Translations under genes and position numbers: made by a program
Assembly: GCA_051294375.1 (NCBI GenBank)
Contig: CM119266.1
Coordinates: 19,975,657-20,039,656, forward strand
DNA length: 64,000 bases
Reading direction: 5' to 3'
Source of the DNA: Paraspadella gotoi
Lineage: Eukaryota; Animalia; Chaetognatha
Shown: piece after piece, positions 1 through 64,000 of the stretch
Layout of the letters: each line of letters opens with the position of its first letter
Numbering within the stretch: position 1 is the stretch's first letter
The notes under the pieces: model-generated
The model's input: only the letters and a program-made list of their open reading frames with translations
What the model was told of the DNA's origin: nothing
Databases searched by the model: none

Positions 1-1757
1 TAGATGACTTTGACGCTATTGAGTTTTTGGATAAATATGAGTTGACATTCCTAGTAGAAAAATTAATGGAGATAAATGCGAGATAAATAATGGAAAACTA
101 TTTCACAATAGGTTCAAATTAATCGCTATCGACTTTAGATAAATCCCAATTCAACCGTACACCTATGCATGTTGGCTGCAGTCGACAGCGCCGGCGAATC
201 CATCTCCTCCAACACGTCTTCAGGGAGTGACGAAATGATCGCCAATTTCACGATTCGCGCCACCCAAATCGGCGCCATTCCTTCTTTGCTCTTAGATGAA
301 AAATTGGCGCGTATCAGCAGGGGCCTAGAAAGAAACAGAATGTCTGGTAGCGTTTTTTCCTTCTTTCGTTTTCTTTCTATCTTAAATTAAGTTACAGAGA
401 AACAAGTTTGAGCAAACAATTAACTTGCCTTCGTCTTTTTCTTTTTCAACATTACGTTAATGCCCTAAAACATACATCTTTTAAAAATTCAAATGCTGTC
501 CATTTGGTTATTGTCGTTATGTTATCCCAATGGCATTGTCAGGTTGTTCTTTTTTTCTTTTTTTCTTTTTCATTCTTCTTTTTTCCACTTAATGATTGGC
601 TTGTTTTATAATATATTTGTTCGTTTTGTTTTGTTTTTTATTAATTAGCTTTTCTGTATGCGTTCATTTTTTGTTCATTCATTCGGTTTCGGTCATTATA
701 TTTATAGTAGTTTTGTTAAAAGTTGTTGTAGTAATTGTTTTGGTTATGTTGATTATGCAAAATATAGTTATTGTAGTTTTTTGGTATTTGTAGTATTTGT
801 GGTGATTGTTATAATTACATTAATTACTAATTATTGTTGTTGTAACATGCCTTTACATATCATATTCATAGTGTATTTATTTGGTCCAGACCTTTCCACA
901 GCAAAATGAAAATTTTTGAAGGTCTTCAGCTTTAAAAAAGCTGCGGAAACGTCGAGTTCCTTGACGGCTTTATTGGCGTCGTTCAGAACAACATTCGCAA
1001 GGATACGCGGGAGGCTCGACGTAGGAGTGTCTTTTGTTCCGATAATCACCGTTAGATGGACGCAGTGGATAGGAATCGAATCGAAACAATGGATTAACTC
1101 TTTCTCCGCCCGCCCGATACTGCAGTCACTGTAAATTAAATGTTAGTATTAATTATAATTGATTTCTGTATTTATTTTATTATAATAATTTATTCTTTTG
1201 TGATGATGTTCAATAGTTTTTTGTTGGGTTGTATACGCTAATATTTTTAGAGTTATATTATGATTTATAGTCTCGAAAAGTAATTTATAAAATTTAAGCA
1301 GTCATATTACGAATCGGGGGAGGGGGGGGAAGAAGACGCGGAGAGTATAATATAATATAATATCTATAAATAAAATATTCAAATAATAAAAAATAGATAT
1401 TCAAACAATAAATCTATAATTATTATAATTAATAATAAAATATTCAATTAAATGAGCAATTCCACTGAATATGCACGGAATCGTCCATAGAAGAATCGAC
1501 GGAAGAACAATTAATGACTCCATTCGAACATTATTAATATATGTGTTTTATTCGTTTACAACAATTAGTTGAAACAGTACATTCAAAAGGGCATAGAGCA
1601 TTACAGATAAATTGTACAGTTTACGATTCAACAAAATATAATTAATATAATTATTATCGTTATTATCGTTAATCAATAAGGAAAACCTTGCAACTGGATC
1701 TGGAATGTTGGCTTTCGCTTCGGCTTTCCCCTTTTTCTTATCTTTTTTGGGTGGCAT
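1..1757 (-). CDS. Unidentified spliced gene, 5' part; continues off the window. Exons 1757-1687, 1128-892, 324-163, 50-<1
   Basis: Four exons join in frame through three GT-AG phase-2 introns: MPPKKDKKKGKAEAKANIPDPVAS-DCSIGRAEKELIHCFDSIPIHCVHLTVIIG...NFHFAVER-PLLIRANFSSKSKEGMAPIWVARIVKLAII...ANMHR-NVNSYLSKNS. No family recognised. Confidence 0.75.
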
Positions 1758-2983
1758 CTTAACGTCGTATTAATCGTGAAGCCGTTACAATATTTAATGC
1801 TGTTTAGCTGTTTAGCTGTTTAACATTTTCAGGTCGATGACGATGATTTTGCTTTCGTGATTCTTTTTATTTTCTTCAAACGTGAGCAACGTTATCATCT
1901 TATTCTAAAGCTCCGGCTTTTCCTTAACATGAATTCGTGACGTTGAATATAGATTCTTTATTATTTTATCTCTAAATTAATTTATTTAAGAACCTTAACC
2001 CGTATAATAAATGGTAAGAACTTATCTTTGACATTTTTATCTCAGAAATGAAATTTAACAACATAGTTCAGCACAATATGTAAAAGTTAACAGACAGTAC
2101 CATTGTGACGCACTGTATTAAAATTAAGTTCAGAAAGGGGGCGCTTTTGAAAATGAGAACCAATTTTTTTTTTGTTCATCTTTCAACCTTAGCATATTCC
2201 CTCCTATCACTTCCGCTAGTCAAGCCGAGTCACTATTTCTTTTTCGATTTACGCCAGACCCCCTAACCACCACTTCAAGCATCGTCCCCTACAGGCTAAC
2301 CACCTAAACTACCCCCCCTTTCCGCTTTCTCTCTCCTTTGATGACCAATTTGGACCCTCAACGAAAGCCCAGATGGTTGTTCGTTGCTTCTTCGTTGTCC
2401 AGCGCCGCGGCCACGGCTGGAGACCTCGAACCGAACGTCCGTTGCCCCTTTCGATCTGGAGACCCCGCGCAGGCGCCCCCGTCGTGGCTCAAAATGTGCC
2501 TCGCAACCCGCCTGGCCTCGATCGCTTAAGTCGGTGCTTCCATGATTCCCCCGCGGCGGAACCGCGTTGCGACCCAGTTGCCCGCGCTGAGCCTCATTTC
2601 CTGTCTTGACGTTCAGGTTTGGCCTCACGTCGTGATCCCCGCTTGACGCCTCCACTTCCCGCAACCGTTCGACGTGAGGGCGCTGCTGATCGATTGGGCG
2701 CAAGGCCGCGGCCTCCATGGACCGTGATCGGGCGAGCGGAAAACTCGGAATGCCGGATCGCCACTCTGACCGATCGGGCGCCGACGGGCGAGGCGCACGG
2801 CTAAGAAGCTATTAACTTGGATAATGTGATCGCTCGATTAGCTTAAATGACCGACGGGTCGATGAACGAAAGGGCGATTCGAAATGAGAGAGTATGAGAG
2901 GGAGGGAGAGGGGAGGAGAGAGGGAGATAGAGAGTGAGCAGAGGACAGAGCTGGGAGGGGAGAGGAGTCTGATGAGCGGAGAA

Positions 2984-3021
<38 letters not shown>

Positions 3022-3927
3022 GCATCGCCGTTGCGATACAATACAATCGATAAATGAACTACCAGACGATTGAACAAACAGATAAGATTATTCCGACATT
3101 GGGCAAATTATCCGCGAATAAGTAACGGATGTTGGACGAGGCTCATTAAGATATTGGGAGACCGGGAAAGATAGTCACGCCTTATTTCACGAAACCAATG
3201 AATTGAATTTAAATGAGAATTGCAAATGAAAATTTATTCACAAACTAGCAACTCGAGGTTCAGTTGGTAATTTATCAAGAGAAAAAAAATATTACAAAAC
3301 AGAAATTATTAAATATTAACCGTAGATAATAAGGTTATAAATAAGGTTATCAGATACCGATTGACCCGCCCTCTCTAATCGACTGCATTTAGGTGATCAT
3401 TTGTTTCGCTTCGCTCGTCCGCCTTCGCCGCCCGTCGCTTTATTACTCTCTTTTTTGGGCCGAAATAAACGTGCGGAACCGTTAGGGTTATTTTCTTTCT
3501 CCCTCTCTCTCTCTATCATAACCCATGGCCGTTTTTCGCCCTCCAGTTCTTTGGTCATTTTCCACCTTTTGATGGTCATCTTGCCGACTTTGCCCATGGA
3601 TCAGGAACCCGCCTCGCTCTTCCGCTTGCCCTTCCCTCTAAGACCACCCTTCTCGCCAAACTCCCCCCCCAACTCCCCCCCCGTCCGCCTAAAGTTAGTT
3701 TTGTGGCTCTGACAAAGAAAAGTTTCGTTGTAACAAATTGTTTATATCAAAACTCAGCGTTCACGGTTCACTGTTCCCTCGTATCTACCATGTTGGAAAT
3801 GAAGATTTTCACCAAAACTTTAACTTTATAAGAAAATAAAACAAAAAAAGGAAAGAAGAGAGAAAAAGTAGAAAGGAAATGAGAGCAGCGAGAAATATTC
3901 TCTCGATCCTAAAGATAAATGGAAAAA

Positions 3928-4190
3928 AAATAGAGGAATACGAGGAATGCTTTGCTTTGCTTTGATTTGCTTTGCTTTGCTTTGCTTTGCTTTGCTTTGC
4001 TTTGCTTTGCTTTGCTTTGCTTTGCTTTGCTTTTGCTTTTGCTTTTGCTTTACTTTACTTGAAATACTTTACTTAACTTTAATTAACTTTACTTTACTTT
4101 ACTTTACTTTACTTTACTTTACTTTACTTTACTTTTCCTTACTTTACTTTACTTTACTTTTACTTTACTTTACTAAATAGAGGAATACGA
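3928..4190. repeat. (TTTGC)n/(TTTAC)n pentamer array between 16-bp direct repeats
   Basis: AAATAGAGGAATACGA at 3928-3943 and 4175-4190 flanks the array, which resembles a target-site duplication. Confidence 0.8.
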
Positions 4191-4681
4191 CTTTTCTGGT
4201 ACGTCCTTCACTAAAAAGTTTTCTTTATATAACCAAATATATAGTAATTTTGGAATAATGTATATAAAATCTAATTTAATTTTAAGGTATCATTGTTTGT
4301 TCTACTTTTTTTCTCGGTTGATGAAAACGAAGGGTTCGTCAACGTAGACGAGATAATAGACTTTGAACGAGCAAAGCATCTTAAAAATGTTGATTTAATT
4401 GAGAAAAGGAAGAGAGGAGATGCGTCGAGTATGCTGTGACGATGAGAGAGATGAGGTGCGGGGAGGGGGAAGGGATGTGGTGAGAGGAAGGAGTAGACGA
4501 GATGGAAAGGTGGGGTGGAGCTGCGAGAGGAGGAGGGGAAGAGGAGGTGTGGAGGAATAGTGGGAGAGAGGAGGAGTGAGGGAGACGGGGAGACGGAAGG
4601 GGAGGAAGGAGCGCGCGACGACGGAGGAAGAGAAGGGCTGACGTGCAGAAGCGATGCAGATAGGAGGAGCGGAGGACGGAA

Positions 4682-4726
<45 letters not shown>

Positions 4727-6171
4727 GAGAGAGAATTTTCTTGTTTTTCCCATGAGTTTTTTTTTTGCTCAATCGAGACTAAGTGCGCCGAGAAAAACGA
4801 AACGAAAAAACCGAAAAAAACGATACTTATAAATGATAGGCGAGTATTTTAATAAAAAAAAGAAAATGTGAATCAAAAAGGACTTGTTCATTTCTGAGCC
4901 CGAGGGTAGTTGCGGATCCTCGAATTCTCATTGGATAATTTAAAGTGAAAAAAATGAGAAGAGGCGTCCTTGAGAACCACGCCCAAAACCGGAAGAGCCT
5001 CTCCTCCAAAACTGACATTAAAGAAGATAACAGTCCGAACTAGAAGTTAGCGAAGACGACGACGACGAAAACGACGCTAATTAGAATATAATTATAAAAG
5101 TGAATAAAAAGAAAATTTCTCTCTCGAAATAATATTGAAATAAAAATGATAATGATGTTTAATTTTTTTTGGTTATATCTAAAATCGGATTTTGCGTTTT
5201 AAGTTTTTTTGCATTCCAGATTGTTTGGNNNNNNNNNNGTTATATCTAAAATCGTATTTTGCGTTTTAAGTTTTTTTGCATTCCAGATCGTTTGGGAATT
5301 ACTTGGCTTAGAGATCGTTAGATTTTTGTAAACCTTGTATGCAAAAATTCGATACTTACAAAACTTTTTCCCTCACTAAATTATGCTTCTATTTGCTCTT
5401 TTATCTAGATTATTTTTTTATATTTTTAAATTTATATTACACATCTAACTCAATTATCAAAAGGATAACAATAATTGTTACCGTATAATTTTTAAAAGAA
5501 AACGCAATGCAAGGTTACAAAATTACTTCTTCCTTGTTTAATCAAGTCAATTACTAGAAAAGTTAAGCATTTCTTCGGAATAATGAGTAAGGGAGACTTT
5601 CTCGCTCGAATCCGGATATCAAACCGGAAATTTGTTTCTGTCAGATTCACGTACGGGACGAAAGGACTAAGACGGCATCAATGACCGCGATAATTACGCC
5701 TTATTGGCCACCTATCAAAGTGTTCATTTGTCGGCCACGACTAATTATTGACACAAAAATGTTTATAAAGAAGTAACAAAGAATTGTCCTAATGTCAATA
5801 CTGAAAAGTTGTCCCTCCCTGTCGCGTTCGTTGCTAAGCGACGACGACGACGACGACGACGACGACTGAATCTTTGCTTCAATTAGAAAGAGAAAACGGA
5901 AGGAAAAGAAAAACGAGATCGAAGATCCCGAAGAGAATAAATCCCGAGTACGAAATCTCTCGGCGACCGATTAATTATTGCTTAGAAAATAAAAACGTCA
6001 ACGATTGAGGGTAAACAAAGAAAGAAACAAAGAAACAAGGAAACAAAGAAAGAGCCTCCAACCAAAAGTAGTGGGGGTGGATGGCCGAGTCAATGAAGAT
6101 AAGCGCCAAGGTAAGTTAACTACGTTAGTGCGGTATTGGGGGGAGAAGGGTAGGGGGCGTGAGCCGCCCGG

Positions 6172-6227
<56 letters not shown>

Positions 6228-8523
6228 TCTCTCTCTCTCTTCTCTCTCTCTTTCTTTCTCTTCTCTCTTCTCTCTCTCTCTCTCTTGACAGATGCACAAA
6301 GATAGATTGAAGGTGGGGCAAAAATATGGGTAATGGATTCGGTCCAGGGAATCGAAACAAAAACCTCACCGTCTCTCTGGGCTTTCGACCCTTTCACAGT
6401 TTCTCCCCCACCAACTCTGACCTTTTCTCGCTGTCCTTTACAAAGTCGAAAATCTCACTGTTACACCTCGTTTTATTTTTGGCTTTCGAGTCGTTCACGC
6501 AAAATAAAGGCCAGATTCAAATACAGTTCGAGACACTTNNNNNNNNNNCTCTGGAGGAGAGAAGAATCTATTTATTTTTCATGTTAATAAACACCTCGAA
6601 TCTGCTCATTAATGACGTTCGGGCCACTGAGAAACCGGAACGTCGTCGCTGGGGTGGACGACGACGACGACGACGATGACGACGACGAACGATTGGGCCG
6701 ATCGGGTGTTCGCTTAAGAGAAAAAAAAATTCTCGCAGGGTTTGCGGCGTCTTTTTCGCGACTGTTACTGTTTTGCGTTTCTTCCTTGCTCTCCCTCCTG
6801 CCTCTTCTTCTCTTCTTCTCTCTCCTCTCCTTCTTCTCTCTCTCTCTCTTTCTCTTTCTCTCTCTCTCTCTCTCTCGATTTCTTCTCTCTCTCTCTGTTT
6901 CTTTCTTTCTTTCTTTCTTTCTCTTTTTCCTTTATTTTCACACCTCTCAAGTCTTTTTTTCATATCTCTCTTCCTCCCCTCATATTTTCACTATTTCTAT
7001 TTTCTCTTCATATTCTCCTACTTTCTCCCCCTTTCTCTCTTTCGTCTTCTCCTATACTTTCCCCACCTCTCTGCTCTCTCTCCTCATCTCTTCCGGTCTC
7101 TCTCGGGTCTTTCCTCTCTTTGCTCTGTCTCTCTCTCTCTCTTTTCTCGATCTCTCTCTCTCTCTCTCTTGCTCATCGTCTCTCTCTACACTCCTCCTCT
7201 CTCTCCCTCGCCTCTTCTCGTCTTTCAACCGGGTGTTCGTCTGGTTCGCACGTGCGTTTTTCTTTCCCTCGCCTCGACACCGGGCGGAGTTTAAAAGGTC
7301 ACGGGAAACCTTTTTTTTTTCGTGTCTCTCGAAGAAAACAAAAGAGGAAAAAAGCATTTGGAGGTGAGACGATCGTCCGTCCGATAAAAGGACATTTTGA
7401 GACTTAAGATGTCATCCTCCTTTCATTTTCTGATTCGATTCAATTCTGCAAGGTTGTTTTCTCGTAAGAGTGATGGGGGCCTTAAACCACCACAGCTTGT
7501 CCAAAGTCAGGGGCAAGATGAATTATTTATAAAATTAATGGATAATTTTTTATATTGGTTGTACCAATTTCATAATAAGACATTAGAACGAAGATTTTAT
7601 TTTGAGGGTCCTTTAAACGAATCGATACGCAGATGTCTGGGCAACTCAAGATTGTTTGCTCAAGAAATCGTCGGCGGAGGAGTTCGATGTGGTCGTCTTT
7701 CTCGTCGTCGATTTCGTCTTGAAGGATCGAAGCGCTTCGTCGAGGTTTTCGATGTCTTCGTCGTCATTGCAACCATCTTCATTTGGAATTTGACGGCGTC
7801 GTCGTCATCATTCTTTGTCGTCGTCTTCATCGTCGTCGTCGTCGTCGACGTCGTCTCCAGGGTTTGATAGAAACACTTGTTCTATTCGTTCTTAGCCGAG
7901 TTTCTTCATCTGGTTGTTGTTCAAACTAAGAGCCGTTTTCTGCTCCTGGGAAAATTGAGAACATTTCTTTCCAATTATGACAGCTGGTGTCAAAGGAAGA
8001 AGAAGGGAGAATGAGAAAGGAGAGGAGGAGGAGGAGGAGGAAGATGATAACCAGTTGGAGGAGGGGAAATAGAAAGAAAAAAAAGAACAAGGAGAAAACA
8101 CTTGATTAAACGATACAAATACATTGTAAAAAATGATCAATCGTATTATTTAAAACTATTAGTTCAAAGGGAACAAAAATCATCTTTCGGTTAAAATATT
8201 AGGTGATTACTAGTTTAGCAAGTAATTAACAAATAATAGTAACCAATAAAATTAATAAACAATAACAAACAAAAGTAATAACAAACGGCAAACATTTTCT
8301 TTTCACATCCCGATTTGAGTTGCCAGAAATGACGCATTAAACTGATTCGGGAAAAGGGGGGGCAGGTTTCTAAAGATAGAATTAATTGTAACGGCGAATA
8401 TTTTTTGTAACATCCAGGTGTCCGCCTCAACAGTAAATATATAAAACAAAGAGAAAGTAGGAAGAGGAGAGCGAGTGGTGGGAGTGAAAGAAAGAGGATG
8501 CAACTGGAAAAGCCCTTCAAGTC

Positions 8524-9119
8524 GGCTCTCTTTTCCAAAAGGGTCTCATTTCAGTTCCTTAATTCCACAATGTAATTTTAACCTTAATCGTAATTGGTTA
8601 TCAATCGTAACCCAAATCCTAAACCCAAATCCCTTAGCCTAACCTTAATCCTTAACCTTAAACCCTGGTACCTAACATTAATCCCTTACCTTACTAACTT
8701 TTTTAGTAATAAATTTGATGGTGACCATTACTCAATAAAAAATTAAAGACCTACGAGGCTGAAAACTATGTAATATTATTATTATATTATATTATATTAT
8801 TATTAGTGATTATGACCCAATAAAATAATCAAACCCATACAGTTCTGAATGACATAATGACATTGTCTATTACTGTAACTCTATAAAGTATATACTACTG
8901 GAAATACCGTGATGATATTGATAAAACTGTAACACAATGAAACAATGAAAAACTTACATCCCTGAAGACTAAACTAACTTACTAAAACTAACTTAATCCT
9001 TAACGTTTATCCCTAACCTAATATCCAACCATAACTTGTAACCTAATCTTCAAACCTTAAAAAAAATAACTCAATTACGAAATATAATAAGAAACGGGGC
9101 GCTCTGGGAAAATAAGGCC
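8524..9119 (+). mobile_element. PIF/Harbinger-like MITE with internal degenerate (TAACCC)n, full-length copy A
   Basis: Imperfect ~29-bp TIRs GGCTCTCTTTTCCAAAAGGGTCTCATTTC ... GAAACGGGGCGCTCTGGGAAAATAAGGCC; 3-bp flank GTC on both sides; related copies at 15487, 32941, 35812 and 50095. Confidence 0.7.
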
Positions 9120-9474
9120 GTCAATTCTTCCCTAACGAAGAGCCTCGAATCTCGTCTGGCGTCGCACCTCGCGTCAAAGACCTCGTTGCAGGTGTCGCGT
9201 CGAATTGGATCTTGAACACCTTGAGATCCTCGCTAAATTCGGATTAGTTGTTGGGAGTCATAAACTGGGAGGAAGCTCTTCGAGGCAGCTCATCGAATAT
9301 TCTTTTTTTTTATGGAAGCTCTTTTCAATATATATATAAACTTTTTGAAAGAAATCTTGAAAAAAAAAAAATCTCTTTGAAATTCAAATTGAATGAACTC
9401 TTTAAAAATCCTCGACGATTAAACTCTCATTGGAAGCCTTTTAGAATTATACTGCTAGACTGAGAATAAGCTTG

Positions 9475-9515
<41 letters not shown>

Positions 9516-9640
9516 TTAACGCCTCAACGCCAAATATGGCCGAGTGAGTTTTTGTAGACGAACTAGACAACACGAACAAACAAACAAACAAAGATTTCGA
9601 TTCTTTAATTAAAAGAATCGTCGTCATCCTCATCTTTTTT

Positions 9641-10031
9641 AGTTGCGCCGCGAGTACTCGTCGAGCAACTCTATAAGTCACTTTTCGGTCCGTGGGTCCG
9701 TCAGTCCGTTGGTCCGTCGGTCTGTCATACTTACATTAAAAATGCTCATAATGACATAATGGCACAACTTGAATATAGCTGGTTGATCATTTGTCAAGAC
9801 AGGAAAAAACCTCAAATCTAAGGAACTGCTAGCGCCCCGTTCAGGAAATAAAAGACAAAAGACAAAAGACAAAATTCCGATGTAGTGATTTTCATAAATG
9901 TACGGGCTGAGAAAGTTATGGTAGTCATGTCATTTCATGACGACATGTCATGTAATGTCACGTCATGTCACAAGAAACACACATTATGATGCAGTTACTG
10001 CGGTGCAATACATTTGAATAACCGTTCTTGT
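9641..10031 (+). mobile_element. HINE/DINE-1-like non-autonomous Helentron, family A
   Basis: T-run, then the hairpin-forming AGTTGCGCCGCGAGTACTCG, a GTCC/GTCG microsatellite core, a 3' subterminal inverted copy (GCGGTGCAAT) and a CGTTCTTG+T-run end; related copies elsewhere in the window. Confidence 0.65.
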
Positions 10032-10202
10032 TTTTTTTAAGAATCTTCGTCTCAGTCTTCTCCATCATCGTTATCTTGTTATCCCAATCATCTCGAACAT
10101 CGTCGATCCCATTATCTTTTTCTCACATCTTTTCTTTTCCAATTCTTCAAATTCAAAGGAAGTGAATTGAGGAAAAAAAAAAAGGTTGAGAGGCTGATTT
10201 TA

Positions 10203-10352
10203 AAAAAATGGGGGATGAGCGGGCCAAAGTGGGAAAAGAACGGGCGGCTTGAGTAATAAGGGCCTTTGCCCTCCCTTAAAAAATGGGGGATAAGCGGGCC
10301 AAAGTGGGAAAAGAAGGGGCGGCTTGAGTAATAAGGGCCTTTGCCCTCCCTT
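10203..10352. repeat. Tandem duplication of a ~75-bp unit
   Basis: AAAAAATGGGGGAT(G/A)AGCGGGCCAAAGTGGGAAAAGAA...CCTTTGCCCTCCCTT occurs twice, nearly identical. Confidence 0.85.
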
Positions 10353-11068
10353 AAAAACGGACCACACCAGCCGAAGCCCGTTCGTGGAGAGCGGAGGAGG
10401 CGGCGTTAGCGTCGGGACGGTCGTTTGGGGGGAAAGCTTCTTGCTCGTCGGCTCGTCTCAACTAGAGAACCCGACTGAGTAAATGACGCCAAGTATGACG
10501 CGAAAACTTTATCTTTTTTCCGCTGGTATGGGTGGGAAATGTGGGTGGGAAATGTGGGTGGGAACCGCGAGGGAACTGTGGGTGTTGGTCTCAAAACACG
10601 AAACGGGATATTTGCAGAGGAAAGAGGATTTGGAAAACGAGGAAAGAGAGATGAAAGATAAGGCGAGTTTGAGAAGAAAAAAAAAACGCCATAGATAACG
10701 ATCATTTAACGGAAAAACGCGCGGCTTTCTTGTTTATAATACGAAATGTCATATACATGGTCATATTTGGACCTAAATGTTATATATGGTACTTTTATAC
10801 AATTAAAACATTTTATAAAAACTAATTGTACCACTTCGGCCGAGACCGGTACATTGGGGTCAACAAGTACAGTGGTGAAGTGGCGAAAATGGCTCGTGTC
10901 TCGTCGGGTGGGATTTCTAAACCTCGCTGGATCACGAGAGGAGTGTAATCGGCCCAGAATCTACGAAGAATGTCTCGTCGTTGTCTAAGTTTTCCAATCC
11001 ATACGGAACCCACTAATGCTTCCATTGGCGCTGAGGCGTCTCTTTTGAAGGATCTCGTAAACAATTCT

Positions 11069-11114
<46 letters not shown>

Positions 11115-11995
11115 TCAGGACAGTTAAGCTCCATTTTCCACTTGAATACGGAAGTCATCGATGAGATGGACGACGACGACGACGACGACGACACGTCGTC
11201 TTTACAATCACCTCGCGCCGCCGAGTCCACTTTGCGAAGACGACGACTCATCCTTTTCTCATTTTTTTCGAGCAATCCTCATTAACGTTCGTTCGTTCGC
11301 TCGTTCGTTTGTTCGCTCGTTCGTTCGCTCGTTCGCGCGCTCTTTTGGAAATAAAGCCGAAACATGTACGTTTTTAATACAAATAAATCGTTGTTGAACC
11401 AATTCAAATTTTACCTCTAGGAAATAATTTTAAAAATTCATTTGAAGTACTAGTAAAAAATGGTACGAGTGTGAGTAATTGTTTAACTTTAAGGAACATA
11501 TTTCCCTCGTCATAATTATTATTCAATTACAGCTCTCGATAAATGACCCCGAAGTGAAGGACAGTTTTGCTATACGATCGATAGTGAAACGAAAAAAAAA
11601 GCCAAAACTACGCCGTGGTAAAGAACACATGCTCTCAGCTTCCACGAAACAAAAGAACAGCACATGGCAACACCTTTCTGAGAATCTAACAACAACATCG
11701 TCATTCTTTTCTCATTATTTACAAACCAGTGAAGCTCGAGGGTAGAAGAAGAGAGAGGGGGAAGATTTTCCCAGAGGGTTTTGAACCTGGGCAAAATCGG
11801 AAAAAAAAGGGGGGGCTTTGTAGAAAAGAGAAACTTTTACCACTTAACTGGTCCAGTCTCTCAATTCTACTTAAATTGCGATCCTATTCGTTGTCGAGTC
11901 GCAGTGAAAAGTAATATTTATTTTCTCTTCGTTTTACGTCGAAAACTGAATTAAGAATTTCCGCTTTGAATTTTACCCCCGCCACCCATTTTATA

Positions 11996-12054
<59 letters not shown>

Positions 12055-13716
12055 CTTCTCCTCTCATAGCCAGGGGAGCGGGTCTCCTCGCTTCTCGTAT
12101 TACGCCTTTTGTTGATTTTCCCTCGCAGAGTCGATCGTCACAAGTCCCGAAACTCTCCAACTCTTCGCTGCCCATCATCCGGCCAGCTCCATTCCCTTCC
12201 ACCCTCACCTGTCAACTCACTCCATCACCACCTTTGCTCCTCATGCAGTTCACTTGATTCACGCCGTCAAATATTGTTACCGTTAAATGCGTTAACGGTA
12301 CATCATCAGTTTCTTGTATTATCCACAGTTTAGACTCTGGGGCAAAACGTTACTGCTTCTACTCTCAATCACGTCACTCTAATTCTTTCTTTGGTAAAGG
12401 GTCAACCTTTTTCACTGACCAACCCTCGGTCCCTCCGTGATCCTGACATAACACGTTAGCTCTTCCACTCGAGATAGTGAAAATAAGCGCCTCTGGATTT
12501 TACCTGAGGATATATTCGCGTAACATGGACCAGGTTCGCTATCTTTCGAACGCTGGGCGAATTCCTCGTTGGGAATTAGACAAAAATGTTAAAAATCATC
12601 TATTTTGTAACAAAATTGAGCTCATGACCTCGGATCTGCTCACGATTATTCATCAAATAAGATAATCAGATGATAAATCATTATAAATCTTTTCATTTTT
12701 TTATTTGATGACGAGATTAAATATCATAAAATGATTATTGTTGTTGTGGTTTGAATAATTTAGGTGATTATGGTTGTTGTGATCTGTGGTGATTGTGGTC
12801 AATATATTGGAGGGGGTTGTGGTAATTATGGTCATTATGATGGTTATTATTTTTTATTTATTATTTATTGCAAATCCGAAAAATCCAGGTGTCTCCACTG
12901 AAAAAAATCATACAAAAGAACAGTTTCGAGATCGCGAAGTCTCGCATTAGGGAATTAGCATATTTCGAAAAGCTATTTTTTGAACTAACCTTTACACTTA
13001 ATTTTATTGCTCTGTGCCTAATCATGCAAGGTTTTTTTATTTAACTCGATATACCTCCATAGGTATATTTTGGGTCTAATTATGGTCATTTTGATGGTTA
13101 TAATCATATTGATGTTTTGGTCATTATAGTAGCAGTGGTCGTTATAATATTGATTGTAGTTGGTTGTAGTTGTAGTGATTGTTATGGTAGTCATGGTTGT
13201 AGTTGATATACATAGTATGTATACATACTGGTTCTGGTGTTTTTTTATTGTTTATTACATAGTTCGGGTTATTATGGGTATTGTTTATCAAACTTTATCA
13301 CACACTATACTAACCTAACCAGATACAAAATTTTAACTTTATCCGTTTATCCGTAAGAGTAATTGAAGTTCAAAGCTAAGGGCGGACGAATTAACAGACG
13401 GACATCTTTTTTATTGCTTAATTTTTTCATAACTCAATGTTCTAAAATAATTTAAGTAAGTAACCGATAATCTATAATGGGCGATCGACAGACCGACCAA
13501 GTCGTGTCTGCGATAGCAAATTCGACAAAAAAACTTACACTTGTCAGTCTTGTGAAAAAATATACGAATACAATTTGTCACCGAGATAAAGACAACTAAT
13601 TTTTTTTTCATCGAGAGGAAAATTAAATTTATAATTAATTTCGTTACTTCGGTTTTTTTTTTAAATATATACATGATTGTAAATAAATTATTTCATTTAA
13701 TCTTATTGACGTTTTT

Positions 13717-14690
13717 AGTCGGATCTGCTTTCAACAGATCCCGACTCTATAATTTACTTTGTCGGTCCGTCGGTCCGCCCCCTCAATATTGTCAGGCAAT
13801 CACTTACATCATGTCAGAACATCGAATTATGATAAATTATGCAAAAAAAATTATGTCCGTCCATCCATCTGTCTGTCTGTCTGTCTGTCTGTCCGTCCGT
13901 CAGTCCATCCGTCCCTCCTTAGCAAAAAGCTCCAATAACTCGTGATTGGGTGATTGGATTGGAATAAAATTTTGTGTGTGGGTAGGAAAGTGTGTGATGA
14001 AGCTGGATATAAAGTTTCGATGGAATCGTGCGAGTGGAAATGAGTTTAAATGGAAAAAACATAAGTCGCATTTACTAAAATCTTTTTACTTATTTTAACC
14101 AATAATTACTCTAATTAATCATCATTGGATGGATAGATTGAGTTGAAATTTTGTGTGTGGGTAAGAAAGTGTGTGACGAAGCTTGATATAAAGTTTCGGT
14201 GGAAACGTGCGAGTAGAAATGAGTATAAATGAAAAAATATGAGTCACATTTACTTGAATCTTTTTACGTATTTTAACCCATAATTACTCGAATTAATCAT
14301 AATTGAATTAATTGTGTGCGGGTAGGAAAGTGTGTGAAAAAGCTTGATATAAAGTTTTGACGGAATCGTGCCAGTGGAAATGAGTTTAAATGGAAAAAAC
14401 ATAAGTCACATTTACTTGAATCTTTATTATTTATGATTACTAATAAATGTTTTAATTAATTAATTATTTAATGTGAAAAAATGATGCAATCTAAAAAAAT
14501 TATGCAAGTTGAAAAAATGATGCAAATTGAAAAAAATATGCAAATTAAAAAAATGATGTGAGTGGAAAAAATGATGCGAGTTGAAAAAATGATGCGAGTT
14601 ATTTAAAAAAATATTGTGATTTATCATCTGATTAGCTGATTACCGCTTAATTATCGTAGGCAGATCCGACATTGTTTGCTCAAACTTGTT
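13717..14690 (+). mobile_element. HINE/DINE-1-like element, family B, with three internal ~180-bp tandem units
   Basis: Subterminal inverted repeat GTCGGATCTGC (13718) / GCAGATCCGAC (14660), (GTCT/GTCC)n core, T-rich flanks; homologous copy at 34561-35373. Confidence 0.65.
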
Positions 14691-15486
14691 TCACAACATT
14701 TTTCTTAACATTACTTAATTAGAGAGAAATTGAACGGAGGTGAATAAACTGAATATTATCCAAGAGTTCCGTTATAACTTATATGCGATAATTATTAATT
14801 AATTAATTAGTAATTAGTAATAATTACTCTCTGACTTTCTGTCACCTTTTTTTTGCTGTGAGATTGTTAATGGTTTTATTCGTCACTTCATTATAACCAC
14901 GACGAATAAATACGACGTTTATCTTGTCTCTCAAGATGTGTATCCTCTGTATCACAAGATGTCTTCGTCTCATAGGATGTCTATCATATTTTATACTACT
15001 ATTAATAAAATACCGAATGAAACCAAGAGAGACAGTGCGTGAAAATCTACTACTGAAGATGTCCTTCCTTTTCTCGGCTTCTTTTTCTCAACTTCCCAAT
15101 CTCTAAAACCCAAATCACAAAAACTCTGACATCTCCCATCACTGGAGCCTTTCCCATCCCCGAGGCACCCTCGCCACTTCGGGCCTCCCAACACAACAGC
15201 TGTTCATTTTCGTTCCAGGACTCGAGAAATACTTTGTTCGAAATGTCAAAAATAGAAAAAAAAAGAAAGAAAAACTGGAAATGAAAACAAAATTGTCGGA
15301 AGGGAAAAAAATACTTAAGGTAGATCGACTTTAAAAAAAAATGTCAATGCGTAAATAACATGTAAATATTTAAATGAAAAACGCTTAAGACTAAAAAATA
15401 AAACATGAGTGAGAAGTGGCGCTAATAATAACTGATTGAAAGATTGGTGAGTCTTAGATTAGCGAGTCTTGATAAAAGACGGATAA

Positions 15487-15808
15487 GGCTCTCTTTTCCA
15501 AAAGAGTCCCATTTCTGTTTCCTCAATCACGAAATTTAATTTTAATGTTAATATTTAATCTTAATCTATTATCTCATTAATAACCAAATCCTTAATCTTA
15601 TTCCTTAACCATAACGTAATTCTTAACCCAAACCCTTATCTCTATCCCTAACCACTAACCCTTAACCCTTGCCCTTAACAATAATCCTCAACCTAAATCA
15701 CTCGCCTAATCCCAAACCATAACCTTTTACTCAATCTAAAAACATAAAAATTAATTTATATAATTCTGAATTTAGGATGAATTAGGGCGTTTTGGGAAAA
15801 ATAAGGCC
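15487..15808 (+). mobile_element. Telomere-repeat MITE, full-length copy B
   Basis: Same TIRs as copy A; flanks TAA / CAA (near-TAA target duplication); internal TAACCC-like array. Confidence 0.7.
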
Positions 15809-15878
15809 CAAGTTTTTATTAATCTATAGCCAATTAAATCGAGTCTAAAGCGTTAAAATTAATGAGAGAGAGAGAGCA

Positions 15879-15965
<87 letters not shown>

Positions 15966-16022
15966 CGTCACGGCGGTCTCCACCTCCAATCCAGGTGTTC
16001 CATCCTTTTTAAACCCATTTTC

Positions 16023-16087
<65 letters not shown>

Positions 16088-16879
16088 CTAAGATTCTTCT
16101 CATCCTCCTCCTTATTCCTCTTCCTCATCGTCTTCCTCCTCTTCCTAGTTTACTCCCCTCCGAAACGAGCCCGCCCTTCCTCTTCCTCTCATTTCCCCTC
16201 TTCCTCGTCCCCCTTTTCCAAAAGTTGGTCATCAAGAAATCAACACAAAAACTTTTACTTTTTTTTTATCTTCGGGAAAATTGACTTTTGCCGATTTGCC
16301 GCCCGCCGCAGCTAAGCGCAGCTCCGACCTCCGCTGCCGCTTTTACCATCGCCAACGCCGGCGACGACGAGCGCGACTATAAAAACCCCAGCGAGACTTT
16401 GTTCGACAACAAAAAAGAGCCGAGCTATCGCCAAGGACTAACCTACTCTGTTCCATCGATTCCTCTCTAAAAAATAAACTTGTCTTCGATCACGTCTCAA
16501 ACGAAAACAAATCAAAGTTCAACCAAATTTTTTTAATTCCCCATCAACGATTTTTAAAAAAAAAAAAATTTTTCTCTCTCTATCTCTCTCTCTATCTCTC
16601 GATCCATGATGGAAAGGATTTCGTTCCTGGTCACACGTGTCCCTGTACTTGCGACCTCAACTCACGGAACGAACGAGTCTTTTGTCCTCTGATCCCCCTT
16701 CTCTTTCACTCTGCCCTTATCTCCTCACAAGATATTCCACTCGCTCTCTCTCTCCGTTTACTGGGAAACAATAGAAAACAATCAAACGCGGACGGTCAAA
16801 AAAAAAAAATATTGAATTCGTGTCGACTGTGAATGATTCAATCGCAAACTTCTCTTCCTTCACCAGCTGCCCATTTCGA

Positions 16880-16960
<81 letters not shown>

Positions 16961-17080
16961 AAAAATTGGCCAGATGACTCTCGTCTCCCGCCACGATCTT
17001 TACGCGGTTGACTTTGTCGTCATTCGTCATTCCTTTTACGAAAAAATACGAAGCATAAACTCTTACCCTTTCCATCCAAA

Positions 17081-19459
17081 ATGACATCCAAGTCAGAATG
17101 CGCGTGGTGCGCCGCCCCTTGCGACGTCATCTGCCCCTTGCACGACGCGCGCGTCGAAATAGCGTCGCGCGTCACGTGCGTCGCCGCCTCCGCTGCGGCT
17201 CGAATCGCCGCTTCCCGAAACGCTTCGTCGAATCGGCATCAATGCCAACTCCAACAACAGCAAAAGCAACAAACTTTCTTCATCGATTCTCTTCTACCAC
17301 GCAATTGCCATAAACTTTCCACTGAAAAGACGAANNNNNNNNNNACATCGTGCTCGATAAACTCTGCCTCGTCGCCGACGCGCTGCCGAATTCGAGACGC
17401 CCACTTGAGGCTCGGACGCGCTTCCGGTTTCGTTCTCTCGTCTCGTCACACGGCGTCGCCCTTCCTCTCCAACTCCATCTCTCGATTCGCGCTTAAACTT
17501 TGTCTTTTCTCTTTGATTTTATCTGGACTCGTTTCGTGCAAACCCTCTCGGCCGGCGTCCAACGTTGCGTCGACTCAACCCGAAGAGAAGGCGATCGTTG
17601 AGAGTTCGCTCAGCCGGACGACGAACGAGAAAGTTGTTTACGCCAAATGGGAAGAGGAGAACGGCGTCGTTTTCCAGGAGGAAGAGATCGATACTCGATC
17701 CGCGCCGCCAAAAATCACGCAGCGACGACGAACGGAGTTGCGGCAGGCGCGGCCGATGGCGCTGCAGCAGCCGCGGCCGATGGCGCTGCAGCAGCCGCGG
17801 AAGCAGGCGGCGAAAATAAACGTCGAACGTCCCAGAAAGAATTCGCGGGTACAACGACAGCAACTACAACGCGAACCACAACGGGCGATTGAAAAACAAC
17901 AGCAGCCGCGTCCACGCGCCCCGCCTCCTCCCAGGCGTCGACCAGGCGGCCAAGCGCCTTCCGTCGCCAAATACTCGTCGAATCCGTCGACGAGCCACTC
18001 GGCCTTTGAGCTCCCCGAAGATTTCGATTACGATGACTTCGACGGCTTCAACGACACTGCCGCCCTCGAGCGCCTTCTCCACGTCTTCGGTCTGGGTGAG
18101 GGTGTGTCAGCAGAGGACGCTCGCCATCGCGCCTCACGTCTCCGACACAAGACGCCGCCTCAGTACATGATGGAACTCTACGAAGCCGTGTCCGACGGCA
18201 AGACGGGAGTCACGACCGGCAAAAACCCGTACGACGCCGACGTTGTACGGGGATTCCCGGACAAGGAGCGAAAGTTTCAGCAAACGAGCTATCAGTTCAA
18301 GGTGGACCACAAGAGCGTTCCTTGGGACGAAGAGATCATAGCAGCCGAGTTCCACGTCTTTAAGATGAAACCGCGACCCAAGGAACATCGAGATTGGATG
18401 ATCCATCACCAGGGATCGCCGCGACGCCGACGCTGGCACATCGTCGAGATCCAGCTCTTCCAAGTGATCGATCCTTCGGACCGGTCAAATCCGGAGAAGC
18501 AGCGGCTCATCCACACTCGCCGAATCAGCAGCCACACCATCGGCTGGGAGGTATTTAACGTTACCGTGCCAATCCGCCACTGGATGAACGACACGATGAC
18601 CAATCACGGATTCCTGCTGCTGGGCCGGACGCTGCAGGGTACATATATCAACGGGTCCCACTTTCGCATCGCGCAACGAGCAGAGCATCACGACAGCAAG
18701 CAGCCTATCCTCGTCTTGTTCACCAAAGAGAGGCAAAAGATGTATCATTACGTGTCACCGTTCGGAGCCCCGGAAGACGCCTCCAAGATGGTGCCAGACT
18801 ATACGAGGTACATCTACAAAGCCCAGGGAACCAACCGAAACGCTCACTTTCTCAACGAGGGCGTCGACACCTCCGAGATGCCGGGATCTCCCGTCGCCGA
18901 CGCTAATGAACCCCAAATCGATGAAAATCGAGTGGTGATGGAAAATGACGCCGCCGTCACGCAAGCGCCGACGCCCGAACGGATTGACGACGAAATTCAA
19001 AACTCACCCGAAGCGGAAGACGACGCCTTCGACTCCTGGGACTTTCTTTCGGCCGAAGAGAGCGACGCCAGCGCCCTCTCGGCGACGACGCATCGTCGCG
19101 TCCGCAGGGAAACTCGTTACAAATTCCCCAAGCACCGGAAGCCGACCTGCGCCCGACACGAACTCTACGTGGATTTCGAGGAGATCGGCTGGTCGGGCTG
19201 GATCATTTCTCCCAAAGGCTACAACGCGTATCACTGCAAAGGCGCATGCCCTTTTCCCTTGGGACAGAACCAAAAGCCGACCAACCACGCGACGGTGCAA
19301 AGCATCGTCAATGCTCTGCGACTCGGCAAAGGCGTGGAGACGCCGTGTTGCGTGCCTAACAAACTTTACTCAATCTCACTGCTCTATTTCGACGACGACG
19401 AGAACGTAGTGTTAAAACAGTATGACGATATGGTGGCCGCCAGTTGCGGTTGCCACTGA
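17081..19459 (+). CDS. ADMP: Anti-dorsalizing morphogenetic protein (TGF-beta/BMP family); no intron downstream of the N gap; true start uncertain (gap at 17335-17344)
   Basis: Mature domain CARHELYVDFEEIGWSGWIISPKGYNAYHCKGACPFPLGQNQKPTNHATVQSIVNAL...CCVPNKLYSISLLYFDDDENVVLKQYDDMVAASCGCH closely matches ADMP as recalled (EEIGWSGWIISP, PFPLGQN, LLYFDDDENVVLKQY). Prodomain PPQYMMELY, furin site RRVRR (~19094-19108), signal-like FALKLCLFSLILSGLVSC. Confidence 0.93.
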   Translation: MTSKSECAWCAAPCDVICPLHDARVEIASRVTCVAASAAARIAASRNASSNRHQCQLQQQQKQQTFFIDSLLPRNCHKLSTEKTXXXXTSCSINSASSPTRCRIRDAHLRLGRASGFVLSSRHTASPFLSNSISRFALKLCLFSLILSGLVSCKPSRPASNVASTQPEEKAIVESSLSRTTNEKVVYAKWEEENGVVFQEEEIDTRSAPPKITQRRRTELRQARPMALQQPRPMALQQPRKQAAKINVERPRKNSRVQRQQLQREPQRAIEKQQQPRPRAPPPPRRRPGGQAPSVAKYSSNPSTSHSAFELPEDFDYDDFDGFNDTAALERLLHVFGLGEGVSAEDARHRASRLRHKTPPQYMMELYEAVSDGKTGVTTGKNPYDADVVRGFPDKERKFQQTSYQFKVDHKSVPWDEEIIAAEFHVFKMKPRPKEHRDWMIHHQGSPRRRRWHIVEIQLFQVIDPSDRSNPEKQRLIHTRRISSHTIGWEVFNVTVPIRHWMNDTMTNHGFLLLGRTLQGTYINGSHFRIAQRAEHHDSKQPILVLFTKERQKMYHYVSPFGAPEDASKMVPDYTRYIYKAQGTNRNAHFLNEGVDTSEMPGSPVADANEPQIDENRVVMENDAAVTQAPTPERIDDEIQNSPEAEDDAFDSWDFLSAEESDASALSATTHRRVRRETRYKFPKHRKPTCARHELYVDFEEIGWSGWIISPKGYNAYHCKGACPFPLGQNQKPTNHATVQSIVNALRLGKGVETPCCVPNKLYSISLLYFDDDENVVLKQYDDMVAASCGCH

Positions 19460-20330
19460 CGACGGCCCAACCCTTCCCCCTCATCTTAGCCCCTTACTCC
19501 TCTCTCTTTGCCTCTTCCCCCCTCTCTCTTAGCCCCAACCCTACTCCAGTTTTCAATATTTTCCCCAATTTATTCCCCCTTTGCCTCGAGTCCTGTCTTT
19601 TTTTTTCCTGTTTTCCCTCCAGTCATGAAGTGAATACCTGAAAACGTAAACGTAGACAGTTATTAATGTAATTGTATAGCTAACGTCGTTTGCCATTCTT
19701 CATTTTTCTCGCGCGCGCGCGTCTTATCGTTTTATATTATTTCATCGATAAAAAATACGCTGTTCATGAATTCAATGTCTTAAATATTTATGATAACTAT
19801 TATATACTCTCTCAAGCAAAATGTGAATTACTTGTAAATATTTTGCCCGTTTTAATGTGTATATAACTTTGTTTTCGACGGTTTGAAAATAAATGCAAAA
19901 ATATTGAAGCTCCAAAGAAGGTTTTTGAATTTTGAAAGGAAAAGTTTCTGAAAAAAAAAGTAGTCATTTTTTAAACTGAAATAGTGAATTCGGACGAAGG
20001 AAAAATGGAAAATATCTGACAGTTGCCAGTTACTAGAAGTCAAGTGTTGAAGAAAGCTCCGCAAAAAAATGAAACAAAATTCGTCTCGTTAAAAATATCG
20101 AATTTCACACATTTACTAATCGAAAAAAACGAAAAGAGCGCTGCAGGGACGGAGAAAAATGCAGCAGACAGCAGCCTTTATGGTTCAATGAACATACTTT
20201 TTGTTTGTGTTTTGAAAATCGCGGGAAAGAGTCTGAATTAACGGTTACCATAGTGTAAATTGTAACGAAAGATTGTGATATATTGGGGAAAATTCAAAGT
20301 GGAAAAAATGGTGATAAAATTAGAGAAAAG

Positions 20331-20490
20331 TTCCAGGTGTCGTTGGATGCGTCTTCGCTCTCTTGTTTTGTTATTTTTTGTTTTGTTTTCTCTTGCCAGG
20401 TGTCGTTGGATGCATCTTCTCTCTCTTGTTTTGTTATGTTTTTTCTTGCCAGGTGGCGTTGGATGCATCTTCACTCTCTTGTTTTGTTTT
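20331..20490. repeat. Three tandem ~55-63-bp units, each with CCAGGTG(T/G)CGTTGGATGC
   Basis: Units start at 20333, 20396 and 20449, about 0.9 kb downstream of the ADMP stop. Confidence 0.8.
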
Positions 20491-21549
20491 TCACGTGGGA
20501 CCCTGGCCGCCTTTTTCTCAATCAATTGGGAAATTCTTGTTGTCTAACGAAAATCCCTCTCCTTTTCTTTCTCTCTCTTTTTTTTTTTCTCTTTTCTCTC
20601 TTTTCACTTTTGTTCACCCCCTCCCCTTTTTTCTCTCCCTGTAGACAGATTTCTTTCTATCCTTTTCATGATTTTTCTTTAGTTCCTTTAGTCAGAAAAT
20701 TCGCAAGTTTTTTTCGGGGGGGAGGCGGGGGGGGGAGTGGGGCGAAGGAAGCGTGGAGGTGGATTTTTTGAGATTGATGGATAAGTAACAGAGCTGGGAG
20801 AATAAACTGCCTGGTGACGGTTATCCGGACGCAAATTAATCAATTGAAAGGAGAGAAATATTAGAAATATTAATTGTTATTAACTGATAATCGATCACAC
20901 TATTGAATATTACCGAAATTAAATCTAAAACGGTTAAAGTACTTTACATGATTTGGAGAATAAACAGATTTGAGTATTCGGAAAGCTATAATAAAAAAAG
21001 AATAAAATGTTTTTATAATATTCTATATATTACTATCAGTTTTTTATATATAATTTATATAAAAAATTAATATAAACATTTTTATTCAAAACATTTTTTT
21101 GTTGGTATTTATCCATTTTCATATTGGCCCATACATAGCACATATATGTGTCTAAATTTCAAAATCGTTATTTGTTAATTTTGAAAGCAGAATTGAATTC
21201 CTTGTAAAAAGATAAAATAATATTTTAAAAATAATAATATAAAGAATTAATATAAATAAAAGTAACTATTTTTCTTAAAACTTGATCAAATTTTGATACA
21301 TTACAATTTTAGAATGAAAAACATTAATTAAGAATTGTTTTCTAAATTTTTTTTCTTTTATGAACTTTTTATAAGGAATTTATTTCTGGTTTCAAAATTA
21401 TGAAAAAACCTTTATGACCTAATGCTATTTTATAAGGTAAGTATTAAGTATAAATAAAGCCCAAATCGAATTTTGATATTATTTCACTATGCCTTACCAT
21501 TCAAGCTTTAACCACGCTCAAAACCATTTCATTTTTTTTTTAAATTTAA

Positions 21550-21876
21550 ACAAGAACGGTGATTCCATTGTGTTGCGTCGCAATGACTTTATTTTCAAGT
21601 GATATAACATTACATGACATGAATAAAAAACTTTCTTCGCTCTTGTATTTATGACATGCACTGCATCGAAATTCAATCTTTTATTCCTTATAGTTTTTGA
21701 ATTTCCTGAAGGCAATGCAAGGTTTTTGACGTTTTTTACTGTCTTAACAAATTTGTAAGTTATAAGCATTTTTAACGTAAGTGGGACAGACCGACGGACA
21801 GACATACCGACCGAGAGACCGACAGACCGACCAAAAAGCGACTTATAGTTTCTCCGCGAGTACTCGCGGCGCAACT
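21550..21876 (-). mobile_element. HINE-like family A copy
   Basis: Reverse copy with CCGCGAGTACTCGCGGCGCAACT terminus, GACAGACCGAC core and CAAGAACGG end. Confidence 0.65.
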
Positions 21877-22962
21877 AAAAAGTCAACTTCAAAGAAACAT
21901 GATTAAAATCTGAAGGCATTGGTAAAAATTTGATCAAAATCTGTTCGTCCGTCAGTTCTAGAGCAGTAACTTAATAACTAAATAAATACTTCAAAGCAAA
22001 GACGAAAGATCGAGACTTCAAAAGGACCTTTGAGGGAGATTAGACAACAAAAATATTACAATCGAGTGAAAAATCAATAGACAACTATTTATTTCCAATA
22101 ATGATATACATCTTTTTTCGCATGCTAAAAACAACGTTAAATGATCATTGGTCATGGTCATTTATACGAAAAATATCTTTGATGTCAAATTTAAAAAAAA
22201 GATAAGCACTTCTAAAGTCGCAGTTCCACGAAAGCAAATTTATCTCATAGCCGCCAAAACCATGAACATGAACATGAACATATGACTGCTTATCGATACA
22301 AATTAACAATCTTATTTTTGCTCACTTTAATATAGATATTTAGTCCTCAATGCACTGATTGTGATCAAATTAACATACGTCCATTTCCCTTTCGAACAAC
22401 GAAAGAGCTTCATTTTATAAGATTTTTTTTTGTAGGAGTAAATAAATGTTACTTATTGCGAGACCAATTTTAAATAGAACGATCGAGTCTCGTTTCTTTT
22501 GATGAAATTGGTAACGTTAACGTGACAGTTGAGGCTGTAATTCCCATTATTATAACATTTTTCAAACGATTCCATTTTAGAAAAGCGACTTGGTCTCCCG
22601 ATCAATTCCACAATTCGCTTTCCACCGAAAAGCTCCTACTGCATCTTCGGCTTCGGCAAAGACGACTTCTCTTCGACTTCCGCGTCCAACGGTCTTCGGC
22701 TTCTTCGGCCTACCGCCTGCCGCGCCAATACCGCCTCTTCTTAATTCATTCTGTCTGGGAAAACAAGTTGAAATAACAGTCGTTGCGAAGGCGTTTGACC
22801 TCCAGCCCAAAAGCCACGATGTCCGGGATGCATCGCTCCATCACTGAGATTGGGTTGTTGAGACGGTAAAAGATATAACTCGTCATACATTTTTAAATCC
22901 AGATTTAAACGCAGTGAGTAAGAGAGAGAGAGATTCTGAGAGAGAGACTGAGAGAGAGAGGT

Positions 22963-23027
<65 letters not shown>

Positions 23028-23175
23028 AGGAAGAGAGAGATAGAGAGAGAGAATATACACATTGGGCTCGACACCAAACAAAAGAAAGACAAAGTCCAAT
23101 CAGATCATTTACCGGCGTTTTTCTCCTCTTTCCCCCCGAATTCCCACCTGGGTAGTGACGAGAAGAGAGAGAGAG

Positions 23176-23208
<33 letters not shown>

Positions 23209-26200
23209 AAAAAACGAGACGCAGACTAAGTGCGAGGGAGACTGGAACAATGCGAGGCAAATTAGTTTTGTTCGTTGGCGTTGTTGTGTTCCTCGTTGTC
23301 CCAAGAGGTCAGCAGCATCTGGCGACAGAAGAACAGGAGATGGCCAGAGTCTTCGTTGTTCTGGTCGTCTTTGACTTCGTCACACCTGCCGAGAGACCGA
23401 GAGGGGCATCTATCAGGTGGCTCTGTCGCCGACTCCATCTCTCTCTCTCTCTCTCGCTCTCGCTCTCTCGTGCTCCTCTCTCTCGCTCTCTCTCTTCCCT
23501 TTCTCTCTTTTCCGAGCTCGAATCCAAGTTGATCGTTGGATAGCAAACTCGCTACCTGATTTAAAAGGGATTAAAGCGCTGGAGAGATTACAACTCTTAA
23601 ATCTTTTGGCAGGAAGAAGCGCCGCCTTAGTTTTTAGAAAGGATGGGGCGAGCGCTTCGGGTTTTACGTAATTAAAGTAAAGAAGTAAAAAAAAAACGAA
23701 TTTGGGGGGAAAAAATTCCGAAGAAATTATGCATTTATATATATAAACTTCTTTACACGCAAAAAAAAAAAGTGGTGAACTCGTGTACAAAGTAGGCCAC
23801 GAACTTGATGTCAAAGCGCACGATAGTATCGCCAAACGAGAAAATAAGTTCGATTTAATGAAATGGTTAAAAGAGTAAAAAAGGTAATTTGAGACGCCTC
23901 AACCTCCCGACGAAAAGAAACCAGTGCATTTTTTTTTCTTTGCTTCTCCTGTTTATTCTTTTGTCTACAATCCAACAAAAAAAAAAAAGTTTTCTTTCAT
24001 TCTCGCTCCCTCCTTCTCTTATCCCTTAACTCTCTCTCTCTCTGAAATTGGAGCTGGCCACAAAAGCCTTTGTCCGTCAGCATTATGGAATGCGGACCGG
24101 ACGCCACCAGGACCGAGGCGAGAGCGCAGGGGTAAGGCACGATATCTCGGGACGGAAGTGGGGATTGTCAACGATTAGGAGACCGTGATTCGCTTATTCC
24201 ACTTTTTCTTTCTTTTCAAACATTAAAGGCGGATGCAATTGATGGGAATTAATTTGAGATTAGAGCAAATCAGTGATTATAACTGAAATAAAACGTTTTT
24301 TTTTTTTTTTAAATATAGCACATTAGTATGATAGTCTTGACTCATGACTGGTTAAGAAAAAATAGGTGAGTTGGTGTGATATTCTTGGCATAGTTTGGTC
24401 CTTTTTTTTTTGTTTTTTAGTTCGAAAACTGTAACACGGCTGTCAGCGGATGGCGCATTCAAGGAGTCTCCTGTCCTAAATGTAACTGCGATGAGTTTTT
24501 GAATTATTAACTTTTTATCCCCAATTAATAGTAGAAATTAAATTATGAAAGGGCAGATTCCATCCAAATATTGAATGTCTAAAGACAAAAAAATTAAGAC
24601 TTCATACTCATAAGGTCAGACGGATTTGACCAAGAAAAAATTAAGAGAGGCTTAATATCTTTCGCCATGACTAATATACGTAATAAAATGTATGAATTAA
24701 TTAATATGTTTTCTTTTTTTTTTGCCTCACTTTTAAGAAGACCTTTTCTATATAGCTGGACTCCATTCGCTTTGACAATTACACTATTGCCATTCGCCCC
24801 CTCCAACTAAATCCTCTAAATCGTTTGGATTCGAATCTCGTCAAAATTCAATCTAAAATCTCTCCCTCTCTCTCTCTCTTTCTCTCTCTCTCTCCAAGCA
24901 GGTTGTAATCCTCTTTCGAATAGTTGTTCTTTCGTTGTTGGACAAACAGGGAATTTCATAATCCAAAATCCACACAACCGCCACGGTTTCCTATTCGTTG
25001 AACAAACAGAACAAATTTAAATAAAACTCTTGTAAACAAAAAGTGCCAGCAATCCAAATTTTCGAATTTTGCAATTGAAAATACAACTTAATCAACATTT
25101 TGTTTATGCTCCCCCCCCCAAAAAAAAAAGTTTGGGCCAAAATTTAAGAAACAACTAGAATATGAGAAAATTATTAGTGTCACATGTCCCGCGTCGTCGT
25201 GCTCGTTTCCCAGCAAGAGAAGTTCAAAAAGACAAGGCATGAGCCTCTCATTGGCTGACCGAATCGGCGATGTTAGAAGGTAAGATTCTTAAACCCAGGT
25301 GGTGTTTTTGCAGGCCCGAGTCAAGGATACATTTGGGTCTCTATCTCTATTTGTGTTAAGAATTGGATAACAAATGACCTGATTATTAGTTAGAGAGAGT
25401 GTTAGAAAACGACTAATATATAAAAGAGTTAACTGCCGAATAACGACTACACAACAACAACAAAAAATAATTAAAAAAAACTATAAAACAAAATAAATAG
25501 TTAAAAATAAAAGAATAAAAAGAAAACAAACCATACCAAAAAAAATTAATAAAACGTATAAAATAACCGGCGTTCGATGCCCCCCCCCCTTCCAGCCTTG
25601 TAATGCCCAAAATGAAAAAAATATCTTCATTTTCATGAGTATTTAAAGAGGTAAGGGTCATTAAAAATCCAGGTGTGAACAAGTTGCAGCGATGACTGCG
25701 TCAACCTTCGAAATCTTTTAAAATCTTGAAATTTTTTTATAATCGTTTTCTTCGTCTATCACTCTCGCGCTCTCTCTCGATATCGCTCTCTCACCTCTCT
25801 CAATCTCGCACGACACCCAGGCTGTGACAATCTCCGATCACAGCTGCGTCCTTTGCTTTTTTTTTTCGTGTTGTTGAGTTACTCGTGATTTATATATCGC
25901 TTTCTTTTATTTATTTTTTTTCCCCGCTTGGGTCAATCGCATTATTATCAACTCGATGACCAAGTGTAATGTATAGTTGGAAGTGTGGTGTGTTAGGTGT
26001 GGTCGAGGGGATTGCGAGATTCACAGTGTATCTTGTTAGGGAATCCCTTTATCATCGAATGAACCTTTTTTATCTGTTCAGCTGGTCGGTTTTAGAGTGG
26101 GGCTCGAACGCGGCAATACCGAATCCAATATCTCTCTCTTTAACGGCCCACCTAATTTCTTACTCGTTTTGTCACAAAATAGCTAAGCCGAGTAGATGAA

Positions 26201-26289
26201 CCATCTATATAAAATGAGTATACGGTACAAGGTCTAACCCATCGAGATGAAGCGAGAGAATAGTAGCTTCAAGTAGCTTCAAGACGAGA

Positions 26290-26550
26290 AACACCTTTCG
26301 ATTTACGACGAAAGGCGATCACGATGACAGTGGGAAAGGAAAATGCGGCAGCCTCTCCCAGCACAACCCTGTCAACGCTTTGACGAAGATTTTCAAATCA
26401 GATTGGCATTCGTTCGCTGCATCCGGGTGTCGAGACACGCGCAGTGACAGCGACTTAAGCCGATGTGGAGAATCGGTTTGCAGACGTCGAGGTCATGAGC
26501 ATAGAATAACTAGAATAGAATAAATGAAATAGAATGACATAGAATAACCA
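26290..26550 (+). mobile_element. Probable degraded 3' end of an RTE-like LINE
   Basis: Broken reading resembling the C-terminal CxxC...KIFKS.RIG..SH knuckle, followed by an (ATAGA)n-like tail. Confidence 0.35.
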
Positions 26551-27454
26551 CTTTAACCAGGCGTGAGATACGAGTTAAATCGCGCATGAATTCTAACACT
26601 TTTCTTGATACGCCGGTAGAATCGGCATCTCTTTGTAACTAATGGGGAAGGGGCGTATGGAATATAGATTCTGTTCGTCATCAAACAGAGTCGCATTGAA
26701 GCGGATCCTGCATCACTCCTGTCTTCCGGGTTAGTGAGTGACCGTGGTAAAGCGTAATATGTTTTGAGCGAGGACTGATAATGTTCTTCAGCTACTGTCA
26801 CAATATTAGAATCGATTAATTGTAGCTTTTGTCAAATCACTCAATTTTCACAATTTTAATGCCGAACTACCCACAAAAACCAAACTTTTTTTCCCCACAT
26901 ACTCACAAGTCCGCTGCCCAAATAAACGGGACGATGTTAAGATGGTCCCGTTTATTTGCCACAACTTGTTTCAATTGCCTTTAATGAATACAGAGTGCAT
27001 CTCCAGGCTAAAAAAAGAAAACAAAAGGTTATGACCGCACTTAAACCTTTTTTTCTTCTTTCTCTCTTTTCTTTTCTCTATTTCCCCCTTCACTCTTTCT
27101 ATCTGAAATTTCCAAAAGTAAAAAATGTCTGCATCAGTATGCAATATGCACTATGCATGCTTGAATAATTCTTTTAAATAATTTAAAAATATTTAACAAA
27201 GAAACGTTTGGAACGAAAAATACATATCAGCACAAAGATGAAAGCGGTAGATAAATAAAAAAATATAAAATATTTAAGTAAACATTTTTTTTTTAAAATT
27301 TAGTTATTTATATCCAGTCAAGAATGATATTGATATAAGTTTTTAAACTTTTTTTTTCTTTTTTTTTTTAATTATTATTACGAAATAAATCCGTCGTAAA
27401 CTCGACTGAGGAAAACGTCATTTTGAATGTTGGAAGCGTTAAACGAAACCGCAA

Positions 27455-29400
27455 TTAAAAAGAAGCGTCGTGCCTTTTGGCAGTTAGTCTGAGGATGAGG
27501 TAAGTGCTAGGCTCATAGTCTCTCCCGGCGCCCAAGTCGTGCCACGTGACCGCCTCGGCGCTGTCACCGGCTCGAAACCGAAGTGGCGGAGCAAAGTCCC
27601 GTCGTCGTCGTGAAAATTGAGCGCCATTGTTTCGATCCAAGCGTTGTCAGTGTTACGAGGATCGTCGACGTAGCTAAAACGTCCAATTAGATTATTAAAA
27701 GGTTCAATTATTAATGATTAATAATTAACTCAATGATTAATCTTATTACAAATACTGTACAGCGCATACCCTTGATAAACTTGAACTCCATGCGCAAAGA
27801 GAAGATCGAGATCTTCTTCCAAAGTCTTCTTCTCGTTGAAGAGAGACTCGAGGTTCCCCATCGCTTCCTCCGTGAATTCCGATTGAAGGCAAAGGTGGAT
27901 CGGCTGGCCGGGGCGTCGAAGTCCCCCTAGGGATTGTCAATTGCATGAATCAACAACAAAAATAGATAAGATATTTTTGGCTCAAAATAAATATTTCACC
28001 GGGTAATCCCCACTTGTCGCTATTCTTGTGTCTTGTTGCGACAAACTGGAGCACCTTTCTTCCGTTGTTAAAAACCTGACGGTTGCATAATCAATGTTTT
28101 AAAACTGAAAGGATGCGAATAAAATATCACAAAAAAAAGTCTCACAAAACGAACCAAGCGGTGAGTTACGGGGTCGCGTTTCCATCGCGTGACGACGGCA
28201 TCGCCAGAAGCGTTTGGCCCCACCGCCCTAAGCAGCCGCGTCCTCTTAATCCAGTTCTACCCTGGGGGTTAATCGGAACGCCTTCTTCGACGCGATAGAT
28301 TCCGGTGTAGCTTCTTCGGTCCACTTCGCACACTTTGTCATATTCGTTGAAGGCGAGAGTAGGTCGTTTCGAAGCAGAGAACCGAAAAAGATTTACCTGT
28401 GAGCAAAATGTATTTCTTAAATGACAAAATGAGTGACAAAATGCTCGAAAATAAATACTTTACAAACTAAATAAAAAAAATTTATATTTAAAATTTACAA
28501 GTCAAAGTAACACAAATGGTATGGTCCTATCCAGAGAAGATCCTGAGAATGAAAATATAATAATTTAAGCCCATTTGATTCCATTCACAATTAAAAAGTA
28601 AAAAGGTAAAAAGGTAAAGTAGAATAACATCTTTAATGTGCATATGTATCATACCATGTAAAGTCACGTGATCACTTATTATAGTCACGCGATCACAAAA
28701 CAAATGAAGGATATTTTGCGTAATATTTGATTGTTTTAGTAGAAATTTTATACATAAAAGATTAACCATAGGTTATCATATATATATTTTATAATCATGT
28801 TGTTACGTAATCCCCCAAAAATAGACATGAGGCGCAAATACATTGAAATTACCGTTCCTGTTTTTATTTATTTTAAAGTTCTAAAGCTTCATGCAAAGTC
28901 GTTGATTAAAGTCAAAACACCTCACCGAATCGGCCCATTTGGGTGGCGGTTTGGCGAGAATGACGGGATCCGTGAAGGTATGGGGATCGTACGAAGGGAA
29001 TGAAGAACTCCAGTCCACGCGATCGTCCGGGATGTAGAAACGGGTGACGTGGGGCGCGCCGGGATACGGTGACGTGCGAGAAAAAAGATGGAAGGAAGCG
29101 TCGAGTGAATGAAACTCGATGACCTAAAAAGTAAACAATTTATTCGGTTCTTTTCATTTTTTTCAAATTTGTCACGTGATGAATTTAATGAACGACGCCT
29201 CACCGACTTGACTTTTTCTTCCGCCTCGACCTTGAGTTCGTGATTTCGGGCGTCACGACACATTGACGCTGAAAAGAAAAAAAAACCTCGCGGTTGTAAA
29301 TAATTGTACACGTTACATTACAATTTATATCAAACAAAATCCCACATGAAGGTCTTTTTTTTTAGAAAAGAAAACCAAATAATTTATTGCCGGAGATGAG

Positions 29401-29469
<69 letters not shown>

Positions 29470-32400
29470 TCTCTCCTCTCTCTCTCTCTCTCTCTCCCTC
29501 CTTAGATCTTTCTTTCTCATTCCTTCTAAAGCAGATTGAGAATATTACTTGATACAAATTTAAAAAGATTTTTAACATGATCCGGAAGGCTCATAATACG
29601 TAAAATGNNNNNNNNNNATGAATCTTTCTTCACGGATGTCAACGCACTTACCGAGCACGTGCGGCATGACGTCGTGGATCTCCCGTTCGTCTACTTCGAC
29701 GAAGAGCCGGTCGGTCCGTCCGCCAGTCGCCGCTTGCAACGCCGCCACGTTGATCTTGGATCCGGCGCCGATGGCGTAGAGGGTCGGTTCGCCGGGAAAC
29801 GTCGTCGTCGTCGTGGGCATTGTCTCGTCGCTCGCCAAATCGGCGGTGATCACGATCGCTATCTGTTTACATTTAGATTTCAGGGATTTAGATTTAGATT
29901 TCAGGGATTTGGATTTAGATTTCAGGGATTTAGATTTAGTTTTCAAGGACTGCGGGGAGAGGCGACAAAACCGCCTCGTTTCTGAAGATCCTTCCCCGTT
30001 GCCAAATTGGTGAGCCCTGCTCTTTAACACGCAGCATACAGAGAAAAGCTGCAGCATGAGCGTCACATGAGGTCACAGAGTCGCCCACCACCGATTTGTC
30101 CCAAGACAGTGCTATTTAAACCCGGCCATTGTCGCCGATGATTCCTTAGCCACTAACCGCCAGTACTGCATTGCTACGCGCGAATTGACGGCGATTCCCG
30201 GTCAAGTGACGCGTTTTATGAGCGAATTAGTGAAATGATCCATCGAAATTACACACTGTGTAATACACAGTATTACTATTAGAGAGTATTTATAAGCCTG
30301 CTCGTATTGAGGCCACGCGTTGTTTAAAAAATTATGCCATTTGTTACCATTGCTAAATATTTCACCTTCGTGACGTGCGGTTCGGTTCTCTTTCCTTGGA
30401 GTCGAGTGAAAAGCCTTTTCACCCGTTGATTTAGCGAATGGGCCGACATTCGCCGTTGATTGTCCTCGGATTTTAAAGATCTTATTTCACGAAGTAGATT
30501 AGTTTTGTCCAAGTATCTTGGAAAAGTAATGAAAGAAGTATATAACCGGATCAATATGGTTTTAAAATAAAAAATGACAATATTTTTTTGTATCAAAATT
30601 TTTGTGTGAATCATTAAATTCGAAATTATAAATACGCTTAGAATCTTAAAAAGATCACGCAAAATTACTCTCAAAAAATTATTTGAAATTAAAAATGAAA
30701 AATTACTTTTAAAAAGTAAATACTTGATACTTTAATTACTTATTAATAGAGTATAATTTTATTTTCAGCTTCCTTTCACTTAAAACGTCAAATCGCAGTT
30801 ATCATTGAGCTTTACTTGTTAAAAGGAAACTCGGCCACAATGTCTTCCCCAAATCTGGCGACGGCCACTTGATTCGCGTCGCGTCCAATTTTCAAGCAGC
30901 TTGTTAAAATAGCAACGAAGTCGATGACTTTGGCAAAGCTATCGGCGCCGAAACATTCGTCCAAGCAAAACAGAAGATCGAATTTATGCCGATGACCGCA
31001 GGCTATAATAAAAAAAAATTTAATATCATGTTTCAGCTCCGTTTAAAGGTAGGTAAAGATGAATTGACTTACCCTTGATCCAAGGAAGTGCCGAAGAAGA
31101 GCTCCTTTCTGAGTCCAATGAATGAGGAATCCTCGTCGAGAGCGAGATTAACGTCTCTTGCACCTGTTGCATCTGCGTCTCAATTCGCGAAAGGCGATCC
31201 GCATCGCCAGCTGACGACTGTGGAAGGAAAAATGCCCGAATAAGGATCTCGTCAAAACATCGCCGTATTGAAACGCTTGGTGATCCATCATTGTAAAGGG
31301 CCGGAATTTTTTTTACCAAATTTACGGTAATTTATTGTAATTGTATGACTCTCATGCACCAGCTATTAGATCAGATCTATCTAACGAAATAATACGGTTG
31401 TCTGTATATCTTGACTCCTTAGATTATTTGTATCCTGAAATTTCTTACATACCGAGCTGTCTTCATAATTTGGTTGAGGGGGGACGTTACTCTTGTCCTT
31501 AACGCGCTCCATATGATCTTCAAGCTTGTCAAAGACCATCTCAACCCTATACACATAAATTAATAATTTTTTTAATGACTCTTCAATAAAGCCCATGAAA
31601 ATTCAACGTCTACTTTTACTTGTTGTTATAACGTCATAAGTTATCACAATCACAATTAGTTGATAGATTAATTTATTGAATGATTTATTAATTGATTGAT
31701 TGATTGATAGATTATATAAATATACTATGTCACCGTTTGGATAGGCCAGTGACTTTATTGTCAATGTTGTTATGAGATTGGAGGATTTTTGCTTTCGAAT
31801 GAGAATCTGCGCAAATTTCTTCCCACATGTTATATTGACGAAGTTCAGATTCGGGAATTCGTAGTTCTGGAAAGAAAATAATTGACGAAGCTATATCGAA
31901 AACAATTAATTAATCCCCGAAACCGTTTAAATGAATAAATCAAAAAAATATCTAGGATATTTTTTTTTTTTTTGGATTTAATCATATTTTACAAATGAGT
32001 AATAATTCAATCGACACGCACTTACTAAAAAATGAAGAGTCATCGCTTTCGTAACAACATTTTTCGGCGATATTGCGATAAAGAAGAAAAAGATGGTAGA
32101 AGACGATGAAAGGCGGCGGGATGGGCGGCTTGTGGAAATATTCGTAGATCAGATGGTATCGTTGATACTTCCAAATCCTGTGGAACATTTTTTTTTAAAT
32201 GAACCTCCAACTTTGTAAAATGCTGTTTGCTGTAGTAGGATTTAAAGAGATAGGTTTGATTCTTGCCTAACCTGTCGGTGTTCTCTTGAACCTTTTCAAA
32301 GGTAAAGGAGAACATAGCAATGAGTAAATTGAGAAGAAGAATGTTGGTAAAAAGCATGTAAATGCCGAGTAGAATGGGAGCGAGGTGTTTACCCCAATCG

Positions 32401-35400
32401 CTGATGCAGCGGACTGGTCCACCATCAAACTCATCCTAAAAAAATACAATAATCTTAATGAGAATCTAAATAAGAAGCCTTTTGTTAATTCAAAATCGAT
32501 TAATTTTTTTTATTAATTAATTATTAAGTAAGTAATTAATTAATTATTTATTTAATTAATTTATTATTTGGAATCTTTACCACAACTCCTTCCATGTAGT
32601 TGGTAGAAACGTTACAGACGCTGTCATCCTTCTCGAGAAATAATTCTCCATATATATTCCAATAGGCCTTTCGCAGAATATTGTTGACAAGCTGTTAAAA
32701 AAAAATATGGAAAAGTAAAAAAAAGCTTGAGAGACGAAAGAAGCTTGATACACAGAAAAGCAAGAACGAGAAATAAAACGGAAGAAAAAACGAAAATGAA
32801 AACGAGGTTAAGGATTATGGTTAGGAATTAGGGTAATGGATTAGGTTATGGCTTTGGTAACAGATTAGAGTTCAATATTTAGGTTGAAATAAAGTTCAGA
32901 GATTATGGAGCAGAAATTGGGCGCTTTTGGAAAAGAGAGCCTAAAAATTAACGTGCAAAAAATTAACTGCAATGAACTGGGATTTTTTTTCTTCGTTTTT
33001 TTTTTATATTTGAATAAAGGACAAAGAGTAGCGCTAGTAATCGTTTAAGATTCTGGCAATCTACGAATTTGACAAAAGAGCAATGCATAGAAACCAAAAA
33101 GAGTTAACAGGTGGGAGAAGGGAAAGAGAGAGGGAGATGGAGAAAGAGGGGAGAGGGGTAAGAAAGAGTGAAAAAGCAGGGCGTTATCCCGAAGGTCTAA
33201 TCAGAAAATCTCTCTCTGTTGAGCGACATATATATAAAAAAAAAAAAAAGAGATGCGACAAGCAAACAGGAAACGACGGACGATAGCGCCGACGATGCTA
33301 TTCTTCGACCAAATCATCCCCACTTGCGACGATAAAAACGATAATATTAATAATAACAAATATTTTAAACTTTTAATCACAAATAAACACCTTCAAGTCT
33401 AGTTTCTCCTCGGGATACAACAACGAATGAGAGGCCACGCCGTAGGCGATGAGAAAGACGACGAGTATGAAGATGAAGAACACGACGTCGTTCATCATCC
33501 TCTTGATCATGACGACTTTCGGGCCGAGATTTTGGTGAACGCTGAACGAATGAAGGAGGCGAACGAAGAAAGTGAACAGAGACAGAGTTAGCAAGACTCG
33601 CGATAGGTTGTGGAGAACGTTGGCGGCTTCTTTTCCCAAAGTCGGGGCCTGCCTGACCCCTCGAAGAACGTAGCCGAGAATGAATGAGCCGAAGGCGACG
33701 ACGTCCACTTGATTCCACTGATCACGCCAGTAAGAATGGAGCTTAGCGTTTAGGGATGAAAGATGATAGCGCTGCGTCTGGATACGGAAGGAAATGGAGG
33801 CAGTCTAAGCAATAAGGATCAGACTTGTTTATCTTCTTATATTTTCATTTAATGGTACTAACATTTTTTTCACGCTCGTTCGTTCAATTCACATACGCAT
33901 TAAAAAATTATCTCACCATTTTTCTTTTGATATGAGATGGAATTGCCTTGTGCTTATCGAAAATCTGAACGTTGAAAAAAATAAATATAAAATTAAATTT
34001 ATATCTTAGTCGTTTAGAGACTAACTTATTCAAGGATCGTTTTTACTATGCCCATGACGCATTAGTATGTAGCTCTAGCTGATTCTCTAATTCGTGGAGC
34101 ATCGTTTCTAATTCGCTAGCGCACCTGTCGAAACTCCTCACATATGACGGTGAAGGTGCTGCCGATGAGGATCCACTCGGAGATCGTGGCGCGTGTCTCG
34201 AAAAGTTCGCAGAGCAACACGTATGAGAAAAGGATGAGGTAAAGTAGATGAAATATCTGGCGGTGAATCAAAAGCTAGAATGTAATAATATTATTATATG
34301 TTGTTTTTTTAATTTAGCTGCAGTTTAAAATTGAAAATTATGAGAATATATATTTTTTTCATTGCTGGTCGCCTCTAAGGAATAGACTTAATTAACTTTA
34401 TTTGTACTTAATTTATTGGAGAAAAAAAATTAAACGAAAACGGTAAGATCAAATACTATAATAACGGCAATATTAGTTCACTTTTGTTTTAAAACTATTG
34501 AAAAAATAACTTTTAAAATATTCAAATGAAAATAATCTTACTCCGATTACACAGATTTTTAGTCGGATCTGCTTATCGCAGATTCAAACTCGATAATTCA
34601 CTTTGCCGGTCTGTCGGTCACACCACAAAATCTTGTCGGTAAATCATTTAGATCATGTCTGAACATTGAATTATATGATAAAAATATGATATATTATTGT
34701 GTATTTCTCTCTTTTCGTTGTATTAATGATTTATGGAAATTATTGTTAAATAAAATCGTTGTAACAGCTAATAAAAAATTTTTTTTCCTTATATAAATTA
34801 TGAAAAAACCAAGATCGGAAATTCAAATGTGTGTTGCGCGGGAGTGACTTTCTTAGCCCATCTTTTACTCTTTGATTTTGAGGTTTTTTTCCTGTCTTGA
34901 CAAATGAGAAACCAACTAGAGGCGAGCTTTGAGCAATGAGCATCTTTAACGTAAGTGGGACAGACCGACGGACAGACATACTGACCAACCGAAAAGCGTC
35001 TTATAGTCATAAAATTGCTCCGCGAGTACTCGCGGCGCAACTAAAAAGGATGTCAGTCTGTCTAACAATTACTCATAATTGGATGGATGGATTGGAATTA
35101 AATTTTTAATATGGGATGGAAAGTGTGTGATTGAGCTGGATATAAAATTTTGAGTTTAAATGGAAAATACTTTGGCTAGCAAGATTATTACGTTTAGAAT
35201 TTTTGCATTATTGATTGACTGATTGAACAACTGATTGATAAATTTTGTTATGGACTTATTAAGAAATTTGTTTATGATTTATTATGTTATGATTATTATT
35301 ATGTAATGTTCATATATTAAAATATTTTTTCACGACTTATTCATCTGATCCGACATTGTTTGTTCAAATTTGTATAAACTTTCTATAACAAAAATCCCTA

Positions 35401-38400
35401 TGTTACATCGCTTTCATCAAAGAAAGACCTGATTAAGAATGAAAATGGTGATGGGCGCGTGATAAAAGGCGCGGATTTTCCAAAGAGGAGCCGGTTTGAT
35501 GAAAGTGAGATCTCTTGGCAGAAGGCTGAGAGACGAGGTTGAATGCGACTCCTGAATTCGAGCTCGACGTCGCCTCTGGATTCAAAATACATATGTCATT
35601 GATAATTGAGAGATTGGTTTTATTTTGGTTTTGAATTAGGATTTGGGTTAAAAATTAAGGATAAAGGTTTAGTCTTAAGGTTTAGGATTAGGTTAGTGTT
35701 TAGTATTAGGGAGATTAAGTTCTAAAAATAGGAAGTTTAGATTAAATATTAAGATTGAAATTAAATTCGGGGATAAAGGAACAGAAATGGGGCGGTCTGG
35801 GAAAAGAGAGCCACGGTTTATAATTTATAACAATTTTTCTGTCCCTTCAGTGTTATCCTTTGAGTTTCTACATGGCCGATAATCTGATAAATAAAAAACT
35901 GTCGAAAAACCATATAATTTATATATTAAAATGGATTTTCTAAATTCCATAAATTCCAGTCAGGCATATATTTAGGAATAAAGGACTGTTTAAAATATAT
36001 TTTCTAAAAATACTTTTTGTTAGTACTAACTTTAATACTTGTTTACTCAATATCAGTTTTACCTTTAATCCTTTACGATTAGGCGGCCGATTATTCTTAT
36101 ATTTCTAATTTAATAAATAGCTTAGTAAATTGTTCTAAAAACAAGTGTTGCTTTGGTCCTTCTTTCTCCACCAACTGTTAAAACCTTTCTAAAAAGGACA
36201 AACCAGAGAATCCTAACTCAGATTTAATTCCCTCTTCCTTCTCCCACCTCAACGAGAAAAATAATTCCTTTCCTAATCCAGCGCAATCTCTATTTTAACC
36301 AGCGTCTCACTTGCTTTGCTTTTATTAAGTGTTTAGTAAGTATAATCCGTGTGTTGTTATTATTTTCCTTTATTTGACATGAATATTTTTCTAATTTCCT
36401 CTCTTAGCTATGGCCTGCCGTCCTATCCCGTTGAAGCCGCCTTGCAAGTACGATGCGGACAAGCTGGAAGGTAGGTCATCGGGTAGTTAATCTCGCTCGA
36501 ACGATATCTTTCACCATACCTCTCTTTACTCGCCCACAGCCTCGCTCCAATTTCAAAACCTATGGACCCCGGATTTGTGCGACGTTCTCTCCGGGAAGAA
36601 GTCGGATCCTGACTCCGTCAAGCGTCACGTGGACATCGCAATCGTGGGTGCCGGACCCGCGGGTCTCATGGCCGCCTACGAGCTGCAGAAGATCCCCGAC
36701 GCAAGGATCGTCTTGTTCGAGCAAGCGGATCGCGTCGGCGGGAGAATTCTCACAGTCGGTAAGTTGTATTTATTCACCCTGTCATTATTTACAATACGTT
36801 TTGTAAAACGTAAATCAGTTACTCCGGATTTGAAAATTTGCTCTTTTCTCCCCTGTTCAGGTTATCACGGCAACTACGAAAAGGACTGCCGTGGCAAGGA
36901 CTACTGGACCAACCAGAAAACCTACGGCGAAGCGGGCGGGATGCGCCTCCCTCTCCCGCCTGAGATGTACATGAAGGCCAAGTACCCCGAGAAAAAGGAT
37001 ATTCTGGAAATCAGCAAATTCACGAACAAAGAGATTGACCTCTTACTCCACGGCAAAGAGCCTTACGATTTCGTCGAAGACAGGGATTTCCCCATGCCGC
37101 TCATCCGCCATTACATCAAGGAAATGCAGATCCCCTGCAAGAGGTTCAACATGAGCGTGGCCGCCGCAGCTGTTGACGTCCAGTTCGGTGATCAAAAGTT
37201 CGATGGTTACTACGTTCGCGGCGAGGATGGTCTTCTATACGACGGGGACCAGAAAAAGCTGACGGACAACGTCATGTCCTTTTTGGAGAAAAACACTTCG
37301 GGCGAGCAGCTCGAATGGCTCAAGAAGGCCGGCGAGCTATGCACTTATTTCGACTTTTGCATCACTAATCGAATCAGGAAGGAATTGCGTCAACTAACTT
37401 CGGAAAAGTGGAACGACTTTCTCTCCGATTGGAACATCACTTACCGAGAGTGCCTCACCCAAGCAAAGAACAACAAGGGAAAGATCGACTTCGACAAATG
37501 GCCCGAAAACATCCTCAATTTTTACGAAGATGTTTACCGCGTGGAGATGGACGAACCCGTGAGCACTTCTATCATCGAAACCGATCTCGGCCAATGGTGG
37601 CAAGATACGGGTATGTTTTGTCCCATGTACGGCATGCACGCCATCTACGAGCAGCCGCCGGCGTCGCGCCCCCATATCGACGAGCCTCCTTCCAAGAACG
37701 GGCCGACCAAGGCCCAGGGCTTCAAGGACAGGCTTAACAATAAGGTACAAATTCATTACAATGGATGCGTGACGGGAGTCTCCAGGGATTCCACTTCGGG
37801 CAAAATCGACGTCACCATCATGGAAAGGCCGCTCTTGAGTTCCTTGGCCTTCGGTAACGAGGAAGTCCACGAATTTGACGCGGTCGTTTTGACCGTCCCG
37901 CCGAAATGTCTGAAGGAGATCAAGGTGAGGAATTTTCCTGGTCTGCCCGACATAGGCGAAATCGACTTTCCCGAGAGAAAGGCTTCCAAGAACATCTACG
38001 AATTTTCCTCGATGTTTTGGAAAAAGGGAGATGGGGAGAGTCACAACCGCGGAGGATTCGAGATGAACGCCCACAATGGATTCGCCACTTCGTCCAAATC
38101 CACCGAGAAGGGCTACTTGTCTCAACTTCGTTACTCCACTCCCGACGAAGGCAACGTCATCATGAATTACGAGTTCGCCAAAAACGCGGAGGTTGCCTCG
38201 CGTCACGACGACGCCACCATCCTCGACTTCGTCCAGAAGTTCCACACCGGCGTCGACGTCAAGGATGCGGCCGTCGTTACGGACAAGGAGAAAACGACGG
38301 TGGGCAAATTTCGAGCGCCGTGGATGCATCTGAGCAGCATGCCCTTCACGCCCGAGCACGTGGCCACTCTCAAGAAGTTCTGCAACTACGGCGACGCTCC

Positions 38401-41400
38401 AGGTCTTTACTTCGCCGGTGATGCTTGGTCCTACAAGCCGCAATGGCAGGAGGGATCCTTCTACACGGCCCTTCACGCCGTCTTCCGGCTCATCAACGAC
38501 TTTTCCGGAACCAATGCCTCGGATCCTTTTCAATACTGAAATGTTTTTATTCCATGAATTTTTATTTCGGTGACATTTTTACCTGCTTTTTATTGAAATG
38601 AAATGGATTATATTATTAAAATCGAGTTTTTTCTTCGATATAGTTTAGGTTAGTCTTTCTCGTTAAGGGCTAAAGTTATTACGCGACACGCGTTGGACTG
38701 ACATTGAAACTATAATCAAACGTTATTATTTTAATTACTAGTCTGGAAGTAAGATATTAGAAGCTTAATTATTTAAATATTATTTAACTCGATAAATGAT
38801 ATAACGGATAAACAACCTTTGTTAGCATTGTGTCCGACGCCGTTCGTTATTACGAAGTTTGGCCCTGAAAAAAAAATCGGAGCAGTTTGACGTGGAAAAG
38901 GGAAAAAATCATCTTGCCACCAAAGGCAATGACCTCAGTTACCATCGATTGTTTGGCTGCCTTGAGTCAGGTAATCATTGGAAGTCCTCTCATTAATATT
39001 CGTTAAAGGATCTTTATTGGATGAGACTTTTAGGTCTGAAATTAGAAAAATGATTGAGTGTGCTTTTTAAAGTACTACATAAGTATACTTTCATCTCAAA
39101 CTTTTCCATTTCAAGAAATAAAAATACAACCTGCAATGGAATCGCGAGAATTTGAAGTTTCCATGTTGACAAATTTATCCTTCACGAAGTGAATGAGTGG
39201 AGAAGGGATGAGGAAGAAAAAAAACGAGGCGGCAAGGATCTGGATTCAAATTTTTTTGCGCGTGAACTTCTTGTATTTTAAAATTGTATTCGTTATAACG
39301 TCCTACTTACTCTGACCAGACCGAGCTGGACACGTTCCATATTTTCTCGGTCGATCTCACCATACCAGATGGAAGAGAGTAGCATCTGACAAACGTGGTG
39401 TGAGATAAACCGTTCGTTTTTTGCCTTTTTTAAATTTGAAAATGAAATGTTGCTAGGTTAAGTTACAAATAATTCAAATACTAAAATAATATTTGTTCCA
39501 ATTTGTGAAGAGGTGAAAAAATTATATTACCTCGACCGCCAGCTGAAGACAGGTGCAGCAACCAAAAGTTGGCAGCTCCAGGATGAGCAGCCGCTCCGCA
39601 CGACGTTCGTCCGCTTCATTGCACTGATTCAAGATGGCGATGGCTTCGTCTTCGAAAAACCTGTAGTTTTTTAAATTTTTATTATTATCATAATTATTAT
39701 TAGTAAAAAACCGATGAAAGATAATTAAATAACTTACTCGGCCAAATCGTCGCACTCCAAACTCTTGTCAGCGTCGGCGCCTTTGACGCTCTCGCCCATT
39801 CGGCGCTGAAGCCTCGAAGCCATCAACGCCGAGGCCAGTGGGTGACGACCTTCGGACATGAAGAGGCTCGCCAGAGATCTCCGACCCATGAGGACGCACC
39901 AGATGAACAACTCGCGGGCCGGACTGTCGAAGGTTTCGTTAAGAAACTCGTTATCCAGGGAGTTGATGTTCCTGTTGGGATTTGTTGTTAAATAGTAGTT
40001 GATTAAATAAAAGAGCAAGTTTTGTACGTTTAATTATTAAAGTAAAATCAACGGCGCAGCCTTTAGCGACTGGAGCAAATGGAATACCTGATTGGAAGGT
40101 TAAACGCGGAAGGAGGTCTGTGTGTGTGCAAGGCCGCCATGACGCGATTCTTGCGAGCTGACAGAGGCTTTCGCTTAGCCCCATGTTTTACTACCAGCCC
40201 TTTGCGCCCTTGCATGGAGTTCTCATCCTAAATTAATGTTGTTTGGTTCATTATATCATAGTTTGCAAGGGATATGAAAGAGATACGAAAAGTATCACAT
40301 GCCTGAAAAGTGTCCCGGTATCTTTCGTCGACAAGATAAAGAGGATAATAAAAATCTCCCATCAATTCGCGGATAACGAATCCGACGTCGGGTAGCGATA
40401 CGTAGCGTCCCTGGATTCCGAAATAGCCTTTTTGGTCTGTAACTTTAAGTTCTCTTACTCTCGGCCTCGCTCACACTTACAGTGACTTTGTTGCGAAAGT
40501 TCTCGAGCATTTTAAAAAGGATGCAGTGTTTGGGGATGTCATTGTAGAGGTGAAGGAGCCGTTCGACAGTGGCGAATTCAGTGAGATTGACAGCAGGATT
40601 CTCCAGCAAAACCCGGACGAAATCTACTTTATTTTCCAAGATGGCAGTATAGAGAATGTTGTCGAGCGACCCTTTCTGAATTGAAAAGAATTGAGCGGTT
40701 TATATGTTCGTACTACATCTTATAGGTTTTCAGAATTGATCCTCTTTCGAGAGATGATTATTTTAGACACGTATGTGATTCTACAAATTCACTATCACTC
40801 CTCAGTCCTCACAGTAATCTACGCGCTGACGGAGACGAGAAAAAAAAAAGAATCGTTTTTCGGCAAAAAAAGTTTTATTCGCGGGAAACGAGCATCGGGA
40901 ACAATCGAGGCGAGGCGAGTCCCTCAGCAAAATTAATCATTAACATTAGTTTTTTTTATTAATTTCCCACTTTTACTAAAACAGATTCCGCCACGCGGAT
41001 GTAAATGGTCCGTGTAGTGTTCGAGCGCAAAGGATCGCGCGGCCTAAAGCGAAAGAAATTCGTCTCGACGTTTGATGTCCTCTCTCCCTCCGATGACGCT
41101 CAACGATGCTCTGGGTTCAACTTCCAAATGTTGTAATTGTGAGAAGTAGACAGCAGGCACCACAGTAAATAACCTGGGATTTGGAGAAATAGTTGGGTTA
41201 TGTGATGTGAAACCTGGCGTTTGTTTATACCTGCGTAGTAGACACTCACCGTACATGATGTTGGAGGCGTAATGGTTGATGCAACTGAATCCCCAGGCGC
41301 AGAGGAAAACCAAAAATACGAGGACCAACCGATTCGCTAGTGCCAATTCTAGGCGTCGTGACTGAACAAATTAGATGGGATTTAGCACGTTTTGGTTAAC

Positions 41401-42443
41401 CAAATTGGCAACAGGGTATATAGCTGTCCCTCAGAGCACCTTGAACATGAGGTGACCCCAAGCGAGGTTAACTAAGAGTTGGGCGACCCAGTTGATGAGG
41501 GGCACGTGCGTGGTTTCGTTGAAGCCCCCGCCAGCGATCAACACCAAATAAGCTGCATAACCTGCTCTTCGGGGAAAAGCAAAGTTACGAAATGTCACTA
41601 AGGACCGGAACCCCGTCCACATAGCTTACCTGTCCCGGTGTACAGGAATGTCCAGATGGGTCGATAAATAGCGCCAGACGGTCTCCAGGGCACTTTCAAG
41701 CTTTTGTACCATGATTTAGCCTCTGGATCCTAAAAAAAAAGGGCCCGGGCAAGTTTGTATATTAATTTTTTACTTCTCGGAATTTTCGTGCCACACCTGC
41801 GACTGCAAGTTAAACTCGATGTATCCCGCGATGTGAGGGACAATGCAGGAGAGGACGACGTAGGCGAACTCGTTGGAGCAGATGCCCCCGGAAGAGAAGC
41901 CCTGGCAAGGCATCTCGACGGCGACGGGGGCGAGGCTCGAGCCGTCCACCGACTCTTCCTTCCGGCCGCTGTCAACGGACACATTTTGCCGTCGGTTGTA
42001 AAAAGAAATCGAGAAGGTCACGGGGTCGCTGCGGCGGCGACGCGTAGAGATTTAAAAAAAAAAAAACAAAAGGCAAATTGATTACAAACTCGGTGACGGT
42101 GACGGCGAGGCTCGGCGAAGGACCCCGAGAGTCTCCGCGTTTCTTCTTCGCGTGAGTCGATGAGCGTCGACCAAAGAGACGAAAAAAAGAAAAACTTTGA
42201 CGGAAAAAAATCGAGGATGAGAAAAAAAGGTTTTTTCTCGGGCGAACCGAAACTGCCTATGTGGAGGATCTAGCAGAACTGTTTATATTTAGAGGCGTCA
42301 TTAAAAGGCGTTAATAGGGTAGAGGGAGCGCTAGAGAGCGAGAGGGGGATAATGAAATATTGAAAACAAGTGTGGGAGCCTTACACCGCGGTGATTTAAA
42401 CTGCCTGAGAAAGCTACATTAACGAGTCTTTGCATGTAATTTC

Positions 42444-42521
<78 letters not shown>

Positions 42522-42925
42522 ACCTCCCACAGCTTCTGACGCGTGAAAATCTCCTTGGTTACAACATCGACGCGATTCCACGCCAGCGCCAATTTTAGTT
42601 GATCCATCGCGCAATTTTTGTTCGCTTTCAGAAGAGCTCGAAGAATGGCCAAGTCCATGTCATTGCAGTCGTTCGTTTCTGCGTAATGAGAAAAAAAAAC
42701 ATGATAGGAGTTAAAATATTACAAAATGCGAATTTTAGCCTACCATTTACCAATGATAATTATTCAAATTATAATAATTTTCGATTAAGTTGCGCATACA
42801 TTATACATCCGTTGTATATTGTACATAATCTATCCAGACAATTATTATTTAGTTATTTAGTAAATTTTTGCAGCATTATTTCTTTCCAGAATTATATGGC
42901 AAGATTTCTTTCATTTTCTATACAA

Positions 42926-42974
<49 letters not shown>

Positions 42975-45500
42975 GTATAATTCCGTTCGTTCTCTCGCCA
43001 TCAACTCTATAACGGATACATAATTCCTTTTGGCGACGATTCCCTTCACCCAGTCAACGATCGTGTGAAGATTCTAAAAAAAAACAAAAGGCCACTAAGA
43101 ATTGATTTTGATTGACAGAGATTATTAGAGCGAACGATGTTTTTTCCTTTTAATTTTAAGTTGTTGACTGCAAACAGAAAATAAATCTTTTGAAATCGCA
43201 TTGGTTGAGGACAACTAATGAATATTGAATAATGAATGTAATTGAATAATGAACAATGTCATTATCGCTTATCCGAATTTCGTGTTTCTCTATCAGAAGT
43301 TTCAAAATGCTTGAAAGATCGATTCTTAAAAAAAATGTCGTACTGAAAGGTTTTTTTCATTGAATTTTTACGTGTTTTCGCGAGATTTTTTTCCCAAAAT
43401 GTCTGTCAAGTTTGCCAAAGGAACAAAGGACGAACCGGAGTCATCGATGAGCTTGGTCGCAAATTCTAAACGCCCCGACGCTAAGGGAGTGAACAAGAGC
43501 AAGTCTGATGCCAGAGGTCACTCCAAGTCAAGAGTTAAAAGGAAGTCCGGCGCAAATGGCGCCACTTCGAGGACCATTCACTCCGCCAACCGTTCATCCA
43601 AAGCTACGCAAAACTTTAAACGCGATGACAAAAATGTCAACCGGACGGTTTTGGAAAGAAACTTGAACTGCACCCGATTTTCTCAGTTTTCCGATCAATC
43701 CGGGGACGGAGCTAAGAAAAGTGGGACTGGGGAGGAAGAAGAGGGAGATGACGGAGAGGAAAAAATTATGCGTGAGAGAGATGACTTTGTCGAAGCTATC
43801 AAAGGTGCTCACTTTGGCCTTATTTTCCCAGAATTTTAATTCAATCGAACTCACCAGTGAATGTACAATGAGATCAACGGGTACCGATTTGAATACAAGT
43901 TTCATTAACGCTTCAAAGTAAAGTCATGAAAATTGTTTTGAGTGCCCTCATCCTAATTCAACATAAAGGTGTTTGCCCCCAGACAAAGTTCAGATCGCTT
44001 TTCCCAGTTTTCTGATTTTCGAATTCTTTTTGAGGTTCTGGTTTTCCGCTTTGAACCTCACTCTCTTCGTTGCGCCGCGAGTACTCGCGGAGCAACTNNN
44101 NNNNNNNNNNNNNNNNNNNNNNNNNNNNNNNNNNNNNNNNNNNNNNNNNNNNNNNNNNNNNNNNNNNNNNNNNNNNNNNNNNNNNNNNNNNNNNNNNTTT
44201 TTTTCTTTGCCCCAATGCTCATTGATACCATTCTCTCATTTAATTTCCAGCCTGATCGTCATTTGGCAAGACAAAGTCTCTATGTCTCCTCCAGCCGCCA
44301 AGACAATGTTGGGGCATCTTTTTTGAGATTGATAATTTTTGCGCGATTTTAAGTTAAAGATTTTTTACATTGTTGCCGCTTTGGATGTATGTTAAGATAT
44401 CTCACCTCGCTAAGCTCTTTTCGTCATTTGACCACTTTTAGGCCAATTAATTTTATGGTCTCCTGCCTCAATTTTCCGTTGTTTATGGAGGGACACGTAA
44501 AGGAGGATTGCTGTTCAGAGGCGTTGCGGCGCCTGCGATGGGCTACACACACGTCGCTCATGATGAGTTTCATGATGTTTGAGCTGCCTCGACTTTCTGG
44601 TGACTTTCGAGAATGGCGATGGTGATTCAAATGTTGTTTGTTTATTACAAAATGATTAAAAACGTTCATATTAGGCCATATTTAAGTCCACAAATCGCTG
44701 AAGAAGACTCTAAGACAGTAGAAACATGTACAACTTTTTTGCAATTACAATCGTTGTTGCATTATAAAAACTTTTTCCTTAACCTCAAACACAACGAAAA
44801 GAAAGATCATTAAGTCACAAATATAAAAAAATTCATTAATATATAAAGAAACGGCTTAAAACCGTACAATTACGTACTTAGTGCCCCTGAATCGTAAACA
44901 GATTCCTAATAAAAAATAATCGGGATATTCCCGGTTTCACGTTTTTTCATCGTCTTATAATTGTTCGCGTTCCTCTCTCTCTCGAGAAACGGGGCAAAGT
45001 TAAATGCCTTTTTTCTCCCTCTACGGTCATGCCCATACGCAGCCACACCGTTAAATGCATCACGCTAAAATGGGGTAATTTTTCGCAACCGAGTAAAACA
45101 AAAATATTACGGAATCTTCTTTACTGTTTTTTTTAAATTTCAGATTTTTTTTTCAGGATTTTTTTTCTTTATTTTTCTCCCGAAAATTTTTTTTCAAAGA
45201 ATTAATCCTAATTATAAGGTTTTTTATTAAATAATCAACAAAATATCGAGATTGGTTTATTCTTTAAACCTAATTCGAAAGTTTGAAATGAATTTCAACA
45301 ACGATTTTATTTTTTACTTTTTTAATGCTGATGAAGGCTTGTAGTTAAGCCGAAACATGTCCGTTTTTTTTATTAAAATAAAATCGTTGTTGAAATTCAT
45401 TTCAAACTTTTCTAATAATTATTACACAACGAAAAGAAAGGATTATACCACAAAACCTTTATTCAAAATTCAAGAGATGAAGCAGATGAGTTGGGTGAAA

Positions 45501-45539
<39 letters not shown>

Positions 45540-48500
45540 GAGACTCTCAGCAGATCATAAATGAGTCAAAAAACTTTTTCATAGCAAAAAATCCTGATAA
45601 GGTATAAGTAGAAAGACTTCGTCGTCGTGTATTCGTCGTCGTTTTGCCTGAACTATTTGAGCTTCCAAACAACGACAAACCAGAGTAATCAGAAAAAAAA
45701 AAAGAAAGTAAAAACGTTAAGTTTTTTATTAGGGATTTTTGAAAACTGTTCTCATTTTTCGGCGGGCCATACGTGAGACTATCCAAGAAATTTCAGTACC
45801 AGTTGAAAAGTCTTTCATCCTCTTGAATTCGCCGTATGCGTAATGATATCGAAAATCTTTGTTCTTTAATCTCATTGCATATTATAGTGCGGTAAAAATT
45901 TTAAAACGTAAATATCAATAATGGGCTTTACTTTTAAAAAAATTAACTTCATATACTCATTTAGGTACATGGAAAGTACAGAATCACAGTCAGGCAAGGC
46001 CAAACTCTGATATCGATCCCGGCCTTAATACCTATAGTTTTTGCTCATTTATTAAAATCAAATATCCAGCGACACTGCGCCCCTTCTTGTTTTTAAAAAA
46101 ATCTTATAAACTAAAGAAAAATAATGCGGCGCAATACCTTGAAATAACCGTTCCTTGCTTTACTGAGCGAGACAAAGAAAGGCTTCCGTTTCGTAGCAGA
46201 TCGCCATTGGTTGCATAAAAGCTTGTCAAAAAACTTTAGAAGGGTAAGCAGGTCAAGTTGAAGTTTTGTTTAAAAAATTTTACAAAATAAAGATTTTGTC
46301 CCGCCGGCTAGTCGTATTTTTTATAGGACGAGCACAAAATAAAATTTTCAGGACTTTTCTAATTATTAAAATCTATATGGTTAGCCATTTTTTTAAGGTC
46401 GGTACCCGTGGATCTCCTTGTAAATGTGCTTATAGTTATACCCTTGATTTAGTGTTTCACGGTTATTTGCGTCGGTGCGGCTTAACGAAGATTATCATCG
46501 GCGCATTAACCGAACTGTACGAAAATCAGGCCAGTCAGTTTGTACAATCTTTACAAGATCTATCATAATTCATCGCATTTATTCATTCTAAATTTATCAT
46601 ATATTTTGATAATTTAAACAAATACTACAGGGAGATACTGAAGATCCGCTGCTCTTCATGAAGACATACTTCGATTTCGCTCTTGGAACAGGCGGAGAAT
46701 TTCAAAAATTAACGGCCATGTTGGAAAACCTGACAGATAAGGTAAATCGATGGTACTATTTTAGTATTTATAATCGCGACAATCGCTTTTAACTTTGGTA
46801 TTTTTTTTTCAACAGCATTCTTAAAAACAGTGTATTTTGGTAATAAAAGATTCTTTTACGTTTTTTTTCTCTTTATATAATTTTTTTTTCTTCCTTTTCA
46901 CCTTATTTCTTTATTTCTCTGCCTTTAGCTGGATTTTACAACCAGAAATATTGTTCTGCTCTTGTTTTTGGTTTTTTTATTAGTATTGATAGGTATAACT
47001 AATGACTAAATGACATAAAAATGGAATCTTGTAAAAGAGATTAAAAAAGAAAGCGTTTGAAAAAGGAGAATTAATTGTATATCGACTTTCTTTTCGTTTA
47101 ATTTTAAATTTAGAAAAACCATTTTATTAGTTTTATTAGTTACAAACAACTATTTTCATGACTTTTTTACTGACCTAAATCAAGGTTGAAACGGTTCTGT
47201 GCGAGATCGAGATGGACATGAAATTAGCTCGTGATTTTCTAAAAGACCCACAACTCGATGAATTCGAAGGCGAAGAGGAGGGAAGTGAAGAAGTAAAAAT
47301 CTATTCATCGCAATTGGTGATGGTTATAACTTATAAACTATATGTCAAATCCTCTTTTTAAGCCCGGGGATCTGGACTCCGAAAACCAAAATGCCAACCG
47401 AGAGACTCGCCGCGTCAGATTCGGCGCTGCGACCATCCAAGCCGGGTCACCGCCGAGATCTTCGTATCCAAACAAGTCGCAATCGGCGGTTAACTCTCCC
47501 AGAGAGAATAATAAAAATCAAGAGGCTGAAGAGGAGATCCGCGATTTGACGGAAAATGAGGAGGACGAGGAGGAGGAGAAGGAGGAGGAAGAGGAAGAAC
47601 CCGTGCCGAAAACCTCGCGCGAGTTACGACTCGAAGAGATGGTGGAGCGGCATCGTCAAATGCTGGAGAAGATGAATGAGGCCGACAATAAAGGGCTGGC
47701 CTTGAGGAAGGACATCGACGATGTCCGCGCGAAAATGAACAAATGGGAGGCGGAACAGAAGAAGGCGCTCGTCAACACGATCCCGGATTCTATCGTCGTG
47801 AGGGAGAAAGAAGTGAAGACTGAAGAAGAAGGGGAAGGGGAGGAAAATGTGGAGGAAAAGGAAGAAGAAGTTGAAGAAGTAGACAAAGGCAATAATCAGA
47901 ATAACAAAAACGGAAACAATGATTTTTCTCGGAAGAAGAATAAGCGTAGGATTATGTCGGCAAAGTCTAGAAGTTAATCCGAAGGATGTTAGAGGTGATC
48001 GGCTGATCACTTTGCCGGAAAAACAAGATCAGCACTCTAATTTTATTAGTTCATAATCAAGACTAGTCTGTTGGAAAACGTGGGAGGAAGGAATAATTTT
48101 TATTGTGAAAAACATAACCTTTATATTGTTTTTAAAATTGTAATATTTTATTTGTAATATTTTATCTGTTAAAGCACACAGAGACAAACAATTCATATCA
48201 TATGTATATCCTATAGGAGTGAAATTTCAATATATGTTATTAATGCATTTTTCTTTTTATCCGTTTTAAGCAAGAATCTAGCTCAGTTCGATTAACCTAA
48301 AATAAAATCAAGTTAATGACATTGAAATATTAAATTTATATGATATTGTAATATCTAATTTTTAATATTATAATGTATAATATTATTAAAATAAAAAAGC
48401 TAGCTTTCACCTTATTATAAAATTACACAACAAGAAGAACCTTACTAATAATTATTACAGACAGACTAAAAAGTGACTTAGAGAGTTGCACCGGTAGTAC

Positions 48501-50679
48501 TAGCGGCGCAACTCAAAAAATATAACTGGAAAAGTATGCGAGACTTTATTTATAATCATATGTGTTTTTCAATTTTATGATTGTATAAACCGCGTATAAA
48601 TACTTTTAGTTTTAATAAGATTACCGTCAAAAAACCAAAACGATGGTTTGATCACTCACTTTCGAGCCGAATTCGATTTCGACCCTTTTGACAATCTCGG
48701 CATCGAGTCTGGGTTCTATCACAGATTGAACCTCGGACAGCGTGACACCGTCGCGATCCGTCACCTGATACACGAATCGCAATGGATTAATTTATGATCA
48801 AATTTAGAAGTTGACCGGAATGCGAGACTGACTGACCTCGACCTCGACCTCCTTGGAGTGCTTATAGGCGTAGGCGATGATGTCGGCCGCCCTGCCGGAA
48901 CCGTTGACAACGACGACGGGGGTTCCGTTGGAGACGGATTGGTAAATGGTCTCCATCGTTCCTGGTCCGCCTTAGGGAATCAAAGAAATAAGAATGAAAG
49001 CTTTTTTTCTGTATCAGAATAAAAACAAGAACAGGCAAGTTCAGGGCAAATTTCTTTTGTAGATACATTTCTATATCATCATGTGACTTGACAAGTGTGA
49101 AAAATAAGCACGAGCGTGTGGTTGATCACTTTTTTGTAAAGCAAGCCTCATTGACTCTCCGATTGCGTGATCGTATTTCTATGTGGTCGCCGGTCCCGAC
49201 ACAACAAAGTACACAACATATGCGCGAGTAACTTTTGATCTATTTTGATTAAAATTGTAATTAAAATTATATGAATTGCAACACGTAGGTTTTTTGGTCA
49301 TATAATCGAAATTTTATGTGATTTTATGTGATCGTGTTTGCACAAGTATGTAAAATGTGCACATTAAGCATCTCATAATACACAATATTTGTACCAAATA
49401 TTATCAAGAATTGTTCAGTATTAGCCATGTTATGAGCGTCTAAAATGTAAAATAGACAAACGAAAAGTGACTTAAAGAGTTGCTCCGCGGATGCACGCGG
49501 CGCAAGTAATATAAGAGGCGTCTTCCCTTTCCTTTAACTCACCTTCCAAAGCCATGCAGACAACGGGGACGGTGACGGCGCTGCTGCCGCGCGAAGTCTT
49601 CAACTCTGAAATGCTTTTCTCCATCTCGGATCGAAACTTGATTTCCCGTCCGAATCGTCCCTTTATAAGTTCATTCAATAAAAGTCTTTAGATTAACGAT
49701 GAGGAAAGAATAATAATTAATATACCTAGCATTTTCTCTCCTCTAAAAAAAAATTATTCAAATTATTTTGAATTATTTTGACAGCCAGAAAATTTTAATC
49801 AATCATCGATCATCACTAAGCATTTAAACAATCACATTACAAATAGGGGTCTTTTTAATACAGATTATTTTAAAAACATGTTTGTGACTATCCATTGATT
49901 AAGAGTTATCCACTGAAAGTAAAACTGACCTGCGTACCGTCGTCAATTAAGATAAAATGACTATGGTTTGGATCAAGAGGAGATTTTCCCTGTTTCGCTT
50001 TTGTTACTCGGTAGTTGGCTGGCCACTTACCCTGAAACAAAAATTAGAAATTTAGCATAGAAGTAACAACTAACATTTGACATGATAACATTTCGGCTCT
50101 CTTTTCCAAAAGCGCCCCATTTCGGTTCCTTAATAATGTTTCATAATAATATTTAACCCAAATTAGTAATCTGTTAACAAACTCATAACGCAACCCTTAA
50201 CCCTAATCAGTAAACTGTTAACAAACTCTTAACCCTAATTCCCAACCCTAACCCTTCACCCTAACCATAAAACCCTTATCTCTAACCCTAACCTCTAATC
50301 CTAAACCTCAGTCCCTAACCTTAATCCCTAACCCTAATCACTAACCTAATCCATAACCTAATGCCTTATCTAATGACTAATCCCTATCCCTGACCTTTAA
50401 CCTAATCTTTAAACCTAAAAACCCATATGCTCCAGTTGCTCCTCGTTACTGACCAGTCCATCCTCGCTGACGAGTTCTTCCTTGTTTTGAATTATTCCCC
50501 AAGTGGCGACGCCTATGGTTACAATTTTTTCGTCGCCGGTTCCCCCGCCAATACCGACGCCGGCGGCTCCTCCTCCAGCAGAAAAATCCCGAACGGCGTC
50601 GCCAACGTGACGCATGACGCCGGTGTGGGTTCCTCCAGTCAAGATCCAAGCTCCTTTTTTAGGAAAGAGAGAAAAATGA

Positions 50680-50771
<92 letters not shown>

Positions 50772-52247
50772 GAGTAAAAATGAGACAAAAAAAAGAAGGA
50801 ATGAATAAAAAAAAATTAATATTTTAAAAGTAATTTCAAATGACCAGTTGTGACGGCGACTTTCATGAGCGCCTGTTTAAACTCGTCAGCTCCTTTCTTT
50901 TTCGGGAGGTGAAAGTTTTTCGCGCCGCCGGTGATAGAGATGAGCAGCGCAGGAATGGGAAGGTCCCAGCGGCGCAGCAGCAGCTCGAGTATCGTCTCCA
51001 TCGACGTCGTCTTCAAATAGAAATTACGAAACGTTGGAATTCAAACAATTTTGCAACAGTACACTTCAGTAGCAGACAACTAACATTGGAGACCCTGACG
51101 TATTTTCCGACGTTTTTCGTTCCCTTGAACTGGATTTCGCCGAAAGCGTCCGTTGGAAGTTCGACCGTGTCCCGCTCCGGGCGCCATTGTCCCCCGGAGC
51201 TCGGAGATTGGGCTTCCGGTTCAGCGTGAGCGGTGTTGGGATCTGGCAACGAATTGTCGCGAGATGATGAAGAAGCGAGAGCGCTCTCGCTGTGCTTTGA
51301 CTTCTTTCCTCCGCATTGGCAAAACAGAGGCGTCAATCTGCAAAAAATCAAAACGCTTCCTGTTGAGTCGCGTAATAATTCGAAGTTGGTCAACGTTCAT
51401 AGCATTACATATTACACAAATAGGAACCGGGCATTTCATGGATTTAAATTTTAAGAGCGATAACCATTCATTTGATAAAACTGGAAAAAAATTGGGCAAA
51501 AAAGGGTAACTAATGTCTGCGCCCGTTGCTTTTTTATTTAATTTTAATTGCGATCTTTTAATTCTCTTTTTTAGCTAATTTTACATAAAAAATGTTTACT
51601 TCATTGTTTATGCACCGAGTTTACTATCCGATTTTTATACCTTTTAACAACAGATAATAATTTCTCATGAAGCTAAAAGCTTTTAATTTCCGTGAAATAC
51701 AAAAATTTAAATTTATACTTATAATTATAAGTTATACTTGCCTTTCTACTGATTGTTCATTTAATGTCACTCCAACGAATCGGTTACAGCGCCTCTTTTT
51801 TATCGTTTGTTTTATGAACTGCGTTTCTCGGACGTTCTGATAAAGTAACAAATAGGAAATAAGTTAGGGTAGGAATTTGTATAACTTTTAATCCCAGAGT
51901 CTATAGGAAACTACTTCAGTAACAGAAAAAAGTTAAGTTAAACCGTTTGCCATGAATATAACTGTATATAATGTAGATGCTGAGAAGTAGCTGCAACGGG
52001 GTTGACTATCTTTTATCATAAAAAACTGTAAAAAAGCTAACTTTTTCTTTTTATAAAACTAATAACTTATAAATTAATGTATTGACGAAATATCGTCTTG
52101 GGCTTCGTCTTGAAACCCGGGTTTTAGCCCAGGTCTAAATCATCTTGGAAAAAGAGTGACGGTCCGGTTAACCCACCGGAAGCAATCATACCGCCAGATC
52201 TGAAATTTCTTACTCAGGCAACTCACGGAAAAATCTCGGAGGTGCAT
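27455..52247 (-). CDS. TRPM2: TRPM2-like ADP-ribose-gated cation channel with inserted VWA domain and C-terminal NUDT9-H domain (~35 exons; first exon tentative; 2-3 apparent 1-nt frameshifts)
   Basis: Hand-spliced motifs in order: IKKRRC...CQCG (51836-51742, 51337-51085); TDAFGEIQF, LLISITGGAKNF (51010-50845); GAWILTGGTHTGVMRHVG (50653-50454); LDPNHSHFILIDDGT (50031-49930); EGGPGT, GSGRAADIIAYAY (48970-48837); QLKLALAWNRVD (42678-42524); ELFIWCVL (39971-39738); FYHAP (~35450); S1-S2 EEFRQ (34256-34125); S3-S5 WNQVD, LGPKVVMI (33777-33391); pore YWNIYGELFL (32691-32581); S6 NILLLNLLIAMF (32435-32272); TRP box WKYQR (32177-32026); NUDT9-H SPYPG...RFYIPDDRVDW, NPQGRTGLRGRG, WGLPGG...EFTEEA, GYVDDPRNTDNAW (29123-27455). 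Confidence 0.93.
29204..31002 (-). other. VWA-domain exons within the TRPM2-like CDS (31002-30816, 30516-30366, 29862-29652, 29268-29204)
   Basis: In-frame GT-AG exons with phases 1-2, 2-0, 0-1, 1-0: ACGHRHKFDLLFCLDECFGADSFAKVIDFVAILTSCLKIGRDANQVAVARFGEDIVAEFPFNKYLDKTNLLREIRSL...LFTRLQGKRTEPHVTKIAIVITAD...TLYAIGAGSKINVAALQAATGGRTDRLF...VLASMC, which follows the VWA pattern throughout. Confidence 0.85.
32800..32941 (-). mobile_element. Telomere-repeat MITE, truncated copy C
   Basis: GGGCGCTTTTGGAAAAGAGAGCC terminus followed by TAA; (TTAGGG)-like interior. Confidence 0.6.
34561..35373 (+). mobile_element. HINE-like family B copy containing a nested reverse family A copy (34809-35042)
   Basis: 5' AGTCGGATCTGC and 3' GATCCGACATTGTTTG match 13717-14690; the interior is interrupted by family A termini. 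Confidence 0.65.
35610..35812 (-). mobile_element. Telomere-repeat MITE, truncated copy D
   Basis: GGGGCGGTCTGGGAAAAGAGAGCC terminus; TTAGG-like interior. Confidence 0.6.
36410..38539 (+). CDS. Flavin-containing amine oxidase / L-amino-acid oxidase family protein, nested antisense in a TRPM2 intron. Exons 36410-36470, 36540-36758, 36861-38539
   Basis: Rossmann motif DIAIVGAGPAGLMAAYEL, GG motif EQADRVGGRILT, GEAGGMRLP, FDAVVLTVP and C-terminal LYFAGDAWSYKPQWQEGS; canonical phase-1 introns; no signal peptide evident. Confidence 0.88.
41100..41913 (-). CDS. TSPO: Translocator protein (TspO/MBR family), ~174 aa, nested on the same strand in TRPM2 intron 40676-42523. Exons 41913-41797, 41729-41630, 41561-41440, 41361-41250, 41173-41100
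   Basis: Spliced product ...VLSCIVPHIAGY...SWYKSLKVPWRPSGAIYRPIWTFLYTGTGYAAYLVLIAGGGFNETTHVPLINWVAQLLVNLAWGHLMFKSRRLELALAN...YLLWCLLSTSHNYNIWKLNPEHR* parallels TSPO (WYxxLxKP, PVWxxLYxxMGYxSYLV, QLxLNxAW, YLxWxxxxxxxNYxxWRxN). All intron phases agree. Confidence 0.88.
43399..47977 (+). CDS. Nested antisense gene with MYCBP/Dpy-30-like dimerisation-docking segment and acidic coiled-coil C-terminus; 5' exons unresolved, spans a ~100-N gap
   Basis: 3' exons ~46436-46529, 46631-46741, ~47185-47292 and 47363-47977 splice in frame: LVFHGYLRRCGLTKIIIGALTELYENQ-GDTEDPLLFMKTYF...LENLTDK-VETVLCEIE...-PGDLDSE...RRVRFGA...EEEE. Whether the basic ORF at 43399 and the exon near 44442-44600 belong to the same gene is uncertain. 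Confidence 0.6.
45278..45410 (+). ncRNA. Minimal type I hammerhead ribozyme (Penelope-like element type) enclosed by a perfect 36-bp inverted repeat
   Basis: AATG-CTGATGA-A-GGCTT-GTAGTT-AAGCC-GAAAC-AT-GTC-CGTT at 45324-45365: conserved core, stem II, palindromic ACATGT stem III, GUC triplet and 4-bp stem I. Arms 45278-45313 / 45375-45410. Partial second copy at ~11354-11410. Confidence 0.75.
48458..49508 (-). mobile_element. Two short HINE family A terminal remnants (48458-48513 and 49454-49508); another at 44069-44097 (+)
   Basis: Degenerate AAAAGTGACTTA.AGAGTTGC...GCGGCGCAA hairpin ends. Confidence 0.5.
50095..50420 (+). mobile_element. Telomere-repeat MITE, copy E (one TIR, purest TAACCC array)
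   Basis: GGCTCTCTTTTCCAAAAGCGCCCCATTTC followed by many CCCTAA/CCTAA units. Confidence 0.7.
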
Positions 52248-52309
52248 TGGTCAGTAGTCACTCTAAATCTTGGGCGTGGAGACCATCGGTTCTCCCTGTC
52301 ATTTCTGTA

Positions 52310-53060
52310 TATTTATTTGTTAAAAAGAGTAAAACTTAAAATTTAAAAATAAATCCTTCCGAAATTAAAGAAAAACAATGATCTTGCAATTTTCATAGGG
52401 CTTAACTTCTTTTTTTACATGAAATGATGAATGTATAAATTCAATTTTGGTTAATAACGTCATTTCAGTACGAGTCGATCGAACTCAGAGGCCAAACTAA
52501 AATACTTCGTATCGATTTAATTACATTAGGTTCATCAATTATTTTGGTCAGCCGTCGAGTATGAAAAACGAAAAAAAAAAGAGTGGCGACATTAACGACT
52601 AAGTCAGAATTCAATCTGATAAAGTTTGTAAATTAAATTTCTCCTATAGACATTTCTAAAAATTACACCTGTGCGGTTCACAAGAGTTTTAATTTTATTG
52701 TGATGTTTGTTTCTTGTTGCTGCCTTGAAATTTTTAACTTCATCAATAATCGATATTGTGAACAGTCAAACGTCCTTTTCGTCAAAATCATTGTTCTTTC
52801 GACTTTTTCTGATGACCCTATTTTTTTAGTTTATGTTTCGAAGATGTTGCTTTCCCGGTATTCAATGTCAATGTTTTTATTATTGATTTTTTATTTATTT
52901 ATTTTTATTATTTACTTTGTGTCGTCAAGCTTGTGTCATCCTTCATGTTTTTCTTTGTTTTCTATTGTGTTCGATCCATTCAGTGGGCAGAGTTTGAATG
53001 ATTTACGATCTCATTAAAACCTGTTTACGTATAATACTGCACGATTTAGAGTTTTTAAAA
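52310..53060. promoter_or_regulatory. Putative bidirectional promoter region between TRPM2 (-) and PGGHG (+)
   Basis: The inferred starts are head-to-head about 0.8 kb apart; positional inference only. Confidence 0.35.
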
Positions 53061-54987
53061 ATGGTCCAAAACATGTTTACTTCGCTAAGTATTATATTGA
53101 TGATTGTGTGTGACTGCTCTTCTTCGGCCCCTCGCGCTCCGCCATGGAAAGAAGTTCTTCGGGGAGAAACCCCCTGTTACACAGGTATGAAATGCTTGAC
53201 CTACTATTCAATTTGTCTTACATTCTCGAAGAATTTTCTAAATAAGATGTGATTTTATTAAATTGGTACAATTGGTACAATTCAGCTATAATCATACAAC
53301 GAAAATATGTATGCAAAATGTTCGTTGCTTTGTATTTCATTTTATTCACGATATTTTTGTCGTACAACTTAAACGCCTCATTCACTGGTGGTCCTGCAAT
53401 GGGCAATCGGGAATGTACCCCGCTTGAAACTGCGCATGCATGCTCTTGTGGGTTTAGATGCGCCGGTAGAAGGGGGCCGGGGCGTACTTTATGCTAATTC
53501 ATTATCATGATATCTAGAATCCAAACTAATTAATATTAACTGGAACGGGACTCCTTGGGGGCTGGAACAAGATTCTCCAACGTTGTTTCGTTCTCGGCGA
53601 ATGCCTCTTCCCTATATATATCCAGAGATTGGCAACGGACATATAGCGACTGTAGTTTTAAGGTACAAAATGACGGTACTACCCCTAGGACTAAATACTA
53701 TATAGTACTACATAATGACTAAATTTTTTTATTTATTCATATTTACTTAATAATTGATGTGCGATTTTCCAAACTGACTTATGAGAATAAAAAGATAAAG
53801 ATTTTTTTAGAGACACCGTGTTCATGAATGGTCTCTACAACGGTGAACTGGGAAAGAGTCACAGAGCAAGAATACCATCTACAAACAATTTGTACTGTAT
53901 CTACGGTGACGAGCCCGTTATAGGTGCGATCATAAATACCCCGGGAGCCATAACAAATGGCATGCGGTAAAAATAGATAACACCAAAATTACTAAATAAA
54001 ATTATTTTATCATCGTCATTATTACAAGTATGATTGGCTAAAATTAGCTTCCTAAAAATGGGCATGGGAGAGCGAATGACGTTGTTCATTTGCTTTTACA
54101 ATTCTTTCAAATGGTTAACGACCTAAATAAAAGGGTCTTCTCCGAAATTCCAAAGCGATATTTCCATCGTCATCACCGAAGCTTCGAGAAATCTTCCAAT
54201 TTTATTCATTTTGATTTACTCAAAATGTATTCGTCTCTCTTCCGTTAACGTTTATAAAATATTGTAATTGACGTTTATTAATGTATTAGTTTTATTAACC
54301 TTTTTGCTGTTTCGAATATGTTTATGTATATTTTTTTATGTTTATGTATATATTTATGTATGTTTAAGTATATACAATAGAATAATACATAGAATATCTA
54401 TATGTTTTGATTATTTTATTGAGGTATAACTTTCATGTCGAACAAAATTAGACTTTGTTCTGGACACTTTATGCAACTTATAAAAAGTTGAAGGGAGGCG
54501 TTAGTAAGCCTCACTGTATTCTTCAATTATTTGACCAAATGCTGCAAAAACATTAATCCTTAGAACTGAGTGCTTTTAATCCACATATAAATATATTCTA
54601 AATTTCTAATGCAATACTGCTGCCGTCTTGGATGCCAAATTGCATGCAACCGACCACGTATGCTTCATAAAATAATCAATTTCATATCGTAAACAGTAGG
54701 TTATTAAATCGTAATTCATACAAGAAAAACGTCAATGATTTTTATCACTTTAAAAAATCGAAATGTTTGTATCTTAATAGTACATTAATTGTATCTTAAT
54801 AATACAAGGAAGAATTGTAGCGATTTTATTAGTTTTGTTATCTGTTCTGGCTCACGAGGTTCTTTAAAAATATATTTTCCATAAAATAAAATTGATAATT
54901 TAAGTATTGTCAAGGTGCAGTTAATAAACAAATACTTTAGTTTATGATTTTATCTTATCTTTACTCTTCATAATTATTAAATAAATA

Positions 54988-55050
<63 letters not shown>

Positions 55051-58000
55051 TTATTCTTCGTTGTCGCAGATGTGGTCCATCAGCTGGACGTTGGCCACGG
55101 AATCTTTTCCCAAACCTTCGTTACGGAATTTTACAACTTGACGCACAAAACCTATGCTCATCGTGATATTGAGGAATTGCTTATCACGTCGCTTGAGTTT
55201 CGGCGAATCAGAAGGCAGAACCGCGTTGAGAACATAACGATATACAACAACGATGGAAGTATGGGAGAACTAAACGCGAGGGACATTCAGGTCAACGAAT
55301 GATAAAACTTTTGACGGCGAAAGAAATACTCAGTGATTATTTATGGTCTTTTCTAGCGATTAGTAATTAAAATTTCCTAAACTACAGTTTGTGGAGACTA
55401 CAGTAAAACCAGGAAAAAAGGAAGAGCCAGCAATCATCTACTCCCAGGGTGAAACCTTGATACCCGAGCGACCTTGGAGTCCCCCTGCGCCAACTCTCGA
55501 AACTGTCCATCGTTATCATCACGACCTTTCAGACGGAACTGGTGCTCCGGGAACAGGAAAGGGTATTCATGAACAACATTAAAATAGTATAACTGTATAG
55601 TTCAAAATTTATTTATTAAATACAAAATAAATTTAACATAATTTTTCGATTGATTATTATTTTTCAAGATAAATTGTAAATTGTAAATTTAATTAAGATG
55701 TCATAAAAATAATATTTCCCTTAAAAGAACAATTTTGTATTCCTTCTATTTTTAAATTTTTACTTTTTTCTAAAAGAACGATGGCACTCAATCACTTGTG
55801 AGCTTTTGTGAGTTTTATACCGGTCAATTTTTTTTTGTTTTAAAAGGTCCCATATCTTTTACAATTTTTTTTTTTTTTAGTTTTCCAAGTTTTGCCTCAA
55901 GAAGCGACCAAACGATGGACGTTTCTCACGTCAATTAGTCACTCCAAATCAAAGGCTTGGAAAAGTTTTCTCCAGGGAATTATTAAAGTATGTGTTTTAT
56001 GATTATTAAATAAAAATGAGAAATTCATAGTAAAATTACATTTCATGTTCTCATCTTTGCAGTCTCGCACCAACAATTTGGAAGACAGCCACAAAGACGC
56101 TTGGTTGAAGTTTGGGAAATCAGGCACTATTGAGGTCAGTAATATTTTAAATAATATATTGGAGAGCTTGTATTTCAATCTGCTTCACAATGTAAAACTT
56201 CGATCAGTTTAAAAATGTAGTTTAACTATTTTCAGCCATTATAATCAATTTAAGTCTCTAATCAATTATCATAAATAAGCTGTTAACAATTTATTACGTA
56301 ACACAACTATTTGTAATTCTTGTAAGGTTTTAACCGGTAACGATAGAGTTTTCAGTTTTGCATAAATTTTTTTTAACTGTCAGACAGAAAAACGGACAGA
56401 CAAACAAAAGTCACAACTCTGTCTGTCGCTTTTGCTTTAGTTTCATTCCTTTTCATAAAAAAATATATTAGTGATTTAGTGTCCTTAATAATCGGGTTTA
56501 AACTTAATGAAGAGTTTAGACGACTATCACTATGGTGTAACTCGACTACATTTTAAATTAGGTTAAAGGACCCGCTTCTCTAAAACTCGCCCAGGGGATA
56601 AATGGAGCATTATATTATTTAAAATCCAGTCTTCCAATGGGAAGAAACAATACTCAATGGCCATTTTTTGGCTTAAGGTATCTTATATAAAATACCTTGT
56701 ACGTACCATAATATATATATTATATAAATTATATTATGTTCATGGTAACGCTAACATTTTAGTAAAAATTGAAATCTCGAACAAACACAATTTCTACAGT
56801 CCAGGAGGGCTAGCGCATGGTCACACAGAAAAGGATTACTCGGGCCACGTTTTCTGGGATCAAGATGTTTGGATGTTCCCACCAATTTTGCTTTTACATT
56901 CGGATATCAGTCGTCAACTTTTGTCGTCCAGAACACGAATAATTGGGTGATTATTAAATATAAAAATATCATTGTAAACTAATGAAAATATAGTCAAAGA
57001 GCTGATAAAGCAATATAAAATTAGTGGTAGTACTCTTTTTTAAATAATTATGCGGTTCTTGTATCATTTTATATTTTCTTAAAGTTTTTTTTTGTAAACC
57101 CTGAAGTTCTTTCTTCTCTGCGCTGTTTTGCTCAGTGAGTCAAAAGTGAAGGCGCGTCGCTATGGTTACAAAGGCGCCATGTACCCTTGGGAAGCGGCGT
57201 ACACCGGGGTCGACGTCTGTCCGGGAGAATCGTACATAAAATCAGAAATTCACGTCACAGCGGACGTCGCCTTCGCGATACGTCAATATGTTGATGCCAC
57301 CAACGACTTGTCCATCTTGATCGATGATGAAATTAACGCAGCGTACGTCATAGAGGTGAATATGGATAAACTGGAAGATCCCTTCACTGGTTAAGCAGAG
57401 CCATTAATTCATGCCATTTAGTGATTCATGTATATTTAAGGAAATCGCTAAGTTCTGGGCATCGCGCCTAAGTCGCGACAAATCAAACCCTAATCGATAC
57501 AGTATTTTAGACGTGATGTGTCCTGATGAATACGGTTGGGGAGACGACAATGGTTTTACCAACTATGGCGCAAAGCTTGCTTTGAAGGTGAATCAGTTTA
57601 CGGTCTACAGTACACCATATAAAGTAGTTTAAAATATTAAATATTCAGTTATTCACTTTATAATTGACTACAGTCAAACCAATTAAATCTCGATTCACTT
57701 GAAAAAAAAACAAGCTCCCAGATCATCTGTTACCACTCATTGGAAAGAAACCTCAAAACGATACATGGACCCATCTTGCCGAAAATATTACGATGCTTTA
57801 TAACGAGGAGCTGAGCATCCATCCAGAGTACAAGCAATACATGGGCCAGCAGGTTTGATAACCTGGCAAAGTACCATGTGCTATTTTCGCCATTTATTGA
57901 CAAATTTATTTATTTCAGGTTAAACAAGCCGACGTCATATTGCTGGGATTCCCGCTAATGATGAACATGAGTCGAGAGGTTCGAGAGAACGATCTAACTT

Positions 58001-59116
58001 ATTACGAGGTAAAAACAAAGGATATAAAAAAGGTGTCGGCGTGCATTAATGCGAACCATCTTCGTTAAAGAACGTCACGGATCCTAACGGGCCGGCCATG
58101 ACGTGGGGAATGTTTTCTGTAGGATGGTTGGAGTTGGGAGACAAAGAGAAAGGCGAAAATCTCTTCGAGAAAAATTTTGACTACATTCAGGTCTTTTTCA
58201 TAGGGTTTGTATAAAATATAGAATATATTTAAAAATTAATGACAATAATGATATCGGGTTTACCTAGAGCTAAAAACGTTGAAGGTTATCATAGATAGGT
58301 TACCACCTGATGACCTTTTAGTTTAAAATTATAAATTAATGATATTTGCAAAATTTCTTGTTCTATTGTTTGTCGGATTCAAAATTTAAAAAGCGCGAAA
58401 AAATTCTTCTATTTTTATAAGATAAACAGTGAACATCGCTTTTTCTTTCACAGGATCCTTTCAAAGTGTGGACGGAGACATCCTATCGTGCTGGAGCAGT
58501 GAATTTTTTGACAGGAATGGGAGGATTCCTCCAAGGAATTTTGTTTGGCTTTGGTGGCATACGAATTAATTCGCACTGCATGTTCCTATGCCCAACATTA
58601 ATGCCCAATGTAACTGAAATGACATTCGTCGGAATGGATTACCAAGGATACTCGTTTGATTTGCAGGTGACTTTTATCGAAACTGAAACGGGACAGAGGA
58701 GAAAAAGTGGCCGCTGATGAAGGGTTTATGGGCTTTAGTCCACCATAGTAGAGTATTTGGTAATATTACTTTTAAAATAAAATTTTGTTTAATTTTTTAC
58801 CCATCAGTTCATACTCATCTCCAATTGTACAGGAGGTCATGAGGGCAAAGTCTTAAATAACAAATAACAAATAGGCATGATTTCTAATCGCCAGGTAAAA
58901 TCCAACCATATGTTCGTTACTTTAACGGCTCGGGAAGCGGAAAGCGACCGTCGCATCTACCTTTTCCGACGGGGCTACGGAGCGAAATGGATGTATTATC
59001 TTCACCAAAAATATACATTCATCCGTGGGCCTGCTATTCTGTATACTGCAGCCCAAGAACAATACATAAAAACGCACAGTGAAGAACTCTTTACTCAAGT
59101 CAATTGTCAGACATGA
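53061..59116 (+). CDS. PGGHG: Protein-glucosylgalactosylhydroxylysine glucosidase / acid trehalase-like 1 (GH65), multi-exon
   Basis: Exon motifs IGNGHIATVV, VFMNGLYNG...SHRARIPS, YSGHVFWDQDVWMFPPILLLH, YKGAMYPWEAAYTGVDVCP...EIHVTADVAFA, DVMCPDEY, VKQADVILLGFPL, GPAMTWGMF, GAVNFLTGMGGFLQGILFGFGGIRI. Confidence 0.92.
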
Positions 59117-60507
59117 GTTTCCAAAAATAATTTTTCATGGTTTTTAACTTATTAAATAAAACAACGTTCCAACAACCTGATAGGCTGGTTTGGCCGAGAT
59201 TGGCCTACTTGTCATTTTTATCGACAAAGGGACCACGGTTGAAGCATTCGGCACTATCTCCACCGACTCGATGTGTCCATATCCTTGATTTTCCATTTTT
59301 AGTAATTACGAAAAATTGTCCGAATTTTAACGTATTTATTCGCCTTCTGAATTACTGATGTTAAAAAATCGGACGACGGACACGCAATATTTGATGGATC
59401 CGTTTGCTTACCCTTTGTAGCTAGGCAACTCGAAAAAGCTGTCGGATTGGTCGGGTATATTAACTGACATTTTGTCAGTTTAATTAAAAAAAGTTCAGGA
59501 ATTTCGTAGTTTTTAATTTCCACTAAAACTTTTATAAATATAGTAGCCCAAATCGTGTTAAAACTATATGAAAAAACACGTTTGAAAATCATATTAATCC
59601 AAAAATAAATTATTCATAGTACCTGCATATCTGATATTTAATAATTATAACGAACCCAAAACCTACAATATTCGTTCTGGTAGCCGATTTCTATACAAAG
59701 AGAAAAGGAGCAACTAAAAAACTCAATTTATATTCACCAGTAGATCTTTCCCTATGCATAATGGCTGCAGCAGTAAAAGTTTTTTTGGCCTCGATTATTA
59801 AAATAAATTATAATAAGATTCTTCACCTCATAGCGTGATAACTGTGAGTTTGTGAAATTAATAACTGATCGAAGTGGGGATCTCTCTATATGGCTTTGCT
59901 TATGGCTTGATACAGTGCAATGCAGCATCAGATCATCAGCATCAGAAAACAAGAACCGGAAAGTTCAAGGTATCACGCCGCAGTGACTTCCTTTCGTGGA
60001 TTTATTTCCCGATGATCACGTGATTACAAAAGTATAAAACATATGGGATTGGCTGAACGATGGTGGATGTGAGGCAAGATACAGATTTTTAAATCCCAAC
60101 TTCGTTAAAAGTAGGTTTTGTTCTGATTGCGGTTGCTAGAGTAAACGCGCTGGTCCAAATTGCCGCCACCCTATTGCCTCAATAACTATCCGCAAAGTAA
60201 TAATTTTTGTCCGAAGAATCGATTTTAATTTTCTTTTATGTTAACATCTAAATTTATGCTAATTAAACAAATGACTCGCAGAATGAATTTCATCACCAAA
60301 CATGACAATTACTAACTTAGTTTGAAACTTTTCCAAAGAGTAAAATGTGAGAATTTACGAACGTACGTACGTCTATATACTTATCTAAATTCGTCATAAA
60401 ACGTCAGATTATTTGTGACCTTTGTGAACTATTCTGTCTCGAAAACTAAACATGAAAGAACGTGCTGTATATTTTATGCATACGCCTTTACTTCATAAAT
60501 GCTAATA

Positions 60508-61817
60508 TCAAGATTTACAGCAAGATGATACTATAGATGTGGTTCCTCCTCTTATTCCGTCGAGAACTGTACCGCGTCCGTCCCCGAGCAATCCCGAAAC
60601 ACCGCCGCTCCCGTACCACAGTTCGTTTTCCCGCGCCTCCCGTGTGAGGTCGCGGGCGATCTCGAGAAAAAGCGTTTCCACGTTCTCGCTCTCTTTGGCG
60701 GAAGTTTCGAGAAAACGCATGTCGTGGCGTTCGGCGAAATCGCGGCCGATCCGTTGGGGAACTTCGCGATTGGTTATGCGATCGCATTTGTTGCCTGAGT
60801 GGTAAAATGAAAATCTTAACTAGGATAATATAAATATTTAAAATTTAAATAAAAGTTTTAAAAGTTATGGTCATTGAAATCGCTTCGTTACACATAAAAA
60901 AAATCAATTTAGATACAAATTACAAGAAAAATCAAAACTTTTGGTTATAAAATTTAAATTGGATCCTTTCTGCACAAACGTAGAAAAGATTTAACTATGG
61001 TTTTTCGAATATTACCCCAACCACTCCTAATCTAAATACCCCTAACCTTTACCAAATTTTAATGGGTTGTAATGATACATGCGAATAAAATAACGGATCG
61101 GTTAAGTTCTAGGAGGTGAAAGTAAAAGAATGCCAAATACGGTATTGTCCCTTCACTTTGAACCGCCTATTATGGGTTAAGGCCTTCATCTCTTTTATGT
61201 GATAACAAAGCGGGTCTCATTAAGCTTTCATTTCAAACTCTCAAACTAATCTCTAGTAGACGCAGATAAAATACATTTTGAATGTCCCTTTAGGTAGTTA
61301 ATTTTATATAAATTGGAATAGGAAACGAAAACGACAATATTTATACAATCTGACTGAATCAGACGTCGTCCTCCGATCATCTATTACCGACGAGATAAGT
61401 GAGGACATTCGTGCTGGCGTACATTTCGATTTCTCTGAGCCAATCGGGCAGACAATCGAAGGATGATTGGCAAGAGATATCGTAGACGAGAATGAGAGCA
61501 TTGGCGCTGCGATAGTACGACTGCGTGATGGATCTAAATCGTTCCTGCCCCGCCGTGTCCCAGATCTATCGGCGAGATTATAAGAAGGATAAAGGTTGAG
61601 CGTAAAAAAAAAACCTTAACAGATACAAAATATTCTCCACCTGCAGTTTGATTTTTTCTCCATTAATTTCGACAGTTTTGATCATGAAATCTACGCCGAT
61701 GGTGGCGCCTTGACCAGGCGGGAAAAGGCCCTGAGTAAAACGCCTGACTAGACACGTTTTACCCACACCGGCATTCCCTATCAAAACCACCTTGAAGAGA
61801 AACTTGTAATCGTCCAT
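60508..61817 (-). CDS. RAB30: Rab30 small GTPase. Exons 61817-61641, 61565-61388, 60794-60508
   Basis: [88 protein letters not shown] and C-terminal CCKS prenylation motif. Confidence 0.96.
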
Positions 61818-63615
61818 TTCGACGCCGCGGAATGAAAGAGCTTGCGGGATACAATTTTAGCGTTGCGGTGGTTTCCTGTTTTGGAATTCGCGTAGTTTCC
61901 TCGGGACAATTTTGTCTCAAGTTATGACAGCGGACCATACAAGGGAACTTACGATCATTATTGTTTCCCGTCATGCGCGAGATTTAAAGATTTGGAGCAA
62001 AGGCAGGGTAGAGAGCTCATTCCTTTACTTCTTAGATGAAACTAGTGGTAATCAGAGCGTCGCAGATATAAGTTCTCGATTGTTTACATTACTTGTAGAC
62101 AAAAAGTTCAGGGATTGCCGTCCAGCCCCGATGAATCACTTTTGCAAGAGACCTCTACCGACGAGAGCCGCAAACTCTTCTCTTTAAATAGAAAACGAAT
62201 CCACTTCCCAAAGCAACTTATCCAAAAGCTTCCATATTTATATTTTTTTCTTTTAATTTGTCTTAATGGTACTGAATTTTAAATGCATGATACATATAAA
62301 TTTCCAATATAAATCAGACCAGAATAAAAATTTTATTCGCCAGACTAGGTAACTGTTCAAAAACGTTCTAGGCTGATTGAGATCAAAAGATGATTAAAAG
62401 TATTTCAGTAAAAAATCTAACAAAATGTTAATTTATATTATCAATACAAATCATGTCAAAAGATTCATTATCATATCTATCTCATGTTCGGCTTTACACA
62501 TGTAACAGGACTTCTTACCACAATATTCTATGATTCTAGGGCGATTGACATACTTATTAACAATTTACCAAAAGTCAAGATTTTAATATTGAAATTAAAA
62601 AGAACATAGGCACTGGAAAAAGTCACAGTCCTGGGCTAAATGAAATTTAAAAAAAAGTGAATAACGTAAATCTTAATATCCGTCTCAAACACATCGGCTA
62701 ACCAACGCTCAATAAAAGGAGTATGTATAAACATGGGGGTCGACAAAAATATGTACACTCAAGAGTGAAGACGCTTGCTTTTGAATTACCGCCGCATTTT
62801 ACTTCGTTCAATTAATTACATTAATACTCAATAAATGAAAAGGGCAAAATTTCAGTTTCGCCGATAAGGTTTCTCGAATTGCAACTTTTGAAGAATACTT
62901 AAAAAAAACAACTTAAACAGAAAGAAGCGAACCCCTTGAACACCCCTAACCCTAAATCATGAATAGAATACCACATAGAAAGGGAAAAAAATGAAAACAA
63001 AAAATGTAAGAAAACCCAAAGATCTAAAAAATCGCGAAAAAGTCAACAAGGGTCCTTTTAGGAAGGCTTTAAACGGTGAAGCTGATATTTAGCCATAAAA
63101 ATTTCAGGAATTCTTAAATATTTCAGCCAATACAAACGATATTAAGTCACAATCTTAACTATTAAGATGGCAACAAAATAAATAATTTATTTAAAATAAA
63201 ACAAACATTGCTATATATATAGCCACAGAGCCGTGCTTGGACAGTGAAACCGGAATAAGTCTAGACGGAATGCGTAATAAACTGTAAAACAGAAACAATA
63301 CTCAAAAATTTGAATAGCATTATGCAAGTTCAGCAGCGAAATTCAGAAAACGTCTTTATTAATATTTTGTAATTGGTGTAACTGAGACAGTTAAAGCGAC
63401 TGAGACTAAAAGCACTCTTTCGCCTAATAAAAATTAAAATTCACCCTCAACTCCTCGTATCCATTTTCTCTCAATAGAGTCATTTTCCTTTATCGAGATC
63501 TGAAGTAATTGAACGTCCCTAGGAAAGGTGTTAACTACGACACAAAACTTTTTCTACGCGAAAAAGCAAAAGATGATTAAAGAACGCTTCAGAGGATAGT
63601 GTCCGCGAATTGTCC

Positions 63616-64000
63616 CTAAGACGTTTTCCAGTTAGAATTAGAATTCATAGACCGCGATGGAGGGATCATGTCCAGCAAGTATTGTCTTTGGGCATTGTTT
63701 AGCGCTTGGCTGTTGGAGGGAAGCGCCGCGGCAGCTGCCGCAGCCGCAAATGGATAACCGGCGTACCCAGGGAATCTCGACAATCCCTGCATTGCCGCGG
63801 CAACAGCAGAAGGCGGCAAACCTGCAAGAGCCTGGGCGGCCGCCATAGCGGCAGAGGCATTGGCGGCGGCCGCGGCTGAAGCCGAAGACGACGAAGTTGA
63901 AGTTCGAGCGCCCGAACCGTGACGGTCTGAGCTCATCTTTTCGCTTCTGTACCCGCGTTCCCTTTCTCGGTCACCGCGGTCGATCCGTTCTCCGTCGCCC
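63616..64000 (-). CDS. GATAD2: 3' end of GATAD2/p66 (simjang) NuRD subunit; rest lies outside the window
   Basis: Open frame from the window edge ends in QRQYLLDMIPPSRS...WKTS*, matching the recalled GATAD2A/B C-terminal motif QREYLLDMIPPRS. Confidence 0.75.
   Translation of the reverse strand, partial: GDGERIDRGDRERERGYRSEKMSSDRHGSGARTSTSSSSASAAAAANASAAMAAAQALAGLPPSAVAAAMQGLSRFPGYAGYPFAAAAAAAALPSNSQALNNAQRQYLLDMIPPSRSMNSNSNWKTS

What the first reader, a model, noticed from the sequence alone, without database searches (positions are those of the whole stretch)
29204..31002. TRPM2-like channel with a complete VWA domain spliced between the coiled coil and NUDT9-H
Seen: the coiled-coil exon (31217-31073) ends in phase 1 and the first NUDT9-H exon (29123) starts in phase 0, so they cannot join directly. 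Four GT-AG exons (187, 151, 211 and 65 nt) bridge them with matching phases and no stops, and they encode a full VWA pattern (FDLLFCLD, FAKVIDFV, IGRDANQVAVARFG, EFPFNKY, IAIVITAD, LYAIGAG). Known: canonical TRPM2 is MHR1-4/TM/TRP/coiled coil/NUDT9-H with no VWA, and I know of no described TRPM-VWA fusion. Inference: a new channel architecture with a cytosolic interaction module next to the ADPR-hydrolase domain.
Basis: partly seen in the sequence, partly recalled or inferred. Interest (0 to 1): 0.92.

Follow-up and report, generated by a model that had tools for sequence, protein, structure and literature searches.

The report
TRPM2-type channel with inserted VWA domain
An invertebrate gene for a TRPM2-type ion channel splices three extra exons, predicted to encode a collagen-like von Willebrand A (VWA) domain that has lost its metal-binding motif, between the channel and its ADP-ribose-enzyme tail, where the domain likely acts as a cytosolic docking or spacer module; my searches found no description of this layout.

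Summary
Observation confirmed. RNA settles it: one 2,777-nt spliced contig joins coiled coil, V1, V2, V3 and V4 with no mismatches in the laid exons.

V1 passes the Pfam VWA cut-off; V2 and V3 fit only by pattern and weak leads. The 183-aa insert is a phase 1-1 cassette, and removing it restores the linker length of the closest homologs (196 aa against 189-225). The MIDAS is lost. The host is an invertebrate TRPM-beta channel with ADPR-site, filter and Nudix-box residues kept.

0 of 86 homologs have VWA, but several carry other stray domains, so accretion is common. Two one-base frameshifts in the NUDT9-H exons are unresolved and are probably assembly errors. No relative was found that reaches the VWA, so selection on it is untested. 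Ten paper searches found no TRPM-VWA fusion, and the scan had not noted it on other DNA. Verdict: real, new variant of a known kind, function inferred.

The parts
27455..51337 (-). TRPM-beta (invertebrate TRPM2-type) gene, 36 modelled exons, about 1,790 aa modelled; the true 5' end lies upstream of 51337 and was not resolved
   Evidence: Exon model. BLASTP 37-38% identity over the channel part to brachiopod and mollusc TRPM2-like proteins. Tree.
33391..33777 (-). Transmembrane exon (S2-S3 linker to S5)
   Evidence: Pfam Ion_trans E 6.2e-11 on the frame holding it; 978 relatives at E<=0.001.
31453..31546 (-). Pole-helix exon
   Evidence: Aligns with homolog helices; in the RNA contig.
31073..31217 (-). 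C-terminal coiled-coil exon, ends in phase 1
30816..31002 (-). V1: N-terminal third of the VWA domain, with the N-terminal Cys and DECFG in place of DxSxS
   Evidence: PF00092 above cut-off. Best PDB matches collagen VI alpha3 and integrin alpha1 I domain. ESM Atlas top hits VWA, score 0.90. In the RNA contig.
30366..30516 (-). V2: middle of the predicted VWA domain
   Evidence: In the RNA contig. No Pfam or useful PDB hit alone; assigned by position and recalled VWA pattern.
29652..29862 (-). V3: C-terminal part of the predicted VWA domain; a Thr run stands where a helix is expected; ends in phase 1
   Evidence: In the RNA contig. ESM Atlas rank 2, score 0.89, cluster 37% VWA, a lead only. 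Single-sequence fold pLDDT 47.
29608..29617 (.). 10-N assembly gap in the V3-V4 intron
   Evidence: bridged by the RNA contig.
29204..29268 (-). V4: C-terminal Cys of the VWA domain plus the charged linker helix that homologs also have before NUDT9-H
   Evidence: Loose end of the contig matches its start; alignment.
28926..29123 (-). N1: first NUDT9-H exon
   Evidence: phmmer E 1e-13 to TRPM2-like homologs; 58% identical to P0171.
28155..28396 (-). N2: NUDT9-H exon with a one-base frame break in a G/C run near 28216-28221
   Evidence: Two frames are needed to match P0171, which reads through intact.
27770..27926 (-). Exon holding the Nudix box (SEFTEE, canonical invertebrate type)
   Evidence: Alignment; consensus in PMC6461439.
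27455..27673 (-). Last exon, with a second one-base frame break near 27570 and the stop codon

Best explanation
This gene splices a 183-aa cassette, predicted to fold as a collagen-VI/matrilin-type VWA domain and likely gained by exon shuffling into a phase-1 intron, between the coiled coil and NUDT9-H of an invertebrate TRPM-beta channel, where it likely works as a metal-independent structural and docking module that repositions the ADP-ribose-hydrolase ring. Shown: the spliced mRNA, the VWA profile hit on V1, the position and size of the insert, the loss of DxSxS, and conserved ADPR-site, calcium-site, filter and Nudix-box residues. Inferred from known TRPM2s: ADP-ribose plus calcium opens the pore through the N-terminal MHR1/2 site and NUDT9-H hydrolyses ADP-ribose, so gating should not need the insert. 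Inferred: a VWA fold has its two ends close together, so it can loop out of a linker, and four copies would cluster under the tetrameric coiled coil. There they would change how the four NUDT9-H domains pack and how fast they turn over, or would bind a partner without metal.
For: One spliced contig carries the cassette between the pole helix and V4. PF00092 passes its cut-off, and the best PDB matches are collagen VI and integrin I domains. Oyster P0173 aligns to model residues 5-1292 and 1475-1793, leaving almost exactly the cassette (1293-1475) unmatched. S6-to-NUDT9-H spacing is 379 aa with the cassette and 196 without, against 116-225 in 15 of 15 homologs measured. GC3 is 0.62 in the cassette and 0.59 in the rest, and two internal introns are kept, which fits long residence. 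Key residues are kept. In choanoflagellate TRPM2 this same linker holds the buckle helix, which tetramerises NUDT9-H, slows hydrolysis more than 2-fold and tunes gating (10.1101/2023.03.16.533055, passages). VWA ends lie together and are often closed by terminal cysteines (PMC4294422, passages); both cysteines are present here. A collagen-VI-class VWA was inserted into integrin alpha chains (PMC12422189, passages).
Against: There is no functional data. No second species was found that covers the VWA: P0171, the closest relative (66% over NUDT9-H), starts only a few residues before NUDT9-H, and V1 searches found nothing. Purifying selection on the cassette is therefore untested. The whole domain was not scored or folded; V2 and V3 have no Pfam hit. 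The collagen VI match is weak per domain (best 16 bits, i-E 0.16; the 2.9e-23 sums repeats). Some flatworm homologs have 220-336-aa unmatched linkers with no Pfam domain, so this linker tolerates bulk. Phase 1 is not rare here (8 of 31 junctions). Two frameshifts in NUDT9-H and one unresolved phase break between 38817 and 35575 remain.
Confidence: 0.45

Rival explanations
1. Tolerated passenger: the VWA exons landed in a flexible linker, are spliced in, and act at most as an inert spacer.
For: The MIDAS is lost and a helix is replaced by a Thr run. The linker length varies widely among homologs. NUDT9-H is not needed for gating in invertebrate TRPM2 (10.1101/2024.03.18.584035, passages). No relative with the cassette was found.
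Against: 549 nt stay open with the hydrophobic strand pattern, both terminal cysteines and three clean splice junctions despite deep divergence from known VWAs. An in-frame skip path exists, yet 1 of 1 contig includes the cassette.
Confidence: 0.25
2. Built-in trafficking adaptor: the VWA does in cis what the copine-6 VWA does in trans for TRPM3, raising the number of channels at the surface.
For: The isolated copine-6 vWA co-precipitates with TRPM3 and raises current density (PMC12317139, passages).
Against: V1 resembles collagen and integrin VWAs in the PDB search, and no copine appears among the 28 matches. In that paper copine-6 acted on TRPM3 and not on TRPM2.
Confidence: 0.1
3. Regulated cassette: V1-V3 is alternatively spliced, giving channels with and without VWA in different tissues. 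This does not exclude the readings above.
For: The cassette is symmetric (phase 1-1), and cc-V4-N1 is open and of normal length.
Against: Only one contig was laid. It runs unbroken through both cassette borders, and no loose end appears at 31073. Contigs drop rare forms, so this is weak.
Confidence: 0.1
4. Decaying tail: the frameshifts are real, so this allele makes a channel plus VWA with a truncated, inactive NUDT9-H, or is a young pseudogene.
For: Two one-base breaks in NUDT9-H exons and one unresolved phase break upstream. The RNA letters at those sites were not seen.
Against: Both breaks lie in G/C runs. The motifs downstream of them, including the Nudix box, stay 66% identical to P0171, which reads through both. 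The gene is transcribed and spliced. The contig's length past V3 (493 nt) ends exactly at a possible splice branch only if the RNA has one base more than the assembly in N2; this is a weak hint because that donor is unverified.
Confidence: 0.08
5. The VWA exons belong to a nested gene or come from a mis-join at the 10-N gap.
For: This gene does hold nested genes in other introns: an amine oxidase and a same-strand TspO/MBR gene. There is an N gap in the V3-V4 intron.
Against: One spliced contig joins channel exons to V1 and V3 to V4 across the gap. V1 has no Met in its own frame between the upstream stop and the exon.
Confidence: 0.02

Closest known systems
Invertebrate TRPM-beta / TRPM2 chanzymes (Nematostella nvTRPM2, Salpingoeca srTRPM2, mollusc and brachiopod TRPM2-like)
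   Same: MHR1-4, 6TM, TRP helix, coiled coil and NUDT9-H. Both ADPR-site arginines, the G/T/T triad, the S2-S3 calcium ligands, a YGE filter and an xEFxEE Nudix box align. The tree places it beside brachiopod and mollusc NUDT9-H-bearing proteins.
   Different: A 183-aa VWA cassette in the linker, absent from 86 of 86 homologs scanned. Two unresolved frame breaks in the assembly.
Integrin alpha I domain (a collagen-VI-class VWA inserted into a membrane protein; PMC12422189)
   Same: In-frame insertion of a collagen-VI-like VWA into an older membrane protein.
   Different: The integrin I domain is extracellular, keeps the MIDAS and lost the C-terminal Cys. Here the domain is cytosolic, lost the MIDAS and keeps both terminal cysteines.
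Collagen VI / matrilin VWA domains (Pfam PF00092)
   Same: V1 profile hit, best PDB matches, terminal cysteines, phase-1 flanks.
   Different: Cytosolic location, DxSxS reads DECFG, and a Thr run in the C-terminal half. The donor gene was not found (no copy in the window; no genome held).
Copine-6 with TRPM3 (PMC12317139)
   Same: A cytosolic VWA acting on a TRPM channel.
   Different: A separate protein with C2 domains, acting in trans on a TRPM-alpha channel. No copine match was seen for V1.
TRPM6/7 (alpha-kinase gained at the C-terminus; PMC13143021)
   Same: Domain gain in the C-terminal cytosolic region of a TRPM.
   Different: A terminal enzyme rather than an internal non-catalytic module placed before a retained NUDT9-H.

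Membership tests
TRPM-beta (invertebrate TRPM2-type) | MHR/SLOG N-terminus, 6TM domain and TRP helix | tested here: met
   Ion_trans E 6.2e-11; continuous BLASTP over residues 5-1290 to proteins with LSDAT_euk and TRPM2 Pfam hits; TRP box aligned.
TRPM-beta (invertebrate TRPM2-type) | C-terminal NUDT9-H domain | tested here: met
   66% identical over 303 aa to P0171.
TRPM-beta (invertebrate TRPM2-type) | Canonical Nudix box (REUXEE type, EF kept) | tested here: met
   SEFTEE; nvTRPM2 has AEFGEE (PMC6461439).
TRPM-beta (invertebrate TRPM2-type) | N-terminal ADPR pocket residues and invertebrate-type filter | tested here: met
   Both arginines, G/T/T and YGELFL align with fish, Monosiga and invertebrate rows. 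The residue list is; matching to human numbering is by recall.
TRPM-beta (invertebrate TRPM2-type) | Falls in the beta clade of a tree | tested here: inconclusive
   FastTree on 32 rows, VWA removed: sister to 11 rows that include the brachiopod and mollusc proteins, support 92, not starred; no reference-labelled clades.
TRPM-beta (invertebrate TRPM2-type) | Intact reading frame through NUDT9-H | tested here: inconclusive
   Two one-base breaks and one unresolved phase break in the assembly; reads at those sites were not seen.
TRPM-beta (invertebrate TRPM2-type) | ADPR/Ca-gated current and ADPRase activity | not testable with these tools
   Needs expression.
VWA domain (PF00092) | Profile match above the curated cut-off | tested here: met
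   V1 alone 25.3 bits against 23.8, E 2.1e-5; ESM Atlas 0.90.
VWA domain (PF00092) | Full-length Rossmann-type fold of about 180-200 aa | tested here: inconclusive
   187 aa from Cys to Cys. V2 and V3 have no Pfam hit. V3 Atlas lead 0.89; V3 model pLDDT 47 with strand-helix-strand order. The spliced domain was not folded.
MIDAS-bearing VWA (integrin I / matrilin type) | DxSxS...T...D metal site | tested here: not met
   DECFG aligns with DGSNS of integrin alpha1. The T and D positions read R and A by recalled consensus, not by a tool alignment. Motif definition from PMC4294422.
Collagen VI / matrilin-type VWA | Closest relatives are matrix VWAs; terminal cysteine pair | tested here: inconclusive
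   Best PDB hits are collagen VI alpha3 and integrin alpha1, with per-domain E>=0.16. Cys at positions 2 and 187; the second lies in V4, outside the phase 1-1 cassette.
Copine | Tandem C2 domains with a copine-type VWA | tested here: not met
   Homologs align continuously on both sides of the insert, leaving no room for C2 domains; no copine among 28 PDB matches.

The most novel reading that the evidence does not exclude
An extracellular-matrix module was moved to the cytosolic foot of a TRPM2 chanzyme and re-purposed as a switch. Its five cysteines (the terminal pair, and one in place of the first MIDAS serine) would respond to oxidation, and four VWA copies would open or clamp the NUDT9-H ring, coupling redox state directly to ADP-ribose turnover and channel closing.
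Probability: 0.1. Interest if true: 0.85.

Novelty: new variant of a known kind. Interest (0 to 1): 0.56.

Why it matters
The linker between the pole helix and NUDT9-H is where the one structurally studied ancient TRPM2 couples its enzyme ring to gating. A natural channel with a folded 20-kDa domain at that spot, and an in-frame deletion form that is easy to build, is a ready test of how much that coupling matters. It is also an uncommon case of an extracellular-type phase 1-1 module shuffled into a cytosolic region, paralleling the integrin I domain on the other side of the membrane. Two large TRPM surveys do not mention VWA in the text or the supplement I could search. The interest is limited by the single species, the unknown function and the frequency of other stray domains in invertebrate TRPM models.

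Tried and rejected
No whole genome is held, so paralogs and a donor gene could not be sought beyond the window (none there).

The run search listed one holder and none on record as RNA. That the contig is mRNA rests on its spliced joints. Only 29625-31600 was laid, so RNA letters over N1-N5 and the frameshifts were not seen.

V1 searches for relatives were blank: word search (12 candidates, 0 hits), metagenome contigs (596 pattern matches, 0 confirmed), plasmids (2 chance hits) and earlier findings. These are weak negatives. The TM-exon metagenome hit L001 is a 14-residue match with no TRPM or VWA on it and was dropped.

phmmer of the spliced VWA against all 177 proteins held gave best E 0.35. 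There was no positive control, so it is weak. Pfam was run on 86 of 177 (all of 900 aa or more, plus five shorter ones with long tails); 91 shorter ones were not scanned.

The V3 fold (pLDDT 47) was too poor to search. The first tree run did not finish and FastTree was used instead. Rfam found nothing at gathering level in the window and one chance hit in an intron.

My early guess of a sponge was dropped after the tree and the BMP neighbour. The TRPM gene in PMC2997562 (passages) is not shown to be this gene and VWA is not mentioned there.
Full report
Observation. The region lies in a multi-exon minus-strand gene. All are AG/GT-bounded, and the path from the coiled-coil exon to the first NUDT9-H exon has no stop. 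Of 16 exon subsets, three are open and keep NUDT9-H in frame: the full path, cc-V4-N1 and cc-V1-V2-N1. Two further worries arose: a 10-N gap in the V3-V4 intron, and nested genes in other introns of this gene (an amine oxidase; a same-strand TspO/MBR gene).

RNA evidence. One run, X1, holds 0.36 of the sampled words and is only guessed to be RNA. Laid on 29625-31600, 1 of 448,509 records matched: a 2,777-nt contig at depth 19.3 that covers only exons. It shows all four joints inside the stretch with CT..AC ends on + and has no other letters. Its loose ends match the start of V4 and the end of exon 31866-31734, so it crosses the N gap and continues into the channel. This rejects a nested gene or a mis-join. 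It does not exclude a rarer skipped form, and it is one data set.

Is it a VWA? V1 alone matches PF00092 positions 1-56 of 174 above the cut-off (E 2.1e-5); V2, V3 and V4 match nothing at E<=10. The best PDB matches of V1 are collagen VI alpha3 and integrin alpha1 I domains, but the best single-domain score is only 16 bits. ESM Atlas gives VWA clusters at 0.90 for V1 (143 of 256 features shared, below the 170 usual for same-family hits) and a lead at 0.89 for V3. By recalled consensus, the remaining strands and helices of a matrix-type VWA are recognisable in order, with a Thr run where one helix belongs. The segment is 187 aa from Cys to Cys and has five cysteines. DxSxS reads DECFG, so the MIDAS defined in PMC4294422 (passages) is lost. 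The spliced domain was not scored or folded as a whole, so 'complete VWA' is likely rather than shown.

The host channel. A 36-exon model gives about 1,790 aa; the 5' end is unresolved. It is 37-38% identical to brachiopod and mollusc TRPM2-like proteins over the channel part. On a FastTree of 32 rows it sits beside them (support 92, not starred). The ADPR-site arginines and G/T/T, the calcium ligands, a YGE filter and the Nudix box SEFTEE align with invertebrate TRPM2s (PMC6461439 passages; 10.1101/2024.03.18.584035 passages and section 18). In the terms of PMC13143021 (abstract, sections 30 and 33 part 1), a non-vertebrate bilaterian TRPM with NUDT9-H and an intact box is TRPM-beta. The assembly has two one-base breaks in G/C runs of NUDT9-H exons and one unresolved phase break upstream. 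P0171, an unnamed relative 66% identical over NUDT9-H, reads through both breaks. I read them as probable assembly errors, but did not see reads there.

How unusual is the insert? Oyster P0173 aligns to model residues 5-1292 and 1475-1793, leaving the cassette out almost exactly. Spacing from S6 to NUDT9-H is 379 aa with the cassette and 196 without, against 116-225 in 15 homologs; some flatworm linkers are longer but carry no Pfam domain. Pfam finds VWA in 0 of 86 homologs scanned, out of 177 proteins held. The same scans show FN3 (4 abalone proteins), NHL, TIR, RyR, SH3_15, ankyrin and reverse-transcriptase domains on other TRPM models, none verified by RNA, so domain accretion in this family is not rare. 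No relative covering the VWA was found, so its age and the selection on it are unknown. GC3 like the rest of the gene and two internal introns suggest it is not recent.

Mechanism. Steps taken from known TRPM2s: ADPR and calcium open the pore through MHR1/2, NUDT9-H hydrolyses ADPR, and NUDT9-H is dispensable for opening in invertebrates. In srTRPM2 the linker between pole helix and NUDT9-H holds a buckle helix that tetramerises NUDT9-H, slows its turnover and affects closed times (10.1101/2023.03.16.533055, passages). The cassette sits in this linker, just before the charged helix that homologs share. VWA termini lie together, which explains why the insertion is tolerated, as with the collagen-VI-derived integrin I domain (PMC12422189, passages). 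Phase 1-1 modules are mostly extracellular, with a few intracellular cases such as titin (PMC8001218, passages; that paper does not name VWA). I judge a metal-independent structural or docking role most likely (0.45), then an inert spacer (0.25), a copine-like trafficking role (0.10; PMC12317139, passages), a regulated cassette (0.10), a decaying tail (0.08) and an artefact (0.02). The architecture itself I put at about 0.93.

Literature. Ten full-text searches (listings seen) returned no TRPM-VWA fusion. 'VWA' and 'von Willebrand' occur 0 times in the main text and in the one held supplement file of each of PMC7306681 (over 1,300 TRPM-like sequences, 14 phyla, arrow worms not listed) and PMC13143021. 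In PMC10725132 VWA appears only for alpha2-delta (passages). Other supplement files of those papers, supplements of the bioRxiv papers, subscription journals and InterPro architecture lists were not seen and could hold such a fusion.

Verdict. A real, transcribed and apparently undescribed domain architecture in one invertebrate: a new variant of a known kind, function inferred, interest 0.56.

Noticed in passing
window 36491-38536 (+): FAD amine oxidase gene (Pfam Amino_oxidase E 1.3e-17) nested on the opposite strand in a TRPM intron, with a very long exon.
   Followed up: partly
window about 41100-42050 (-): TspO/MBR (translocator protein) gene nested on the same strand inside the TRPM intron 42523-40676 (Pfam E 1.7e-5; sequence). 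Same-strand nesting is uncommon.
   Followed up: partly
window 43330-43918 and about 46400-47977 (+): Further open frames on the opposite strand inside the TRPM intron 48659-43074, which also holds a 100-N gap (44098-44197); the frames scanned had no Pfam hit.
   Followed up: no
window 17345-19459 (+): BMP/TGF-beta gene with propeptide and mature domain in one long frame. The mature domain looks like ADMP by recall; not tested.
   Followed up: partly
window 40303 (-): One TRPM intron in my model starts with GC rather than GT; not checked against RNA.
   Followed up: no
window 29866-29949 and about 29950-30300: The V2-V3 intron has three 21-nt tandem copies just before the V3 acceptor and is GC-richer (0.44) than its neighbours (0.22-0.35); no Rfam match.
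   Followed up: partly
window about 50180-50420 (-): Degenerate TTAGGG-like repeats inside a TRPM intron.
   Followed up: no
window 57098-57391 (+) and 60511-61856 (-): A glycoside hydrolase family 65 exon and a Ras-family GTPase gene.
   Followed up: no
P0053, P0101, P0158, P0159; P0087; P0138; P0120; P0077: Other TRPM models with extra domains: FN3 right after the TRP helix in abalones, NHL repeats in a rotifer, and TIR, RyR and SH3_15 domains in unnamed ones. The abalone FN3 is a second extracellular-type module on the cytosolic side.
   Followed up: no
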